From: Antedon mediterranea
Lineage: Eukaryota; Animalia; Echinodermata
Direction of reading: 5' to 3'
DNA length: 64,000 nt
NCBI RefSeq assembly: GCF_964355755.1
Contig: NC_092670.1
Location: 2,780,201 to 2,844,200, forward strand
Positions within the stretch are counted from its first letter, which is position 1. Each line of letters opens with the position of its first letter. The notes beneath the pieces are model-generated. The model did not search any database, had not been told where the DNA came from, and saw nothing but the letters and a program-made list of their open reading frames with translations. Positions 1 to 64,000 of the stretch are shown one piece after another. Both the position numbers and the translations under genes were made by a program.

Positions 1-399
1 ACATTATTTTAACCCAAACATTGTCAATATTGTCATAGTTATCAGATGTGATTATGATTATGCTTTAATTCATAGTTGTTAAATATTTGTTGTTTGTTTC
101 ATTTTCAGAGATACTAGGGATAACAATGCAAAGAAAATAAATAACTATGAAAATCTGAATTGTTTTAAAAACACTAAACATTGCCGAAAATGATCATTTT
201 TTTGCCATCTGAACAATTTCACCAAAATTACACCCTCTGTTGGTGAATGCATGAATTACGAATTTTTTCAAAATAGTAATTGCATATAATTACGTTTTTC
301 TTGATTCTGTCAAAATATTTATTTATTCTTTCCTTAGCACTATTTTGTCCGTCAATTATCTTGATATCAGTTTCATCTAGCTAAGTCAATTTTTAAGAG

Positions 400-900
400 T
401 ATATTCCTTATGGCCAGGAATCGATGTGGTTATGTTTTCACGGTGTGCAATAAAAAATTACGCGATCTACGCGCGATTTAACGAAATCACGTTTGTAATC
501 ATATATTCACAAGCATAAATCACTTTTAAACACAATTTGGTACTCATAAATGTCAGGTCATATTCCATCATATGGCAATATAATTACGTGCGTAGCGCAG
601 ATAACGCATGCGTACGCGCGCTTAAAATTGTCAAAATTATCAAAATTTATTTTCGATGAAATTAGAGTACGTTTCAGGCAATTTAAGCGTTTAAAAATTG
701 TCCATGAGTGCGCAGATTTTTGCACGCACACTGCGCGTTATACGTTAATGCGGACTCTTTTTGTCCGATTTCTGTTGTACAACCTTTCTTTAATAATATT
801 ATCATATTTTATTCACTTTTCAACTCGAAATTGCGTTATACGAGCACGTCAAAAGTGACAGGCTACGCACGTGTAAGTTAACAAAATGGTGAAAATATGC
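400..900 (+). mobile_element. Diverged relative of the Helentron-type repeat seen at 53.7-62 kb
   Basis: Same order of CGCG-rich motifs as the reverse complement of 54290-54720; similarity is distant. Confidence 0.4.
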
Positions 901-2923
901 TAAATTTTAAAATTTATATAGATCGTTAGAATGCTACACCTATTTTTTATTTCATTTTCTTGAAGTGTATGTATCTTATGTATGATTTATTAATAAATTA
1001 AGGGAACAAAAGTTGATTAAGTCATCATTAATTGCATATTAAATTTTAAAAAATAATTTCGACAATCAAACAAATTATGACATTTTCTTAGGCCAAAATA
1101 ACAAACTTAACATTAACTTTCTTCCTTCAAAAGCTCATATATTAAAGTTAAAAGTATATAGTTTGACAGTGCATCATTTGTTTTACATTTTTAAAGATGT
1201 CATCATAGTAAAAAATTATAATTCATTGCGGTATGTAATAATCTATTTGCACCAAAGTGGTTACTGCATAGTAAATACAAGAAGGAATTTTTTTACAACT
1301 TTTAGTCAGTTGTATGGCTCGGTGGTCTGTGCTCGTGTCTATGGCATTCAAGGTACCGAGATCGAGTTTCACATTGGGAAACGAAATAAGATTTTTTTTT
1401 TATTATCCGTATTGTTTGTTTAAATTTATTTCTTAGTGTATAGATTATACACATGATTTATAATGAAATCTATATAAAAAGTAACTTTGTCTTTGTTATT
1501 ATGTAACAACAAATGTGGTTTATGACATTATACGCAGAGGGATCTTTGATCGGATTGTGATACCGACTATTGTATTCGCGTTAGCAAGGTCCTATCATAT
1601 TATATTATAAATAATTAAAGATTCTGAGAAAATCAATCAATCAATATATCTTTTAAAAATCAATTATCTTTATTTAAATCAATGTATATAACCTATAATT
1701 CGTCATAGTGACGAATTAAATCTAGTTTATTTTATATATATTATATATTGAACATTGGAATAAATTATTAAATTTCCACCTTTAAAATATAAAACAAACT
1801 TGTTGGAATTTACCTACTCCCCTCATCATGGACATCTTTAAACACTGTGTACAACCACTAATAGCTTATTTAATTAAGTATTTAAATATATTTGTTGTAG
1901 ATTTATTCTTATGATAGGTCTACATCAATCATTGTTTTGAATAAAAAGAAAATAGACTTCCTTGTATAAATGTATAAATTTATATCAAATAGTAGAAGAC
2001 GTCATGACACCAGAAACAGTGCACCCATATAAAGTAACTACTAAAAAAAAGAAAATGTTATTACTAACCTTAATTTCTTTGTAGTATTATAGAGAAAAGT
2101 AGTACCATGTTTCTTCCTAATGTAAATCTTACACATGTAAATCTTACACTATAACACAGGTCAGTCATATACAGTAAGGTAATATGAGGTGTGGCTGCAG
2201 ACAGTGCATATTGATTTTATTCAATTTTATGATGCCTAAAATCACTCAGCCATGAACATAGTTATAATAACAATACAATGCTGTTTATACAATTTCTATT
2301 GGACCCTGCAAATATGAAACGCCAGAGAAGTATTAATTTATAAGAAATTTACTGCTGAACTAATAAATTCCAATTTCATCAAAAGTAGCAGTTTTGGTTT
2401 TTAAATGTTTCCTTAGTTTATGCTATATTCTCAGCCTATTATGTCTAAATTAGAAAGAACAAGTTATGGTATCCCTGAATGAGGTTCTTTCCAATGCAAA
2501 CTTTATAACTGTCAATCAATCAATCAATTTATTTGGAAATTGCACCTTCACATCGGTGGCACACACAGTAAGTGGTGCATCCATATGAAACACAATTAAC
2601 ATAAAATGACGGATACGGATACTAATTTACAAAGTTAAAAGATTTTTTTTAAAAATTAAAAAAACAAAAATTAAAAATTATTACTAAATATATACTGTGG
2701 CAATATTTGTCTGACATGAGTTGATACATCATTTTAGTTAAATATATTTATACAGTGCATAAAGAGGAAGTAGTTACAAAAATAATTGTTGATGATGCTA
2801 TTAAAATTATCATGATAGTTAATATTGAAATGGTTTGTTATACAGTATAGTAATAACAATAATACATAATGATACAAAATGAAATATATATTAACAAAAA
2901 CAAAAAACAAAAAAAACAAAAAC

Positions 2924-3141
2924 AAAAAAATACATTCACATAACGTCATAAGTTACTATGGAAAAAAAAAAAAAAAAAAAATACATTCACATAACGTCAT
3001 AAGTTACTATGAAAAAAAAAAAAAAAAAAAAAAAATACATTCACATAACGTCATAAGTTACTATGAAAAAAAAAAAAAAAAAAAAAAATACATTCACATA
3101 ACGTCATAAGTTACTATGAAAAAAAAAAAAAAAAAAAAAAA
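2924..3141. repeat. 4 x (30-bp unit plus A-tract of about 20 nt) next to the LINE 3' end
   Basis: TACATTCACATAACGTCATAAGTTACTATG at 2931, 2982, 3036 and 3089, separated by poly-A. Confidence 0.9.
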
Positions 3142-3251
3142 TCTTAACTATACTATACTTTATTTCGTTATAAAGTAAATATATTTAATGTAAGGTATAG
3201 CATGTTAATCATTACATTTACAGTTATACATTAGTAGTACCAGACTGGTAT

Positions 3252-5445
3252 TTAAATATTTAACATTTTGGTACGTGAGGCCCATGCTTGTTTTAAATAG
3301 CTTTTGCAAAACATGTCAAATATTTCATTTACTTTATTAACAATTGCTGGTTGCGTTCCAGTAGGAAGGCTAGTGTCACTTCCTAGTGTTAATGTTAGTT
3401 TTAATACTGGGTTACCTAGTAGAAAGTACAACCAGAATGTATAGAGATTACTATCATAATAGGTTACGCTCAGGTTTACAATATTCCGTTAAGCGTAGAT
3501 CATCAAAATATTTGCATTTGAACATAAAATGTATAATGTCTTCTTTATCATTTTTACATATAGGACATGTACCATCATTATCTTCTTCCCATATAGATTT
3601 CTTAAGGTTAAGTGCAAGTGTTTTTGATCTTGCCTTAAATTTAAGACTTGCCCCTAAGAAATCTAATTTATCTAAAAGATACGGCTCTATATATGGTGTG
3701 GATTTAAGTGTGACATAATTCATCAATGAAGTTTTCTTTCTGGCTTGATCAAAAATTTGGATACCATCAATACTTTTAATTATATTTTTTGAAATGTTTA
3801 CCCATTGATTGTTAGTATCTGTCGTTAATTTAAACCTGTGGCTCATTCCACACAAGTCTAGAGTATTTTGCATATGGTTGTACCATTTCCATTTAAATGT
3901 AGACGTATGACCAATGAATAGCATAGCACTAAAAGCCAATTTGGGCCAACGACTCATATCCATCTTTACTAAACGATTTAAGAAATCGATTCGTTTCATG
4001 TCTTGAATAGTTGAAATAGACTTCCAACCTAGATCACCGTACAAAGCTTCCTTACAAGTTGTACGTGGTGCTTTGAGTATCGCCTTTGCCATTTGGGTTT
4101 GTAATTTTTCCAGATTTTTAATATCACTTATACCACCACAGACATTTGTAGAGCACGCATAGTTAATTGAAGGAAGACCTAGAGTCTTCCACAACAAATC
4201 TCCATAAAACACTCTGTTATAATCATCTTGATCATTAATAATTGACTTTATATACGCTATAATTCTATATCCCTTCTTAATAACCTCTTCAATATGACAG
4301 TGATCGGAAAGAGATCTTGTAATATAGGATCCTAAATATTTGTAACTATTAACTTCTGAAATATAATCATCACTTAATGGCCATAATCTCTGTTTGTCTG
4401 TTCTTTTTCCAGTAATTAAAACATTGGATTTCTCATAGTTGAATTCTAATTTGTAGTCATTACTAAATTTTGTAGCTAGATCAAGCATTTCTTGTAACTC
4501 CCTTTCGTTGTTAGCTAGCAGAACAACATCATCTGCCCAGAATAGACCACTTAATTGAACATTACATATTTCTATGCCCATTTTATTTTCCCTTAGAAGT
4601 TTGGCAAATTCATTTATGTATATACAAAATAAAATAGGTGATAATGCACAACCTTGTTTAACACCTTCTTCAATTTCGAAATATTCTGTTTCGATTTCTC
4701 CAAATTTTACTTTACAGTGAACATTATTATATATATTAAATAACATTTTCCATACATTTCCTTTAATACCAATATCCCATGCTGTGGTTAACAATTTGTC
4801 TCTCCATACAGTATCGAAGGCCTTTCGAAAATCAAGAAAAGCCATATATGTATTTTTACCCTCTGCCTGTCTGGTTGAGGCTATACATTTAAGTGTGAAA
4901 ATATGATCATCACAGCGATGGTCTTTTCTGAATCCACCTTGGATTTCAGACAATATGTTGTTGCTTTCAAGAAACTTTGAGATATTATTAGATATAATAC
5001 GCGTGAATACCTTGGACACACATGAGTTGAGAGTTATACCTCTATAATTGTTTAAGTCATTTTTTGGACCTTTCTTGTGAACCGGGATTATTATACCTTT
5101 GTTCTATTCATCAGGGATAGTTTGAAGTTCTAACAGGCGATTAAATAGTTGAGAGAGAGATTGGATTAGTTTATCTCTTCCAAATTTGAGAAGTTCATTA
5201 GGAATGGTATCGGTGCCAGGTGCTTTGTGATTTTTACATTGGCCTAACGCCCATTTAATATCTAACATAGAGATATATATATTGCAAAGCTGAGGGGAAT
5301 TTTCATCACTTTTATTTCTTAGATTGTTTATTTCTTCTTTTGTTTGTTTAATTGAATAATCGTGAGTACCTAAGTTACTTTGTCCTAATGTCTTCCAATA
5401 TTGAAATATTGTCTCTTTTATTTTACATTTATCTGTTGTTGTCTG
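3252..5445 (-). pseudogene. 5'-truncated non-LTR retrotransposon (LINE) ORF2: reverse transcriptase plus C-terminal zinc motif
   Basis: KAPGTDTI, YRGITL, QGGFRK, FLDFRKAFDTV, GVKQGCALSP, FWADD, YKYLG, CPIC...EDIIHFMFKC. In-frame TAG at 5104-5106 (IPDE*, normally W) and a frameshift near 3457, after which the frame continues ...YLKQAWASR to a stop at 3252. Confidence 0.92.
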
Positions 5446-7082
5446 TACAAATAACGTAGTCAATGGTTACAAGCATTTGATATTGTATTGTTAATAATAA
5501 TAGAAACATCCAAGCAATATCATGGACCTGGTTATATGAACAAATAACAAGTATGAAACGCCAAAGAATTAAAAAGAATTGATTACAAGAAGCACACTGT
5601 TAAACCATGGATCTATACACATTGGTCCATGGTTTAACTGTGTACTAAAAATCTAAAAAGTGTATGTTTTTTATGAGGAGTAAAAGTAATGTTCCCCAAA
5701 AGTTTGCTATCAGTATGTTTTATGCTATCATTCTAAATTAAGAGTTACAGTATGGTATCAAGGTACTACCAATGCTTATATGAATGATGCGTTCTATCTA
5801 TTGATATTAATTGTATTGTTAATAATAGAACGATTTTAGCAATGTTATATGAACAAATAACAAGTATGAAACGTCAACAAATTAAAAAGAATTTATTTAA
5901 CTTTGTACTAAAAATCAAGCATGTTTTTTATGAGGAGTAAAAATAAAATGTTCCCCAAAGCTTGCTCATTTGTTCATTTATTGTTAGTTCTTGATAAACC
6001 TTGGTATGATAAGTATGCTTTATTAATCAGGCTGCTCTCGTTTAACAAAGTTAAATCAATTTTTCTACCAATCCATATAATACAAAATTTTCCCAAACTA
6101 GCTGAATTGTTAAAAGCTGAATGATAATTTTAATTATAGGCTATTTATAGGCTATACAGTTTGAAATCCAACCCAGAATTGTTGTTTTGAAAATAGCACT
6201 AATTGTTTTTTTTATTTATTCTTCCTCACATCTCAAATCAATGTGCAATAAAAATGTACTGATTTTGTTAAGTGATACTTTATTAGGTTTGACTAATCAA
6301 TCAGAGATTTTTTTTAAAACAATGGCCATTTTTTCAATTTGTGCATTTTTTGGTATTGAGGTGTTTTTTTTACAAATTTTCTTCCGTTTTTTAAAACTCC
6401 ATACGGCTTATTTGTGTAAAATGTAAAACAGGTGCCTTTGTTTGTATGTACGTCAATGACTAGTTTTCCTAATTATTTCCTTTTGTTGTACCATTTGTGT
6501 AATACTGTTTAGAATTGGGATTGTGGTACAGGAGACATGCATAGTTGGTGATATTGTGTTCTTTCAACCAGTTAACAAAAGTGTGTAAAATCGTACCATG
6601 CTTACAATCCATTATGGTTCTTTCTTCCTTTCAACTCAACTATGAAAACAAATAAATTGTATGAAACGCCACAGAAGTGTATTGTAGAACTATCCTAAAA
6701 ATATTGTTTTTGTGTGGAATCAAAACTCAGTTTTATATCAATCAGAGAGATCTGTTTTAATAAAGTTAAATTTGTATAATTATTTTGAATAGAAACCTTT
6801 TTATTTTCAGTAATTTTATTCTCTATTTTTATCATTGATAAAAAAAAAACAATTGAGTTTTGGTGCTGTAGAATTGAAAGTAGAATATCCCATTTGTATG
6901 TGAGATGCAATAGTGACATTATAGATTGACATGATATCCCATTTGTATGTGAGATGCAATAGTGACATTAGAGATTGATATGGTATCCTACAATTCAAGG
7001 AGTTTAATATATAAAATAGGCCTAATTTAATTTCTTAATTTAATCACTTAATTATTAACTATTTTTAATGATATAATGTTTA

Positions 7083-7155
7083 TTGTTCAAATAATTGTTC
7101 AAATCATTGTTCAAATCATTGTTCAAATCATTATTCAAATCATTGTTTAAATCAA
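7083..7155. repeat. 12-bp minisatellite (AATCATTGTTCA)n
   Basis: About 6 units, giving NNDL repeats in a spurious ORF. Confidence 0.8.
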
Positions 7156-9347
7156 TTTTGTAGGTTTTTATGTTTACTTTATGGTTTGTAATATTATGTT
7201 TCTTTATAAGAGATGTATGCAACGTTATTCCACATAGAGGAAATAAAGGAAGGAAATAATTGAGCATAATAAATCATACCTAGCTGATTAAGGAAATACC
7301 CAGCTTCCTCTACCTATTTTTTTTAAGATTAAAAAAAGAAAAGAATAAAAAAGAAAGATTTTGGGGGTGGGGTTTGATAGAGGGCGAGGCGGGGTTCTCG
7401 AGCCCACTAATAGTCACAAAAAAAACTTCAGTAATTATACACAGGGTATAGTGGGAGGAATTGAGGTCAGCCTTACAAAATTATAAATGATTATTGTAAT
7501 GAAAATTCTTTTCGGCATATCAATCTGTGTTCATTCAGCCGGGTCCAACCGTGATTGAGGTGGATGGAGATGTAGGTGTTAAAAAAACATTGTACACAAA
7601 ACGTTCTGTCAGAGTGCCATAATTCAGGGCATGTAGATGTCAAATTACACACTTTTTAGCACTGGTAGACCAGGGTGTGATTCTGCCTATTTTTTGGATG
7701 TTAATTCGGCCAATGTCTCGATGTCTAACATCAAAATTGTCTGTATGCATACTGCACTTCTGTGTGCACAATTTTCATAGTATTTGCAATGGTTTAAGAG
7801 TGTACATGTAACAGTCTACCAGGAGATAAATGTATCAATGATAAATTCAAATATTTACAACAAATGCTATTTATACACCTTCTATCAAGTATTTACATAA
7901 AGTTATTTTCAACAGCGCCACCAATGATTTGTAAGATATAGTAAGTTTGTGTTGTATCTTCTAGTTGTGTTCCCTTTCAATGTTTGTTTATTTGTATTTT
8001 ACATCCTTCTATTCATTGATAAATAAATGTCATAAATCGCATAAATAGACATAAAACTTAATGAGCAAACCAAGAATTTAATCATATCTGTTTAATTATG
8101 AAATATATTGAGGTAAAGATAAGTAAAAAAGAAGTGTGTGAATACACATTATTTCAACTAATCATAGTCAATATTGTCAAAGTTATCAGATGTGATTATT
8201 TGTGAGTTTTCATAATGATAACAGGCCTCAATTTTTGCATAATATATCTTGTAAATGGTGGATACCTATAACATTTACAAATTGCAAATTAATTTATATT
8301 TCAACTTTTTTACAATTTTTTTTACACATTGTTTTATAACTATAAAACTATCAATTAATTTCTTGGTTTCTATTGCTTCTTACAATTGATTGTATTTTTG
8401 TTATATAATTATATGTCATACAAAACCGTGATAAAACATAAACAAAATCTATTCACAATATATAATTTGTTTCACTTTTATTTACAAAAATATAAGTATT
8501 TTATCCTTATTTATTTATAGCAATCAAATTTACAAATATACAAAAAAAAACATGAAATAAACAAAAAGTAAATAGAAAAATAATACTTCATCAGATAATA
8601 GGAGGAAAGTAACCTGGGTTACATAATAATCAAATCAAATATGTAAAATACAAATATATATATTGTAACATGCAGTTGAGTGTACTTTGGTTCCATAAAC
8701 TATATGACCCAATCATGTGACCCAAGACAAATATATACGGACAAGATGGGAAATTCTAAAATCTTGATGCATAAATATACAATATAAATGTGCATGCCCT
8801 ACAAAACTGTAGATACAAAAAAAATCTGCAGGAAAAAAAATATATGAGTGAAGGATATAGTAAACAAATAAATTATACTTTGCCTTCTGGTTTAAACTAT
8901 TGGCAGACTTGCCTCCAAAGAGATACTACACTAGTTACTAATACTATAACTATTTGGAAGCACCGATCAACCCATAGTTTTAAATAGAAACTTAAGTAGG
9001 CAACCAAAGTGTATTTGTTTTTATATTATGAATCAAACATTTTATTTAAATGTTTAAAACCAAAGGTATTTTATCTGTCACTTCCACCTTGAATCAAATG
9101 CAAAAGGCTCTAGGCTACTTGGATTTTGGCAGCTGAGTAAAACAGATGGCGCACTCTACAGGTTGGTTCAACTACAAGAAAAGCTGGATGTGCAGTAGTA
9201 GTCATGTGAGGTCATATATTATTTGTTAAACAATAATCTAAAATATATTTAATTATATTTTAGATTATTGTTTAACAAACAGTTGTTTAACAATCAATAG
9301 TAAATGGTTCAGCGTTGTTTTCTCACAAAATACTCCCATACCAATGG

Positions 9348-9916
9348 TTATTACCTCCGCCAAGGAGGTTATATTTTCACCCCTGTATGTTTGTGTGTGT
9401 GTGTGTGTGTGTCTGTGAACAGCCTGGAGGCCACAGTTTTTATCCGATTCTCACCAAATTTGGCAACAATGATCTATGCCCCAAAAGCTCGGACGAGTTC
9501 GAATTTGAGGGGAAAAGGTCACAACTAACAAAAAATATTTTACTGCCTAGAGACCACAGTTTTTATCCGATTCTCACCAAACTTAGCCACAATGATCAAT
9601 GACACATCATATAATTGTGGTTAAATTTTGAAGGGTCAGGGTCAAAGATCAAGGTCCACAAAAAACTTTTAAAAAAGAAATAAAAAATAATAATAAAAAA
9701 AAAAACCTCAGTGGGACTTGAACCAGCGATCTCAACTGTGAGAGGCTGGATACATAACCATTACACCACACTGTCACCCACAACTTTGTAGTGTGCAGTT
9801 AACATATTTACACTTAGAACTAATACAAAAAATGTTTAAAAAATATTCAGGGGGAATTTTATGTAGGGGAATTTTACAGTAGGCGGAGGTTTGTACTCTC
9901 GGAGTACCCTCTAGTT
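9348..9916 (+). mobile_element. Non-autonomous Helentron (HINE/DINE-1-like)
   Basis: 5' TT then subTIR ACCTCCGCC, (GT)n microsatellite, 3' subTIR GGCGGAGGT, hairpin GTACTC-tcg-GAGTAC, then CTAGTT. Confidence 0.8.
9706..9776 (-). pseudogene. tRNA-derived (Glu-CTC-like) SINE head or pseudo-tRNA inside the HINE
   Basis: A-box TGGTGTAATGG, CTCTCAC loop, B-box GGTTCAAGTCC, followed by an oligo-T tract. Confidence 0.55.
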
Positions 9917-10448
9917 ATTATTATTATTATTTATTCTTTCTTTATTCTGCAGGCACTTTCAGTGCACTGATTTCCAAAGTGGTACAGTAATTGAAAATAT
10001 AACAAACATAATAAAATAAAGACAAAGAGTAATTGAAATATACATAAAAATAGCAATCAATTTTAGAAAACAAAAAAATCTGTTAAAAATGTTGAGTACT
10101 AATTGTATTTTGGAATGAAGTTATTGAAAAATCTTTAAAGTTAATTTTTAATTCATTGGGAAGTTCATTCCAGCTTTTAGATGAACCAATTCTCCAAAAT
10201 AATACCCTCCTCCCCTATGGTGGGGCATTACATTTCAACTGGCTGTCTTTATAAACAAAACCCAAGTTAACTTCCCTTGCAAATAACTTTATACAAATAA
10301 GATAATTCAATACTGAAAGTTGATCCAGCATATTCACAAAACCACCAAAATTATCCTATTCCAATGGTTGAGCAGATTTAGCTCCTATTTATGTAACACT
10401 AGGATAACGTATCTCAACGTATCAATTTCTATTCTAGTCTTCTTGTAG

Positions 10449-10900
10449 CCTAGAATAACGGCTTGAAACGTATCTCTTATTTTCTATTTTAGGGAACACC
10501 CTAAAATAACGGCTTGAAACGTATCTCTTATTTTCTATTTTAGGGAACACCCTAGAATAACGGCTTGAAACGTATCTCTTATTTTCTATTTTAGGGAACA
10601 CCCTAGAATAACGGCTTGAAACGTATCTCTTATTTTCTATTTTAGGGAACACCCTAAAATAACGGCTTGAAACGTATCTCTTATTTTCTATTTTAGGGAA
10701 CACCCTAGAATAACGGCTTGAAACGTATCTCTTATTTTCTATTTTAGGGAACAACCTAGAATAATGGCTTGAAACGTATCTCTTATTTTCTATTTCAAGG
10801 AACACCCTAAATAACGGCTTGAAACGTATCTCTTATTTTCTAATTTAGGGAACACCCTAAAATAACGGCTTGAAACGTATCTCTTATTTTCTATTTTAAA
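10449..10900. repeat. 51-bp minisatellite, about 9 copies
   Basis: CTAGAATAACGGCTTGAAACGTATCTCTTATTTTCTATTTTAGGGAACACC; a further single unit with duplicated flanks at about 11055-11250. Confidence 0.95.
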
Positions 10901-11438
10901 GATCCCTCAAAAATATCTATTTTCAACGAATCATTGATAGCAAAGCCTGTACTAATTCACGTATTTCCCTTCTGGCGTGATGACAGAGTACAACACTTAG
11001 CTTTATTATCTTTGTTTTCTTAGTAGTTCAACTGAGGAATTCCAGGAACATCGGTTTCTATTCTAGTCTTTTCCTATCCTAGAATAACGGCTTGAAACGT
11101 ATCTCTTAATTTCTATTATAGGGAACACCCTAATATCGATTTTCAACGAATCACTGATAGCAAAGCCTGTACTAACTCACATATTTTACTAGCGTATAAC
11201 AGAGTACGACACTTCGCTTCATTATCTTATTTTTTTCCACTCAGGAATTCTTCAGTTCGTTTCTTGTTGACGTACACACAACAGTGTTAAAAGAAATTAT
11301 GACAATCTGAGGTAGGTGTGTCTCATTAGAGTGCAATGTTGAATGAACTATACCCTAACAGGGGTTGCTATGGTTATTTATGGTAAAATTTTTGTAATAT
11401 TTTCCACTCTTCGGGGAGAGAGGGGCTATCCAGGTAAG

Positions 11439-11625
11439 CAGTGGCATAATGCAGAGGCCCCTGGTTTAGGAAACCTAAGTGGTCCTCGGCCAAGTTCCAA
11501 TGCTGGAAGCCTTGAACGTTTTAAGCCTTTTTGGCATATTTTAATGCCCATTTTTCCTCTGGGCCCCCATAAGCTCCAGGGACCCTGGGTTTAGCCAGTG
11601 AGCGCTCATAGCCATTACGCCACTG
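11439..11625. mobile_element. hAT-like MITE
   Basis: TIR CAGTGGC(A/G)TAATG; exact 8-bp TSD CAGGTAAG at 11431-11438 and 11626-11633. Confidence 0.8.
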
Positions 11626-11870
11626 CAGGTAAGTTGCACTCATAGACTACCAACACCACAGTTGGTTTGTGTAGTCTAACATGGGTCATTGATGGAATGG
11701 AAATAAATTATATAAACTCGTCAATGCATTAACTTCATTAATCATTTTCTTTTCATCAAGTTTCTTAAATTCTGAATTCTTGAATTCAGTCATCTTGTCT
11801 CCTACTCTTGAACTTGAGCTCGCTGATTGCCATTTTGTTTAGATTTCCTTGGGCATGTTCGTTACACCAT

Positions 11871-14800
11871 TCAGACACTGTTAACAATCCGTGTTGATAA
11901 TTCTACAAGAAAGTAAATACAAATTGCTATGTTTTTGGTTTTATATATATAAAGTTATATAAATTTGAAAAATATAAGAAATAAAAAAAAGTTTTTATCA
12001 AAATACCATAACAATTTTTTAATTCAATAATTTAATTTCGCCATGATATTCATTGCTGGCCTAGGTACTTTCACTTGTGCGCTCGCATCGTGCGGTTTAT
12101 AGCGTAAGCCTTCCTGGAGGAGGCGTAGAATGTAAGACCACAGCGTTGATAGTCTTAGGCTTAGAATTAAACGCAACTGATTCGCAACAAGTTTATTGTT
12201 AAATTTTTACTCATGTTTTATGGCGTTCTCTTTCTGTTTTATAATTTGTTACCTTTTGTATTGTTACATATTTTTATATATCTGTAAAACGAGCAATGAA
12301 TTTCGGAAAGGATTAGTAAAAGATTTGAATTTTTATTAAGCCAGTGGTTTCATCTTGGGCTTAAGTCTAGGCTTACGACCTTTATTACAATCTGCCTCTC
12401 ATATTTTCACCCATGAGTTAGATGTATATATACCATACTGTAAATAGAAAATGCCTCAATACAATCGAATAACTGTAACTCACAATTAATAAATATTAAT
12501 GTGAACTAGGAATTACAATTCTGCAATAAAAGTCTAAATAAGTAGAATATTATGACCCCCAACTCTATTGAAATAAAACATACTTTCTGCATTGCTTTAT
12601 GGTCCAGCTTCACTTCTTGATCATTTACCTATAAAAAAAAAGGATTTTATATATATCCATGTTGATGAATGCTATTACTATATAACATTGTGTGTTAATA
12701 AATATGTTGAAATATTAACCCGAGTCTTGATTTTTCATCAACATTATTTAAACGTCTAAGAGACATTTTAAATATAAACATAAAATATTAAGTACCACAT
12801 CAGAACATAAATCTTAACTGCACCTTATTAAACTTTATTTATATAGCAGTTTAATAAGTTATAAACATATTTGACTACTATACAGTAAATGCTATAAAAG
12901 TATAGATTAGGTTAAAAAATATCAAAATCAATCAATCAATATTTATACCGTTTAAAGACGAAAACATTATAGGCCAATATAGTATTTATTTTTACATTAC
13001 ATTCAGTTTGTGACCTTATTAGATCGAAAAAACGTATACAAATGCTATTAAATAAGTACAATACTCAAAGTGAATTTGTAACACAATGTTGACTTACAGA
13101 TTGCAATAACAGAAAAATCACTTTTTGAAAAAAAATGTAAAAACATACTTTCTGTATTGCTTGATGGTCCAGCTTCACTTCTTGATTGTTCAACTATAAA
13201 TAAAGTATTTTAGTACAGTATTACAACATCCATGTTGATGAATATAATATTATAAAGCCTTTTATCAATAATATAATTTGTTTCCCTAAAACCATTCAAC
13301 TACAGACTTATATCATGTTATTTCTGCTGTATTTGTGAATGAGCTAATTATACTGCTTTGGTTTACCTTTTAGTGTTGTCAATGCCTCCACTTCTTTCGT
13401 CATCTTCTCATCTGTAAGCAGTTTAATGAATTTGTCCATCTTCTCTCCTTCTGCAAGTGTGTCTTTCATTTCCAATTTTAAGATTAACCAAAACGGATCC
13501 GTTTTGTTATTGACCTTAATGCCTTTAAGGCGGCCAATTCTTAAAATGTTCTCTGTATGCAATTTCTGACCAAACGCTATCAATTTTCTTCGATACTCTG
13601 AAAAATGTGTGAATGGAACGCATTTAAAGTCTGGTAATTTCACAGTTTTTGCAATGACGTCTTGCACTCCCTGAAGTCCACATATATTAGTAGCTTCAAC
13701 AAGGATACCAATGTCTGCCGCTTTGAGAAGTCCAGGACCCTCAAGTAAACTAATCAGATCATAGGGTGTATTTTCACTCTCTATTTTTTTCAAAGTAATG
13801 GTTGTATCACGATTCGTGAACTCGCTAAGTAACACTCTCAGCATGTGAATGTTTCCATTTTCCTTCCACCAGTCTGATACCTCTACGAGCAGTTTATTGT
13901 AATCGTCTTCATTCCAATCTAATAATAGTAATAATATGATTCATTAATAATAATATCATTACGTGTTAAAGAGTCAAAACTGTACCATATAAATAATATG
14001 TGGTAAAATAATGTATTGATTTTATATTTATTCTGACATTGTATTTAAGGCACTTAATTCCTGCTCCTGTCCATCAGTCACATTCAATTTACCAGGGACA
14101 AAAAGTAGTGAGCCCTCTATTGGCTGCGAATCGTTTTCTATCTATCAAGACAGCATGAACAAATTGTAATTTTGCAAACTGGCCAATTGGAACTTTTGGT
14201 TTTATTTACTAATGAATAATTCATGAAAACATTTGACACGGCATCTACGAACCACGTGATATTGTTTTTTAATCAACAAAGCCATTATATTTGTGTCAAA
14301 CAAGGGTGAATGACACCGATGTTTAAAAAAAAATGTTAGGCTATTCATCATGGAGGTATTATACCTCCATGGGCTATTCGAATGTTAAAATTTCGTCTAA
14401 TTTGTTGAGGCTGTAATAAAACAATGCAATTTTTGAGAAGGTGGGTTTTATAGTTTCTGGATATTTGATTTTTCAATAGTAGTTAATAAAAAAATCTTGT
14501 TTGGTGTAGTATTTTTTTTAATAGCTGCTTAAACATGTGCCTGTCACGATAAATATGGTCCGGGGCCAAAATCGGTCCGGCCGGACCAGTTTTGGCTCTA
14601 AAATTGTGGCCAAAAGCAGTCCGCCACTGCCAAAATCGGTCCGGGCTTTTCTTCTGTCGATTTTAATTGAATTACTAGGCCTATGATGCTGTTTTAAGTT
14701 GTTTATGGCTAGAAAAATATCCCATGATATATATTAGTAAGTTATCTTGTCGGATAAATACTATATAAATAAATGTATTTTTTCTAGAAACATGACTTAG

Positions 14801-17800
14801 GTGTTAACTCATATTTCGGCCTGCCACACACTCACATGAACGGGTATGAGACGCTGATATTGCCAGCTAGATTTTATTTATGATTGAGGCCTTTTTCCTT
14901 CCTCAACCTAATCAATATTGGATAATTGTTTTATAATAATTTTATTGAATTTATTGATTGATTAACCATAAATAATTAATAAATTAAATTGTTTTTAACA
15001 TCATGGGGAAACGAAGATGTTAAAAAAGAACAAAATGGATTGAAAACAGGCAGAGATACATATTGTATACAAAAAGCCTAACAATTAGTACTAATTATTG
15101 ATGAGTTACTACTAATAATGATAATTAAAAAAACAGGCTTAATTTATAATATTAAAATAGCAAATAAAACCCCGTAGTTTTCAATATAATGACTTTTTTT
15201 AATGATATATACATTATGACTCATTTTGCGCACCATATATTTGTAAGACCGGACCATATTTGGCGGCCAAAAACAGTCCTATTGCCCGGACCGATTTTAT
15301 CCAGGCCGGACCAGTTTTGGCGGCCAAAATTGGTCCGGCCGGACAGGTTTTGGCAGCCATAAATGGTCCCCCGGACTGATTTTGGCAGCCAAAACTGGTC
15401 CGCCGGACCGATTTTGGCCCGGACTGATTTTGGTTTGACATGCCTTCTTGGGTATTGTACTGTTGAAAATGGAACACATAAAATCATTTTTACGCCATAA
15501 GATTAAAAATGTTGCTTTTTAAAATAATAAGAGCAATATATATATAGGGAAACTGTTTTTAATCATAAAACTTTACAAAGCCTCTTTGTTTTATTTATAA
15601 ATAAACAGATCAGTTAGGAGACCCAGGCTAATAGTGGGGTAGTGCGTGCAATGTTGGCGCGTGTTCATTGTTGGGCGCGCGTTATTTATATAGGCCTAAG
15701 AAAATAACAATAAATGATTACAAATATAACTAAATAATGATTATTATTAATTTAATGTTGTTTTGTTTTTTACAGACCACAGAAGGTTGTTCTTATAAGC
15801 TTTCTGCATTCTTCAATACAATAGCATTAAATCAACAACAATTTCTCCTATTAATTTACCGGCATATGTGAAACAACACTATTAATAATACAGTAATAGA
15901 GAGAAATGGCGAACCGCGATGACGTCACTCAAATTTCACTGAGTGGGTATAGATTGTAAACAAACCATTTCGCCACATGTTTTTGTATGGGAAATTCCGA
16001 TGGGTTGAGTTAAAAAAGTAGTTAGAAAAGAACGTTTAAAACACACATAATAGCAGTATCTTTTTTTTTTTGGCAACCCCTTAACAATTTTAATGTTATA
16101 TGGGCAAATCTTAACATATTTTATTTTAATTTGGATTGAATTAAGACGCGTTTTTGTTATATACTGTACCCAGCTCTAGGCCCTAGTTGGCCTGTATATG
16201 CTGTAGTACCTCGACGAGTACTCGAGCCTAGCACGGATTATCGGTTATTATAATAATAATAATAATAATAATCATAATAATAATAATATTGGAAATTCGT
16301 TATTGCATACTGTACTACTACTATACTAATTTAGCTAGGGTGCTGCAAGCCTCTCCTAGCTAGGTAGTAAGACTAAATAGAGCATCTCTAGTAGATGTAG
16401 GCCTAGCATTAGTTTCAGCTTGACAACTGCCATTTTGTTATGTGGCTAGTGATCGCTTCCTTCCTGCAGGGGGCTATCGCCAGTAATGAATACTTGATAA
16501 CACCATTCTACTATAATACTATAGGCCTAGTCTAATGTAGACCTACAGATATGAGATATTTTTAGGAATATGATTGTGAATGATGGATGACTTTTATACA
16601 TAACAAGAATTATGAGCGTTAACAGCAACAACATAATAATTGGTTAGACGACGCCATGATTCACGTGTATAAACATAGGAAATGTGCCGCCCTCAAAGGT
16701 TTGTTATGATTTTATACCCACTCGGATTTTAGACGCCGGTTCGCCATTTCTCTCTATTATGGATATCTATTTTTATTGCCAAAGGACATTTAATTTTTTA
16801 AATCTTTAACTTATCCTAATTTACTTATTTAAAGATTCAAGCGGAGGTTGGTTGTTGTGCGGTACAGTGAAATTTCATTTGGGCTCTGATAAAAAGTAAT
16901 AATTTACAGCATATACTTAAATCAATCATACTTTAGTGACAGGTGACATTAGCATGTAGTTATTAGGAAATTACTAGTAAGTCCCCACTTCACCCAATTC
17001 TTAATAATTTTAAGAAAAATAATAAATAATTTGTTTCACAATTTATAAGCCCTGTGTCCCCATATATTAGATTAGATTATAAATCAGCCACTTAACAAGA
17101 ATTACAATCGAGGGGCCAATGATTCTTTTCGTCTAAGGAAACAATTATTCCAGCTCTGCCGCGTCTTCATAGGCCTACACGCACCATGCTTTCGCTAAAA
17201 ACAAACCTATATTCCTTATAGAATTTATTTGAAAAATAACACCAAGCTTATATTTATGTTTATCTTAGAATTCGAATAAATGAATCCACAACTAAAATTG
17301 GTACTGTTGTGGTTTTAATATATGAATGTTCCTAATAAACCGAAATCAATCAAACAACAATATAATTTAATATAAACGAGTTAAAACGGAAATTTAGACA
17401 GCCTATAAAACATGGAACTCGCGCTGTCGTGACGTCATTGTATGGCCACACGAATGTAAAATATGGGATTTGTATCTCTATCGTTATTGCTCATCACATT
17501 CAATAGAGCGCATCTCGCTTATCCGTATTGCATTTCCCCCGATATTTTAATACTGTCTAGGTCAATCAACTATTTTTCGCATGAGTTAAAAATATTTTTA
17601 TTTTTATGACGTCATCATGCCTAAAAATTTAAATTACGTGGGTCATTAATTTCATCTTTACAGTATTTTTTAATCTGTTATAGCTCGTAAGAATAAAATG
17701 TGATAATCACGATTAAAACGTTTTCTGGAAGCTATTGGATTGCAGATATGAAATCATGTGAACATTTTGCCAATCGGATGTTGTGATGTCATCATATGGC

Positions 17801-20800
17801 CAGTTAAATAAAAAAAGTTGTATTTTCATCTTTTGCGTCATAATTCATTACATTAAAAAGAGCGCGCATCTATATATTACGTATTCAAATTTCTTCTACA
17901 CGTTAATATGTTGTTGCTGAGATAATTTCCTTCCGAAATTGCTATCTTAGTGTTTCATTTTGATACCTTCGCAATGTTAAAAATTGGAATAAATGGCGGG
18001 TCCCGTAATTTCACCTATTCTACACTGTATGTAATATGTATACACATTATACTAGCTCTGTATACTACTGTATATGACACATAGACAGAATTCAGCACTA
18101 ACAACATGTCATATTCTTCATTTCAGGTCATAATGCCATAATCTTTATCTGTGTGCAATATTCCAACATATGACGTGCATGAGGCGTTTGTCGTGCGGAT
18201 AACCTAGTTAAATATTATATTGCTATACTAAGAATGACTGGTTCTGGTTTTAGATATAGCAACAATAACATAATGTTAATAATAAATGTTAATATATAAG
18301 AAATAGTTCATTATTATAAGAAATAGTTCATTATTTAAAACCACATGATCTAATTATATGTATGCATTTTAGAAGGATCAAAAATATTATTTAAGTCTAT
18401 CCTACTGTACCTGATAATAAAGGACATGCATAGTCTGTTCTATCCATTTGTGGCGGTTGTCGTGGTAGATTTGAAGATGTAGATGGCGCATCTAAAATTA
18501 CAAAATATATTAATACTCTAATTTATTTATTTGTTGACCATTCATCTTTGAAAAGGTTGCACTCACAAAATGCGGTGAGGTCCAGTAAATAAAAACCAGA
18601 ACATTTTGAAAAAAAAAAATTATTCATTAACCAATTTCATGTTCGCCTTGTTGTGTTCATGACAATAAAGATTCCTCTTATCTTATCTTATTAAAAATAA
18701 CGAAGTTGAAATATATCCATGCAACAATACAAGCAATCATCTTTTATCTAATTTTGGTAATTGTTAATAATACTGTACAGTGGAACTTCCTGTAGTGTAG
18801 ACACCTCTTATAACAGCATAGGTGGATCCATAGGTGGATCCAGGTGAGGGAGAGGACAGTGGAGTTAGAGCCATTAATGTATTAAAATTGTCCACCAATG
18901 TAAATATTTATTTTGTTCGATCTTGGAATAAAACTGTCAATGTTTTAGGCCATTTTAAACATTTCATAACTTGCCACAGACACACAGATTTTTGTGAATC
19001 AATTTGTATACTGTATTGGTTGAAATAACAAATTATTTTATTTTGATTATGTGTTTGTGGATAACTTTGATATTAAGGTCTGCGAAAAAAATAGTATATG
19101 TCATCATTGCCTCTTTACGTATAATGTTATGGATAATTTAAAACATACTTTCTGAAAGGCTTGGTGGTCTACCCGTTATGCTTGATTGGGTCTCTGTAAA
19201 ACCAAATTGTATACACAGTAGTTCACACTTTTGAAGCTAAACCAGTTTCTCAATTACCATTCATTACAAAAAGTAGTACTAATATAGAATTTGATGTGCA
19301 TAAGAAAAAGAATTTCTTTATTGCAATTTTGAAATTTGTTTAATCTGGATAGAATCCAAACTATTAAAAGAACTATTAGAATTATTAGTGTTAATTGGAG
19401 ATTAAGGAATGGTATGCTGGAAATGATTATTATTTTATCTGTATGTAATACAGTTTTATATTATAATAGTAAAGTCATTTGTGTAGGCTCTGAAAATTCT
19501 TAGTAGAGTAGAGTTACATTTGAGGGTACCACTGTACTGATGCTTAAAATAACTAAATTATAACATACCCAAGCCTTGATTTGGTATTCCAAGTCTCCCT
19601 GCGAAAGTAAACAACAAGACTCTTTAGCTTTGATTGAACGGTCTTTGTTTGCTGTAACCACATTTAATTATTGAAAGTATTTCCAGTTGATCTGTGCTAT
19701 GACAGCAAGATTAAGAATAATTTAATTTGCTAACATATGCTAAGAACTGCTGGCAATCAAACAAAACAATCTTTGTACACTGTATCTCTTCCCATGGCCC
19801 TCAACCGAAAGCTGTAGTTTAATACTTACATTCAAATGGTAACTGGTATATTTGGTATCGTGTTTGTACTGTTAATATCTTTGCCTTAAATACATCTTTT
19901 CGTGGATCCTTTCTTTTTACAGAAAATTTGCTCCACGTTTTTGCTTGCCATATTTCATTAAATCTTACATTCTGTAAACAAATTTACCTCTTTTACAGAA
20001 TTTAAAATGAAAGTAGGATAAAATATTTAAAGAAAGTTTAGAGTTAATGACAATGCCTAAAGTCTATGTAATGCCTAGCTTTCCTGGAAAAACTGTTAAA
20101 TAGCCTATTTTTCTTGAAGAGCGAAAATTCATCAACCACCCTGGCAAGTTCAAATCTGTTTTACTTCTGTTAATATTAAAATTATTATACCTGTGTTGGT
20201 GGGGTTACATCCCATCCTTCATCTTCTTTTTGTACTGTAATGTTCATATCGTTGTGCAATAAATCTATGCATTTTGGCATTTCTATGGCCGTCTCCCCAT
20301 ATTCTTTTTCCTCGCTCAATACCCTCTGAAATATGAATAAAGTATATCAGAAAACATTACATATTCTGTAGTGCATGTGTGCTTCAGCAGTGGATTTTTT
20401 ATTTTATAACACACCTGATTGTATTCTTGCAATTTGATTGATCAATTAGGCATCACGTTTCATTTTGAATTTGCCCTATCTAATGAAAAAGTGATATCTA
20501 CAGTAATGGTGATAATGAACGACTCTAATGCATGTTCAGCTTTGTGTAAACATTAATTGAGATTTTTTGCCATGCAATGTTGACTGATTCAGATCGGAAA
20601 TCAACTTGCTGGGTGTGCCGTCCAAAACTGTTCTACTCCACGTCTAAAGTTGACTGCCTTTTTTAATTTCCCTAGCTTCCCAGCCTAGCATCGTCAATGA
20701 TTTACAATGGATAACTTGAATAAAAGTAGGGGTGTTATAAAACAAATAATGAATGTTTGTATTCGTTGAATGGAGAGAATATTTCATTTGTTGAAAAATT

Positions 20801-23800
20801 GATTTCTCTATTTAACGAGGCATAAACATTAATTATTTGTATAGTATCTTAATTCAAAATTATTATATAGTTATAACATCAACAACATTACCGTTTCTTC
20901 CTCGCTGTCCCAGGTTCTTACTCGAAGTTGTAATTCATTATTCAGCACTTTTCCAAATACACCTAACATTACTCTCTTTTTAGCATAACAAATATTTTTT
21001 ATAACAGCTACAAGAAGATAGTCAGAAAAATGGTTTAAACGTATACAACATTGACCCTTGTGTAAAGAAAAGGTTATGTCAACTTCATTTCTGTCCAGTT
21101 TTATTTTTTGCCATTCTCCTTGACTGGATTTTTTAACAAGTAAAGTGAATTTCCAACACTCTTCATTTACAGCATTATGTGGAAATGACAGCAAGCAGTG
21201 GTTTCTAAACACTGTGCCTGGTGGTCCACATCTAACAGCAGATGAAACTATTGTTTCAAGAGGATTAGATAAAGAAACAGTAGGAAAGGAAATGTTCTCT
21301 AATGAGACTTTAACATTCTTTCCTTCTTCAATTGCTCCAGGATTTATCACCAATTTTATGTCTTTATCCTTAAGATAGAGAGTTCCACCTTCAGAGTTCA
21401 CAATTAACTCCATAATTTGACCTGTGGGATGAAAATGTTTAGCATTATTTTATTACTTTTATTATTGGTTTATTTATTAACAATTATAGTAACTGCCAGA
21501 GAGGTTTACAATGTCACTGGAACGTTGTGCCATAAAAAAAATACCTATTAGTTTAGTTTGTCTTTATGAAGTTAGTTTACCATTTTAATTGACTATTTTT
21601 GTGTAAATGCTATAGCTATACCTGGTTCCGATTTAACATTTTTATGTGTTTCTTGAAACTCTTCAATGCTGATCAATGACTTCTCAGGTGATTTATGGAA
21701 TGAACCTGTTTTATAAAAGAATAATGATAAATAACTGAACAAAATAGTCACTTGATCAGCCAGTATATAGTACAGGATAGATTTGAAGGACAATTTTGAA
21801 GGTGGGTTGGAAAAGAGGCTGATGGCTGGGCTTTCTAGAGCATTAGGCATTTCTCTCCCTTAGCAGAATCAGTCCATTTCAGGTGAAGAATATATATATA
21901 TATATATATTTCGATATACATTTTACTTAAGAATTAAATAACTAAAATTTATGATGATTAAAAAGTATGTTATGCCTATGTTTTCTTTCCTGTGTGTGTG
22001 GTATTTCCATCAAGTGTGTGCCACAATTGTTTTGAGGTAAACAATTGACAACAAAATAGGACATTTTAAGAAAAAAGTAAAACTGAGGCGGTTGAACATG
22101 GCATCTAAATGAAAGACATCTTGTGTTTGTATTGTATAACCTTGACTGGTTGAACATGTACTGTATTCGTAAACACATTTTCTTCCACATGACTCCAGTG
22201 GGATAACCACTACACATACCACTGTACATTTATAAATATTCACACAGAGTAATATCAAAGAAACTAATATGCCTAATTAATGTGTTTATCTTTCCTCTTT
22301 CTCTTCTTTCTTGGCCCTTGTATGTTTTCCCTGTAGTATTTAAAGCTCTCAACTGTGTTTTATCGATATTAAACATTACACATTTTTATGATGGTGGTCC
22401 TGAAATTTGTAATTAGTAATGTATACCTTCATCATCCTTGATCTGAATCATATTAGCAAGGTCTATTTGGCCATGATCATTTAGGGCAATACACAATACA
22501 TCAAGTTGATTCACATCATTACTTATCTTGTTCCTCCAATATATCATCATTTCTTCAGCACCATTAATTAGATTTTTACCAAACTCAACCACCTTTGACC
22601 AGCTAAGACCCAAATTATAACCAAACGGTTGCCAATCAACGATTTCCTCAGACACTTTTCTGATGGTTGGATCATCCGCATATCCTGTGATAAGGAACAA
22701 ATTCAGTGTTTACTTAAGCTATACAAGCTATATTATTAAACTGATAACATTAAAATTTATTATGATCTTTTAATTTTATTATGATGGAAAACCTATTAAA
22801 ACTGCTTACCTTCATTATGATTCTGTGATGGTTGTATAGCTATAAAAAACAAAACAAAAACATACAAATTTCAACAAACTGTGTACATATTTATTTTTAA
22901 TTAGTACTGTATCTCAACTTTAATCAAAACATCCAAATTAAACTGTAATTATCTCTCCTACAAAGTATTTTTTCACCCCTGTTTGTTTGCCTATTTGTGG
23001 ATTTATGTGTGCACAGTATAATAGGCCTCATTTTTATGCAATTCTTGACGGAATTTGAATTTGATGGGGCAGGGTCACATTTTCAACAACAAAAATATTT
23101 TATATAAATTTTTTACCGGTTACAAGCTACACTTTTTATCTGAATCTTGCAAAACAATGATTCAGATAAAGTAGTAGTTCAAATAAATCTTGGTAGAAGT
23201 ACAGTATGCACTCTCATAATGCTTTCTAGTTAAACAAATTATTTTGCATTGTGCCAAAACACTAAAACTATATTAAAAAACTTACTTTCATCTTGTGACT
23301 TTAAAGTTTCTATAAAATAAATATATGTAAATTAATCAATAATTTAATTGTACATTGTTATTATTTTTTGCATTTATATTTGATTATTCTGTAAAACTGT
23401 TGGAAAGTAGCCATTAGAAGTGTTCTCGTTTGTTTAGAGAAGGAAATCACTAAAAAAGTAATTAATATTAAGTCTATTTATTTATACTGTATAATTTATG
23501 TCATGCATTGAAAAGAAATGCATTTACCTTCAGGTAGTACATCTTCCCCAAACAATTTACGGTAAAGTTTAACTTCCATTTTATTGCTTCCACAAGGTAA
23601 CTCATCTTTGTCAAACTTGCGAATAAGATGCATATGAGCATTTTGAATGTTTGGACTAGATGCACAAGGGATGTACATCCTTACTTCAAGACCTCGGGCA
23701 TCCTTCTGACTGAATACTTTCAACTCTTTTTGAAGAAAATGAAGAACCTAAAAAACATATATATAACAATCATAATAATTTTCCTTTACTGTATGTACCC

Positions 23801-26800
23801 CAAGTGTTGAAAGATGAACAAGGTTCTTTAAAGTGCACTGGATCTCCAGTTTTAAACCCTTATTCAAGAAGACTTGTTCTACCACCAGGACTATAGTCAA
23901 GGAGTTCTTTGAATTTGTGTTTATTTTATAGGTCTGATTTAAAGCTCCCCTGCCTCTCAACAATTGAAGTTGTTCCTGTATTATCACTTTCATATCTACT
24001 AGCCTACCTTCTTACATACTTCAGGTAGTGGCTTAATGTTGTCTTCTAGAGAACTATCAGCCTTGATGCTTTTTGTTCTGACTATCGTTGTCTGCAATAT
24101 ACAATAATGAACCTTGTGAATGATAGTCTTGTATTTTTTTTAATAGATTACATGTTATTTCATTTGTCAGAGGTGAACACATTTTACAGATTATAGCAAT
24201 CCATACAATAGACATGCTCTTGATATACAATATTGTACAGATATATTTAAAAGGTTATTATGTGGTGAACTTAACCAAGGCATGGATTAAAGAATAGAAG
24301 GATATGCATCAGTTTGAGATCAAAGCTTCCATGACTCTAACCTACAGAGCGTGGACCGCCCACAATGTATACAAAGTAAACACAGTTTAATTAACCGTCG
24401 TAACAACGAAACAGTCGCGTGCCTAATATATTGTTTACTGCAAATGCTCAACAACCTTTAACCTTGTTGGCTATGCTTTCGCGCTCTTGCCTTGGTGGCG
24501 TGATTATTTTATATTTTTAGCGCTAGCTGCTATGGTGACGAAACAAACTTTATGCGAACAATATGATATATAATTCAAATATAAAAATTGCATATTTTAT
24601 TAATATTACCAACTACTTAAAATTACCAGTCGTAAGAAAGTGAACTTTTCGTAGTCCGATTGTGATGAAAACTGAAACAGAATTGTTCAGCAGTATATTG
24701 TTGTTGTCAATTAATCATCGATGCATGTCAATAGAACATTTGGACTGCGCATACGATTTCTACATGGCTACGTTTTATTCTCAAAAAATGTAACAATTGA
24801 TTCGCAGCGTGCTACAGAGGGCCGCAGTTAGAGACACGGAGTTCAATGAGCGTGTTTGTTTGATTGGCAGCATTGCTTTAGTATATATTGCAAGCACGTT
24901 GGAAAATCGTATGATATCACCGATGCATATCCGTCTATTCTTTAATCCATGGTCAAGGCAAACCTTTAGATAATTTTACCTTTCATAAATTGTGTTTTTA
25001 ATGTAGAAAATATGTGATTAAAATTGTTTTAATGAAAGTTATTGGTTATTTTTGGTGTAGAATACTTTGTAGATTATAGGCATTAAAATTTAAAAACTGA
25101 TGACATGGCACTGGGTCTTTTATTTATTGATTTTTCTACTATATATATTAAATACTGTACCAATTTTTAAAATGTACCTGTAACATACGGCAATGCTTAA
25201 TGGTAGCCACATATAGAATGACTAAATGTTCAGCATCAATATTCAATTCTACATGCTCATACGATAGGCGAGGTTCAAAATCTTCCATTTGGAATTTCTC
25301 AATGAATTTGGTTGCAGCACGTTGAAAGAGATCATCTGGAAGATAGCTACCAAAATCATGAAAGAGTGAAATTGCATACTTGTCTTCAAATTGGGGCACT
25401 GGTAAGGCTTCTGGTTTAAGACGTGAGAGAACGTAGAAAATTTGTTCGTCATTCTATAAAATGAAAAGGAATATGTCTAATAGATGGATAGTTTTGTAAA
25501 GAAGATTAATTTAATAGTTGAAGGCATTCCTGGTTTCAATATCAATACCTTTTTACTAGCACACATTAAACCAAACTTTTCCATTAGAGACACAAAGAAG
25601 TCAAAACTCTCAGAATCACAGAACTCTTTCCACAGATATTTTAACAAACCAACTTCTAAAATGCCAGTGTCCAGTCTTTGCCAAGCTTTCCACATTACTG
25701 GCTCCTATTAAAAAATAAATAAAATTCTGTGTAGTTTTCAATTAGTCAAATTATTTAGGAATATTTAATAAGGACATTAGTAAGAAGATTTTTTAGTAAC
25801 TCTGAATATAATTAGGATATTGAGAATATTGTTTCTTGTATACCTGTATATTTATTTGTACAGTTAAATACAGTATAACAAATTTCACAAAATTGTTATT
25901 GTAATGATTGTACACTGTACCTGTTGTTACTGAAGTAAAAATTTTTTTGAAATAAAAATCTTACTTTTTGCTTTTTAGCATGATGCATACTGAATTTATA
26001 TATTAGATACTAGAATAAGAATACAGATTGGAGAGAGCAGTGTCAAAATATTTATTTGCTAACCATATTTTCAGGCTCTTTAACAGTAATGAATGTTTTT
26101 GACATGTCAACTAGTTTCATCAAATCTATAACTATTATATCTCTTAGTGCCTCATCATCTGGGTAGTAGAGAATCTCGCCAATGTCATGTAAATACTCAA
26201 GCAGGAATCGCTGATTTTCTGTAACTTCACAGTCTTTTAGTAAAATGTGTACCTGTAAGAAAATAGGTTCATAATAAAAATTTACAATCTGAAATAACTC
26301 TAATTACTTTATTTTCATCATTTTTGTAATTAATTTATGAATTGCATTTCACTAAATGTTCATGAAATTTAGATGCAAGTGTCATGATTTATCTATTATA
26401 AAGCACTTTATAAATTTATAATATCATCAGTACAATGGAGATGCAACAGTACAGTCAAGTCTTTCCAAATACAGATCAAAATGGTAATAAATTTTTTTTA
26501 AAGCAAGTAATATTAATTCTTTATAAAATACTTCGTTTTCCATATTGCATTGATCATTTATAAAAATAATATTTGAATTTACAGAAGCGTGTTTTGCTTT
26601 TCAGTGTGTACCAATTTCTATGTTATTATTACATCAGCATATTTTTAAAACGATTATTTTCATGCTTGTATTTAACCTTAGAAGTTGATAAATAGATGTG
26701 CTCTTTTTTGAAGCTTTGGATTTCCTGCTGTCCTCGCAGCCATTTTATTGGTAAAGTGCGAATCATTTTTTTGGAAAAGTCCAGTATATGTTTCATGATG

Positions 26801-29800
26801 ACAGAAGCATTGCTCTGTTTAAATGGTACACTGTTTTCAATGGTAAAGATAGTTGAAAACACCATAGCCTCAAATGGTTTGTCTTTTAGGGCTTGCCAAA
26901 TTGTTTTCTTTATTTCTGCAATCTGAAAAGAAACAAATTATACATGTTTCATACATGATATTCATACAAGTTATCTGGGTGTCTCAACATTTAGAAATAT
27001 GGCAGTAAACATAATGAATGATCTTCCTGTTTTATACTAAAATAAAACACTGAAATTAAAAAATTGAATGGTGCTACCACTGTCAAGTGTTTCCCAACTT
27101 GACCCAAGTTGTGGCACAAAATTCATTAACAAATATCACTATTGTTTTTTTTTGCACCACCCTGTGTATTATTCACTCATTTCCGTTTCTCAATGGCAGA
27201 TCTTGAATTCACCTTTTGTTTCTTTTCTTCTTCATTTCCTTTAAGGTCATTTAAATGTGTACCTATAAGTAAGACATGAGGAAAAAGCAGACCGTCTTCT
27301 GTCTTTGCGTCAGGTCTACTGTTTGTGTATATAGAACGAATCCAAGAAAGAATGAACCCCAGATTTGTCAATCGATGTGGATATGTTTCACCCTAAATAA
27401 TACAATAGTACATTATTGACAACATAATAACATTTAAATCTCAATCTCTTTGGTCGACTATTTTAATGTACTTGTTTACTTGTTTCCGGAGCTCAGCGGT
27501 GCTGGGCCCTTAGTCGAGGCTAGGCTATGCCTATAATCCCCTCTTGATAATTACATCAACTCTTGAATATGGCGCAAATTTAATGTAGCGAGAGTTTTTA
27601 AATTTAATGTTTAAACTGAATAGACAGTAACAAGTTTGAGGCTTGAAGCAATTTCACCAGAAGAGAGGTATTGCTAACATTTTTTTAAGGAATGAAATAA
27701 TGTTAGTTTTCTTTAAGTTTGTTTAAGCTAATAGTATAAGTACAGTGTAATTGTGACCAAATTATAAGTATGAAAAAAAAAAACTTATTATAATACAACT
27801 TACAGTTGTTGGATTCAAAACCTTAGCTGGAACATTAAGATCATCACAAAGGTTGAATACTACACAAATAACAGCAAAAGATACCATGAAGATCTATGAG
27901 ATCAATTAAACAGTGACATTCAATTAATTGTAAAGTATAAAAAGATTCTTGACTATCAATCAAATTTAATTTTTGAATTGTCTTTGTGTTTCATAGTGTT
28001 TTACATTTAGATTAGGAAACGCCTTGTCTAAATTTATTACAGATTTACCATAGTACTAGAATTCTTAACAATAAAATTTTACTTGTTAATTTTTTTACTA
28101 TATATAGTGTCTTTTCCTAACCTTTGGGCGCGTTTATACAACACGCTATTACACGCATATTCAACACGCCTACGAGAAGTGTGTTGTATAACATCGAAGA
28201 GATTCCGTGTAATGAGATTTTAATTGCAAAAAAGGCTACTTGGCTGAATCCTAACATTTTGTGGAGACCCGGTTGCTGTTGGTGTGTTGGAAGTGTCCTC
28301 AGGGTATTGTTTTGACCTCTCGTTAAATAAAAGTATGTGCTGTGAAAATGTTGACCAAATCTAGTAGATAATTGTGATTTTTTGGCATATTTTAACCTAT
28401 TTAGCACTTAAAATTAACGCTAATCAAATGTTGGCATAATTTGGCAAAATGTAGCATAGTTTTATCCTAATTCTAAAACATTTTTTTTCTAATTTCAAAA
28501 GCAAATTAAAAAAATCAATAATTGAATAAACTAAATTTTAAACGAAATCATCCTTTATTAAAATCCTTAATATAAACTCATATTAATTCATAATGCATAC
28601 AAGTATATATACAACTTAGGATTATGAAATATGGTATAACACGGTATTACGATTTCATGTATAACTGCAAGGTTTTTGTGGGGTTGACCTCGGCCCGTGC
28701 AACACGCTAAAAATTAAACATGTGTTCAAATTTAGGGTGTTGTATAAACACAGCCCAAGTGTGTCTTAATAGATGACCTGTACACGTATAACTATCCCTT
28801 TACTCCTTTTCTCACAGAACTGTGTACTGGGAATATGTGGGAATAACTTATTACCATTCTAGTCTGATTTTCTGTCAGAATGGGTCATGCAGGCTCCATG
28901 CCAGCATCAGGTAGAATATCCAATATATACTAACTGAAAGTTAGTATACTGAATATTCCCAGCAGGATTGATTGCTATATGCTGGTAACAATGCTGGCAT
29001 CCATACCAGCATTTTACTTCCACGTCTGTGAGAAAAGGGCTTTGTGTAATAAAATGTAACCACTTTACCCGCTGCATCACATGATAAATTGGTTGTCCTC
29101 CAAAATCAGAGATGTTCATCACAAACTTGTCGCTTGTCGCCTTGTCTTCACTTCCTTCTTTCTGAAACTCAATCTCTATTAATTCTTCAATTTTTGAAGG
29201 AATCTTTGTCTGGTCATCACTTCCTTCTTTCTCAAACTCTATCTTTGAAGGAATCTTTGTCTGGTCACCACTTACTTCTTTTTGAAACTCAATCTCTATC
29301 TTTGAAGGAATCTTTGCCTGATGTTTTTCTTGCTCTATATTTAAAAATGTTAAAATATTGTACTAAATTCATAAAAATAAATTCATTAGTTAACAAGTAA
29401 AGTATCCAATATTATGTTTCTGAATGTAATATATCATTTGAAGGTTTGCATGGCAAAATCAAATGTTGTTATAAAGTTTGCAGTACAGCATGTTATATTT
29501 AGTTCTGTTGGGTTTCTCTACATTTCTATCAATATAATAATAAACTTTCTGTATGTACTTTTTATAGGCTTTTTATTAGGATAATTTATTATAGGATTCT
29601 AATTATTTTATCAATGGTAATTAAAATTAATAATTAAATGTAGAAAAATACATTGTCAGACAATTTCATTTTTAGAAATGAAAGTGAAAAGGATAAAGGA
29701 ACGACAGAATATCAACATTTCCAATGATTTCAGGTCCTGGATTTGTTTCCCTAATGATTCTACGCGGCTTTTCGTTTCCTGATTGAAAAAAGAGAAAGAA

Positions 29801-32784
29801 AACCTTGTCAATTAGTAAGAGGAGAATTTAGCACATGCCTCTTAAGATGTTCCTCTTTCAATGAGTTTGTTTTGAGAATAATAACAAATATATTTTCTGG
29901 TTAAAACATGAGCAGAGGTGCCTTGAAAATAGTAGGTCTAGTTATTTCGACACAGAGAGGCCCATAGTTTTAACAAAACAAACAAAAAATTGAAATAGGC
30001 AAAGTATATTTGTTTTGTATTATGGATCAAGCATTTGAAGAAACCAACTGTTCTAAAGTAAACTTCTTCTCAATTTAACCACCTCTTCCATCTTTTTATT
30101 TTATCCGTCAACGGTTATTTTTATTTCAATATGACATGAATACAGAAAAAGTTTACATGATAGACAACAAAGCAACTAGAATCATATTGAGGATCTACAC
30201 TAGAAGAATAAATTATTCTTGTCATGTATAAGACCCTTTTTAAACTAAAATAATATAGTTAGCTAAGTAAACATATAAAGAAAAAGAGACAATAAATAAA
30301 ATATCGAATAAGTGAGAACTAATTATAACAATAAATCGAATATCAAAGCCCAGGCCACAAGTCAGTCCATGTAAAATTCAGTGCTTAGTTTTGGTAGAGC
30401 AGACAGTGAAATATTAGGTGTGAAATGTAATAATGATATGCCTTGCACTTGAAATTTCTATAAATATTTTTGATTACCCTCATCCATTTTGCTTTCTTCT
30501 GTTTTAGTTGATTGTGCTGGATTTTCTTTTGACTGTTCTTCTATTCTGTCTTCTTTCACATGCTTCATGGGAGCATTTTCATAATTGCCATAAGCCTGTT
30601 TTGTAGATGCTGTTGCATTTTGTTTTCCTTTCACTTGTTTCACCACTTCTCTAGCAATTGCTTTCTCATACATTTTAGAAGCTTTAAAAAAAGTGTACAG
30701 TAGTTTGTTTTTGTATATTATTGTTTTTGTGTTTGTACACTATGAATATGTTAATTATTTATTAAAATGTTAAAAAGGAAGAAACACACATTTAATTGAT
30801 TCATTTGCTGTGCCAGCTCAGGAGTCGCAAAAGCAGGAAACATGAAGGACGTGTGGCTCCCTACAACAAACCAACAAATGCAATATTGTACAAAGCTTTC
30901 AAAACAAAACATACATCACACACATTTGAATAATGAATATATCCATGATAAATAAATCCAGTTCTGTGTTATAAATAAATAATTTAGGTAAAAAGAAGCA
31001 AGTTATCAATTTATTTAAAATTTGTTTGAATTGAAGTAGTAATCAAGAAATTGTATGTAAAACAAATTATATAAATAACATCCATAAAACAAGACAATAC
31101 AACTACATAATAAGATTAAATAAATAAATATTAAACAAGAATCATACATTGTCTCTAAAACAACACAGGATTTAACATGGGATTTTTAAAGCAATAAAAG
31201 AGAAAAAAAATTACTATTTAATCACGGTGGATTGATTTGAATATTAGCCACTTGTATGAACTAATTTTCAAAGTTTTATGTTTTACGATTGTCACCCAGT
31301 TTTATTTCATTAATTTATTTTTATTTATTTATTTGATTATTTTAATGATGACGACCATGACTTTAAGTTTGTCTCCAAACTTATTTTGGCCTCCTTCTGC
31401 ACTCTCGTATTTTTCTACTCTTGTAATTTTGTTCCTTGTAAATTTTAAATGTGTGTGAAGAAAAGCAGTTATTAGATTTAGTTTAAAATTTAGTTTCATC
31501 AAAGTTTTTGTAGTTTTTACTTGTTTTATATATATGGTTATTAACATTTTCCTTTTGTTTACCATTACAGCATAAATAATTGAATAATCACTGATTATGC
31601 AATACACCGGCCTGGCTTACCCTTTTCTGTATTTGTGACATATATATGAAGGTTAATGTATTTTTTTAAATCTTGTAAAATCAGTTATTATATTTTATAA
31701 ATAATGATTTTACTGAAGCCAGAAAAATATGGGTTTGTCACAAAAGAAATATTTGCATACTTGTGTCAGTAAATGTTGGTTGGTTTTGACAGTATACTTG
31801 GAATTATATGTGCTACAAACAATTTTTTTAACATCTATGGAACCATTATTTCATGCATCTTAAGATGATACTTACATGTGTCTGGTAGTTCTTCTTTCAA
31901 TGTTGTTTCATCGACATCATCTTGAGTGCACACCGTTGTTGTTGCTATAGCGTCAGTTATGTCATGCTTTGGATTAAAACTATAAAAGAAATGTTGATTA
32001 AATTAAATATCGAATGTCAAAAATGACAAGAAAAAATGCCTTCTTGGTAGAGAATACTGTATTTGTTTATACTACGTCATATTATATTTGTTAAGTCTAC
32101 AAAATATGCTTTTTTTGTAGAAAAGGCAAAATTACATTAAATAGGTATTTATGAATTCTTGGTATCAATGTCCGATGACTTAATGTGTTTTACACCCTTT
32201 CGTCAATCAATTTCACACTTCAGAAAAATGTTTGTATAATAGGAAATGTGGTAAAATGCGATGGTAATGAAATGGTATTTTTATATTTTCAGTGTTTGTA
32301 ATGTTCACAATTCAGTTCATTAGTGGAAAAAACGCTGGTTTTCAGACGGAGGCACACACATATTTAGTGACATGATCCTTTATTTTTCTGGCAGCTATTG
32401 AAGATGTTAAGTTGTTTATAATTTTGTAATGTGTATCTTACATATAATGTCAATAATAATAACCTTTAAACAATATTGTAACATGAAACTAAAAGAAAGT
32501 GCAAATACTTCTTTTGAGAAGTGTATTTTATTGTTACTTTATTTGAAAATCACTTTTAATTGTAATTGTATGTGTTTGCTATCTTTTAATTTGATTTGAC
32601 AGTTTTAATAGATTTGCTTACCCTTTCCTTAGCAAAGCATTGATAGTAGAAGTTTTTCCTACTCCCTCAAGACCTACAAAAATAACTCTGCCTTGCTTAA
32701 CTTCAGCTTTCCCTTCTTCCAGGGCTTCATTATATGCTTTAATTGCTTCTGGTCCTCGAGCCTGTATCTCCACAGGAGTTAAGT
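11871..32784 (-). CDS. Multi-exon kinase-less ROCO gene: Roc-COR-Death-ZU5-UPA-DED-DED, 5'-incomplete, about 1,390 aa
   Basis: Manually spliced GT-AG exons with compatible phases, in transcript order: 32622-32784, 31876-31979, 30478-30681, 29069-29334, 27804-27893, 27213-27392, 26677-26922, 26064-26252, 25549-25704, 25178-25453, 24008-24091, 23528-23747, 23286-23309, 22810-22839, 22427-22684, 21622-21705, 20892-21421, 20191-20325, 19830-19971, 19569-19598, 19149-19193, 18411-18491, 13367-13918, 13149-13193, 11871-11902 (stop). No internal stop. Micro-exons and the last exon are less certain. Confidence 0.8.
13367..13918 (-). CDS. ROCO exon: tandem death-effector-like domains
   Basis: YNKLLVEVSD...PYDLISLLEGPGLL...D...LVE, then FSEYRRKLIAFGQKL...FWLILKLE; two DED-like units, phase 1-1. 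Confidence 0.7.
14542..15440. mobile_element. Non-autonomous TIR element, Ginger-like
   Basis: TGT...ACA ends, 4-bp TSD TGCC, subterminal repeats of about 21 bp (GGTCCGGCCGGACCAGTTTTGGC). Confidence 0.7.
15896..16757. mobile_element. MITE with TIRs of about 21 bp
   Basis: ATAGAGAGAAATGGCGAACCG / CGGTTCGCCATTTCTCTCTAT; TA or AT target, superfamily unresolved. Confidence 0.7.
17420..18208 (+). mobile_element. Partial Helentron-type copy (3' part), same family as 55149-61936
   Basis: Close to the reverse complement of 55190-55960; ends GCGGATAAC-CTAGTT. Confidence 0.75.
19830..20325 (-). CDS. Two ROCO exons (20191-20325, 19830-19971): UPA-like domain
   Basis: RVLSEEKEYGETAIEMPK...GWDV / VRFNEIW; follows ZU5 in frame. 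Confidence 0.65.
20892..21421 (-). CDS. ROCO exon: ZU5 domain with HF|S motif and start of UPA
   Basis: GGTLYL...LVINPGAI...SSAVRCGPPGTVF...LSFPHNA...RLNHFSDY. Confidence 0.85.
22427..22684 (-). CDS. ROCO exon: death domain
   Basis: DWQPFGYNLGL...EMMIYW...LCIALNDHGQIDLANMI fits the death-domain pattern; phase 1-1. Confidence 0.82.
22950..23231 (+). mobile_element. Decayed HINE related to 9348-9916
   Basis: TTTTCACCCCTGTTTGTTTG ... GCACTCTC ... CTAGTT. Confidence 0.45.
23528..23747 (-). CDS. ROCO exon: end of COR
   Basis: VLHFLQKELKVF...IPC...H.H...LPC; canonical splice sites. Confidence 0.75.
24281..24951. mobile_element. P-superfamily-like MITE
   Basis: TIR of about 30 bp, CATGGATTAAAGAATAGA(A/C)GGATATGCATC; CATG ends; degenerate 7-bp flank (CAAGG shared). 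Confidence 0.7.
25178..25453 (-). CDS. ROCO exon: C-terminal COR subdomain
   Basis: FYVLSRL...DFGSYLPDDLFQR. Confidence 0.8.
25549..25704 (-). CDS. ROCO exon: COR domain
   Basis: GILEVGLLKYLWK...LMEKFGLMC. Confidence 0.82.
26064..26252 (-). CDS. ROCO exon: COR domain
   Basis: FLLEYLHDIGEILYYPDDEALRDIIVID, the COR signature; not in the ORF track because it has no start codon. Confidence 0.85.
26677..26922 (-). CDS. ROCO exon: Roc end and COR start
   Basis: IFTIENS...RTLPIKWL; phase 0-0. Confidence 0.82.
27213..27392 (-). CDS. ROCO exon: Roc G4 region
   Basis: LSWIRSI...PHVLLIGTHLND matches the Roc 'W..SI...P.++VGTH.D' pattern. Confidence 0.85.
28124..28758. mobile_element. MITE
   Basis: Imperfect TIR TTGGGC..GTTTATACAACAC at both ends. 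Confidence 0.5.
28803..29041. mobile_element. Short copy of the Harbinger-like MITE at 34505
   Basis: CCTTTTCTCACAGA ... TCTGTGAGAAAAGG inverted ends. Confidence 0.55.
29069..29334 (-). CDS. ROCO exon: repeat insert plus Roc G3 motif
   Basis: Three QxKIPSKIE repeats followed by VMNISDFGGQPIYHVMQR (WDFxGQ-like). Confidence 0.85.
30478..30681 (-). CDS. ROCO exon: low-complexity insert within Roc
   Basis: SSKMYEKAIAREVVKQ...KMDE; phase 1-1, in frame with neighbouring exons. Confidence 0.7.
32622..32784 (-). CDS. ROCO exon: start of Roc GTPase with P-loop
   Basis: PVEIQARGPEAIKAYNEALEEGK...RVIFVGLEGVGKTS (GxxxxGKT/S); acceptor ttttcaag, donor GTAAGC. Confidence 0.88.
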
Positions 32785-33800
32785 CTTGAAAATAAAACTT
32801 ATTAAAATTAGTACACAATCAATGTAATTTACCAAATAGGGCATTCCACAGTATTTGGTCCGTGGGTTGAACAATTGTATTTACTGATTTTGATATAACT
32901 CTATCCATTTCTCAAAGTAGAAGTTTATTAAATAACATTTTTTTTATTTTTCTGATATATAGTTTCTAAGTTATTGAATATTATGAAAAACCATATTTCA
33001 ATCAATCAATTCAATCAATCAATCAATTTCACGGACAGGACATTTTAAAATTCTATTTATTTCATAAACTATGCATCTTATTACTGTTTTATCAACAGAT
33101 ATAGTTACTTTATGTCTCAATAATACATAATTCAAGTATTTAATTAAAATGTTGTTGTTTATTAATTCCATACATGTATTTCAAATTCATAAATGTCCAC
33201 GACGTTTTAAGCAGTTTTTTTACATTTATTTTAATGATGCCAAAAATCTTGATATTTCATTTTCTCCTGAGGACTATCATTAGATTATTAACACATTTGT
33301 TAAAAATGTTATATTTTGATGAAAGTATCAGATTAAAAAAATATATTGTTACAGACGGGACATTTTTGTTATGGACGAGACATACAGTATCATTTAAATC
33401 CTAATTATTTCACAAACCATGAATCTTTTAAACATTTTTTTGCCAGATAGGCCTATAGTTACTCGATGTCCCTATTGTACATGGTAAAGCATTTTATAAG
33501 ACATATTGTGTTTATTAAATTTCATATATGCATTTAAAAATTCATAATTGTCCCGTCCTTGCATAGTTTTGTGGTGTTTTTTACATTTCAGTTAAAAGTA
33601 TTAATACCACAATTTATATTTTTGTTTTCTCCTTTTAAGAACTATATGTAATACATTATAAATCCAAAGGCAAATTACTGAGAAAAATGACAATGCTGTG
33701 GGTATCAGTGGCTGGATCTCAATGGAGATACAAAAAAAAAAAAAAAAAAAAAAAGCGAAAAGCTAAATCAAAACGATAAAGTAAACAGCCAGAAAAGTTA

Positions 33801-33837
33801 GCAGAGCTTTCGGGCAACACTAGCCCTTCATCAGTGC
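33801..33837 (-). ncRNA. Minimal hammerhead ribozyme motif, Penelope-type
   Basis: Minus strand GCA CUGAUGA A GGGC-UAGUGUU-GCCC GAAAGCUC UGC: conserved core, 4-bp stem II, 3-bp stem I, palindromic AGCU in place of stem III. Confidence 0.65.
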
Positions 33838-35706
33838 ATTTGTAATACATTATAAACAAATATTTTGAAACTATCATATTTAAAAAAAATATATTGATGA
33901 CATTTTTCGTAGGAACTTAACGGGACAGACATTTTTGTTACGGATGGGACATATTATTTAAAAATATTTTATTTTATGCATCTTGTTAACATTTTTTCCC
34001 ATACATATACTGTACTATTACTTTTTATTTTACAGTAAGCTCCAATTGTTCATAATCAAGTATTTTATTAAAATTGTTTATTAATTTCATACTTGAATTT
34101 AAAAATGCATAATTGTTAATTCTGAGACATTTTGATTAGGTTTTTCCTCACTTTTCCTCAATTATTGAAGTAATGGCTAGAATCTAAGACCACAGCGTTG
34201 ATAGTCATTTTGTGTTACTTTTTGGTAACTTTATAGAACAAAACTGTAATACAAGTTGCAAAATGGCATTGGAATCATTCACTAGAGCGTTAAAATTATA
34301 GATTAGGTTAAAAAATATCAAATTGCGTGTGATGCATGCAGGTATGCATGGCAGGCCTTTTAAATTATTAGAATCGACTTATTTATTTATACCATTTAAA
34401 GACGAAAACATTATAGGCCCTAGTATTTATTTTTACATATAATGCAGTTTGTGACCTTTCGTTAAAATGCATACGAATGCTATTAAATAAGTACAATACT
34501 CAAAAGCCCCTTTCTCACAGAGCTGTGTGCCAGGAATATACCATTACCATGCCGGTATGGTTTTCTGTGAGAACGGGTCGTCTTGGCATCATGCCGGCAT
34601 CGACATGACCTGCTTTAGACCTAGTAATATTACTAGGGATATTCCCCACAATGCCAGACGGGCATTCTGTGAGAACGTAACGCCGTTACATTCCGGGGTT
34701 ATATTTAATTCCCGTCGAGGCTTTGACACCTTGCGCGGTCAAGTGTATCACTTTGGCGCCGATTCATTCAATTAACAATAATAATGTCGAACTGGAGGGA
34801 TAAGAGAGCTGCTTAAAATAAGGGGACAAGAAAAAATTTGTAGCATTAGGCCATAGCTCTTTGTTGGTGCCTGACCCTTCGTCGCCTTGTAAATTTTACA
34901 GCCTTCTAAGGTGTTTTACAGATTGCCGATTGACGGCTAATTAATTGCTGTACCTGTATAATATATGCACAATATACTGTACATAGCATGTATTGCATAA
35001 ATATGCTATAAAGGAAGATAATAATCTGTAACCTAACATTCGCCGCCATATATCCCTAGACAAAAATAATAACAATAAAGGACGCCCTCAATAATTATTT
35101 TGTCAGAGACTTTTTATTGGCCGAATATGCCCGACTCCTTTCTCACAGAAAGCCGGTATATACCGGTTATATTTCCGGCACGATAGTCCGATGAGAATGG
35201 GTATATGCCGGTAACGATACCGGCACGACGCCAGCACTGTACCGGTATATTGCAGACGGGTGTGTAGAAAGCGACGACCTCGAATTGGACGACCCCAACG
35301 ACCCGGGAGACCTCGAATTGAACGACCTCGAATTGAACGACCCATAACACGAAACCGACGACCCCTATAGCCTAGCCTAGCCTAGGCCTAAGTGTGGTAT
35401 AACATCCCAAAGCCGAACATAGCCAAAGATCTTTAAACTATACCTTATTTTATCATACTCGCAAGCAAGAAATTGATTGAAAAAATACAGAAATATCGCC
35501 ATTTGATACTGATTGTGTCGACACGAACAAACGAAAAGATATGGAACGCCAAGAGTGCATCATTAAAACTGCATTCGACATATTAAAAATAAATTAAAAA
35601 GAAATAAATATTATACAATACATGGTTAAACCATGGACGTATAATTACATCTCGTCTTCTTATAACGAACACTATAGGCCTACCAAGCAGAGTAACATGT
35701 GCATGG

Positions 35707-36504
35707 GGAAATATGACCGGTTGGGCCGCCGACAAGTTGAGCCGCCGGTAATTTCTATGAAACGGCCAGTGCGTCTTTTACGACATTTCGCGTAGTGATA
35801 GAGTGGTGTCCTAGTAGGCCCTACATAAGTTCATGGTCTTTAGGTTTATTGTGTCATGAAAATAAATAATAATTACATACTACAATTTTGTTGGTTTGAA
35901 ACAGCAAAGGATCGTAGTCCTATTTAATAATTTAATTGTTTTTAATCTTTCAAGGTAAAAATGCAGTGCACTCCATAAATATTTTTCTCGCGTGTATGCC
36001 TACCACGTAAAATCACGTCTCTCAGGAGGACTAATAGAGTATTGATATTCTTCGAATGAGGTTAAATAATTATTATTTTTTATTTACTATCTTTTAATAT
36101 CATATTTTATTGAATTTTACAATGTTAATACACAAAATATTTTACTAAAAAACGGTGATTTTATGCAATTATTTTACTTCAACTGCCGCCTGAGGGGGCA
36201 ACATGTTTACGTCATTTTTGGCTAAAAACGATCATTTTCGGTCATGTTTTAGGCCTTATATTTTGGAATCTACAAGTCAGATATTCATAATTATTTCTCT
36301 TTAATTATAATATTTAATAATATATACTAAAAACCGTGATATATAAACTTTGGAATATACATCGTTATATCTAATAATTAATATAAATAGAACTTCTATT
36401 AAATAGAAACGAGCACCGGCGAAAGTAAGCATTTGGCGTTTCATAGAAAATAACGTTTTTCTGGCGGCGCCTCAACTTGTCGGCGGCTCAACTTGGCCTA
36501 ATCC
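35707..36504. mobile_element. Inner TIR element nested in the MULE
   Basis: Inverted GCCGCCGACAAGTTGAG repeats, GG...CC ends, flanked by direct repeat TGCATGG. Confidence 0.55.
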
Positions 36505-36557
36505 TGCATGGGGAGGGCCATAAGAAAGCTTTACATTTCACACATGCATTGTATACG

Positions 36558-36684
36558 GTCAAACCAGGGAGTTGTTATCTAATAACAACTCCCTGGTCAA
36601 ACCATGGAGGTATACAAATATTTTTATACCTCCATGGTCAAACCATGGAGCTGGTAAAACCATGAAGTACCTCCATGGTCAAAC
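36558..36684. repeat. Array of four GTCAAAC direct repeats separated by three 31-34-bp palindromic inserts (putative P-type excision footprints)
   Basis: GTCAAAC at 36558, 36596, 36637 and 36678; every insert starts CA and ends TG. Confidence 0.75.
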
Positions 36685-38329
36685 CTCACCTGCCGCTGAA
36701 AAAGGGGCCTGGTTTGCCATGTTTATGATATTTCGTGTGCTAATCGAGTCGAATGCAGTTTTAATGATGCACTCTTGGCGTTCCATATCTGTTCGGTTGT
36801 TCGTGTCGACACATTCAGTATCAAATGGCGATATTTCTGTATTTTTTCAATCAATTGCTTGCTTTGCGAGTATTATATAAGGTATGGTTTAAAGATCTTT
36901 GGTTATGTTCGGCTTCGGGATGTTATACCATACTTAGGCCTAGGCTAGGCTAGGCTATTATAGGGGTCGTCGGTTTCGTGTTATGGGTCGTCCAATTCTA
37001 GGTCGTCCAATTCGAGGTCGCCCGGGTCGTTGGGGTCGTCCAATTCGAGGTCGTCGTTTTCTACACACCCTATTGCAGACACATCTGTGAGAAAGGGGCT
37101 TATGTGCAATCCGTTTTTAAACCAGTTAATATACCAAAATATGTTATTAGTAGCTTTATTATTTTGGATTTGGTGCTAGTTTGGTAAATATTGCAATATA
37201 ATTGTAGATTATTTGGTTGTAAAAAAATGTACCCAACTTGTAGTATTATCTAGGCCTAGCCCATTTGACGGAAACCCAGTGCTATTTGTAGGGGGATAGA
37301 GAGGGCCGCAGGCTAGTTTTTAGTGGCATATCGCCGACTTATTATAATCAATGTGAAGCCATATTATTATTATGTTTAAAATGTTGAATCTATATCCACT
37401 GGATTATGGATATATATATCGTCGGATATTTAAAGAAAGGCCTAGGCCTAGACCTTTTGATTTATTTAATTAATTTAGGACTATATTACGGGAAATTCTT
37501 TGCCAAAGAAAAGAAAATACGTTGTGGCTGTTGGAGGTTTGTAAATATTATGACAATAATGTAGCCTAGGCTAGGAAGGACTGTAGGTAGGATGAGGTAA
37601 TTTGGATGGTCGTACATATTATGATATTTATATATACAGTATTGTGTATAGTAGTGATCATGGCGACAACATTTAGGATGACTAAAGTTGACATTAAAAT
37701 TATTTAACTATGAATAGCTCATTATTGGTGTTTTTTTTTTCTTTCAGGTTTCTAAGAATAAACTATCCGACTTGTGATTCATCTTGTGCTGCAAAAACAA
37801 TCCTATTTTGATATTTGTAAATTGATGTACGTAACAGATGTCTTTAAAAATAAAAAAAAAATAAAATTTTTTATTATCGCGATGATTTAACTCAAATATT
37901 GACATATATAACTTGATATTTTAGCCTGAGCAAGATAGTTTGATAGGCATATTTTACTTCGATGTAAATAAGATATTACATGTTATACTGTATGTAAAAT
38001 ACTTTTTTGTAAATAAAATTATTTAATGGTGGTTAATTTATTAACTTGTTAATTTGTTTGTTAGTTATGATGTTATACTATTAATTATTTAGTTAGTAAC
38101 CAAAGTGGAGTGGATTCGTGGCAGTTGCAACTTGACTGTAATATGCATATATATAATAATATTTACTTCTTCTTGGATAAAGTTAAAGCAAAATAAGCAA
38201 TAATAAAAATTAAATATTTATTTTGCCATAAAGAAAGCAAAAACTAAACATACAGTACTATATGTACAGTAATACCATGGACCTATAGGTCCATGGTAAT
38301 ACATACTGTAGTATTGAGCACCAGTAGCA

Positions 38330-38940
38330 GAGACGTCTGGACAATCGAATATAATCGTTATCAGCTGTCTGGGTACCCAAGGCTAGTGCTAGAAAATGGC
38401 GAAAATTCGTGTATTCATTCGCCGTCAGCGAAATGAATCCGGCACTTTTCTCATCAGAAGCAAATCAACAAATCCTTTTATCAGTTTGTTTTGATATATA
38501 ATCTGGATAATATATATTAAAATGGCCTTGGTTTAAGCATGTTTAACAGGTAAAATCAGATTTTTTCCTACCTAGGCCCCTTAGCACTGCGGTACCCTAC
38601 GCCGTGTGGGGGAACCGATCTCGGCAGTATTTCTTAAGTAGCCTATCTTTCGTAAAATCCTTAGTTGAATTTTATTAATATAAATTTAATTGTATGAATA
38701 TGCTATTTAAATGTTATTGAAATTTTTTTTTGCTGCATTTTGTAATTCCGCACTACTTGCTTTATCGCGATTCCAAGATGGCGGCAATTCAAATTTTGAT
38801 TTGGTAATAATTCGCGAGGTCAACCACTTTGCTGCCCGACTGTATAGCAACAAGAAGTGATTACACAAGTGCGGTACGATTCTAGGCCTATCTCCGCTGT
38901 TGTTGCGGCGTGCGATTTCATTGAAGAATAGCGGCGTTTT
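38330..38940. promoter_or_regulatory. CpG-enriched promoter-like region with YY1-type motifs
   Basis: CAAGATGGCGGC at 38774-38785 and AAAATGGCG near 38393; locally high CpG. Confidence 0.35.
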
Positions 38941-40047
38941 GTGTGGATTGTGGAACTAATCAGCCTTTAGTTTATGGTGTTTTTAATATAATTTATTACT
39001 AAAGAATTACGTGTTAAAATTATAGTTTCTATTAATACTATAGGCCTAATTAGTAGTCTCTAAACCCATGTCTATTCTAGTAGTAGCTGTGTGGGTGTGT
39101 GTGACGTGTGTGTGTTAGGTATGACACAATCCGAGTAATAAGTCAGCAAAATTAAACATTAAACATTACACAAAAATACATTTTTTATTCTCGTGGGTCT
39201 AATCTTCCCATCTCATGTGTTCATATACGCGCATTTTTAAAGTTCCTTTGAATTCATGCATATTGTTTGATAATAAAATAGCAGAATTAAAAAAATACTG
39301 TACACAAATTATACACATTCTTTATTCTTGTGGGTCTAAGCTTTTTTTGGGCTATGTCCAATGAATTACTACTTAGTTTAATGTCTTGCCTAGCTGTCGA
39401 TTAGCCTCGACTCGACACATTTTGTGTGAAGAATAGTGCGCGAAGGCAATCATGTGAATTGACTTCAGTTAACAAGGACTCTGTCCATGATAGAATCACT
39501 ACTTAAAGAAAATTGCGAACCAGATGTTTTAAAAACTTACATTATCAAGGCGGAGGAACAGTTCAGAAAAGTTGAGTTAAAACACTCTGAACTGATTGAT
39601 GTAATTGAAGACCAGGGAGAATTTGAAACGGAAGAGAAATGGATGTTAGAATGTGAGATGGATTTCCTTCAAAAGTTGGTATGTGCAAAACAGGAGATTA
39701 CCCTGCGCCACTCACAATCTACAGTCGATGTACCATTTTCAACTCCAACAACTCCTCTTCAAACATCAGCCTCAACGCAGCCTGCTGGTACGGTTGCCTC
39801 GCCGCCTGCATTCAGTTCACCTACACCTCGACCTGCTATGGCAAGGTCAACGCCTACCATGGCAAAGATGAAGTATCCTACATTTAATGGCAACATCCGG
39901 GATTACAAAAGATTTATAGAATTATTTACACATTGTGCAACTAATCTAACTGAGATTGAATGTTTCTACCAGCTAACTGAATCTATGATTAACAGCAAAG
40001 AAAGAAACATGGTTAAAGAAGGATGTATCGATGTGGCTAGAGCTTGG

Positions 40048-40261
40048 TGTAGTGTCTATAGACACGGCGACCGAGAGGTCAAAGGTTGTAGAGCACATAA
40101 AGTGTGTGTGCGGTTTTGTTGTGCTGCGAGCACGCCATATCGATAATAAAGGCACCGTTGTTTGTGTTAAATAGAGTTAACCCGTCTCGTGTTATTACTA
40201 CATTGTTATGACGACTAAGAGAGTAAGTGTATAGGAACTTACAGAGGTAACTAACTTTACA
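40048..40261 (+). repeat. Gypsy 5' LTR
   Basis: Identical to 49798-50011; contains AATAAA. Confidence 0.96.
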
Positions 40262-40286
40262 GTGGCGACGAGTATAAATTTATAGA

Positions 40287-40798
40287 ATGGCTTTTCAGGT
40301 AAGCCCAATTGCCGGTTTTGATACGACGGACAGCCAAGCCCTCGGACAACGTTGGGAAAAATGGCGGAAATCTTTTGAGTTGTACATAGTTGCGAGCAAC
40401 GTCAAAAACAACCAGCAAAAGAAGGCTATATTATTACATACAGCAGGGGAAGGAGTACAGGAGTTATTTGAAACGTTAACAAAGGAAGATGACACTTATG
40501 AAAAAGCAATCGAAGCGCTAAATGCTTATTTTTTGCCGAAGAAAAATGTTGCATTTGAAAGGCATGTTTATCGACAAGCTGTGCAGGAGAACGGGGAAAC
40601 GATGGACAGTTTTGCTACACGCCTGAAGAAATTGATAAAAACATGTGAGTACGAAACTGAACTAGAAAAAGATATGATAAGAGATCAAATAATTGAAAAG
40701 TGTAGATCAAAGAAGTTGAGAATTAGATTGCTTAGAGAGGAAAAATTAACATTAGACAAAGCGTTAGAAATAGCACGGGCACATGAGCTAGCGGACAC
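40287..40798 (+). CDS. gag: Gypsy gag N-terminal part, cut by the P-type insertion
   Basis: WEKWRKSFELY...LLHTAG...FERHVYRQAVQENGET...IRDQII...LTLDKALEIARAHE. Confidence 0.9.
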
Positions 40799-41926
40799 CT
40801 GAGACAACAATCAAAGAGATTGGAAACGCTTGTCGGTTCCCTTTGATCTACTTATTTCGTCTTAGTAGTTTCATTGTTATGTAAATTAAGTGTGCGCTCG
40901 AGAAAAATCCACTCGACGGAGATCGCACGCGATCGCTTCGCAATATACGAGATAGTAACAGTTTACCAGATTTCCTTCAGCAAATTACGCTTAATTTGAA
41001 CTTCAAATTATATTTTTAGGATATTAAAAGGTAAGAGTTTTAAATAATGTTTGGTATTTAACTGTTTTTAAAAAGAAAAATTAATCTTGTTTTAGTAGAA
41101 CTTGGTCTGCAAAGTAGGGTAGTTCTAGACTCGTAGACAACCGTAGATGGACTACCCCATCTAGACTGGGTTAGTGTGTCGTTGTCGGAACGGCTACTTA
41201 AAACACCAGTTTTTGAGAGCATTGCAATTTTACTAAAAGACACTCTTGTGTAATTAATGAGTTTTATTATGATAGAATAACTATTTTTCTGTGGTATGAT
41301 GTACAATTTATTAGGAAAAAGTAATGTTTAATATGTAATTAAGTATGATGATTTTACTGGTTTTTTAAAGTTTTCGCTAAATACGCTAAATACACAATCG
41401 TAATTGTGTCACATTTGGAACAAAAAAATCTTTATCTTATTTATGATATTGTATCACTTACTTACCTTTTAATGATAGTTAAATATATAAATGTTGGTAT
41501 GCGTGTATTTTTTAATCATTTGAAATTTGTATTTATTCAATATCATTTTCCTTAGCGTAGGCCCAATGTCATCGCATGGCCTTATTTAGCCAGGGCTAGT
41601 CACAGGGATTCATAATGCATTCATTAGCGTAATTTCGCCTAAATTAAGTCTAGGCTAGGCTAGCTTTTACCTTGTCAAATCAAATTGATCCTATTTCCAA
41701 ACTTGTTTTTACTGCTCTATTTGGTGTGCAGTAGTATGGAATGGTAGTTGGGTGGGGTCAAACAAAATTGGTTGGGGAAGTGAGGGGGAGGGGGTGAGGG
41801 TGAGGGGGATTATTATATTGCTTAGTGGGGCTTTAGTGTTTCTTGCCTAGAAGTAAGTGCCTGAAATGCATGTACAGAAACCAGTGCAAACCAATGATCA
41901 ATGTTTTCTTTTATTTATAACAGATC

Positions 41927-44564
41927 ATGACAAGAAAAAAAAGAAAAGCATTAATTGGTAGACGATACAAATATTGTGTTAATGGTCTTCCATCTCAACG
42001 AAAACCACTCACTCGTCAGCCAATTGAGCAAGTTAAGCATTGTGACTTCACTGGAAATTTTGCAAATTGTGATTGTGTTGTTCATAGTGTACACAATGAA
42101 CCACTGCTTGAAGTAAGTACATAGGTTGTGTAAAAAGATTGTATAAAGTATTTAATCATTATAGTGTGGTTATAAATGAGTGTTTCTGTGTGTATTGCAG
42201 GAACATAAGGAACCAATTGAGAGTTATTTAGTACTTGGATCTTCATTGACAAAACTTGAGACAGAAGATAACATCAATTATGTGACATACCAGCAGTTGC
42301 GATTTGATTGCACAAGGAAACAAGAAAAGCTGAATAACATTGGTTTTGAAGTCATTAAGGCAACTAGTGATCTGACACTCATTCAGTTCTATGAGAAACG
42401 TTTTTTTTCTGTTAAGATGGCAGTTACCATTGACAAAAACTTTAATATAACCGTAATCGTTCATAACAAGCGCTTACCTGATAATCATACAATATTTGAA
42501 AGTATACGGAAGGTGCATGTGTTTAATCATTTATTCATGTTTTTAAAATTCTTGTTTGATAAATATACTGTGTGCATAGGAAATCCTGACTTAACTGCAT
42601 TGCAGGAAAACAAGTATGTGGAACATGATTGTGGAGCAGAATACACACAAACAATCCGAACTGATCGCTGCTTCCTTTTAACTACTTTAACAAACAGGTG
42701 CCCCCATTGTGCAACATACAGACGATCATTGCGAAAATCTATGAAACACAATCAGTCATTTGAAGTATTATTGTCATCTAAAAGGCCTAATTCCAGTTTG
42801 ACTAAAAATGATTTATTAATTAAAAGTAAGATGCTAAAAAAACAATGTCAAAGTGTTGAAAGAAAAAAAAAGCAAATATTAATTAATCAGGAAATTAATC
42901 AAAAATATAAGAACAATGAACTGACAGATGATTCTAATGGTGACCTAGAAACTATTATTCAAGAAGGAGAAAATGCTTTCAACAATTTGTTTCGAGATCC
43001 TGATTCATTTCAAAGAATATTTTGGGAAGAACAATTAAAATTCAACAAGTTAAAAGAGAAAAGACAGATGAGGTGGCATCCTATTATTGTGAAATGGGCT
43101 TTGTACTTGAAATCTAAATCTTCAACTGCATATCAAGCACTGAGAGAAACTGGTTTTATAAGTTTACCAAGTGAAAGAACATTATATGATTATAGCCACG
43201 TCATTGATAGTAAATTAGGTTACCAGAAAGAAGTTTTAGAAATGCTACACGAGGAGGCTAAAAGAAAAGGACTCTTTACTGAAGAATGGCGATCATATGT
43301 TGGAATTTTACAGGATGAAATTAAAATAAAAGAAGACTTGGTATATTCTGCCTCCACTAATGAATTGATTGGATTTACAAATTTAGATAACATTAGCAAT
43401 GAGATTCACAAAATTGAAAATAAGAAAAATGAAATCACCAATGAGATGGCAAAAAGTGCATTAGTTATTATGGTACGAGGGGCAACAAGTAACTTAAAAT
43501 TTCCATTGGCAGTTTTTGCAACAAATGGACTACGTTCTGAAGATCTCCACACAATTTTATGGAGAGCCATTGAACTACTTGAAATAGATGTTGGACTGAA
43601 AGTTTTGTATCTTACATGTGATGGTGCTAGCCAGAATAGATCATTTTTTGATTCTCATGGGCTTAAAAACAAGTTTAGTTGTACAAATCCTTTTGCTCCA
43701 AATCGGAATCTATATTTTATTTCAGATGTCCCTCATCTGCTAAAAACAGCTAGAAATTGTTTTTCAAATTCTGGTAGTCACAAAAAATCAAGAAATCTGT
43801 GGAAAGGTGGACAGAACATTTCATGGATGAGTTTAGTTCAACTGTTTGAAGAACACACAGAAGGAAAATTGTATAAAAAAACAAAACTAACAAGAGCACA
43901 TATTGACCTCACCCCTTTCAGTGTGATGAAAGTCAATTTAGCTGCTCAAGTTTTCAGTAACAGAGTTGCACAGCACATGAAAGAAGTATATGGTGACAGT
44001 GCAAGAGAAACAATCACCTTCATAACTCACATGAATCGCTTTTTTGACTGCTTAAATACAAGAAACAATAACGCTGGTAAGTTATCCAGAAACACAGACT
44101 TAAATCCATACAAAGACATCCATGATCCAAGACTTTCATATTTAGAGACAGAGTTTTTAGGATACCTTGAGCAATGGGAAAATGATGTAAAAGAACGAGT
44201 AGGAAAATTTGCTGATGCAGAAAGAAAGCGTATGTTACTAAGTCAGCAAACCATACATGGCTTTCATATCACCATTAATTCTATTGTAGCATGTGTTCGT
44301 TATTTGTTGGGAAAAGGAGCCAAATTTGTAAATACGTGTGTGTTTAATCAAGATGTACTCGAACAGCACTTTGGACATTATAGACACAAACAGGGAGCAG
44401 GTGACAATCCAACAATTGATAATGTTCGACATACATTAAATACACTTAGGGTTGTTGGGTCAGCAGCAGTTGCACCCATAAGAGGCAACACTAAGCGAAT
44501 TATGTCTGAATTGGACAAAGAAAATTTAAACATTCCACTTAAACGCAGAGTAAAAAAGTCTTAA
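41927..44564 (+). CDS. P-element/THAP9-family transposase catalytic core (exons 41927-42112 + 42201-44564, about 849 aa)
   Basis: RWHPIIVKWAL...AY..LR...LPSERTL; catalytic D (QDEIKIK), D (TCDGASQN), DVPHLLK.ARN, MKVNLAAQVFS, E (NQDVLEQHFG); phase-0 GT-AG intron 42113-42200. Confidence 0.92.
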
Positions 44565-44663
44565 TAGCATTTTATAATAGTAAATTTGACTTTTTTTTTA
44601 TTTTGCACAAAACATTTACAGTACTCCAGTTAATAAATTACAGCGTATAGCTTATTTTTCATT

Positions 44664-46181
44664 TTACTTGTTTAATTCTTTTAGTTCTTTTCTTAATGCT
44701 TTTTTAGTTCCGGCAGCAAGTTTTTGTTGCTTTCGTTTTTTTTGCATTTTGCTTTTAAGTTGTTCAGTTAAAGCAAACCCTCTAATTTTTAAAAATAACT
44801 CAACAACATTGTCCAACACTATCCATTTCTGTGTATTTGGTGAGGTTATAAGGTTACACCATATATGTGTTACCAGTTTATACTTTAGTATTGTAGACTT
44901 TATGTTAATTAAAGAATCATGTTGTAAACTTTCACTGTTCATTAACTCCCTAATCCAACGCTCAATTAAAATAATTAAATTAAGAAATTTTGTTGAGGGG
45001 TAAATCAAACCGCCTCTGTCCAAACTTTGTGTCCATGAACATCTACTGTCTACACCATTATCAGTGGTCAGATTGCTAAGCATCTCTCTTTCAACTGGCT
45101 TGTTCATGTACCTTTTTTTCAATTTTCTTATAATAGAACCTGTAATATGATGGATGATTTGCTTGTCTGCTGTAGTTACTAACTCTATTTCCATATTATA
45201 TCTTACTTCAATTTTTTCATTTTGTCGTTTAAAAAATGATGTAGTTATGCAGGTCAAAAATCTTTGAACAAAAGCCTCCTTTTCAGTTTCTGTATTATTA
45301 ATATTAGTAATTATCTTATTCAAAAAATCATGAATAAACTTTCTGTTTATCCTCAGCTGGAAAACAGCTTTTAGGATATCTGCAGCTGTGGGCTGCAGCA
45401 GACTATCCATAATCTCTTCCGATAAAAACATATTTATTTCAGATTGATTCTCTAATATTGATTTTGCAATTGAGATCACACCTAAACCACACTTGGACCA
45501 TGATGCATGGTGAATGTCATCGGTTACTAATATGTTCAGTGCATCTGTCACCATGTGTGGCAAATCTTCATTAATTTCCTTGGCAGTGGTAAGTGGTAAA
45601 GGACTAGGCCTACAGGCTGTTGATTTTGTTGCCATAACTGAAAAAAAAAAACCTAATTGACGAGCTTTCTTATTTATTTATATCGTATATTGCTCTTTAA
45701 TTTACCCTGATTTAAAATTATTAACATTATGTGACATAGCCTAATAATTATAGGCATACACTTAAGAATGAATGAATGCCTTATTGAACCTAACCTCTAG
45801 GCCTACTATACTACTACACCTATAGGCTAGGGCCTTGGCCTAGTATTTATTAATAATTAGCCTAGGCCTATATAGGGGCCTAATAAATAATTAATAATAA
45901 ATATGCTGGCCTGGCTAAATGAATAGGCCTACTGCTGCTGTAGGCCTATTATATGTAGGCTAATATTTGATAATTATCCCAAAGAAATCTTTTTTTTTCA
46001 ATTAATTCTTGTAGTGTTGTACTCTGGTGTTAATAATCATTTTTACAGAAAAAATTAATACCTAATTTAACATTTTTAAACAACATAAATAATGTTTATA
46101 AACACCTATAGTCTTACCGTATATTTCGTTGTTTATCTCCTGCTCGCGAGGTTTAAAAACCCCTCCAAAAACTTTTTTCAT
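44664..46181 (-). CDS. Second transposon gene resembling the P-transposase C-terminal domain (exons 46118-46181 + 44664-45637, 345 aa; or 323 aa from the ATG at 45635)
   Basis: HHITGSIIRKL, DRGGLIYPSTKF, LFLKIR and a basic tail parallel the P-transposase C-terminus; strong poly-T-CAG acceptor and GTAAG donor join an upstream ATG in frame. Confidence 0.75.
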
Positions 46182-46356
46182 GGATCACTGATTTTGATAA
46201 ACAGTTAATCTGCGCTTGCGCGAATTCGCTGATTGGCCGGTGACTTAGCTAATTTGCATAACAAAGAGGTATACTACACTGAACCTGGCGGCAAGTGCCA
46301 CACAAAGGGAAATCGCTAGCGTTTCCAATCTCTTTGATTGTTGTCTCAGCGGACAC

Positions 46357-49300
46357 GCAGGCCCATCAAATGGAAGCTTCGAGATTACAGACCACGCAAC
46401 AACAACAAGGTAGCGTCGAAGGCGCGTACGCGATGAGTCAAAACAACCGCCGCGAAGCAAGTCGCGATGGTCACCGAAAAAAGTGGGCGGAGTCTAAGAA
46501 AAGTTACAGTAGTGCTTCGAGCTCGAGTGGAGGAGATAAGACGTGTTATCGTTGTGGCAAACCAGGTCACATAGCTAAAGCTTGTAGTGTTGTGAATAAC
46601 AAGAAATGTCATAATTGCGGAAAATCTGGACATTTTGCGGTAGTGTGCCAGTCAAAAAAACCAAGTAATCACTCAAGAAAGTCTAAACCAAGAAAAGTGT
46701 ATCAAACCACGACGAACAGTAGTTCTGATAGTGATACTGATAACTCTGAGACTTTATTTGTTATAAAAACAAAAGATACTAAACCATTGTGTACTGTAAA
46801 TGTTAACGGTAAAGATGTAAGGTGTTTGATTGATTCAGGAGCCAGTGTAAATATTATTAATTATGGTATTGCTAGAGAATTAAATATAAAGATTAGGCCT
46901 AGCAAGATGAAAGTGTATACTTATGGATCAAAAGAACCATTAAGAGTAAAAGGAGAGTTTGATGCCTATGTGCATTATGGGAAAAAAGGTATAAATACAA
47001 CATTTGTGGTAATTGATAATAAGGAATGTTGTACAATCCTTGGGTATAGAGGTGCAAGTGATCTTAACATATTAAAGATAGATATGTTGTGTAATGTCCA
47101 AGTCAATGACAAAAATGATCAGTTATTTAACGAATACAAGGATGTCTTTACCGGAGTTGGTAAATTAAAGAATTATGAATTAAAGATACATATTGATGAT
47201 AAGGTACAGCCCATAGTTCAACCACAAAGAAGAATTCCTTTTAACTTAAGAAATGCAGTAGAAAGAAAGTTAAATGAGTTGTTAGATCATGACATTATAG
47301 AGCCGGTACAGGGTCCCACATCGTGGATATCACCACCAGTTTTTGTACCTAAGAAAAATAGTGATGATTTGAGAATGTGTATAGATATGCGTAGGGCAAA
47401 TGAGGCCATAATGAGGGTTAGATATCCCATACCGACGATTGAAGAAGTTTTACATGACATGAATGGAGCCACACTATTCTCGAAAATAGATCTTAAATGG
47501 GGGTTCCACCAAATTGAACTGGATGATAAGTCACGTGACATAACTACATTCATAACACATTGTGGGTTATTTAGGTTTAAACGTCTCATGTTCGGTATTA
47601 CAAGTGCCCCTGAAATGTTCCAGCATATCATGGAACAAGTACTGGCAAAATGTAAAGGGGTAAAGGTAATTGCCGATGACATAGTGGTGTATGGTTGTAA
47701 TCAGAAAGAGCATGACGTAAATTTAAAGAATGTATTAAATACATTAAGAGAAAGAGGGTTAACGGCAAACTTGGACAAATGCAAGTTTGGTCTAGATAAG
47801 TTAGATTATATGGGAAATGTATTGTCCAAAGATGGATTAGAGGTGTCTAAACAAAAAGTAGTTGCTGTGAAAGAAGCAAAGGTTCCGACAAATGTTGCGG
47901 AAGTTAGAAGTTTCTTAGGTTTGGTCGGGTATTGTGGAAGATATATAAATAATCTTTCAACAAGGGAAGAACCATTACGAAGATTAACACGGGCAAAACA
48001 ACCCTGGGTCTGGGGTAAAGAACAAAATGATTCTTTAAATGACCTGAAGAATGCACTTACAAGTGCAGAAGTAATGGCATATTACAATAACAAGGCTAAA
48101 ACACAAGTTATAACTGATGCTAGCCCAGTTGGGGTAGGGGCAATTCTAGTACAAAAACAGGATGATGGCATGTTTAAGCCTGTGTTGTATGCCAGTAGAT
48201 CGCTAACTGATGTCGAACGGAGGTATTCCCAAACAGAAAAAGAAGCCCTGGGGATAGTTTGGGCATGTGAGAGGTTCCATTTGTATCTGTACGGAATTAA
48301 GTTTGATTTAATTACAGATCATAAACCGTTAGAGGTTATTTACTCAGCACGATCGAAACCATCAGCGAGAATAGAACGCTGGGTTTTAAGATTACAACGG
48401 TATACTTTTAGTGTTATCTATAGACCAGGAAGGTTAAATGCTGCTGATGCCCTCTCAAGATTGCCACTTGTAGTAGAGTCTAAGAGAAATGTAGCTGAAG
48501 AGTATATATATTTTGTTGCAAAGAGTGCAACACCAATGGCCTTAACCACTAAAGAAATAGAACAAGTTTCAATGAAAGACGAAACAATGATATGCTTAAG
48601 GGAAGCAATCACTAATAATAATTGGTCAAATCCAAAAGTAGAAAGCTTCAAACATGTAAGAACGGAGCTAGCAGTAATAGGGAAGTTGATTTTAAGGCAA
48701 CATAGAATTGTAGTGCCAGAAGAGTTAAGGAAACAAGTATTGAATTTGGCACATGAAGGACACCAAGGCATAGTAAAATGTAAATCTAGATTAAGGACAA
48801 AGGTTTGGTGGCCTGGAATCGATAGAGAAATTGAGAATTATGTAAAAGTGTGTCAGGCTTGTCAGGTAGTCGATAGACAAAGTAGACCTGAACCAATGAA
48901 ACCAACCGATCTGCCACAAAAGCCATGGCAGCATATTGGTATTGATTTGTGTGGTCCGTTTCCTGGAGGGGAAAGCTTATTAGTAGCAGTGGACTATTAT
49001 TCTAGATGGTTTGAGGTAGGTGTACTACACTCAACCACAGCAGGGAAAGTGATCGAGACCTTAGATAATTGGTTCACAACTCACGGATTACCAGAGATGA
49101 TCGTGAGCGATAATGGTCCTCAGTTTAGAGGTGATGAGTTTAAGAGGTTCGTAAATGAGAACGGAATTTCTCACAGAAAAACTACACCTTATTCTCCTCA
49201 AGCAAACGGAGAAGTTGAAAGGCAGAATAAAACACTCCTAAAAGCTATTAGAGCAATGTCTGCCGAAGGGAAAGTGTGGAAGAGAGAGATTAATAAGTTT

Positions 49301-49726
49301 CTGTTGGCGTACAGAACAACACCACACTGTGTTACTGGTGAAAGTTCAGCACAATTGATGTATGGTAGACAACTCAGGACCAAGTTGCCTGAGATGGGTA
49401 ATGAAGGGAGAGACCCAAACGATGATGATATTAGAGTTAAGGATTATGAAAGTAAAGTAAAACAGAAGGAATATTGGGATAAAAGAAAGAAATCGAAAGA
49501 ATCAGAAATTAAGAAAGGAGATAAAGTGTTTGTGAAACAGGATAAGAAAAATAAGTTGAGTACGACTTATGGAGAGATGCCATATAGTGTAATAGAAAAG
49601 AAGGGAAACAGTGTTCAGATCGAAAACGATGAAGGTGTACAGAAACGAAGAAATGTAAAAGACCTTAAAAAGATTGAGTTTGAAAAGGGTAATGAGAAAG
49701 TAAATGAATCTGATGTTACAGAGTAG
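46357..49726 (+). CDS. pol: Gypsy gag-pol remainder: two CCHC knuckles, protease, RT, RNase H, integrase
   Basis: CYRCGKPGHIAKAC, CHNCGKSGHFAVVC, LIDSGAS, IADD, TDAS...TDHKPL, HEGHQG...CQAC, VSDNGPQF, NGEVER; rejoins gag in frame (ELADTQAHQM) to a single ORF of about 1,293 aa. Confidence 0.95.
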
Positions 49727-49797
49727 AAGTTTATAGTTTTAATGTTATAGTTTTAATGTTAGTTAATGTTAGTTATCTTAAATGAGAAAAGAAGGGA

Positions 49798-50011
49798 TGT
49801 AGTGTCTATAGACACGGCGACCGAGAGGTCAAAGGTTGTAGAGCACATAAAGTGTGTGTGCGGTTTTGTTGTGCTGCGAGCACGCCATATCGATAATAAA
49901 GGCACCGTTGTTTGTGTTAAATAGAGTTAACCCGTCTCGTGTTATTACTACATTGTTATGACGACTAAGAGAGTAAGTGTATAGGAACTTACAGAGGTAA
50001 CTAACTTTACA
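49798..50011 (+). repeat. Gypsy 3' LTR
   Basis: Identical to 40048-40261. Confidence 0.96.
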
Positions 50012-50897
50012 CTTGGGAAGTGTTAGATGAACGCTACGGAGACAAAGACAGAGTGGTTGATAGTCTGTTGAAGGATCTAGAGAATTTAAAGTCCTATGAA
50101 AGTAAGGACAAGATCAACATTCCAGCCATGAGTCGTTTTGTCCAAACCCTTCAAACGTTTGAAACCAGAGCGGAAACCATTGGTTTATCTGGAGAATTGA
50201 ACAGCAAAATCATGCTGAGCCAAATAAAACAGAAGTTACCAGAAGAACACAGAATAGCTTACTATAAAAGCGTTAGGGACAACGACACAGGTCATTCTCT
50301 CACTGGCTTGGTTAAATGGCTGTACAGCCAATTATTGTTACTTGAGAAAGCTATGCCCATGACTGAAACTGAATCATCTTCATCGTCAAAAAAGGCTTCA
50401 AATGCTGCTGTAGTGTCATCTGCAGAAGGATACAAGTCAGACTACAATAAAAATCCCTAGATTAGAATCCTAGGCCTACTGTAGAAAGAATCGTATCGCA
50501 GTTGTTCGTGTAATCACTTCTTGTTGCTATTGGCCTACGCTTGGGTGCACACGGAACAACAAATTTAACTGATAATTATTCATGTTTATTTTGTGACGTT
50601 TCATGAGGGGGACCCCAACTTATGTACGAAAAAAAAAAATCGCGTTCGGGTGGACACTTTTCAGCATTGGATAGTGTCCAGTTGCATGTTTCAACGGGTT
50701 CGTGGGCGTTTTTCAACAATTTAATGCTGTCCGGCCCGTTTAATAATGTCTGACCCATGGATTGAAATGCGTCCACTATTAAATACTGTATCATACTGTA
50801 CGTTTTATGATACGTGGTTGTTTTTATCACGCCTGCACTTGTCTTGTCTTCTTTTAATAACCAATAATACTTAATGATGCCAAACTAATTTTTTTTT

Positions 50898-52372
50898 CTA
50901 ATTAAAGATCGCTTTGCCTAAACACCTCCAATTAGGGACCATTATATTATTTGGTATGTGAAAAGACAAGAAGAATAAATAATTGTTAAGTATGTGACAA
51001 AAACAAGTAAATGAAGTGGTCCTCTTCCAATTAAAAATCACTTTACCTAAAACACCTCCAATTAGCGACCATTATATTATTTAGTATTAATAAAGCAAGA
51101 AGAATATATAGTTATTAATTATGTGACAAAAAACAAGTAATTGTACTGGTCCTCTTTCAATAAAGGACCACTTTACTTAAAACACCTCCAATTAGCGACC
51201 ATTTTATTAATTGGTATGAGTAAAGACAATAATAATTAATAGTTTTAATTATGTGACAAAATTAAGTAACTGTACTGACTGGTCCGCTTCCAATTAAAGA
51301 TCACTTTACTTTAAGACACCGCTAATTAGTGACCATTTTTATTAATTGGTATGAGTAAAGGCAAGAATAATTAATAGTTTAATTATGTGACAAAATTAAG
51401 TAAATGTACTGGTCCGCTTCCAATTAAAGGTCACTTTACTTTAAGACACCTCTAATTAGCGACCATTTTATTAATTGGTAGGAGTAAATACAAGAAGAAT
51501 ACATAGTTTTAATTATGATAGTGACAAAATTAAGTAAATGTACTGGTCCTCTTCCAATTAAAGATCACTTCAGTTTAAGACACTTCCAATTAGCGACCGT
51601 TATATTATTTAGTATGAATAAAGACAAAAAGAATACATAGTTTTAATTTTGTGACAAAAACAAGTAATATTGTACTGGTCCTCTTCCATTAAAAACCACT
51701 TTACTTATAGACACCTCCAATTAGTGACCATTTTATTAATTGGTATGAGTAAAGACAATAATAATTAATAGTTTTAATTATGTGACAAAATTAAGTAACT
51801 GTACTGGTCCGCTTCCAATTAAAGATCACTTTACTTTAAGACACCTCTAATTAGTGACCATTTTTATTAATTGGTATGAGTAAAGGCAAGAATAATTAAT
51901 AGTTTAATTATGTGACAAAATTAAGTAAATGTACTGGTCCTCTTCCAATTAAAGATCACTTCAGTTTAAGACACTTCCAATTAGCGACCGTTATATTATT
52001 TTGTATGAATAAAGACAAGAAGAGGAAATAGTTTATAATCATGTGATAAAAAACAAGTAATTGTACTGGTCCTCTTCCAATTAAAGATCACTTCAATTTA
52101 AACACTTCCATTTAGCGACCGTTTTATTATTTTGTATGAGTACAGACAAGATGAATAAATAGTTTATAATCATCTGTGATAAAAAACAAGTAATTGTACT
52201 GGTCCTCTTCCAATTAAAGATCACTTTACTTTAAGACACTTCCAATTAGCGACCGTTTTATTATTTTGTATGAGCACAGACAAGAGGAATAAATAGTTTA
52301 TAATCATGTTATAAAAAACAAGTAATTGTACTGGTCCTCTTCCAATTAAAGATCACTTTACTGTAAGACAGA
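50898..52372. repeat. Tandem repeat of about 130 bp, 11-12 copies
   Basis: CAATTAAAGATCACTTTACTTTAAGACACCTCTAATTAGCGACC... recurring near 51028, 51291, 51421, 51816, 51946, 52078. Confidence 0.92.
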
Positions 52373-52387
52373 CACGACTAAAAGGTG

Positions 52388-52460
52388 AAATAATAATAAC
52401 AAATAATAATAACAGGATTTTTATAGCGCACATACCACTCAAGAGTGCTCAAGGCGCATT
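52388..52460 (-). mobile_element. L2/CR1-like LINE 3' tail
   Basis: GCGCCTTGAGCAC...GCGCTATAAAAAT followed by (TTA)n on the minus strand. Confidence 0.45.
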
Positions 52461-52942
52461 CAAAAAAAAATTTATAAAAACAAATCATACAACTCTCCCG
52501 GTCCCGAGAGCCGCTGTTTTGAGGTTGACCTGACAATTGTGGCAATTACCAATTGGGACATTACCCTTGCTGGACATCTGGTAAAAATAAATACTGATTA
52601 TGCTGCCACTTTAGTACACAAAACGATAAATAAAAAAAAATAATACAACTTGTAGCATTCCCTTTAAACTAATACAGTAGGCCCTGTTCAAAACTGCTAG
52701 TGTAGAAAAGTCAAATCCACCAATATAATAAAACCTAGAACTAGCTAATGATGTAGAAACACCAACAGCTTATTTATTAAATAAAAATTAACATTATACT
52801 AATGTACAACTCAACAGGTAATGTAGTAACGAAAATTGCCTCACAGCTAATGTAGTTAATATCGCCAGCTAATAAAATATTATATATTTTACAAACCTAA
52901 AATGTCTAAATCGTGTGCAAATGTATTTCTCTACTTGCCTTC

Positions 52943-53261
52943 AGTCTATCCACCTCTCGTAAGTGATCGGCTTTCAAAACTTAGCACTCTGATCGTAAGC
53001 AACCACCCTTGTTAGCGACCACCTTTAATATTTAAAAGGGACTACCTCTGTTAAAGGACCGCTTCTCACAATGGACAACCTCCTGAAGGGGTAACCACCT
53101 CTCATAACGGACTGCTTTTCATAAACTACCACCGCTCGTAGACGACCACTTCTTTTACCGACTACACCTCCCGTAAGTGACCACCTCAATAGAGGTGGTA
53201 ATTTGCGAAAGGTGGTCGTTACAAAATTATGAGAAGTGGTCCCTTAGGAGAGGTGGACGGT
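52943..53261. mobile_element. Decayed MITE built from GACCACCT subrepeats
   Basis: TCCACCTCTC...GAGAGGTGGA inverted ends. Confidence 0.4.
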
Positions 53262-53733
53262 TTTTTTTTTTAGATTATTCGAAAAAAACAAAAAACCGAA
53301 ATACCCTTGAGTGAACGAATAATTATGATGCGCAATTAAGGTGTTTATTTTGCCATATAAAATATAAAAAAATAAATATTTTTTGGTAATATGCATCAAC
53401 AATATTTTTCAAATGTATTTTAGATAAATAAATAAATAATGTAAAATCTCTAGAAACAAAAAAAATATTGTGACTAACCAATTCAATGTTTTATTAAATA
53501 AAACCAAAAATCAGGCATCTGTGAAAAAAAATATAATGAAAAAGAACTCACGTTAACAATAGCGAACTTACTTGTTTAAAGCACTTTTGTTATCAGTTAA
53601 TATTATTAAATTAGTAACAGTATTATGAATATTACAAAATAATATTTTGAGAACTGAAAAATATTTTGAGGGAACAAATATATTTAGGGAGAACAAAATA
53701 AGATTTCAAGAACTGAACAATATAAAAAACGAA

Positions 53734-55147
53734 CTAGACATGAAACTCGTCACTTTGACGAGTTAGTTATCCGCTCGACAAACGCCACGTGCACGTCATA
53801 CGTTGGAATGTTGCACACAGAAAAAGATTATGGCATTATGACCTGAACTGAAGAATATGATATGTTGTTAGTGCTAAATTCTGTCTATTTTGTGTCATAT
53901 AGTATATACATTTTAAAGTACACAGTATAACACCTAATTTAAATTTTTAGGCATGATGGTGTCATAAAAATTAAATATTTTTAACACATGCATAAGATAG
54001 TTGATTGACCTAGACAATATTAAAATCTCGGAGAAAAAGGAATACAGATAACGGTGATGCGCTCCATTTAATGTGAGGAGCAATAATGAAAGAGACAAAA
54101 GTCATATATTTTACATTCGTGTGACCATACGATGACGTCACAATGGCCGGTTAACCATATTGATTAATGATCCGATATCTACAACTCATCACCTTCCAGA
54201 ACATGTAAGTAAAAAAAAGTTTACCTCGTAGTTTAGAATCTATGATTGTTTAAAAAAAGGCATAATTTTGACGAATTTTTGAATTTTTTCATTAAAAACA
54301 CGCACAAATTGTACAATTCGACGTGCTCGTATGACGTAATTTTAAGTCTAAATTGTTTTAAAAGTTGATAAAATTACTATAAAACGCTGAAAAAACATAA
54401 TTCACGCAAAAAAGATGTTTTTAGCGCTACGTGCGGACCACGCGCGTAAGATTGTTCGCGCGCGTGGGAATTTTTGACATGCTCAAAATTTCATGATCAG
54501 CGTAGAAAGTTGATTAGAAATTAATTTTGCGCATTTCAAATTTTAAATGCGCGTACGCGCGTAACTTCGTGTAAAACATGCCATTTTTAGTGCACAAAAA
54601 GTTAGCGCAAGATATAAATTAAACTTTTGCTAAGTTTCAATTTAAATTGTTATATGGTTTTCAATCTATGTTAAATACGCGAAATTCATAAAATCGCGCG
54701 TAAGTCACGTTGCGCATTTCTGAGGTCATTCACAATAGGAGGTGCACAACTTCACGTGAATGCCCATATGTAGAAAAAGTTATGAAATGTTATATTTACA
54801 CGTTTTTGAGATACGCGAGACACAAAAATGGAGGAGAAATGCGCGTGTGCACGTAAACTTCTTGTAAAACATGCCATTTTTAATCCATAGAAAGTTTGCC
54901 CTTGATATGACTTAAATATTCACCAAGTGTCAATACAAAATGACTTTTATTTTTTATCCTATGATCAATCAATGAAATTCATAAAATCGCGCGTAAGTCA
55001 CGTTGCGCAACTCTGACGTCATTAAAAAATAGGAGGTGCACAACTTCACGTAAATGTCCATATGATGACAAAGTTATGAAATGTTATGTGTACAAGTTTT
55101 TGAGATACGCGAGACACAAAAATGGAGGAGAAAGAAAGAAGAATAAT
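53734..55147 (-). mobile_element. Helentron-type non-autonomous copy 1, with internal duplication of about 295 bp
   Basis: 3' end on minus strand: subTIR GCGGATAACT, hairpin AACTCGTCA-aag-TGACGAGTT, CTAG. Confidence 0.7.
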
Positions 55148-57417
55148 ACTAGACATGAAACTCGTCACTTTGACGAGTTAGTTATCCGCACGACAAACGC
55201 CACGAGCACGTCATACGTTGGAATATTGCACACAGAAAAAGATTAAGGCATTATGACCTGAACTGAAGAATATCATATCTTGTTAGTGCTGAATTCTGTC
55301 TATTTTGTGTCATATAGTATATACAGTATAATGTATACATATTACATACAGTGTAGAATAGGTGAAATTACGGGACCCACCGTTTATTCCAATTTTTAAC
55401 ATGGCGACGGTATCAAAATGAAACACTAAGATAGCAATTTCGGAAGGAAATTATCTCAGCAACAACATATTAACGTGTAGAAGAAATTTGAATACTTAAA
55501 ATATAGATGCGCTCTCTTTTAAATGTGATGAACTATTACGCAAAATATGAAAATACGACTTTTTTTTATTCAACTGGCCATATGATGACGTCACAACATC
55601 CGATTGGCAAAATATTTACATGAATTCGTATCTACAATCCCATAGCTTCCAGAAAACGTTTTAATCATGATTATCGCTTTTTATTCTGATGAGCTATAAC
55701 AGATTGAAATTTACTGTAAAGATGAAAATAAGTGACCCACGTTATTTACAATTTTCGACACGATGACGTCATAAAATATAAAATATTTTTAATTCATGCG
55801 AAAGATAGTTCATTCACCTAGACAATATCAAAATCGGGGTGAAAATAAAAAACGGATAAGTGGAGATACAGTACGCTCTATTAAATGTGATGCGCTATGA
55901 CGAAAGATATAAAAATCCTATATTTTATATTCGCGTGGCCATACGATGACGTTATAATGTCCGATTAGCCATATTAATGCATGATTCCATATTAGTCTAG
56001 TAGGAAGGAGGGGTTACCGTGCACCCCCATGATGTATTTTTTTAATGTACATTTTTGTAATCCTGAATATATGTAATTAACATTTTTTGATGTTCCCAAG
56101 ACGAAATATTGTCCCATGGGGTTTTTTGGGGGCCATTTTGGTGGCCATCTTGGATTTATCAAAATCATAAATATAGACGGTACTTGACAAAGACTGATCA
56201 TAGAGGTCTGATTTTGGTCTTAAATTGTTCAGAATATGCACATTTCTATGTACTATAATGAAAAGTTTTTGTTCAAAATGGCCGTAAATGCCACTTTTGA
56301 CCTTTGACCTTGTTTTTACATAAGGGTCATATCTTGGTAACCCCTGGTCATAAAGATTTTATTTTTGTCTTAAATTGTTCAGAATATCCATATTTATATT
56401 CGCTTTAATGGAACATATTTTTGAAATTTGACGGGAAATATCATTTTTGACCTTTGACATTATTGCGTAACGATTTTCGCAATAATTTAGGTTATTTTTG
56501 TATTCGACCTATATCTTGACAACGAGTGATCATAGAGGTTTGATTTTGGTCTTATATTGTTCAGAATATGCACTTTCCTATGTACTATAATAAAACATTT
56601 TCATACAAAATGACCGGAAATACGACTTTTGACCTTTGACCTCGTTTTTACATAAGGGTCATATCTCGGTAACCAATGGTCATAACGATTTTATTTTTGT
56701 TTTAAATTGTTCGGAGTATCCATATTTATATTAGCTTTAATGAAACATATTTTTGAAATTTGATGGAAAATATCACTTTTGACCTTTGACATTATTTCCA
56801 CCCGAGGGTCATATCTCTTTAACCCCTGGTCATAAAGACTTTATTTTTGTCATAAATTGTTCAGAATATCCATATTTATATAAGATTTAATGAAACATAT
56901 TTTTGAAAGTTGGCAGGAAATACAAATTTTGACCTTTTACCTTGTTTCCGCCCGAGGGTCATATCTCGGTAGCCCTTGGTCATAAAGACTTTATTTTTGT
57001 CATAAATTGTTCAGAATATCCAGGAGTGAGGACCTCAATTTTCACAGAATTCTTATATAGTAAGAATGTTTCTGTTTTCAAAATAAAACTATGTATATGT
57101 AGGTCTACATAACTACTCATTCAAAACCCATTTATCAAGTTACTGCAATAGATGTTCAGTCATCGTCCACCTCAAATTCAATTCCTTGTTCATCATCTTC
57201 ATACTCTTTCAACTCCATGGTCGTTTTCTCAACTAGATCAATAAGATGGGCTGAAAGAATAGGACTGCATGACCAGACTGTCCTGTCACCATGCCCTTGT
57301 AGTTCATTCATACTAGTGTGATATCTTGTTTTAATGATTAAATGACAGTTTGGCACGCCCTACATCAGGACATTTCCAAATAAGAGGAAGTGCCTTCATC
57401 TAACCCTCTAAGGTCAA

Positions 57418-57964
57418 ATGTATAGAGGACATATTCCTGGTCAACTTCATGATATACAAATTTATGTTTCTGTCAAGCCCCGTCAGACTGAGATTCTGAC
57501 CGCCGTAAAACGTTTAGAAGCATGCACTGCTGAGATTAGGACATGGATGGGCTTAAACTTCCTCAAGCTTAATGAAAAGACCGAGGCAATCGTATTTGGA
57601 GTGGAGTTGCGTGTTCAATTTAAGATCCTGCTGGTGCTCCGATGCATAAATAGTTGCGTTCTCAAATACCTCTCAGAATGATCGACAATCAATAAGAGAA
57701 AGCGAGAACTAAGATCTAGTCATCAGGTGCTACTGGACATTCAGAGGCGCAAACATAGTTGGGGAGATCGGACTTTCAGTATTGCTGGACCTACAGTAGG
57801 TTCTGGAACCACCTATCTTTGAACATTAAACAAACATCATTATTGAGCACCTTTAAGTCACTACTCAAAACTCACATTTTCTGATATTTTTGGTAGCACC
57901 ATGAACAATGACTGTTGGAATGGCGCTATATAAATCGAATGATTGATTGATTGATTGATTGATT
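57418..57964 (+). pseudogene. L2-clade LINE 3' fragment
   Basis: DIQIYVS...IRTWMGLNFLKLNEKTE...RVQFKILL...GDRTFSIAGP...LKTH; (GATT)n tail. Confidence 0.8.
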
Positions 57965-58460
57965 AGTAGCATCTTCTGACCGCTTAGTATTTATTGTATT
58001 ACTGTACTGAATACTCAGTAAATGGCTGTAGACAGGCAGCCCAGATACATTTGGTTAGATGAGCTAGGTACCAATATCTGACTATTTAAGTGTGTTAATT
58101 GGAGGTCACTTGAAGTCAATGTAAATGGAAGTCTGCCGGGTACCCCCTGCTGCGTCTATACCGGGGGACACGAAAGGTGCTAACAAATCGGCACCAATTA
58201 GATGAGAGAGATACCACCTAATTTCACCACCATGGGATGCCCATTTGCATCCTATATACCAATATCATATCACCAAACATTTTGTCCTCTGCAATAGGCC
58301 CACCAGATCCCCCCCCCCCACCCCCGAGGGAGGGCCTACAAATGGTGATAGCATAGCTGAGTGAGGTACCACTCAAAATTAATGCCAAATGAACAAGTTG
58401 TGTTCATACAATACTAAATGGGTAACGACAGACTAATTGTCTGCTGCACCGCAAGTGCCA

Positions 58461-59010
58461 GACACCCTAAAGTTCGACTAGAGACCCCCTTCCCACAAAT
58501 GGCCTAGATTAGATATTGTAGATACCACCAGCAGCCAATGTTATATGATTTAGCACATTGTAAGAAATACCAAATGACCTATTACAGACTATCTGTACAC
58601 TGCCTTGGCCCTGGCAGACCCCTCTAAAGTTCGACTAGAGACCCCCCTTCCCCACAAATGGCCTAGATTAGATATTGTAGATACCACCAGCAGCCAATGT
58701 TATATGATTTAGCACATAGTAAGAAATACCAAATGACCTATTACAGACTATCTGTACACTGCCTTGGCCCTGGCAGACCCCTCTAGAGTTCGACTAGAGA
58801 CCCCTTTCTCCCAACTAGCCTAGCTTACTGTAGATATTGTAGATACCACCAGCAACCAATGTTATATGATTTAGCACATTGTAAGGAATACCAAATGACC
58901 TCTATTACAAACTATCTGTACACTGCCTTGGCCCTGGCAGACCCCTCTAAATTTTGACCATAAGTATACCGTGCGTAACCTTAGATATTGTAGATACCAC
59001 CAGCAATCAA
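58461..59010. repeat. Tandem repeat of about 160 bp, about 3.5 copies
   Basis: AGATATTGTAGATACCACCAGCA recurring near 58511, 58670, 58832 and 58983. Confidence 0.9.
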
Positions 59011-59014
59011 TGCC

Positions 59015-59410
59015 AACATTAAAAGTCTTTCGGAGATTATGGCCTTGTGAGAAACACTCATCCACTAATTATAAAAATTTGGGTCCGATATTGGTCTTTA
59101 CGTTCTTGCTGTACGGAGGATTGAACCAAATGATGTTTCTGTTTCGGGTTTTCTTTTTGGTTGCTTGTTCAGGTGTAGCTCATGTTCATATCCATTATTT
59201 CTAAGTGCTTCTTGGTACTGAGGTATTGCTGCATTAAACGAATTTTCATCGGATGAGATGTTTGAGAGTCGTTTATTTATTGCTAGTGGTATATTGTGTA
59301 ATTGATGGCCGATGATTACTTTCACGATGTACATATAATGGCGTATTGTTTGGTTTGGTGTATATGGGTGGAAGGTACCTGTCCTCAGATCGAGTGTTAT
59401 GTCAAGAATA
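59015..59410 (-). pseudogene. Penelope-like element RT C-terminal fragment
   Basis: LDITLDL...INKRLSNISSDE...YQEALRNNGY; in a shifted frame [19 protein letters not shown]...HNLRKTFN. Confidence 0.8.
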
Positions 59411-62400
59411 CCATCCACGTGTAAAATACAATTATCCCCTTTTCTTTCCCTAAATTTTCCATTATTTAATGAAGAATTGAATTTGATTAGAATGTATTTT
59501 TGTAGCCGTCTATCAGTACTGTTTCCAAAATAAATTAAGATTATGAAGATGTTGACATTAATTTTGTTATTGTCTCTTCCAATTGGACAATAAACACATT
59601 CTATTGGATAAAAGTTGTTTGCAGACCTAAAAGTAGCCACCTTTAATTATGAATAATTATGTAATGAAACGTGTTATCAGACACTTTTTTTAAATTATTT
59701 ATCAGATACTTTTTTCTAATTTGAGAATTGTTAAGAATTCTTGCATTATATGTAAATTATATTTAAATAGGGGTCAAAGGTAAAAAATGACATTTATTGT
59801 CAGTTTTTGAGGATAAATCATCATTAGAGTGGATAGCATGTATATTCAACAGTTTTTTATAAAGTCTGTAATTTTCCCTTTTTCTCAGCATGTTGTTATT
59901 TTATTTACATCTTTAAATTTATTTTTACTTTAAAACAGAAAAAATTCTTACTGTATGAGAATTCTGTGGAAGGTGTTAAATGTGACAATTGATAGTAACA
60001 TTTATGATCATTGTTTTAAATAAATATTCATTAGAGTGGATAGAAATATGTATGTTTTGAACAATCTTAGACAAAAAAAATTTGTTTCCGAGATATGGCC
60101 CTCAAGTGAAAATAAGGTATAAAGTTGTATTTCATTAAATGTTATATAAATGTGGATATTCTGAACAATTTATGACAAAAATAAAGTCTTTATGACCAGG
60201 GGTTACCGAGATATGACCCTCGGGTGGAAACAAGGTAAAAGGTCAAAAGTTGTATTTCCTGCCAACTTTCAAAAATATGTTTCATTAAATCTTATATAAA
60301 TATGGATATTCTGAACAATTTATGACAAAAATAAAGTCTTTATGACCAGGGGTTAACGAGATATGACCCTCGGGTGGAAATAATGTCAAAGGTCAAAAGT
60401 GATATTTTCCATCAAATTTCAAAAATATGTTTCATTAAAGCTAATATAAATATGGATACTCCGAACAATTTAAAACAAAAATAAAATCGTTATGACCATT
60501 GGTTACGGAGATATGACCCTTATGTAAAAACGAGGTCAAAGGTCAAAAGTCGTATTTCCGGTCATTTTGTATGAAAATGTTTTATTATAGTACATAGGAA
60601 AGTGCATATTCTGAACAATATAAGACCAAAATCAAACCTCTATGATCACTCGTTGTCAAGATATAGGTCGAATACAAAAATAACCTAAATTATTGCGAAA
60701 ATCGTTACGCAATAATGTCAAAGGTCAAAAATGATATTTCCCGTCAAATTTCAAAAATATGTTCCATTAAAGCAAATATAAATATGGATATTCTGAACAA
60801 TTTAAGACAAAAATAAAATCTTTATGACCAGGGGTTACCAAGATATGACCCTTATGTAAAAACAAGGTCAAAGGTCAAAAGTGGCATTTACGGCCATTTT
60901 GAACAAAAACTTTTCATTATAGTACATAGAAATGTGCATATTCTGAACAATTTAAGACCAAAATCAGACCTCTATGATCAGTCTTTGTCAAGTACCGTCT
61001 ATATTTATGATTTTGATAAATCCAAGATGGCCACCAAAATGGCCCCCAAAAAACCCCATGGGACAATATTTCGTCTTGGGAACATCAAAAAATGTTAATT
61101 ACATATATTCAGGATTACAAAAATGTACATTAAAAAAATACATCATGGGGGTGCACGGTAACCCCTCCTTCCTACCCTACTATATCTACAACTCATCTAC
61201 TTCCAGAATATATAATTTAAAAAAAGTTCACCACGTAGTTTAGAATTTATGAATGTTTAAAAAAAGGCATAATTTTGACGAATTTTGACAAATTTTTGAA
61301 CTTTTTCGTCAAAAACGCACGTAAATTATCCAATTGGATGTGCCCGTATGACGTAATTTTAGGTCAAAATTGTTCAAAAGTTGGTAAAATTACTAGAAAA
61401 AGCTGGAAAAACATGAATCACGCAAAATTTTTTTATTTTCAACGCTACGTGTGCACCGTGCGAGTAAAAATATACGCGCGCGTGGGAAATTTTGACATGC
61501 TCAAAATTACATGAAACGCGTAGAAAGTTGATTAGAAATTGATTTTTCGCATTTTGAAATTTTAAACGCCCGTGCGCGCGTAACTTCGTGTGAAACATGC
61601 CATTTTTTTTCCACAGTCAGTTAGCGCAAGATATAAATTAAACTTTTGTTAAGTTTCAATTTAAATTGCTATATGGTTTTCGATCTATGTTAAATACGCG
61701 AAATTCGTTAAAACGCGCGTAAATCACGTTGCGCAATTCTGACGTCATTCACAATAGGAGGTGCACAATTTCACGTGAATGCCCACATGTTGACAAAGTT
61801 ATAAAATGTTTTGTTTACAAGTTTTTGAGATACGCGAGACACAAAATTGACAGAAAGAAAGAATAATACAGAAAAAAAAAAAAAAGATGATTTCATACAG
61901 TTACAAGGAGTTATCCGCTACTAAGCGGATAACTAATTACTACTTCGAGACAAGGAATGATCAAGAGAACGAAATTAGTAATTCGAATTCCAATGAAATA
62001 ATATTTCGAGAGAACGAAAATAGGTAGGCCCTATGCCTATATGATTTAGTGATATTCATTCTCTAGAAATAATAATACAGTACCGGTAGGCTATATATTT
62101 TTTCAAGTTGTCGATTTACTTCAAATTGACAACAGGTTGTTACTCAATCAAAAACAAACAATTTAATTTGATTAGACTATATGTCTCCAGATATAATAAT
62201 AGTAATATTTATTTCAATCGACTTGATATTTTGCGATTAAAGTTGGTATTCTAAGGAATTATAATTACCCTAACGGGAGTTGGTGAACGTCCAGTGCCCT
62301 AGTTTTTACGGGGTTAATATGATGTCGATGTCGATGGTCCTACTTTTTTATCGATGAAAGCTGCCCGGGTGGTTGCAGCCATTTTCAACAGCTGGTATTA

Positions 62401-62497
62401 CACTATTCAATGCTGAAAATTATCCAGTGGACACTTTCAAACACCGGACACATTTAAATCTTACACTGGCACGATAGTCCGATGAGAATGGGTATAT

Positions 62498-63109
62498 TGT
62501 AATATAACGATATACTGTTATATTTAAGAAATCGACCTTTGTATCGGAATTTAAATAGGTTCACAAACTTGACCCAGAAAGTCCAGAGGAGAGTTTGTCC
62601 AGATGTTTTTAATGACCATTTAGTTTATAATAGAATCCCTAAAGAAAACACTTAGCTTAATTTTGTGACTTTCCCATCGTTAAACCAGGAGTGATTGACA
62701 CTATTTAAGTACAGATTTGACAGTGTCATCCATCACAGAAATACCTTATTATACCGTTAATCACTCCCACTTAAACACCCCTGGATCAACTTAGGACCAA
62801 TCGTTACCCTCACAGATTATGTAATTGACATATGCTAATGAACTGAGCCAATATACTCCCAAGTTTCAGAAGGGCCCAGACACACCTTACAGCCATTTCA
62901 CGGAGTACACACCTCACAGCCACTTCTTCAGAAGCAGACCTACACACTTCACACCTCACTGACAGCATCATTGATCGTCCGTTCCTTATCTATACTTATA
63001 GTTGTATATTGTACTGAAGTATTATACTGAATAAACAATATATGTGTTACGACAGTCAAGCGAGTTAGAGTCTTTCATTAGTACCTCAACAACGCAACAT
63101 TATATTACA
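62498..63109 (+). repeat. 5' LTR of a second LTR retrotransposon
   Basis: TGTAATATAA...TTATATTACA inverted ends, AATAAA at 63030, PBS-like TGGTGGAAGACCCGGG directly after. Confidence 0.8.
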
Positions 63110-63645
63110 TGGTGGAAGACCCGGGCAAAGACAAAGAAGATAATCGAGGAAGACACAAAAGACAAGCTGAAATTATATTTGAATGAAATCGAGACAAGCA
63201 GAAATTTTATCAAATTATAACCATTGGATAAGGACAAAGAAGATAATCGAGGAAGACCCAAGCAGAATCAAAACAGAAGCAAGCGGACAAGAACTGTTTC
63301 GTTTGGACACTTTCAACTTCACGCCGTTTTTTTCGATCGTTTTTTTTAACATTTTTTTTTTTTGAACATTGATGAACACCTTTCGCATTTTTTTAAAATT
63401 CGTTGTTTGAAAAGTTGAACATTGATGAGCACTTTAACATTTTTTTTAATTCGTTGTTTGAACATTTAAACATTTTTGTACACTTTTTGCATTCCTTTAC
63501 TTCATTTTTAATTGGATCCGAAGCATTTGGGGTAAGTCGAAACCATTTTGATCTTTGATTTGTAACCCTGATTGAAAAGTGAGAGTTTACATATATATAC
63601 ACTAAATTGTTTTTGATATTTGATTAATAATTAATATTATGAAGT

Positions 63646-64000
63646 ATGGTCGACATTGTTGATAACGAAGTAATTTTAAATGAGCCCGTCAATCCTCACC
63701 CCGTGCCCCACCTAAGACAAACCGATTTCCTTCCCAAAAGATATGACGGTTCCATAACCGATCACGACCAATGTAGTGCACACTACTTATCGTTTACCGA
63801 CTACCTTGAGGCCCACACGTTAGAAAACCTTGTAAACAATGCCCAATTAATTAATGTAATAAGTATTTTTAAACGTAGCCTTCAGGGCCAAGCTAGACTC
63901 TGGATTGAGGGAAAGCAGTTCGATTCACTAGAATCCTTAAAAACCCAATTCATCAACAGGTTTAGTAAAAACAAATCAATCTATGCGCACATAAGAGAAT
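63646..64000 (+). CDS. gag: Gypsy-type gag, running off the window end
   Basis: MVDIVD...FLPKRYDGS...FKRSLQGQARLWIE...LESLKTQFINRF (Retrotrans_gag pattern). Confidence 0.75.
   Translation, partial: MVDIVDNEVILNEPVNPHPVPHLRQTDFLPKRYDGSITDHDQCSAHYLSFTDYLEAHTLENLVNNAQLINVISIFKRSLQGQARLWIEGKQFDSLESLKTQFINRFSKNKSIYAHIRE

Follow-up and report, generated by a model that had tools for sequence, protein, structure and literature searches.

The minus strand of a 64,000-nucleotide stretch of the crinoid Antedon mediterranea genome (contig NC_092670.1, positions 2,780,201 to 2,844,200; hereafter, the window) carries exons for a Roc-COR tandem, a death domain (DD), a ZU5-UPA module and tandem death effector domains (tDED). 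The question is whether these exons make a single protein and what such a protein would do. The preferred reading, given a probability of about 0.5, is a kinase-less Roc-COR protein acting as a self-cleaving intracellular adaptor of death or immune signalling, which belongs to a fast-shuffling crinoid ROCO family.

Gene Model and Exon Structure

The window has the composition of AT-rich eukaryotic DNA. The exon chain assembled from the sequence runs from 32784 to 11871 and comprises 25 exons in a single open frame of 1,384 codons, with every intron of the GT-AG type and a TGA stop codon at 11873–11871 closing the frame. Both the count and the ends of the in-frame chain proposed in the first-pass annotation were reproduced. 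The model is 1,384 aa long and grows to 1,409 aa if a putative additional 5′ exon at 32908–32833 is included. AATAAA/ATTAAA motifs are located beyond exon 25, at 11545 and 11007. The exons are listed below in the direction of the gene, (−) denoting the minus strand.

32833–32908 (−): putative ATG-bearing first exon; in frame and in phase 1 with the next exon; uncertain
32622–32784 (−): exon 1, Roc helix alpha0 and P-loop G1, phase-1 entry; Pfam P-loop GTPase, 94% to P0016/P0003
31876–31979 (−): exon 2, switch I (G2 threonine); alignment, 100% to P0003
30478–30681 (−): exon 3, charged low-complexity insertion in Roc; 96% to P0001/P0016
29069–29334 (−): exon 4, repeat-like insertion and switch II G3; motif, 88% to P0009
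27804–27893 (−): exon 5, Roc; 93% to P0016
27213–27392 (−): exon 6, Roc, G4 without the aspartate; alignment, joint to exon 7 in X5 contigs
26677–26922 (−): exon 7, G5 and COR-A start; 89% to P0016
26064–26252 (−): exon 8, COR-A; Pfam COR-A E 4e-7, 97% to P0009
25549–25704 (−): exon 9, COR-A; Pfam COR-A E 0.005, joint to exon 8 in two X5 contigs
25178–25453 (−): exon 10, COR-B; local COR-B profile, 92% to P0009
24020–24091 (−): exon 11, COR-B; 96% to P0009, X5 joint 24047/25178
23528–23747 (−): exon 12, COR-B end, phase-1 exit; 93% to P0009
23286–23309 (−): exon 13, 24-nt linker microexon; 100% to P0007/P0009
22810–22839 (−): exon 14, 30-nt linker microexon; 70% to P0007/P0009
22427–22684 (−): exon 15, death domain in one phase 1-1 exon; Pfam Death E 4e-4, 52% to P0007/P0009
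21622–21705 (−): exon 16, linker; 39% to P0007
20892–21421 (−): exon 17, ZU5 and first UPA strands, HFS motif; Pfam ZU5 E 4e-15, UNC5B alignment E 2e-10
20191–20325 (−): exon 18, UPA; 53% to P0007, UNC5B profile and UNC5C fold via paralogs
19830–19971 (−): exon 19, UPA end, phase-1 exit; 40% to P0007, UNC5B profile and UNC5C fold via paralogs
19569–19598 (−): exon 20, linker microexon, weakly supported; phase fits, 20% to P0007
19149–19193 (−): exon 21, 45-nt linker microexon resembling exon 24; phase fits, 40% to P0007
18411–18491 (−): exon 22, linker; X5 contig joint 18493/23548 from an exon-12-like piece
13367–13918 (−): exon 23, tandem death effector domains in one phase 1-1 exon; AlphaFold2, Foldseek, VIA-align
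13149–13193 (−): exon 24, 45-nt tail microexon; 93% to P0001
11871–11902 (−): exon 25, last coding exon with the stop, least supported; phase fits, no relative matches

All 25 exons, 4.15 kb in total, are open and have canonical splice sites. The chance of this is 10^-29, which is an unfair control since the exons were picked for openness; the real test is homology. Annotated crinoid paralogs match 22 of the 25 exons with 39–100% identity, and the match is poor for the exons at 19598 (20%), 18491 (22%) and 11902 (none). The fast-diverging DD and UPA exons, 40–54% identical to the nearest paralog, are open as well. A tblastn search with 31 relatives added no family exon, either outside 11800–32800 or within the introns.

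Three candidates were rejected during assembly. A 45-nt exon at 26009–25965 was dropped because in two X5 contigs exon 9 follows exon 8 at a spacing of 37 letters, just as expected; the candidate is also absent from P0009. The duplicate of exon 24 at 12628–12584 contains in-frame stops, and no donor could serve the candidate acceptor near 29790, the frame closing without it.

The start of the gene is less clear. The ATG exon at 32908–32833 fits the frame, needs an intron of 48 nt and is at most 16% identical to relatives. Paralogs carry a phase-1 module, often a tDED, ahead of exon 1; tblastn with the 31 relatives found no family N-terminal module in the 31 kb from exon 1 to the window end. 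This upstream region contains repeats and an LTR retroelement whose 214-bp LTRs are identical, together with a nested P-type transposase; the retroelement and transposase lie 7–17 kb upstream of the gene. The true start of the gene may be located beyond the window or may have been lost, and the absence of a kinase or a sensor holds for the visible part of the gene.

The Roc-COR Tandem

On the visible chain, the domains follow in the order Roc-COR, death domain, ZU5-UPA and tandem DED. Pfam matches, paralog identity and fold bear out the order Roc-COR-DD-ZU5-UPA-DED-DED given earlier, including the lack of a kinase in the visible part. The Pfam scan covered 14 of the gene's exons and returned no protein kinase domain, NACHT or LRR in them; 24 Roc-COR relatives scanned in full likewise contain no kinase domain.

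Exon 1 matches Pfam P-loop GTPase families. The G1 P-loop (GxxxxGKT, 32674–32648), the G2 threonine and the G3 DxxG (DFGG, 29107–29093) are all intact. The residue preceding G3 is S, in common with P0009, where W is usual, and the gap between G2 and G3 holds a charged insertion of about 150 residues. Pfam COR-A matches exons 8 and 9 (E 4e-7 and 0.005); since the domain is divided among exons, neither score reaches the curated cut-off. The paralog P0001 shares 72% identity across the Roc-COR tandem and scores above the Pfam cut-offs for Roc and COR-A, and the local COR-B profile also matches P0062 and P0113, both of which have Pfam COR-B. Roc is thus followed directly by COR, as in ROCO proteins, with Pfam supplying COR-A and local profiles the order Roc, COR-A, COR-B.

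At G4 (27263–27249), N stands in place of the guanine-specifying aspartate. The aspartate is found in only one of the 22 close-group proteins (the others have 8 N, 8 G, 3 E, 1 H and 1 R), against 16 of 29 rows outside this group. Guanine specificity is set by G4–G5, and these motifs vary among Roco proteins, as described in PMC6337361, so that a G4 aspartate does not in itself define a ROCO. GTP specificity is uncertain on these alignments, and the description of the protein as "GTPase-gated" in the first-pass annotation has to be held with the same caution, the G4 aspartate being missing in the subfamily.

Death Domain, ZU5-UPA and the Predicted Cleavage Site

Exon 15 matches Pfam Death with E 4e-4 and 20.9 bits, just below the cut-off of 22.6, and exon 17 matches Pfam ZU5 with E 4e-15. 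Pfam shows no UPA match in the window exons or in P0006 and P0007. UPA is supported by way of paralogs: a profile of three paralogous proteins matches UNC5B across ZU5 and UPA (E 1e-13), the P0007 model superimposes on UNC5C with a TM of 0.80 over 276 residues, and the window UPA is 52% identical to that of P0007. The sequence ZU5, then UPA, then a death fold is the layout of self-cleaving ZU5-UPA proteins.

An (H/S)F/S motif is present ahead of the last ZU5 strand. The HFS at 21032–21024 ends ZU5, and its F is aligned to L677 of UNC5B, the leucine of QLG (alignment E 2e-10). According to PMC3210808, CARD8 (SF/S, F296) and PIDD (HF/S) are cleaved at the position of UNC5B L677, and cleavage requires the serine and the phenylalanine. 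The four other ZU5 copies compared all retain F followed by a residue that may serve as nucleophile: P0007 and the second ZU5 of P0006 read HFS, P0080 reads HFC, and the first P0006 copy reads SFT. Judged from the motif, the protein likely cuts itself, freeing a piece; the predicted cut between F1011 and S1012 would give Roc-COR-DD-ZU5 and UPA-tandem-DED pieces of about 116 kDa and 46 kDa, respectively. Besides this intact HF/S site, the first-pass annotation had missed the gene's mosaic origin and its family context, both discussed below.

Tandem Death Effector Domains

Pfam gave no DED match for exon 23 (13367–13918) alone, and the tDED profile found no DED among PDB sequences, with two weak unrelated matches. 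The AlphaFold2 model has a pLDDT of 94.7 and a pTM of 0.90 with a 40-row alignment, on which the fold result rests, the single-sequence pLDDT being 36.8. Caspase-8/cFLIP assemblies head the Foldseek list, with a TM of about 0.68, a probability of 1.0 and a best E of 0.003. VIA-align gave a Z of 17.2 with an rmsd of 2.6 Å over 168 residues, single DDs reaching a Z of at most 7; the leaders are caspase-8 tDED entries, tied at Z 16–17, with viral FLIPs at Z 12–14. The predicted structure consists of two stacked DED folds, i.e., a tandem DED. The earlier interpretation hinged on this exon being a death fold, and the check upheld it, the fold being that of the caspase-8/cFLIP tandem DED. Tandem DEDs free of a protease can also inhibit, as do those of cFLIP and viral FLIPs, both among the fold matches.

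Searches with the tDED profile and the Roc start retrieved 410 proteins at E 0.001; 150 were listed and the 141 new ones were scanned, with the best five families for each. Among the matches listed, the tDED module occurs on NACHT-LRR proteins (12/141), TIR adaptors (3/141), a RIG-I helicase and a Rel-domain protein, and the tDED profile retrieves the Anneissia caspase-8-like protein P0115 (E 5.5e-13). The company of NACHT-LRR, TIR, RIG-I, Rel and caspase-8-like proteins places the module in an immune or death network.

Crinoid ROCO Family and Module Shuffling

The closest proteins come from Antedon mediterranea (85–97% over the Roc-COR exons) and Anneissia japonica; the gene's own product is not among the proteins listed. 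Of the 26 proteins retrieved in the Roc-COR search, 22 are named as crinoid. By local profiles, 31 of 172 proteins combine Roc or COR with a tandem DED, and two, P0007 and P0080, combine Roc or COR with ZU5-UPA. P0007 is COR-DD-ZU5-UPA-tDED in a 5′-partial model, and P0080 is Roc-COR-tDED-ZU5-UPA-tDED. Other layouts include tDED-Roc-COR-tDED, Roc-COR-DD-tDED, Roc-COR with up to 11–12 DDs, caspase-Roc, Roc-COR-HEPN and DED-Macro-Roc-COR-DD; all ten proteins of such layouts that were looked up are crinoid. P0003, P0007, P0009 and P0016, among the nearest database paralogs, are fragments. Phase-1 introns bound each module (Roc-COR, DD, ZU5-UPA and tDED). By its sequence, the gene is a member of an expanded kinase-less ROCO family of crinoids (Antedon, Anneissia) that swaps modules encoded in phase-1 exons.

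The ancestry of the gene is mosaic. Identity to P0007 is 90% in COR-B, 54% in DD, 72% in ZU5, 52% in UPA and 21% in the tDED; COR as a whole is 90–95% identical to P0007/P0009, and the tDED shares 80–85% identity with its counterparts in P0001 and P0003. Grouping of the tDED with that of P0007 was rejected (p-AU 3e-37, 42 rows), and on this phylogeny the tDED is of another lineage than that of the nearest ZU5-bearing paralog. The Roc-COR tandem is about 30% identical to that of P0080, and a single clade of the two was rejected (p-AU 0.00018, 32 rows) in a tree from which six long-branch rows (P0028-31, P0144 and P0172) were omitted; the ZU5 domains of the same two proteins are 57% identical. 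With unrelated Roc-COR lineages both carrying ZU5-UPA, the cassette has been either acquired at least twice or lost on many occasions.

Transcript Evidence

Run X5, presumed to be RNA, comes from another sample. It contains spliced transcripts of the family: contigs join exons 6-7, 8-9 and 10-11 with the expected spacing. The family contigs are 80–95% alike to the locus and hence derive from paralogs or another individual. X5 has no joints across the DD, ZU5, UPA or UPA-to-tDED part of this locus, and at 80% likeness the DD exon and exons 18–21 are without cover, which is silent on expression either way. For the junction check proposed earlier, family contigs supply the three Roc-COR joints and none across DD-ZU5-UPA-tDED of this locus. 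The differences listed between the tDED exon and X5, a partial list of 22, fall on first, second and third codon positions in 10, 2 and 10 cases.

In one X5 contig, a piece resembling exon 12 is joined directly to one resembling exon 22, at 18493/23548 and with 15 letters between the two. An X3 DNA contig has COR-end, DD and tDED pieces joined with no ZU5 joint, and P0008 is built likewise.

Proposed Mechanism and Alternative Explanations

Under the preferred reading of a self-cleaving adaptor, the Roc-COR-DD-ZU5 and UPA-tandem-DED pieces would stay bound after cleavage. A trigger would act on the N-terminal piece through nucleotide-dependent cycling of Roc-COR between dimer and monomer, clustering or degradation, and the change would free or concentrate UPA-tDED. 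The latter would nucleate DED filaments with a caspase-8-like or another tDED-bearing partner, leading to apoptosis or NF-kB-type signalling. The Roc-COR dimer cycle could supply local concentration of the kind on which PIDD1 depends. Elements of this scheme have precedents: the released UPA-CARD of NLRP1 and CARD8 forms filaments, with UPA lowering the threshold (PMC7794386); in PIDD1-CC, self-cleavage is needed for production and local concentration decides firing (PMC7883297); and GTP-bound CtRoco is mainly monomeric (PMC6337361).

A role in death or immune signalling is the best reading of a tDED shared with NACHT-LRR, TIR, RIG-I and caspase-8-like proteins; the "sensor" part of the first-pass wording is putative, with no LRR, ANK or TPR exon visible. 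The suggestion that Roc-COR takes the role of NACHT is a loose one, as CARD8 is without NACHT and both NLRP1 and CARD8 fire by N-terminal degradation. In these two proteins, it is the N-terminal fragment left by ZU5 self-cleavage that is degraded (PMC7794386). By analogy, a self-cleaving adaptor of the PIDD1/CARD8 type would fit better than a NACHT-like switch.

The tandem DEDs might instead work as a brake or decoy, capping or poisoning the DED filaments of NLRs and caspase-8 in the manner of cFLIP, with ZU5-UPA and Roc-COR setting localisation or autoinhibition only, like the uncleaved UNC5B tail. Such a role, which we regard as unlikely, would agree with caspase-8/cFLIP assembly chains leading in Foldseek, with the scores of viral FLIPs and with the protein having no catalytic effector of its own. 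However, VIA-align places caspase-8 tDED entries first, HFS is kept here where UNC5B has QLG, and a common fold does not reveal the sign of the effect. It is also improbable that the locus is a recent, silent recombinant, an unexpressed copy in a birth-and-death cluster that lost its 5′ end to transposons and has no function here. Its mosaic ancestry (COR near P0007/P0009, tDED near P0001/P0003), the missing upstream phase-1 module, the retroelement with its nested transposase nearby and the partial models common among cluster neighbours would suit a dead copy; against it, all exons remain open with canonical splicing, including those of the fast-diverging DD and UPA, the COR-DD-ZU5-UPA-tDED order recurs in P0007, and a second lineage (P0080) also acquired or retained ZU5-UPA on its Roc-COR.

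The modules could also belong to separate transcripts, e.g., Roc-COR spliced to exon 22 and the tDED with DD-ZU5-UPA skipped, or the 3′ tDED being another gene. Skipping would preserve the frame, since phase-1 introns surround all modules; the tDED exon is preceded by a 4.5-kb repeat-filled intron, and the X5 joint 18493/23548 has just this form. However, that contig deviates from the window inside exon 22 (18447) and COR-to-tDED paralogs exist (P0001), so a paralog is the simpler source; no alternative terminal exon was found between UPA and the tDED exon by tblastn with the 31 relatives, and P0007 and P0080 are annotated as single ZU5-UPA-tDED proteins. Separate transcripts are accordingly held to be very improbable.

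Comparison with Known Systems

Kinase-less ROCO proteins with death folds are known from Trichoplax adhaerens, which has at least 17 kinase-less ROCO genes with CARD or death domains (Civiero et al. 2014, PMC4104024). They share with the crinoid gene a lineage-expanded Roc-COR core, interchangeable death-fold partners and the absence of a kinase, and differ in having no self-cleavage module as described there, with ZU5 and death effector domains each occurring zero times in the main text of that paper. PIDD1 (LRR-ZU5-ZU5-UPA-DD) and Unc5CL are alike in ZU5-UPA with HF/S, a C-terminal death fold and the release of UPA with the death fold, predicted here; the crinoid protein has one ZU5, with Roc-COR-DD replacing the LRRs and the tandem DED replacing the DD. 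NLRP1 and CARD8 (FIIND, i.e., ZU5-UPA, and CARD) likewise combine a regulatory N-terminal piece, a self-cleaving ZU5-UPA (predicted here) and a filament-type death fold, whereas the crinoid protein has a UNC5-type ZU5 with HFS rather than the FIIND SFS, no NACHT/LRR and DED rather than CARD.

The C-terminal half of DAPK1 shows Roc-COR followed by DD, and LRRK2 and MFHAS1 share the Roc-COR tandem; compared with this group, the crinoid gene has no visible kinase, LRR or ankyrin exons, carries the insertion of about 150 residues between G2 and G3 and has lost the G4 aspartate. Its tDED shares the two-DED fold of caspase-8/cFLIP (Z 17.2) at 12–19% identity, and is C-terminal with no caspase domain. 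Brown-algal LRR-ROCOs, as presented in PMC3341825 and PMC11378527, resemble the crinoid family in ROCO expansion, exon shuffling and a proposed immune receptor role; brown algae vary LRR exons, whereas the animal ROCOs of crinoids swap whole effector modules. Bacterial AP-GTPase-COR proteins have variable effectors according to PMC8195603, a text that mentions ROCO, ZU5-UPA and DED terms, each separately.

In the literature searched, mainly open-access main texts, no description was found of a ROCO that combines ZU5-UPA with DED, nor of a family of ROCOs in crinoids. Within that literature, the earlier remark that no characterised protein is known to have this architecture holds for the ZU5-UPA/tandem-DED ROCO and not for kinase-less ROCOs with a death fold, given those reported from Trichoplax (PMC4104024). 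The combination of ZU5-UPA with a tandem DED on a ROCO appears to be new; the parts and the shuffling principle were known already.

More tentatively, crinoids may run a system of Roc-COR intracellular immune receptors parallel to NLRs, in which phase-1 effector exons (DD, tandem DED, caspase, HEPN, Macro) are swapped, ZU5-UPA has been gained repeatedly to launch caspase-8 DED filaments, and guanine specificity is relaxed in the present subfamily; this broader picture is doubtful. If the adaptor reading is true, an LRRK2-type Roc-COR and the self-cleavage tripwire of PIDD1/NLRP1, studied apart so far, would be tied to caspase-8-type DED filaments, and the role of Roc-COR nucleotide cycling would gain a kinase-free, testable output. 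The crinoid ROCO repertoire, unstudied and rapidly recombining, would parallel the NLR expansions of invertebrates.

COR with UNC5-like modules may also exist elsewhere: an ESM Atlas cluster, mostly mollusc and auto-named UNC5-family, shows COR-A in 57% and Death in 48% (score 0.77, a lead only).

Domain Fusions in Relatives of the Gene

In the Antedon protein P0036 (XP_071950866), the Roc domain, which belongs to the group closest to the window gene, is preceded by a fused caspase domain; this ROCO protein carries its own protease. The architectures of P0103, P0129 and P0128 include Roc-COR joined to HEPN (DZIP3-like), as well as DED-Macro-Roc-COR-DD in Anneissia. A TAZ zinc finger is located N-terminal to Roc in two separate proteins, P0010 and P0110, and is accompanied by KIX ahead of Roc in P0010. 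A RIG-I-like helicase (P0137) and a Rel-homology protein (P0167) both carry the tandem-DED module N-terminally.

Repeats and Mobile Elements

The following features were located in the window:

3454-5466, minus strand: LINE-type reverse transcriptase frames; the gene lies upstream of them
10388-11158 and 50896-52370: tandem repeat arrays, ~51 bp and ~130 bp
12584-12628, minus strand: duplicate of exon 24, with in-frame stops
39463-50460, plus strand: nested mobile elements
42180-44564: P-element-type transposase
50005-50460: DUF1759 of the outermost, Pao/BEL-like frame
56000-57022 and 60153-61175: 1-kb inverted repeat pair, 99.3% identity

The Pao/BEL-like frame is split by an inserted LTR retroelement whose two 214-bp LTRs (40048-40261 and 49798-50011) are 100% identical. 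This element has a pol frame of 1,147 aa and is interrupted in turn by the transposase. The 1-kb inverted repeats enclose a degraded RT-like frame, and together they possibly represent a foldback-type transposon. Exon 21 of the gene (19149-19193), 45 nt long like exon 24, appears to be the third copy of this microexon.

Follow-up and report, generated by a model that had tools for sequence, protein, structure and literature searches.

A P-type transposable element from Antedon mediterranea carrying the transposase core and the C-terminal domain on two convergent genes

The P element is the textbook single-gene transposon, and its superfamily moves by GTP-dependent cut-and-paste transposition with 17-nt staggered ends. 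To our knowledge, the second genes of DNA transposons encode unrelated accessory proteins. The C-terminal domain of the Drosophila enzyme is described as touching both transposon and target DNA and as joined to the rest of the protein via a disordered linker (PMC7776569). Where second genes have been described, that of KolobokP lies on the opposite strand (PMC9587614), that of MuDR is required for integration (PMC6446971), and the PHIS groups contain two open reading frames (PMC4482050). We present here a P-type element from the echinoderm Antedon mediterranea, the transposase of which is encoded by two convergent genes; their proteins probably come together as one enzyme at the ends of the transposon.

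The element is 5,551 bp long and occupies positions 40799 to 46349 of the window (the 64,000-nucleotide stretch of contig NC_092670.1 that was analyzed). It has perfect 32-bp terminal inverted repeats (TIRs), the left at 40799 to 40830 (+ strand, with an inner GGAAAC motif common to related elements) and the right at 46318 to 46349 (− strand), and is flanked by the 7-bp target site duplication (TSD) CGGACAC at 40792 to 40798 and 46350 to 46356. It starts with CT, and its relatives start with CAT. An earlier sequence-only reading had reported intact TIRs and TSD and a recent insertion, and both points hold. All four sequencing runs (4/4) contain the empty site, with a joint from 40789 to 46348 that skips 5,558 positions, equal to the element plus one TSD, and the host Gypsy LTR retrotransposon (40048 to 50011, + strand, 5-bp TSD CTTGG), whose gag region is interrupted, has LTRs (40048 to 40261 and 49798 to 50011) without a single mismatch over 214 positions. 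This copy, intact and recent, is suited to testing. Among 40 of the 209 listed variants, 15 synonymous and 13 nonsynonymous ones fall in ORF1 and 2 and 2 in ORF2; these counts carry no weight in our conclusions.

ORF1 (42180 to 44564, + strand) is open for 794 codons, and its main coding exon (42201 to 44564) encodes an alpha/beta domain, an invariant four-Cys motif, a coiled coil, an HTH (helix-turn-helix), and an RNase H domain with a GTP-binding insertion. It matches the Pfam TNP-like families RNaseH_N, GBD, and RNaseH_C (PF21787 and PF21788 above the cutoff). The ORF1 model aligns with Drosophila 6P5A chain A at Z 34.9 over 431 of 442 residues (model 256 to 784 on chain 128 to 569; Foldseek E value, 7e-21), versus Z 11.3 for the next family; matches of the N-terminal part to RWD/UBC-like folds are too weak for an assignment (Z 6.1 to 6.7). 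The catalytic residues are conserved (D at 43314, D at 43620, and E at 44361), and the GTP contacts listed in PMC7776569 are identical at 8/8 positions in the alignment to chain A. The stop codon lies 66 aa past the catalytic Glu, close to the roughly 65 aa given in the sequence-only reading. ORF1 covers the HTH, RNase H, and GTP-binding domains of the fly enzyme and ends where the linker begins, with a short tail (GNTKR...PLKRR) and, as that reading had also proposed, without the P C-terminal domain. This endpoint recurs: 42 of 44 homologues with a recognizable catalytic Glu end 60 to 83 aa from it, and the stop and basic tail are conserved across ORF1 relatives (GN motif in 41/42). ORF1 also lacks a THAP domain, which matched none of the 44 clade members in a Pfam scan; the reading frames of 12 complete elements likewise contain no convincing THAP motif, although one on an unseen upstream exon is conceivable. 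A predicted first coding exon (41927 to 42112, + strand, 62 aa, giving 849 aa in total under the splice model) would add a basic N-terminus and the motif C-x-F-x-G-x-F-x-x-C-x-C-x-x-H, which is found in 5 of 87 ORF1 homologues, the five top-scoring ones. If a candidate 5′ untranslated region (UTR) intron (41031 to 41923, + strand, GT donor at 41031, AG acceptor at 41923) is used, the promoter would lie near the left end.

ORF2 (44664 to 45635, − strand) is convergent to ORF1 and open for 323 aa from its ATG, the two stop codons being separated by a 99-bp spacer (44565 to 44663) with candidate poly(A)-type hexamers at 44632 (+) and 44597 (−). Fold and family profiles assign residues 151 to 300 (45185 to 44736, − strand) to the P transposase C-terminal domain. 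The ORF2 model (pLDDT 92.5) matches 6P5A chain B at Z 12.0 (rmsd 2.1 Å, 116 of 118 residues, chain 617 to 734), with the next fold match at Z 7.2. Since a Z of 12 is near the range reached by helical bundles by chance, the fold match leans on an independent profile match: the best PDB match of the ORF2 family profile is 6P5A chain B (E value, 0.005 with 7 sequences and 4.9e-6 with 145), and the profile also matches the C-terminal domains of two fused P proteins, P0092 and P0240 (E value, ~1e-11). The Pfam C-terminal domain match anticipated by the sequence-only reading is absent for ORF2 alone and present for 13 of 145 family members (PF12596, E ≤ 0.05). The single sequence likewise found no P transposase in the PDB by sequence, Foldseek did not recover 6P5A chain B, and ESM Atlas matches of ORF2 were all <0.9 and uninformative. 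All of the motifs singled out in that reading (HHITGSIIRKL, RGGLIYPSTKF, LFLKIR, and KQQKL) are present in ORF2, which retains the buried YIAG/RGGL-type motifs and ends in a basic helix containing a 98%-conserved Arg. That ORF2 carries the P C-terminal domain as a separate convergent gene is confirmed. Residues 1 to 150 (45635 to 45186, − strand) form a conserved extra helical domain, half of the protein, that the sequence-only reading overlooked; its fold matches reach Z 7.2 at most, too low for an assignment, and it is absent from both fused P proteins tested. Use of a candidate 5′ UTR intron (45638 to 46118, − strand), another sequence prediction, would place the ORF2 promoter near the right end.

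The layout is not a one-off inversion. A convergent ORF2 was found in 29 of 80 metagenome loci, rising to 24 of 26 with at least 2 kb downstream and 14 of 14 with at least 4 kb, and in 7 of 9 further loci; among the 80, none has ORF2 on the same strand as the core or upstream of it. ORF2 was not found at loci L001 and L070 despite >3 kb of downstream sequence. Eleven further complete related elements have a 7-bp TSD. Dozens of animal elements that are only distantly related to one another keep the convergent layout. At related loci, the long spacers hold no third gene, just LINE-like scraps or short frames, and the viral contigs searched yielded no relatives. Longer, fused ORF2 relatives amounted to 1 of 7,981 candidate proteins, which is weak evidence; the one is P0240, an ordinary fused P protein. 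In two Ephydatia gene models (P0056 and P0089), the core and an ORF2-like sequence stand on a single chain; they point to gene-prediction errors, because the catalytic Glu is skipped and P0056 nests among convergent elements, and P0056 is for the same reasons unlikely to be a fused intermediate. In a decayed second copy at L082, a C-terminal-domain piece lies on the same strand as the core; because the other strand of this copy still shows a weak trace of the N-terminal half of ORF2 (E value, 0.017), the piece is probably a later inversion.

The C-terminal-domain half of ORF2 has dN/dS values of 0.15, 0.10, and 0.17 in three diverged pairs; by these ratios, ORF2 is under purifying selection, and it evolves faster than the core (e.g., 62% versus 81% identity). 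Core and ORF2 trees have 17 of 25 splits in common, and 12 of 13 well-supported ORF2 splits recur in the core tree with no supported conflict, an agreement that is expected from linkage alone and is no proof of protein contact. ORF1 and ORF2 are co-inherited, and both are kept by selection. As to whether the two-gene elements form one clade against fused P transposases, the tree includes only two fused sequences, which sit on long branches and do not group together; because they are not set apart, it is conceivable, if not likely, that the two-gene state matches or even exceeds the single-chain P/THAP9 enzyme in age.

We infer that ORF2 acts in trans on ORF1, with the catalytic core and the separate C-terminal-domain protein joining on the transposon ends. 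The split falls at the linker, a segment without order in the fly structure, and a cut through such a tether would be structurally cheap. Less firmly, the extra N-terminal domain of ORF2 might serve as a docking module in place of the lost covalent linker, the basic tails might serve nuclear import of both proteins, and transcription of the two genes might run inward, from one element end each. A more far-reaching version, which we put forward tentatively and consider rather unlikely, is an old animal-wide P branch with a heterodimeric transposase, in which the domain that grips the target is a free subunit expressed from a promoter of its own. By itself the core would then be inert or repressive, and transposition would be switched on by supplying the small subunit, a counterpart at the level of genes to germline splicing in the fly.

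It is unlikely that this two-subunit enzyme is in addition a regulatory switch, with the core alone acting as a repressor and germline- or stage-limited ORF2 expression turning on transposition in place of the regulated splicing of the fly P element. The end of ORF1 coincides with the end of the fly core chain, and candidate promoters and UTR introns at both ends would permit separate control, but the promoters are themselves sequence predictions. According to PMC7776569, a fly P protein that lacks the C-terminal part acts as a repressor, as the sequence-only reading had in mind when it cast ORF1 as a repressor with activity switched by ORF2; the comparison is weakened in that the 66-kDa fly repressor described there keeps THAP, absent from ORF1 and its clade.

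Also doubtful, and quite unlikely in our estimate, is a self-sufficient core with ORF2 as a helper or regulator (in target choice, nuclear import, or inhibition) outside the catalytic complex. Hermes, Transib, and RAG1 are the next fold matches of ORF1 after P transposase, and these enzymes function without a P-type C-terminal domain. The faster evolution of ORF2 is compatible with such a role, and a C2H2 finger in 16 of 145 ORF2 relatives suggests additional DNA-binding roles; against it, ORF2 retains the full fold with its buried motifs and conserved Arg, and its retention is near-universal. It is highly improbable that the two genes yield a single chain through trans-splicing, with ORF2 added from the opposite strand to the ORF1 message: a strong splice acceptor precedes ORF2 and two Ephydatia models are fused, but the acceptor lies directly before ORF2's own ATG, those fusions look erroneous, ORF1 relatives conserve their stop and basic tail, and none of 152 ORF2-family proteins carries the core.

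A two-subunit P transposase would be another way of arriving at a two-component enzyme, by splitting the transposase itself, and a search confined to published papers rather than Repbase found no two-gene P layout. Numerous animal genes now listed as truncated P/THAP9 transposases or uncharacterized 330-aa proteins would then be the two halves of intact elements, and a separately supplied subunit could make an inducible or retargetable transposon tool.

The P-type RNase H DDE core with its GTP-binding insertion, the TIRs with a 7- to 8-bp TSD (here and in the 11 complete relatives), and the helical C-terminal domain, though on a separate gene, place the element in the P superfamily; it departs from canonical P/THAP9 elements in having neither an N-terminal THAP zinc finger nor a single gene that encodes the core together with the C-terminal domain as one chain. 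With the 87-kDa transposase of the Drosophila melanogaster P element (6P5A/6PE2) and vertebrate THAP9 it shares the HTH, the RNase H DDE core, the C-terminal domain fold, the GTP-binding insertion with all eight contacts, and TIRs of about 31 bp, as far as described in PMC7776569. It differs in the four-Cys motif and alpha/beta domain present where THAP is lacking, in 150 additional residues ahead of the C-terminal domain, in two convergent genes where the fly has a single gene giving a single chain, and in a TSD of 7 rather than 8 bp. Galileo and 1360/Hoppel, also of the P superfamily, likewise have a P-type transposase and a 7-bp TSD but are described in PMC3698922 as intronless, single-gene elements, with no second gene in that description. 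Kolobok, considered for its convergent layout, was ruled out by the P C-terminal fold of ORF2 and the CT/CA termini; Kol0, with KolX, has a ballast-fold second protein and 5′-RR..YY-3′ termini (PMC9587614). ProtoRAG likewise places two tail-to-tail genes, RAG1L and RAG2L, within TIRs, and their products act as one complex (PMC7481187), but RAG2L is an unrelated Kelch protein rather than a cut-off piece of transposase, and the element is of the Transib lineage with a 5-bp TSD. Kolobok (KolX, KolobokP), PIF/Harbinger, ISL2EU, and maize MuDR also carry a second gene inside the element, encoding unrelated accessory folds (ballast, HNH, Myb/SANT, YqaJ, and MURB); unlike those proteins, ORF2 is homologous to a domain of its own superfamily's single-chain transposase.

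The P element occupies positions 40799-46349 (5,551 bp), with terminal inverted repeats (TIRs) and a target site duplication (TSD) enclosing both ORF1, the + strand P-type transposase core, and ORF2, a convergent gene on the - strand. The TIRs are 32 bp long with no mismatch, and the TSD is the 7-bp sequence CGGACAC, an 8-bp reading not fitting the flanks. The gag region of a Gypsy element, whose LTRs are the same at 214/214 positions, is broken by the P element, and the empty site (40789 joined to 46348) was seen in contigs of 4/4 sequencing runs from two organisms and three studies. The insertion is therefore real and would be younger than the very young Gypsy, in agreement with the recent mobilization proposed in the sequence-only reading. 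Additional contigs in one run exit the P element at both TIR ends into different flanks, so further TIR-bearing copies exist. These data show that the P family was active, without thereby identifying the copy that was the source of the enzyme. Related P copies with internal deletions (e.g., joints 43201>43409, 44546>45039, and 41461>46248) occur in runs X6 and X8, from the second organism, and are non-autonomous derivatives. The Gypsy is itself inserted into another gag-like frame (39463-40047 and 50012-50460), which resembles a BEL/Pao retrotransposon in its motifs; the Gypsy empty site is an exact joint in 2/4 runs. The P element in the Gypsy in the gag-like frame makes three nested insertions.

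Elsewhere in the window, a foldback-like element (55993-61182) has 1,030-bp inverted arms, 99% complementary and containing internal 150-bp repeats, and the 3,130 bp separating the arms contain a LINE-like scrap as well as a 159-bp tandem repeat. A set of nested inverted repeats at 35251-37077 (87-119 bp, 93-97% complementary, ~1.8 kb apart) is probably a MITE or a deleted DNA transposon. Tandem arrays lie at 10398-10957 and 50922-52366, with units of 51 bp and about 131 bp, respectively. Host exons (13344-13940 and 20871-21449) presumably resemble a death-effector-type domain pair plus a ZU5-type domain.

The ORF1 frame (42180-44564) matches the Pfam TNP-like RNase H N (3e-26) and GTP-binding insertion (6.5e-18) families, with an RNase H C match under the cut-off. 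Drosophila P transposase was the sole match in a PDB sequence search (1.5e-14). Catalytic residues 2 and 3 are the same in the ORF1/fly P alignment, as are 8/8 of the GTP-contact residues given in PMC7776569; the position of the first catalytic Asp comes from its motif, and 44/44 aligned relatives share this residue. The AlphaFold model of ORF1 (pLDDT 81.8) overlays the core, chain A, of Drosophila P transposase structure 6P5A with a Z of 34.9 over 431/442 residues (model 256-784 on chain 128-569). On this overlay, ORF1 stops at the end of the solved core, where the disordered linker starts. A predicted splice would add a short upstream exon (41927-42112, + strand), giving a protein of 849 aa; the Cys/His motif of this exon is also found in 5/87 homologues, the five top-scoring ones. 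No THAP domain, the N-terminal zinc finger of canonical P and THAP9, was found in 44/44 clade members searched. In its place, four Cys are invariant in 39/39 sequences that span them, preceded by an alpha/beta domain with weak, RWD/UBC-like fold matches.

The ORF2 frame (45635-44664, 323 aa), as a single sequence, had no match in Pfam, relevant PDB sequences, or Foldseek, and the ESM Atlas was likewise uninformative. A word-indexed search gave 6 relatives, and a search of representatives at 50% identity gave 204 with E<=0.001, 150 of them being those listed. The top PDB match of a 7-sequence profile was 6P5A chain B, the C-terminal domain (E 0.005); with 145 sequences, the same chain reached 4.9e-6 (runner-up, 0.14). 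Residues 151-300 of the predicted ORF2 model (pLDDT 92.5) overlay chain B 617-734 with an rmsd of 2.1 over 116/118 residues and a Z of 12.0, a size reachable by chance among helical folds; the second-best chain gave 7.2. Profile and fold converge on the same chain in the same register, bearing out the earlier claim that ORF2 is the P C-terminal domain on a separate gene. The anticipated match to Pfam Tnp_P_element_C was absent for ORF2 alone and present for 13/145 family members; 16/145 match a C2H2 finger (both at E<=0.05). The ORF2 profile also matches two fused P proteins, P0092 and P0240, in their C-terminal domains (E about 1e-11), using profile positions 146-309 only, so ORF2 residues 1-150 are an addition relative to these two proteins. 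Five ORF2 relatives of 410-480 aa (P0103, P0108, P0111, P0125, and P0129) carry an acidic N-terminus and a C2H2 zinc finger before the helical domains. Minus THAP and the linker, the fly enzyme is covered by ORF1 plus ORF2.

Among the ORF1 homologues (87 plus P0240), 44 have a recognisable catalytic-Glu motif; 42 of these stop 60-83 aa after the Glu, and 2 are fused. The short-tailed homologues carry a GN motif in 41 of 42 cases and a basic tail in 34; those with a named source are proteins from Amphiura, Ylistrum, Ptychodera, and Frankliniella. The remaining 44 are mostly partial and uninformative on tail length. A metagenome scan confirmed at least 361 ORF1 relatives. In the best 80 loci, a profile built without any locus sequence detected an ORF2-like gene in 27, and a second profile, which included 17 locus sequences, in 29; the gene is always downstream on the opposite strand. 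It was present in 24/26 loci whose downstream flank reaches 2 kb or more, L001 and L070 having none, and in 14/14 with at least 4 kb. The layout is thus not a one-off inversion. Seven of nine additional genome-bin loci are convergent (one weakly); the other two are core fragments lacking an ORF2-like gene, and an additional, decayed copy has a piece of it on the same strand. Introns interrupt their genes, so they are probably mis-binned animal DNA. L081-L088 are intron-bearing animal transposons in contigs catalogued in GTDB as bacterial or archaeal genomes, and those bins likely contain host DNA. TIRs and a TSD surround both genes in 7/29 metagenome and 4/9 genome-bin loci. These 11 complete elements (4.5-5.8 kb) all have a 7-bp TSD and perfect 25- to 50-bp TIRs starting CAT; four are near-identical, from one assembly, with four distinct TSDs. 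The Antedon element is real, intact, recent, and a member of a broad lineage.

We consider it likely that ORF1 would bind the ends and GTP and do the chemistry, with ORF2 occupying the C-terminal slot, probably docked via its extra domain. It is plausible for a domain gripped by DNA and two subunits to come as a separate polypeptide. The sequence-only reading added a repressor switch to this explanation; the fly repressor retains THAP, whereas the two-gene clade lacks it, and such a switch seems unlikely. Since it is an add-on to the two-subunit explanation, our probabilities do not sum to one.

Co-inheritance was assessed in 32 elements for which both genes were available, 28 of which remain once redundancy is removed at 90% core identity. 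Distances in ORF2 correlate with those in the core (Spearman 0.75; reached by 0/5,000 permutations), and the trees have 17/25 splits in common, with well-supported splits never in conflict. The two fused P proteins, two sequences only, sit on long branches and do not group together. For pairs with synonymous sites of the C-terminal-domain half clearly under saturation, dN/dS is 0.15, 0.10, and 0.17 in that half (three diverged pairs) and 0.15 and 0.14 in the N-terminal half (the two pairs covering it); more distant pairs are saturated or almost so, and near-identical pairs are uninformative. This pattern shows that ORF2 is a functional gene moving together with the core, and does not imply contact between the proteins. 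That ORF2 is a dispensable helper is rather improbable. Candidate UTR introns are predicted near both element ends, and each strand of the 99-bp spacer has a poly(A) hexamer, as would suit two transcripts running inward. Trans-splicing of the two messages is very unlikely.

The two-gene element is a P-superfamily member by its core, GTP site, TIRs, and TSD, and differs from canonical P/THAP9 in gene number and THAP. In PMC10824691, both THAP9 and the fly P transposase are treated as single-chain proteins, and 7-bp TSDs are known from Galileo and 1360 (PMC3698922). Full-text searches covering main texts, mostly outside subscription journals, turned up no account of a P transposase that is split or encoded by two genes; curators of Repbase Reports and Dfam may already be aware of such families. 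The layout is surprising in a textbook element and directly testable, and two-gene transposons have precedents. ProtoRAG is likewise a tail-to-tail gene pair working as one complex (PMC7481187), and PMC9587614, PMC6446971, and PMC4482050 describe a two-gene build for KolobokP, MuDR, and PHIS elements. In these systems, the second protein is unrelated to the transposase, unlike ORF2.
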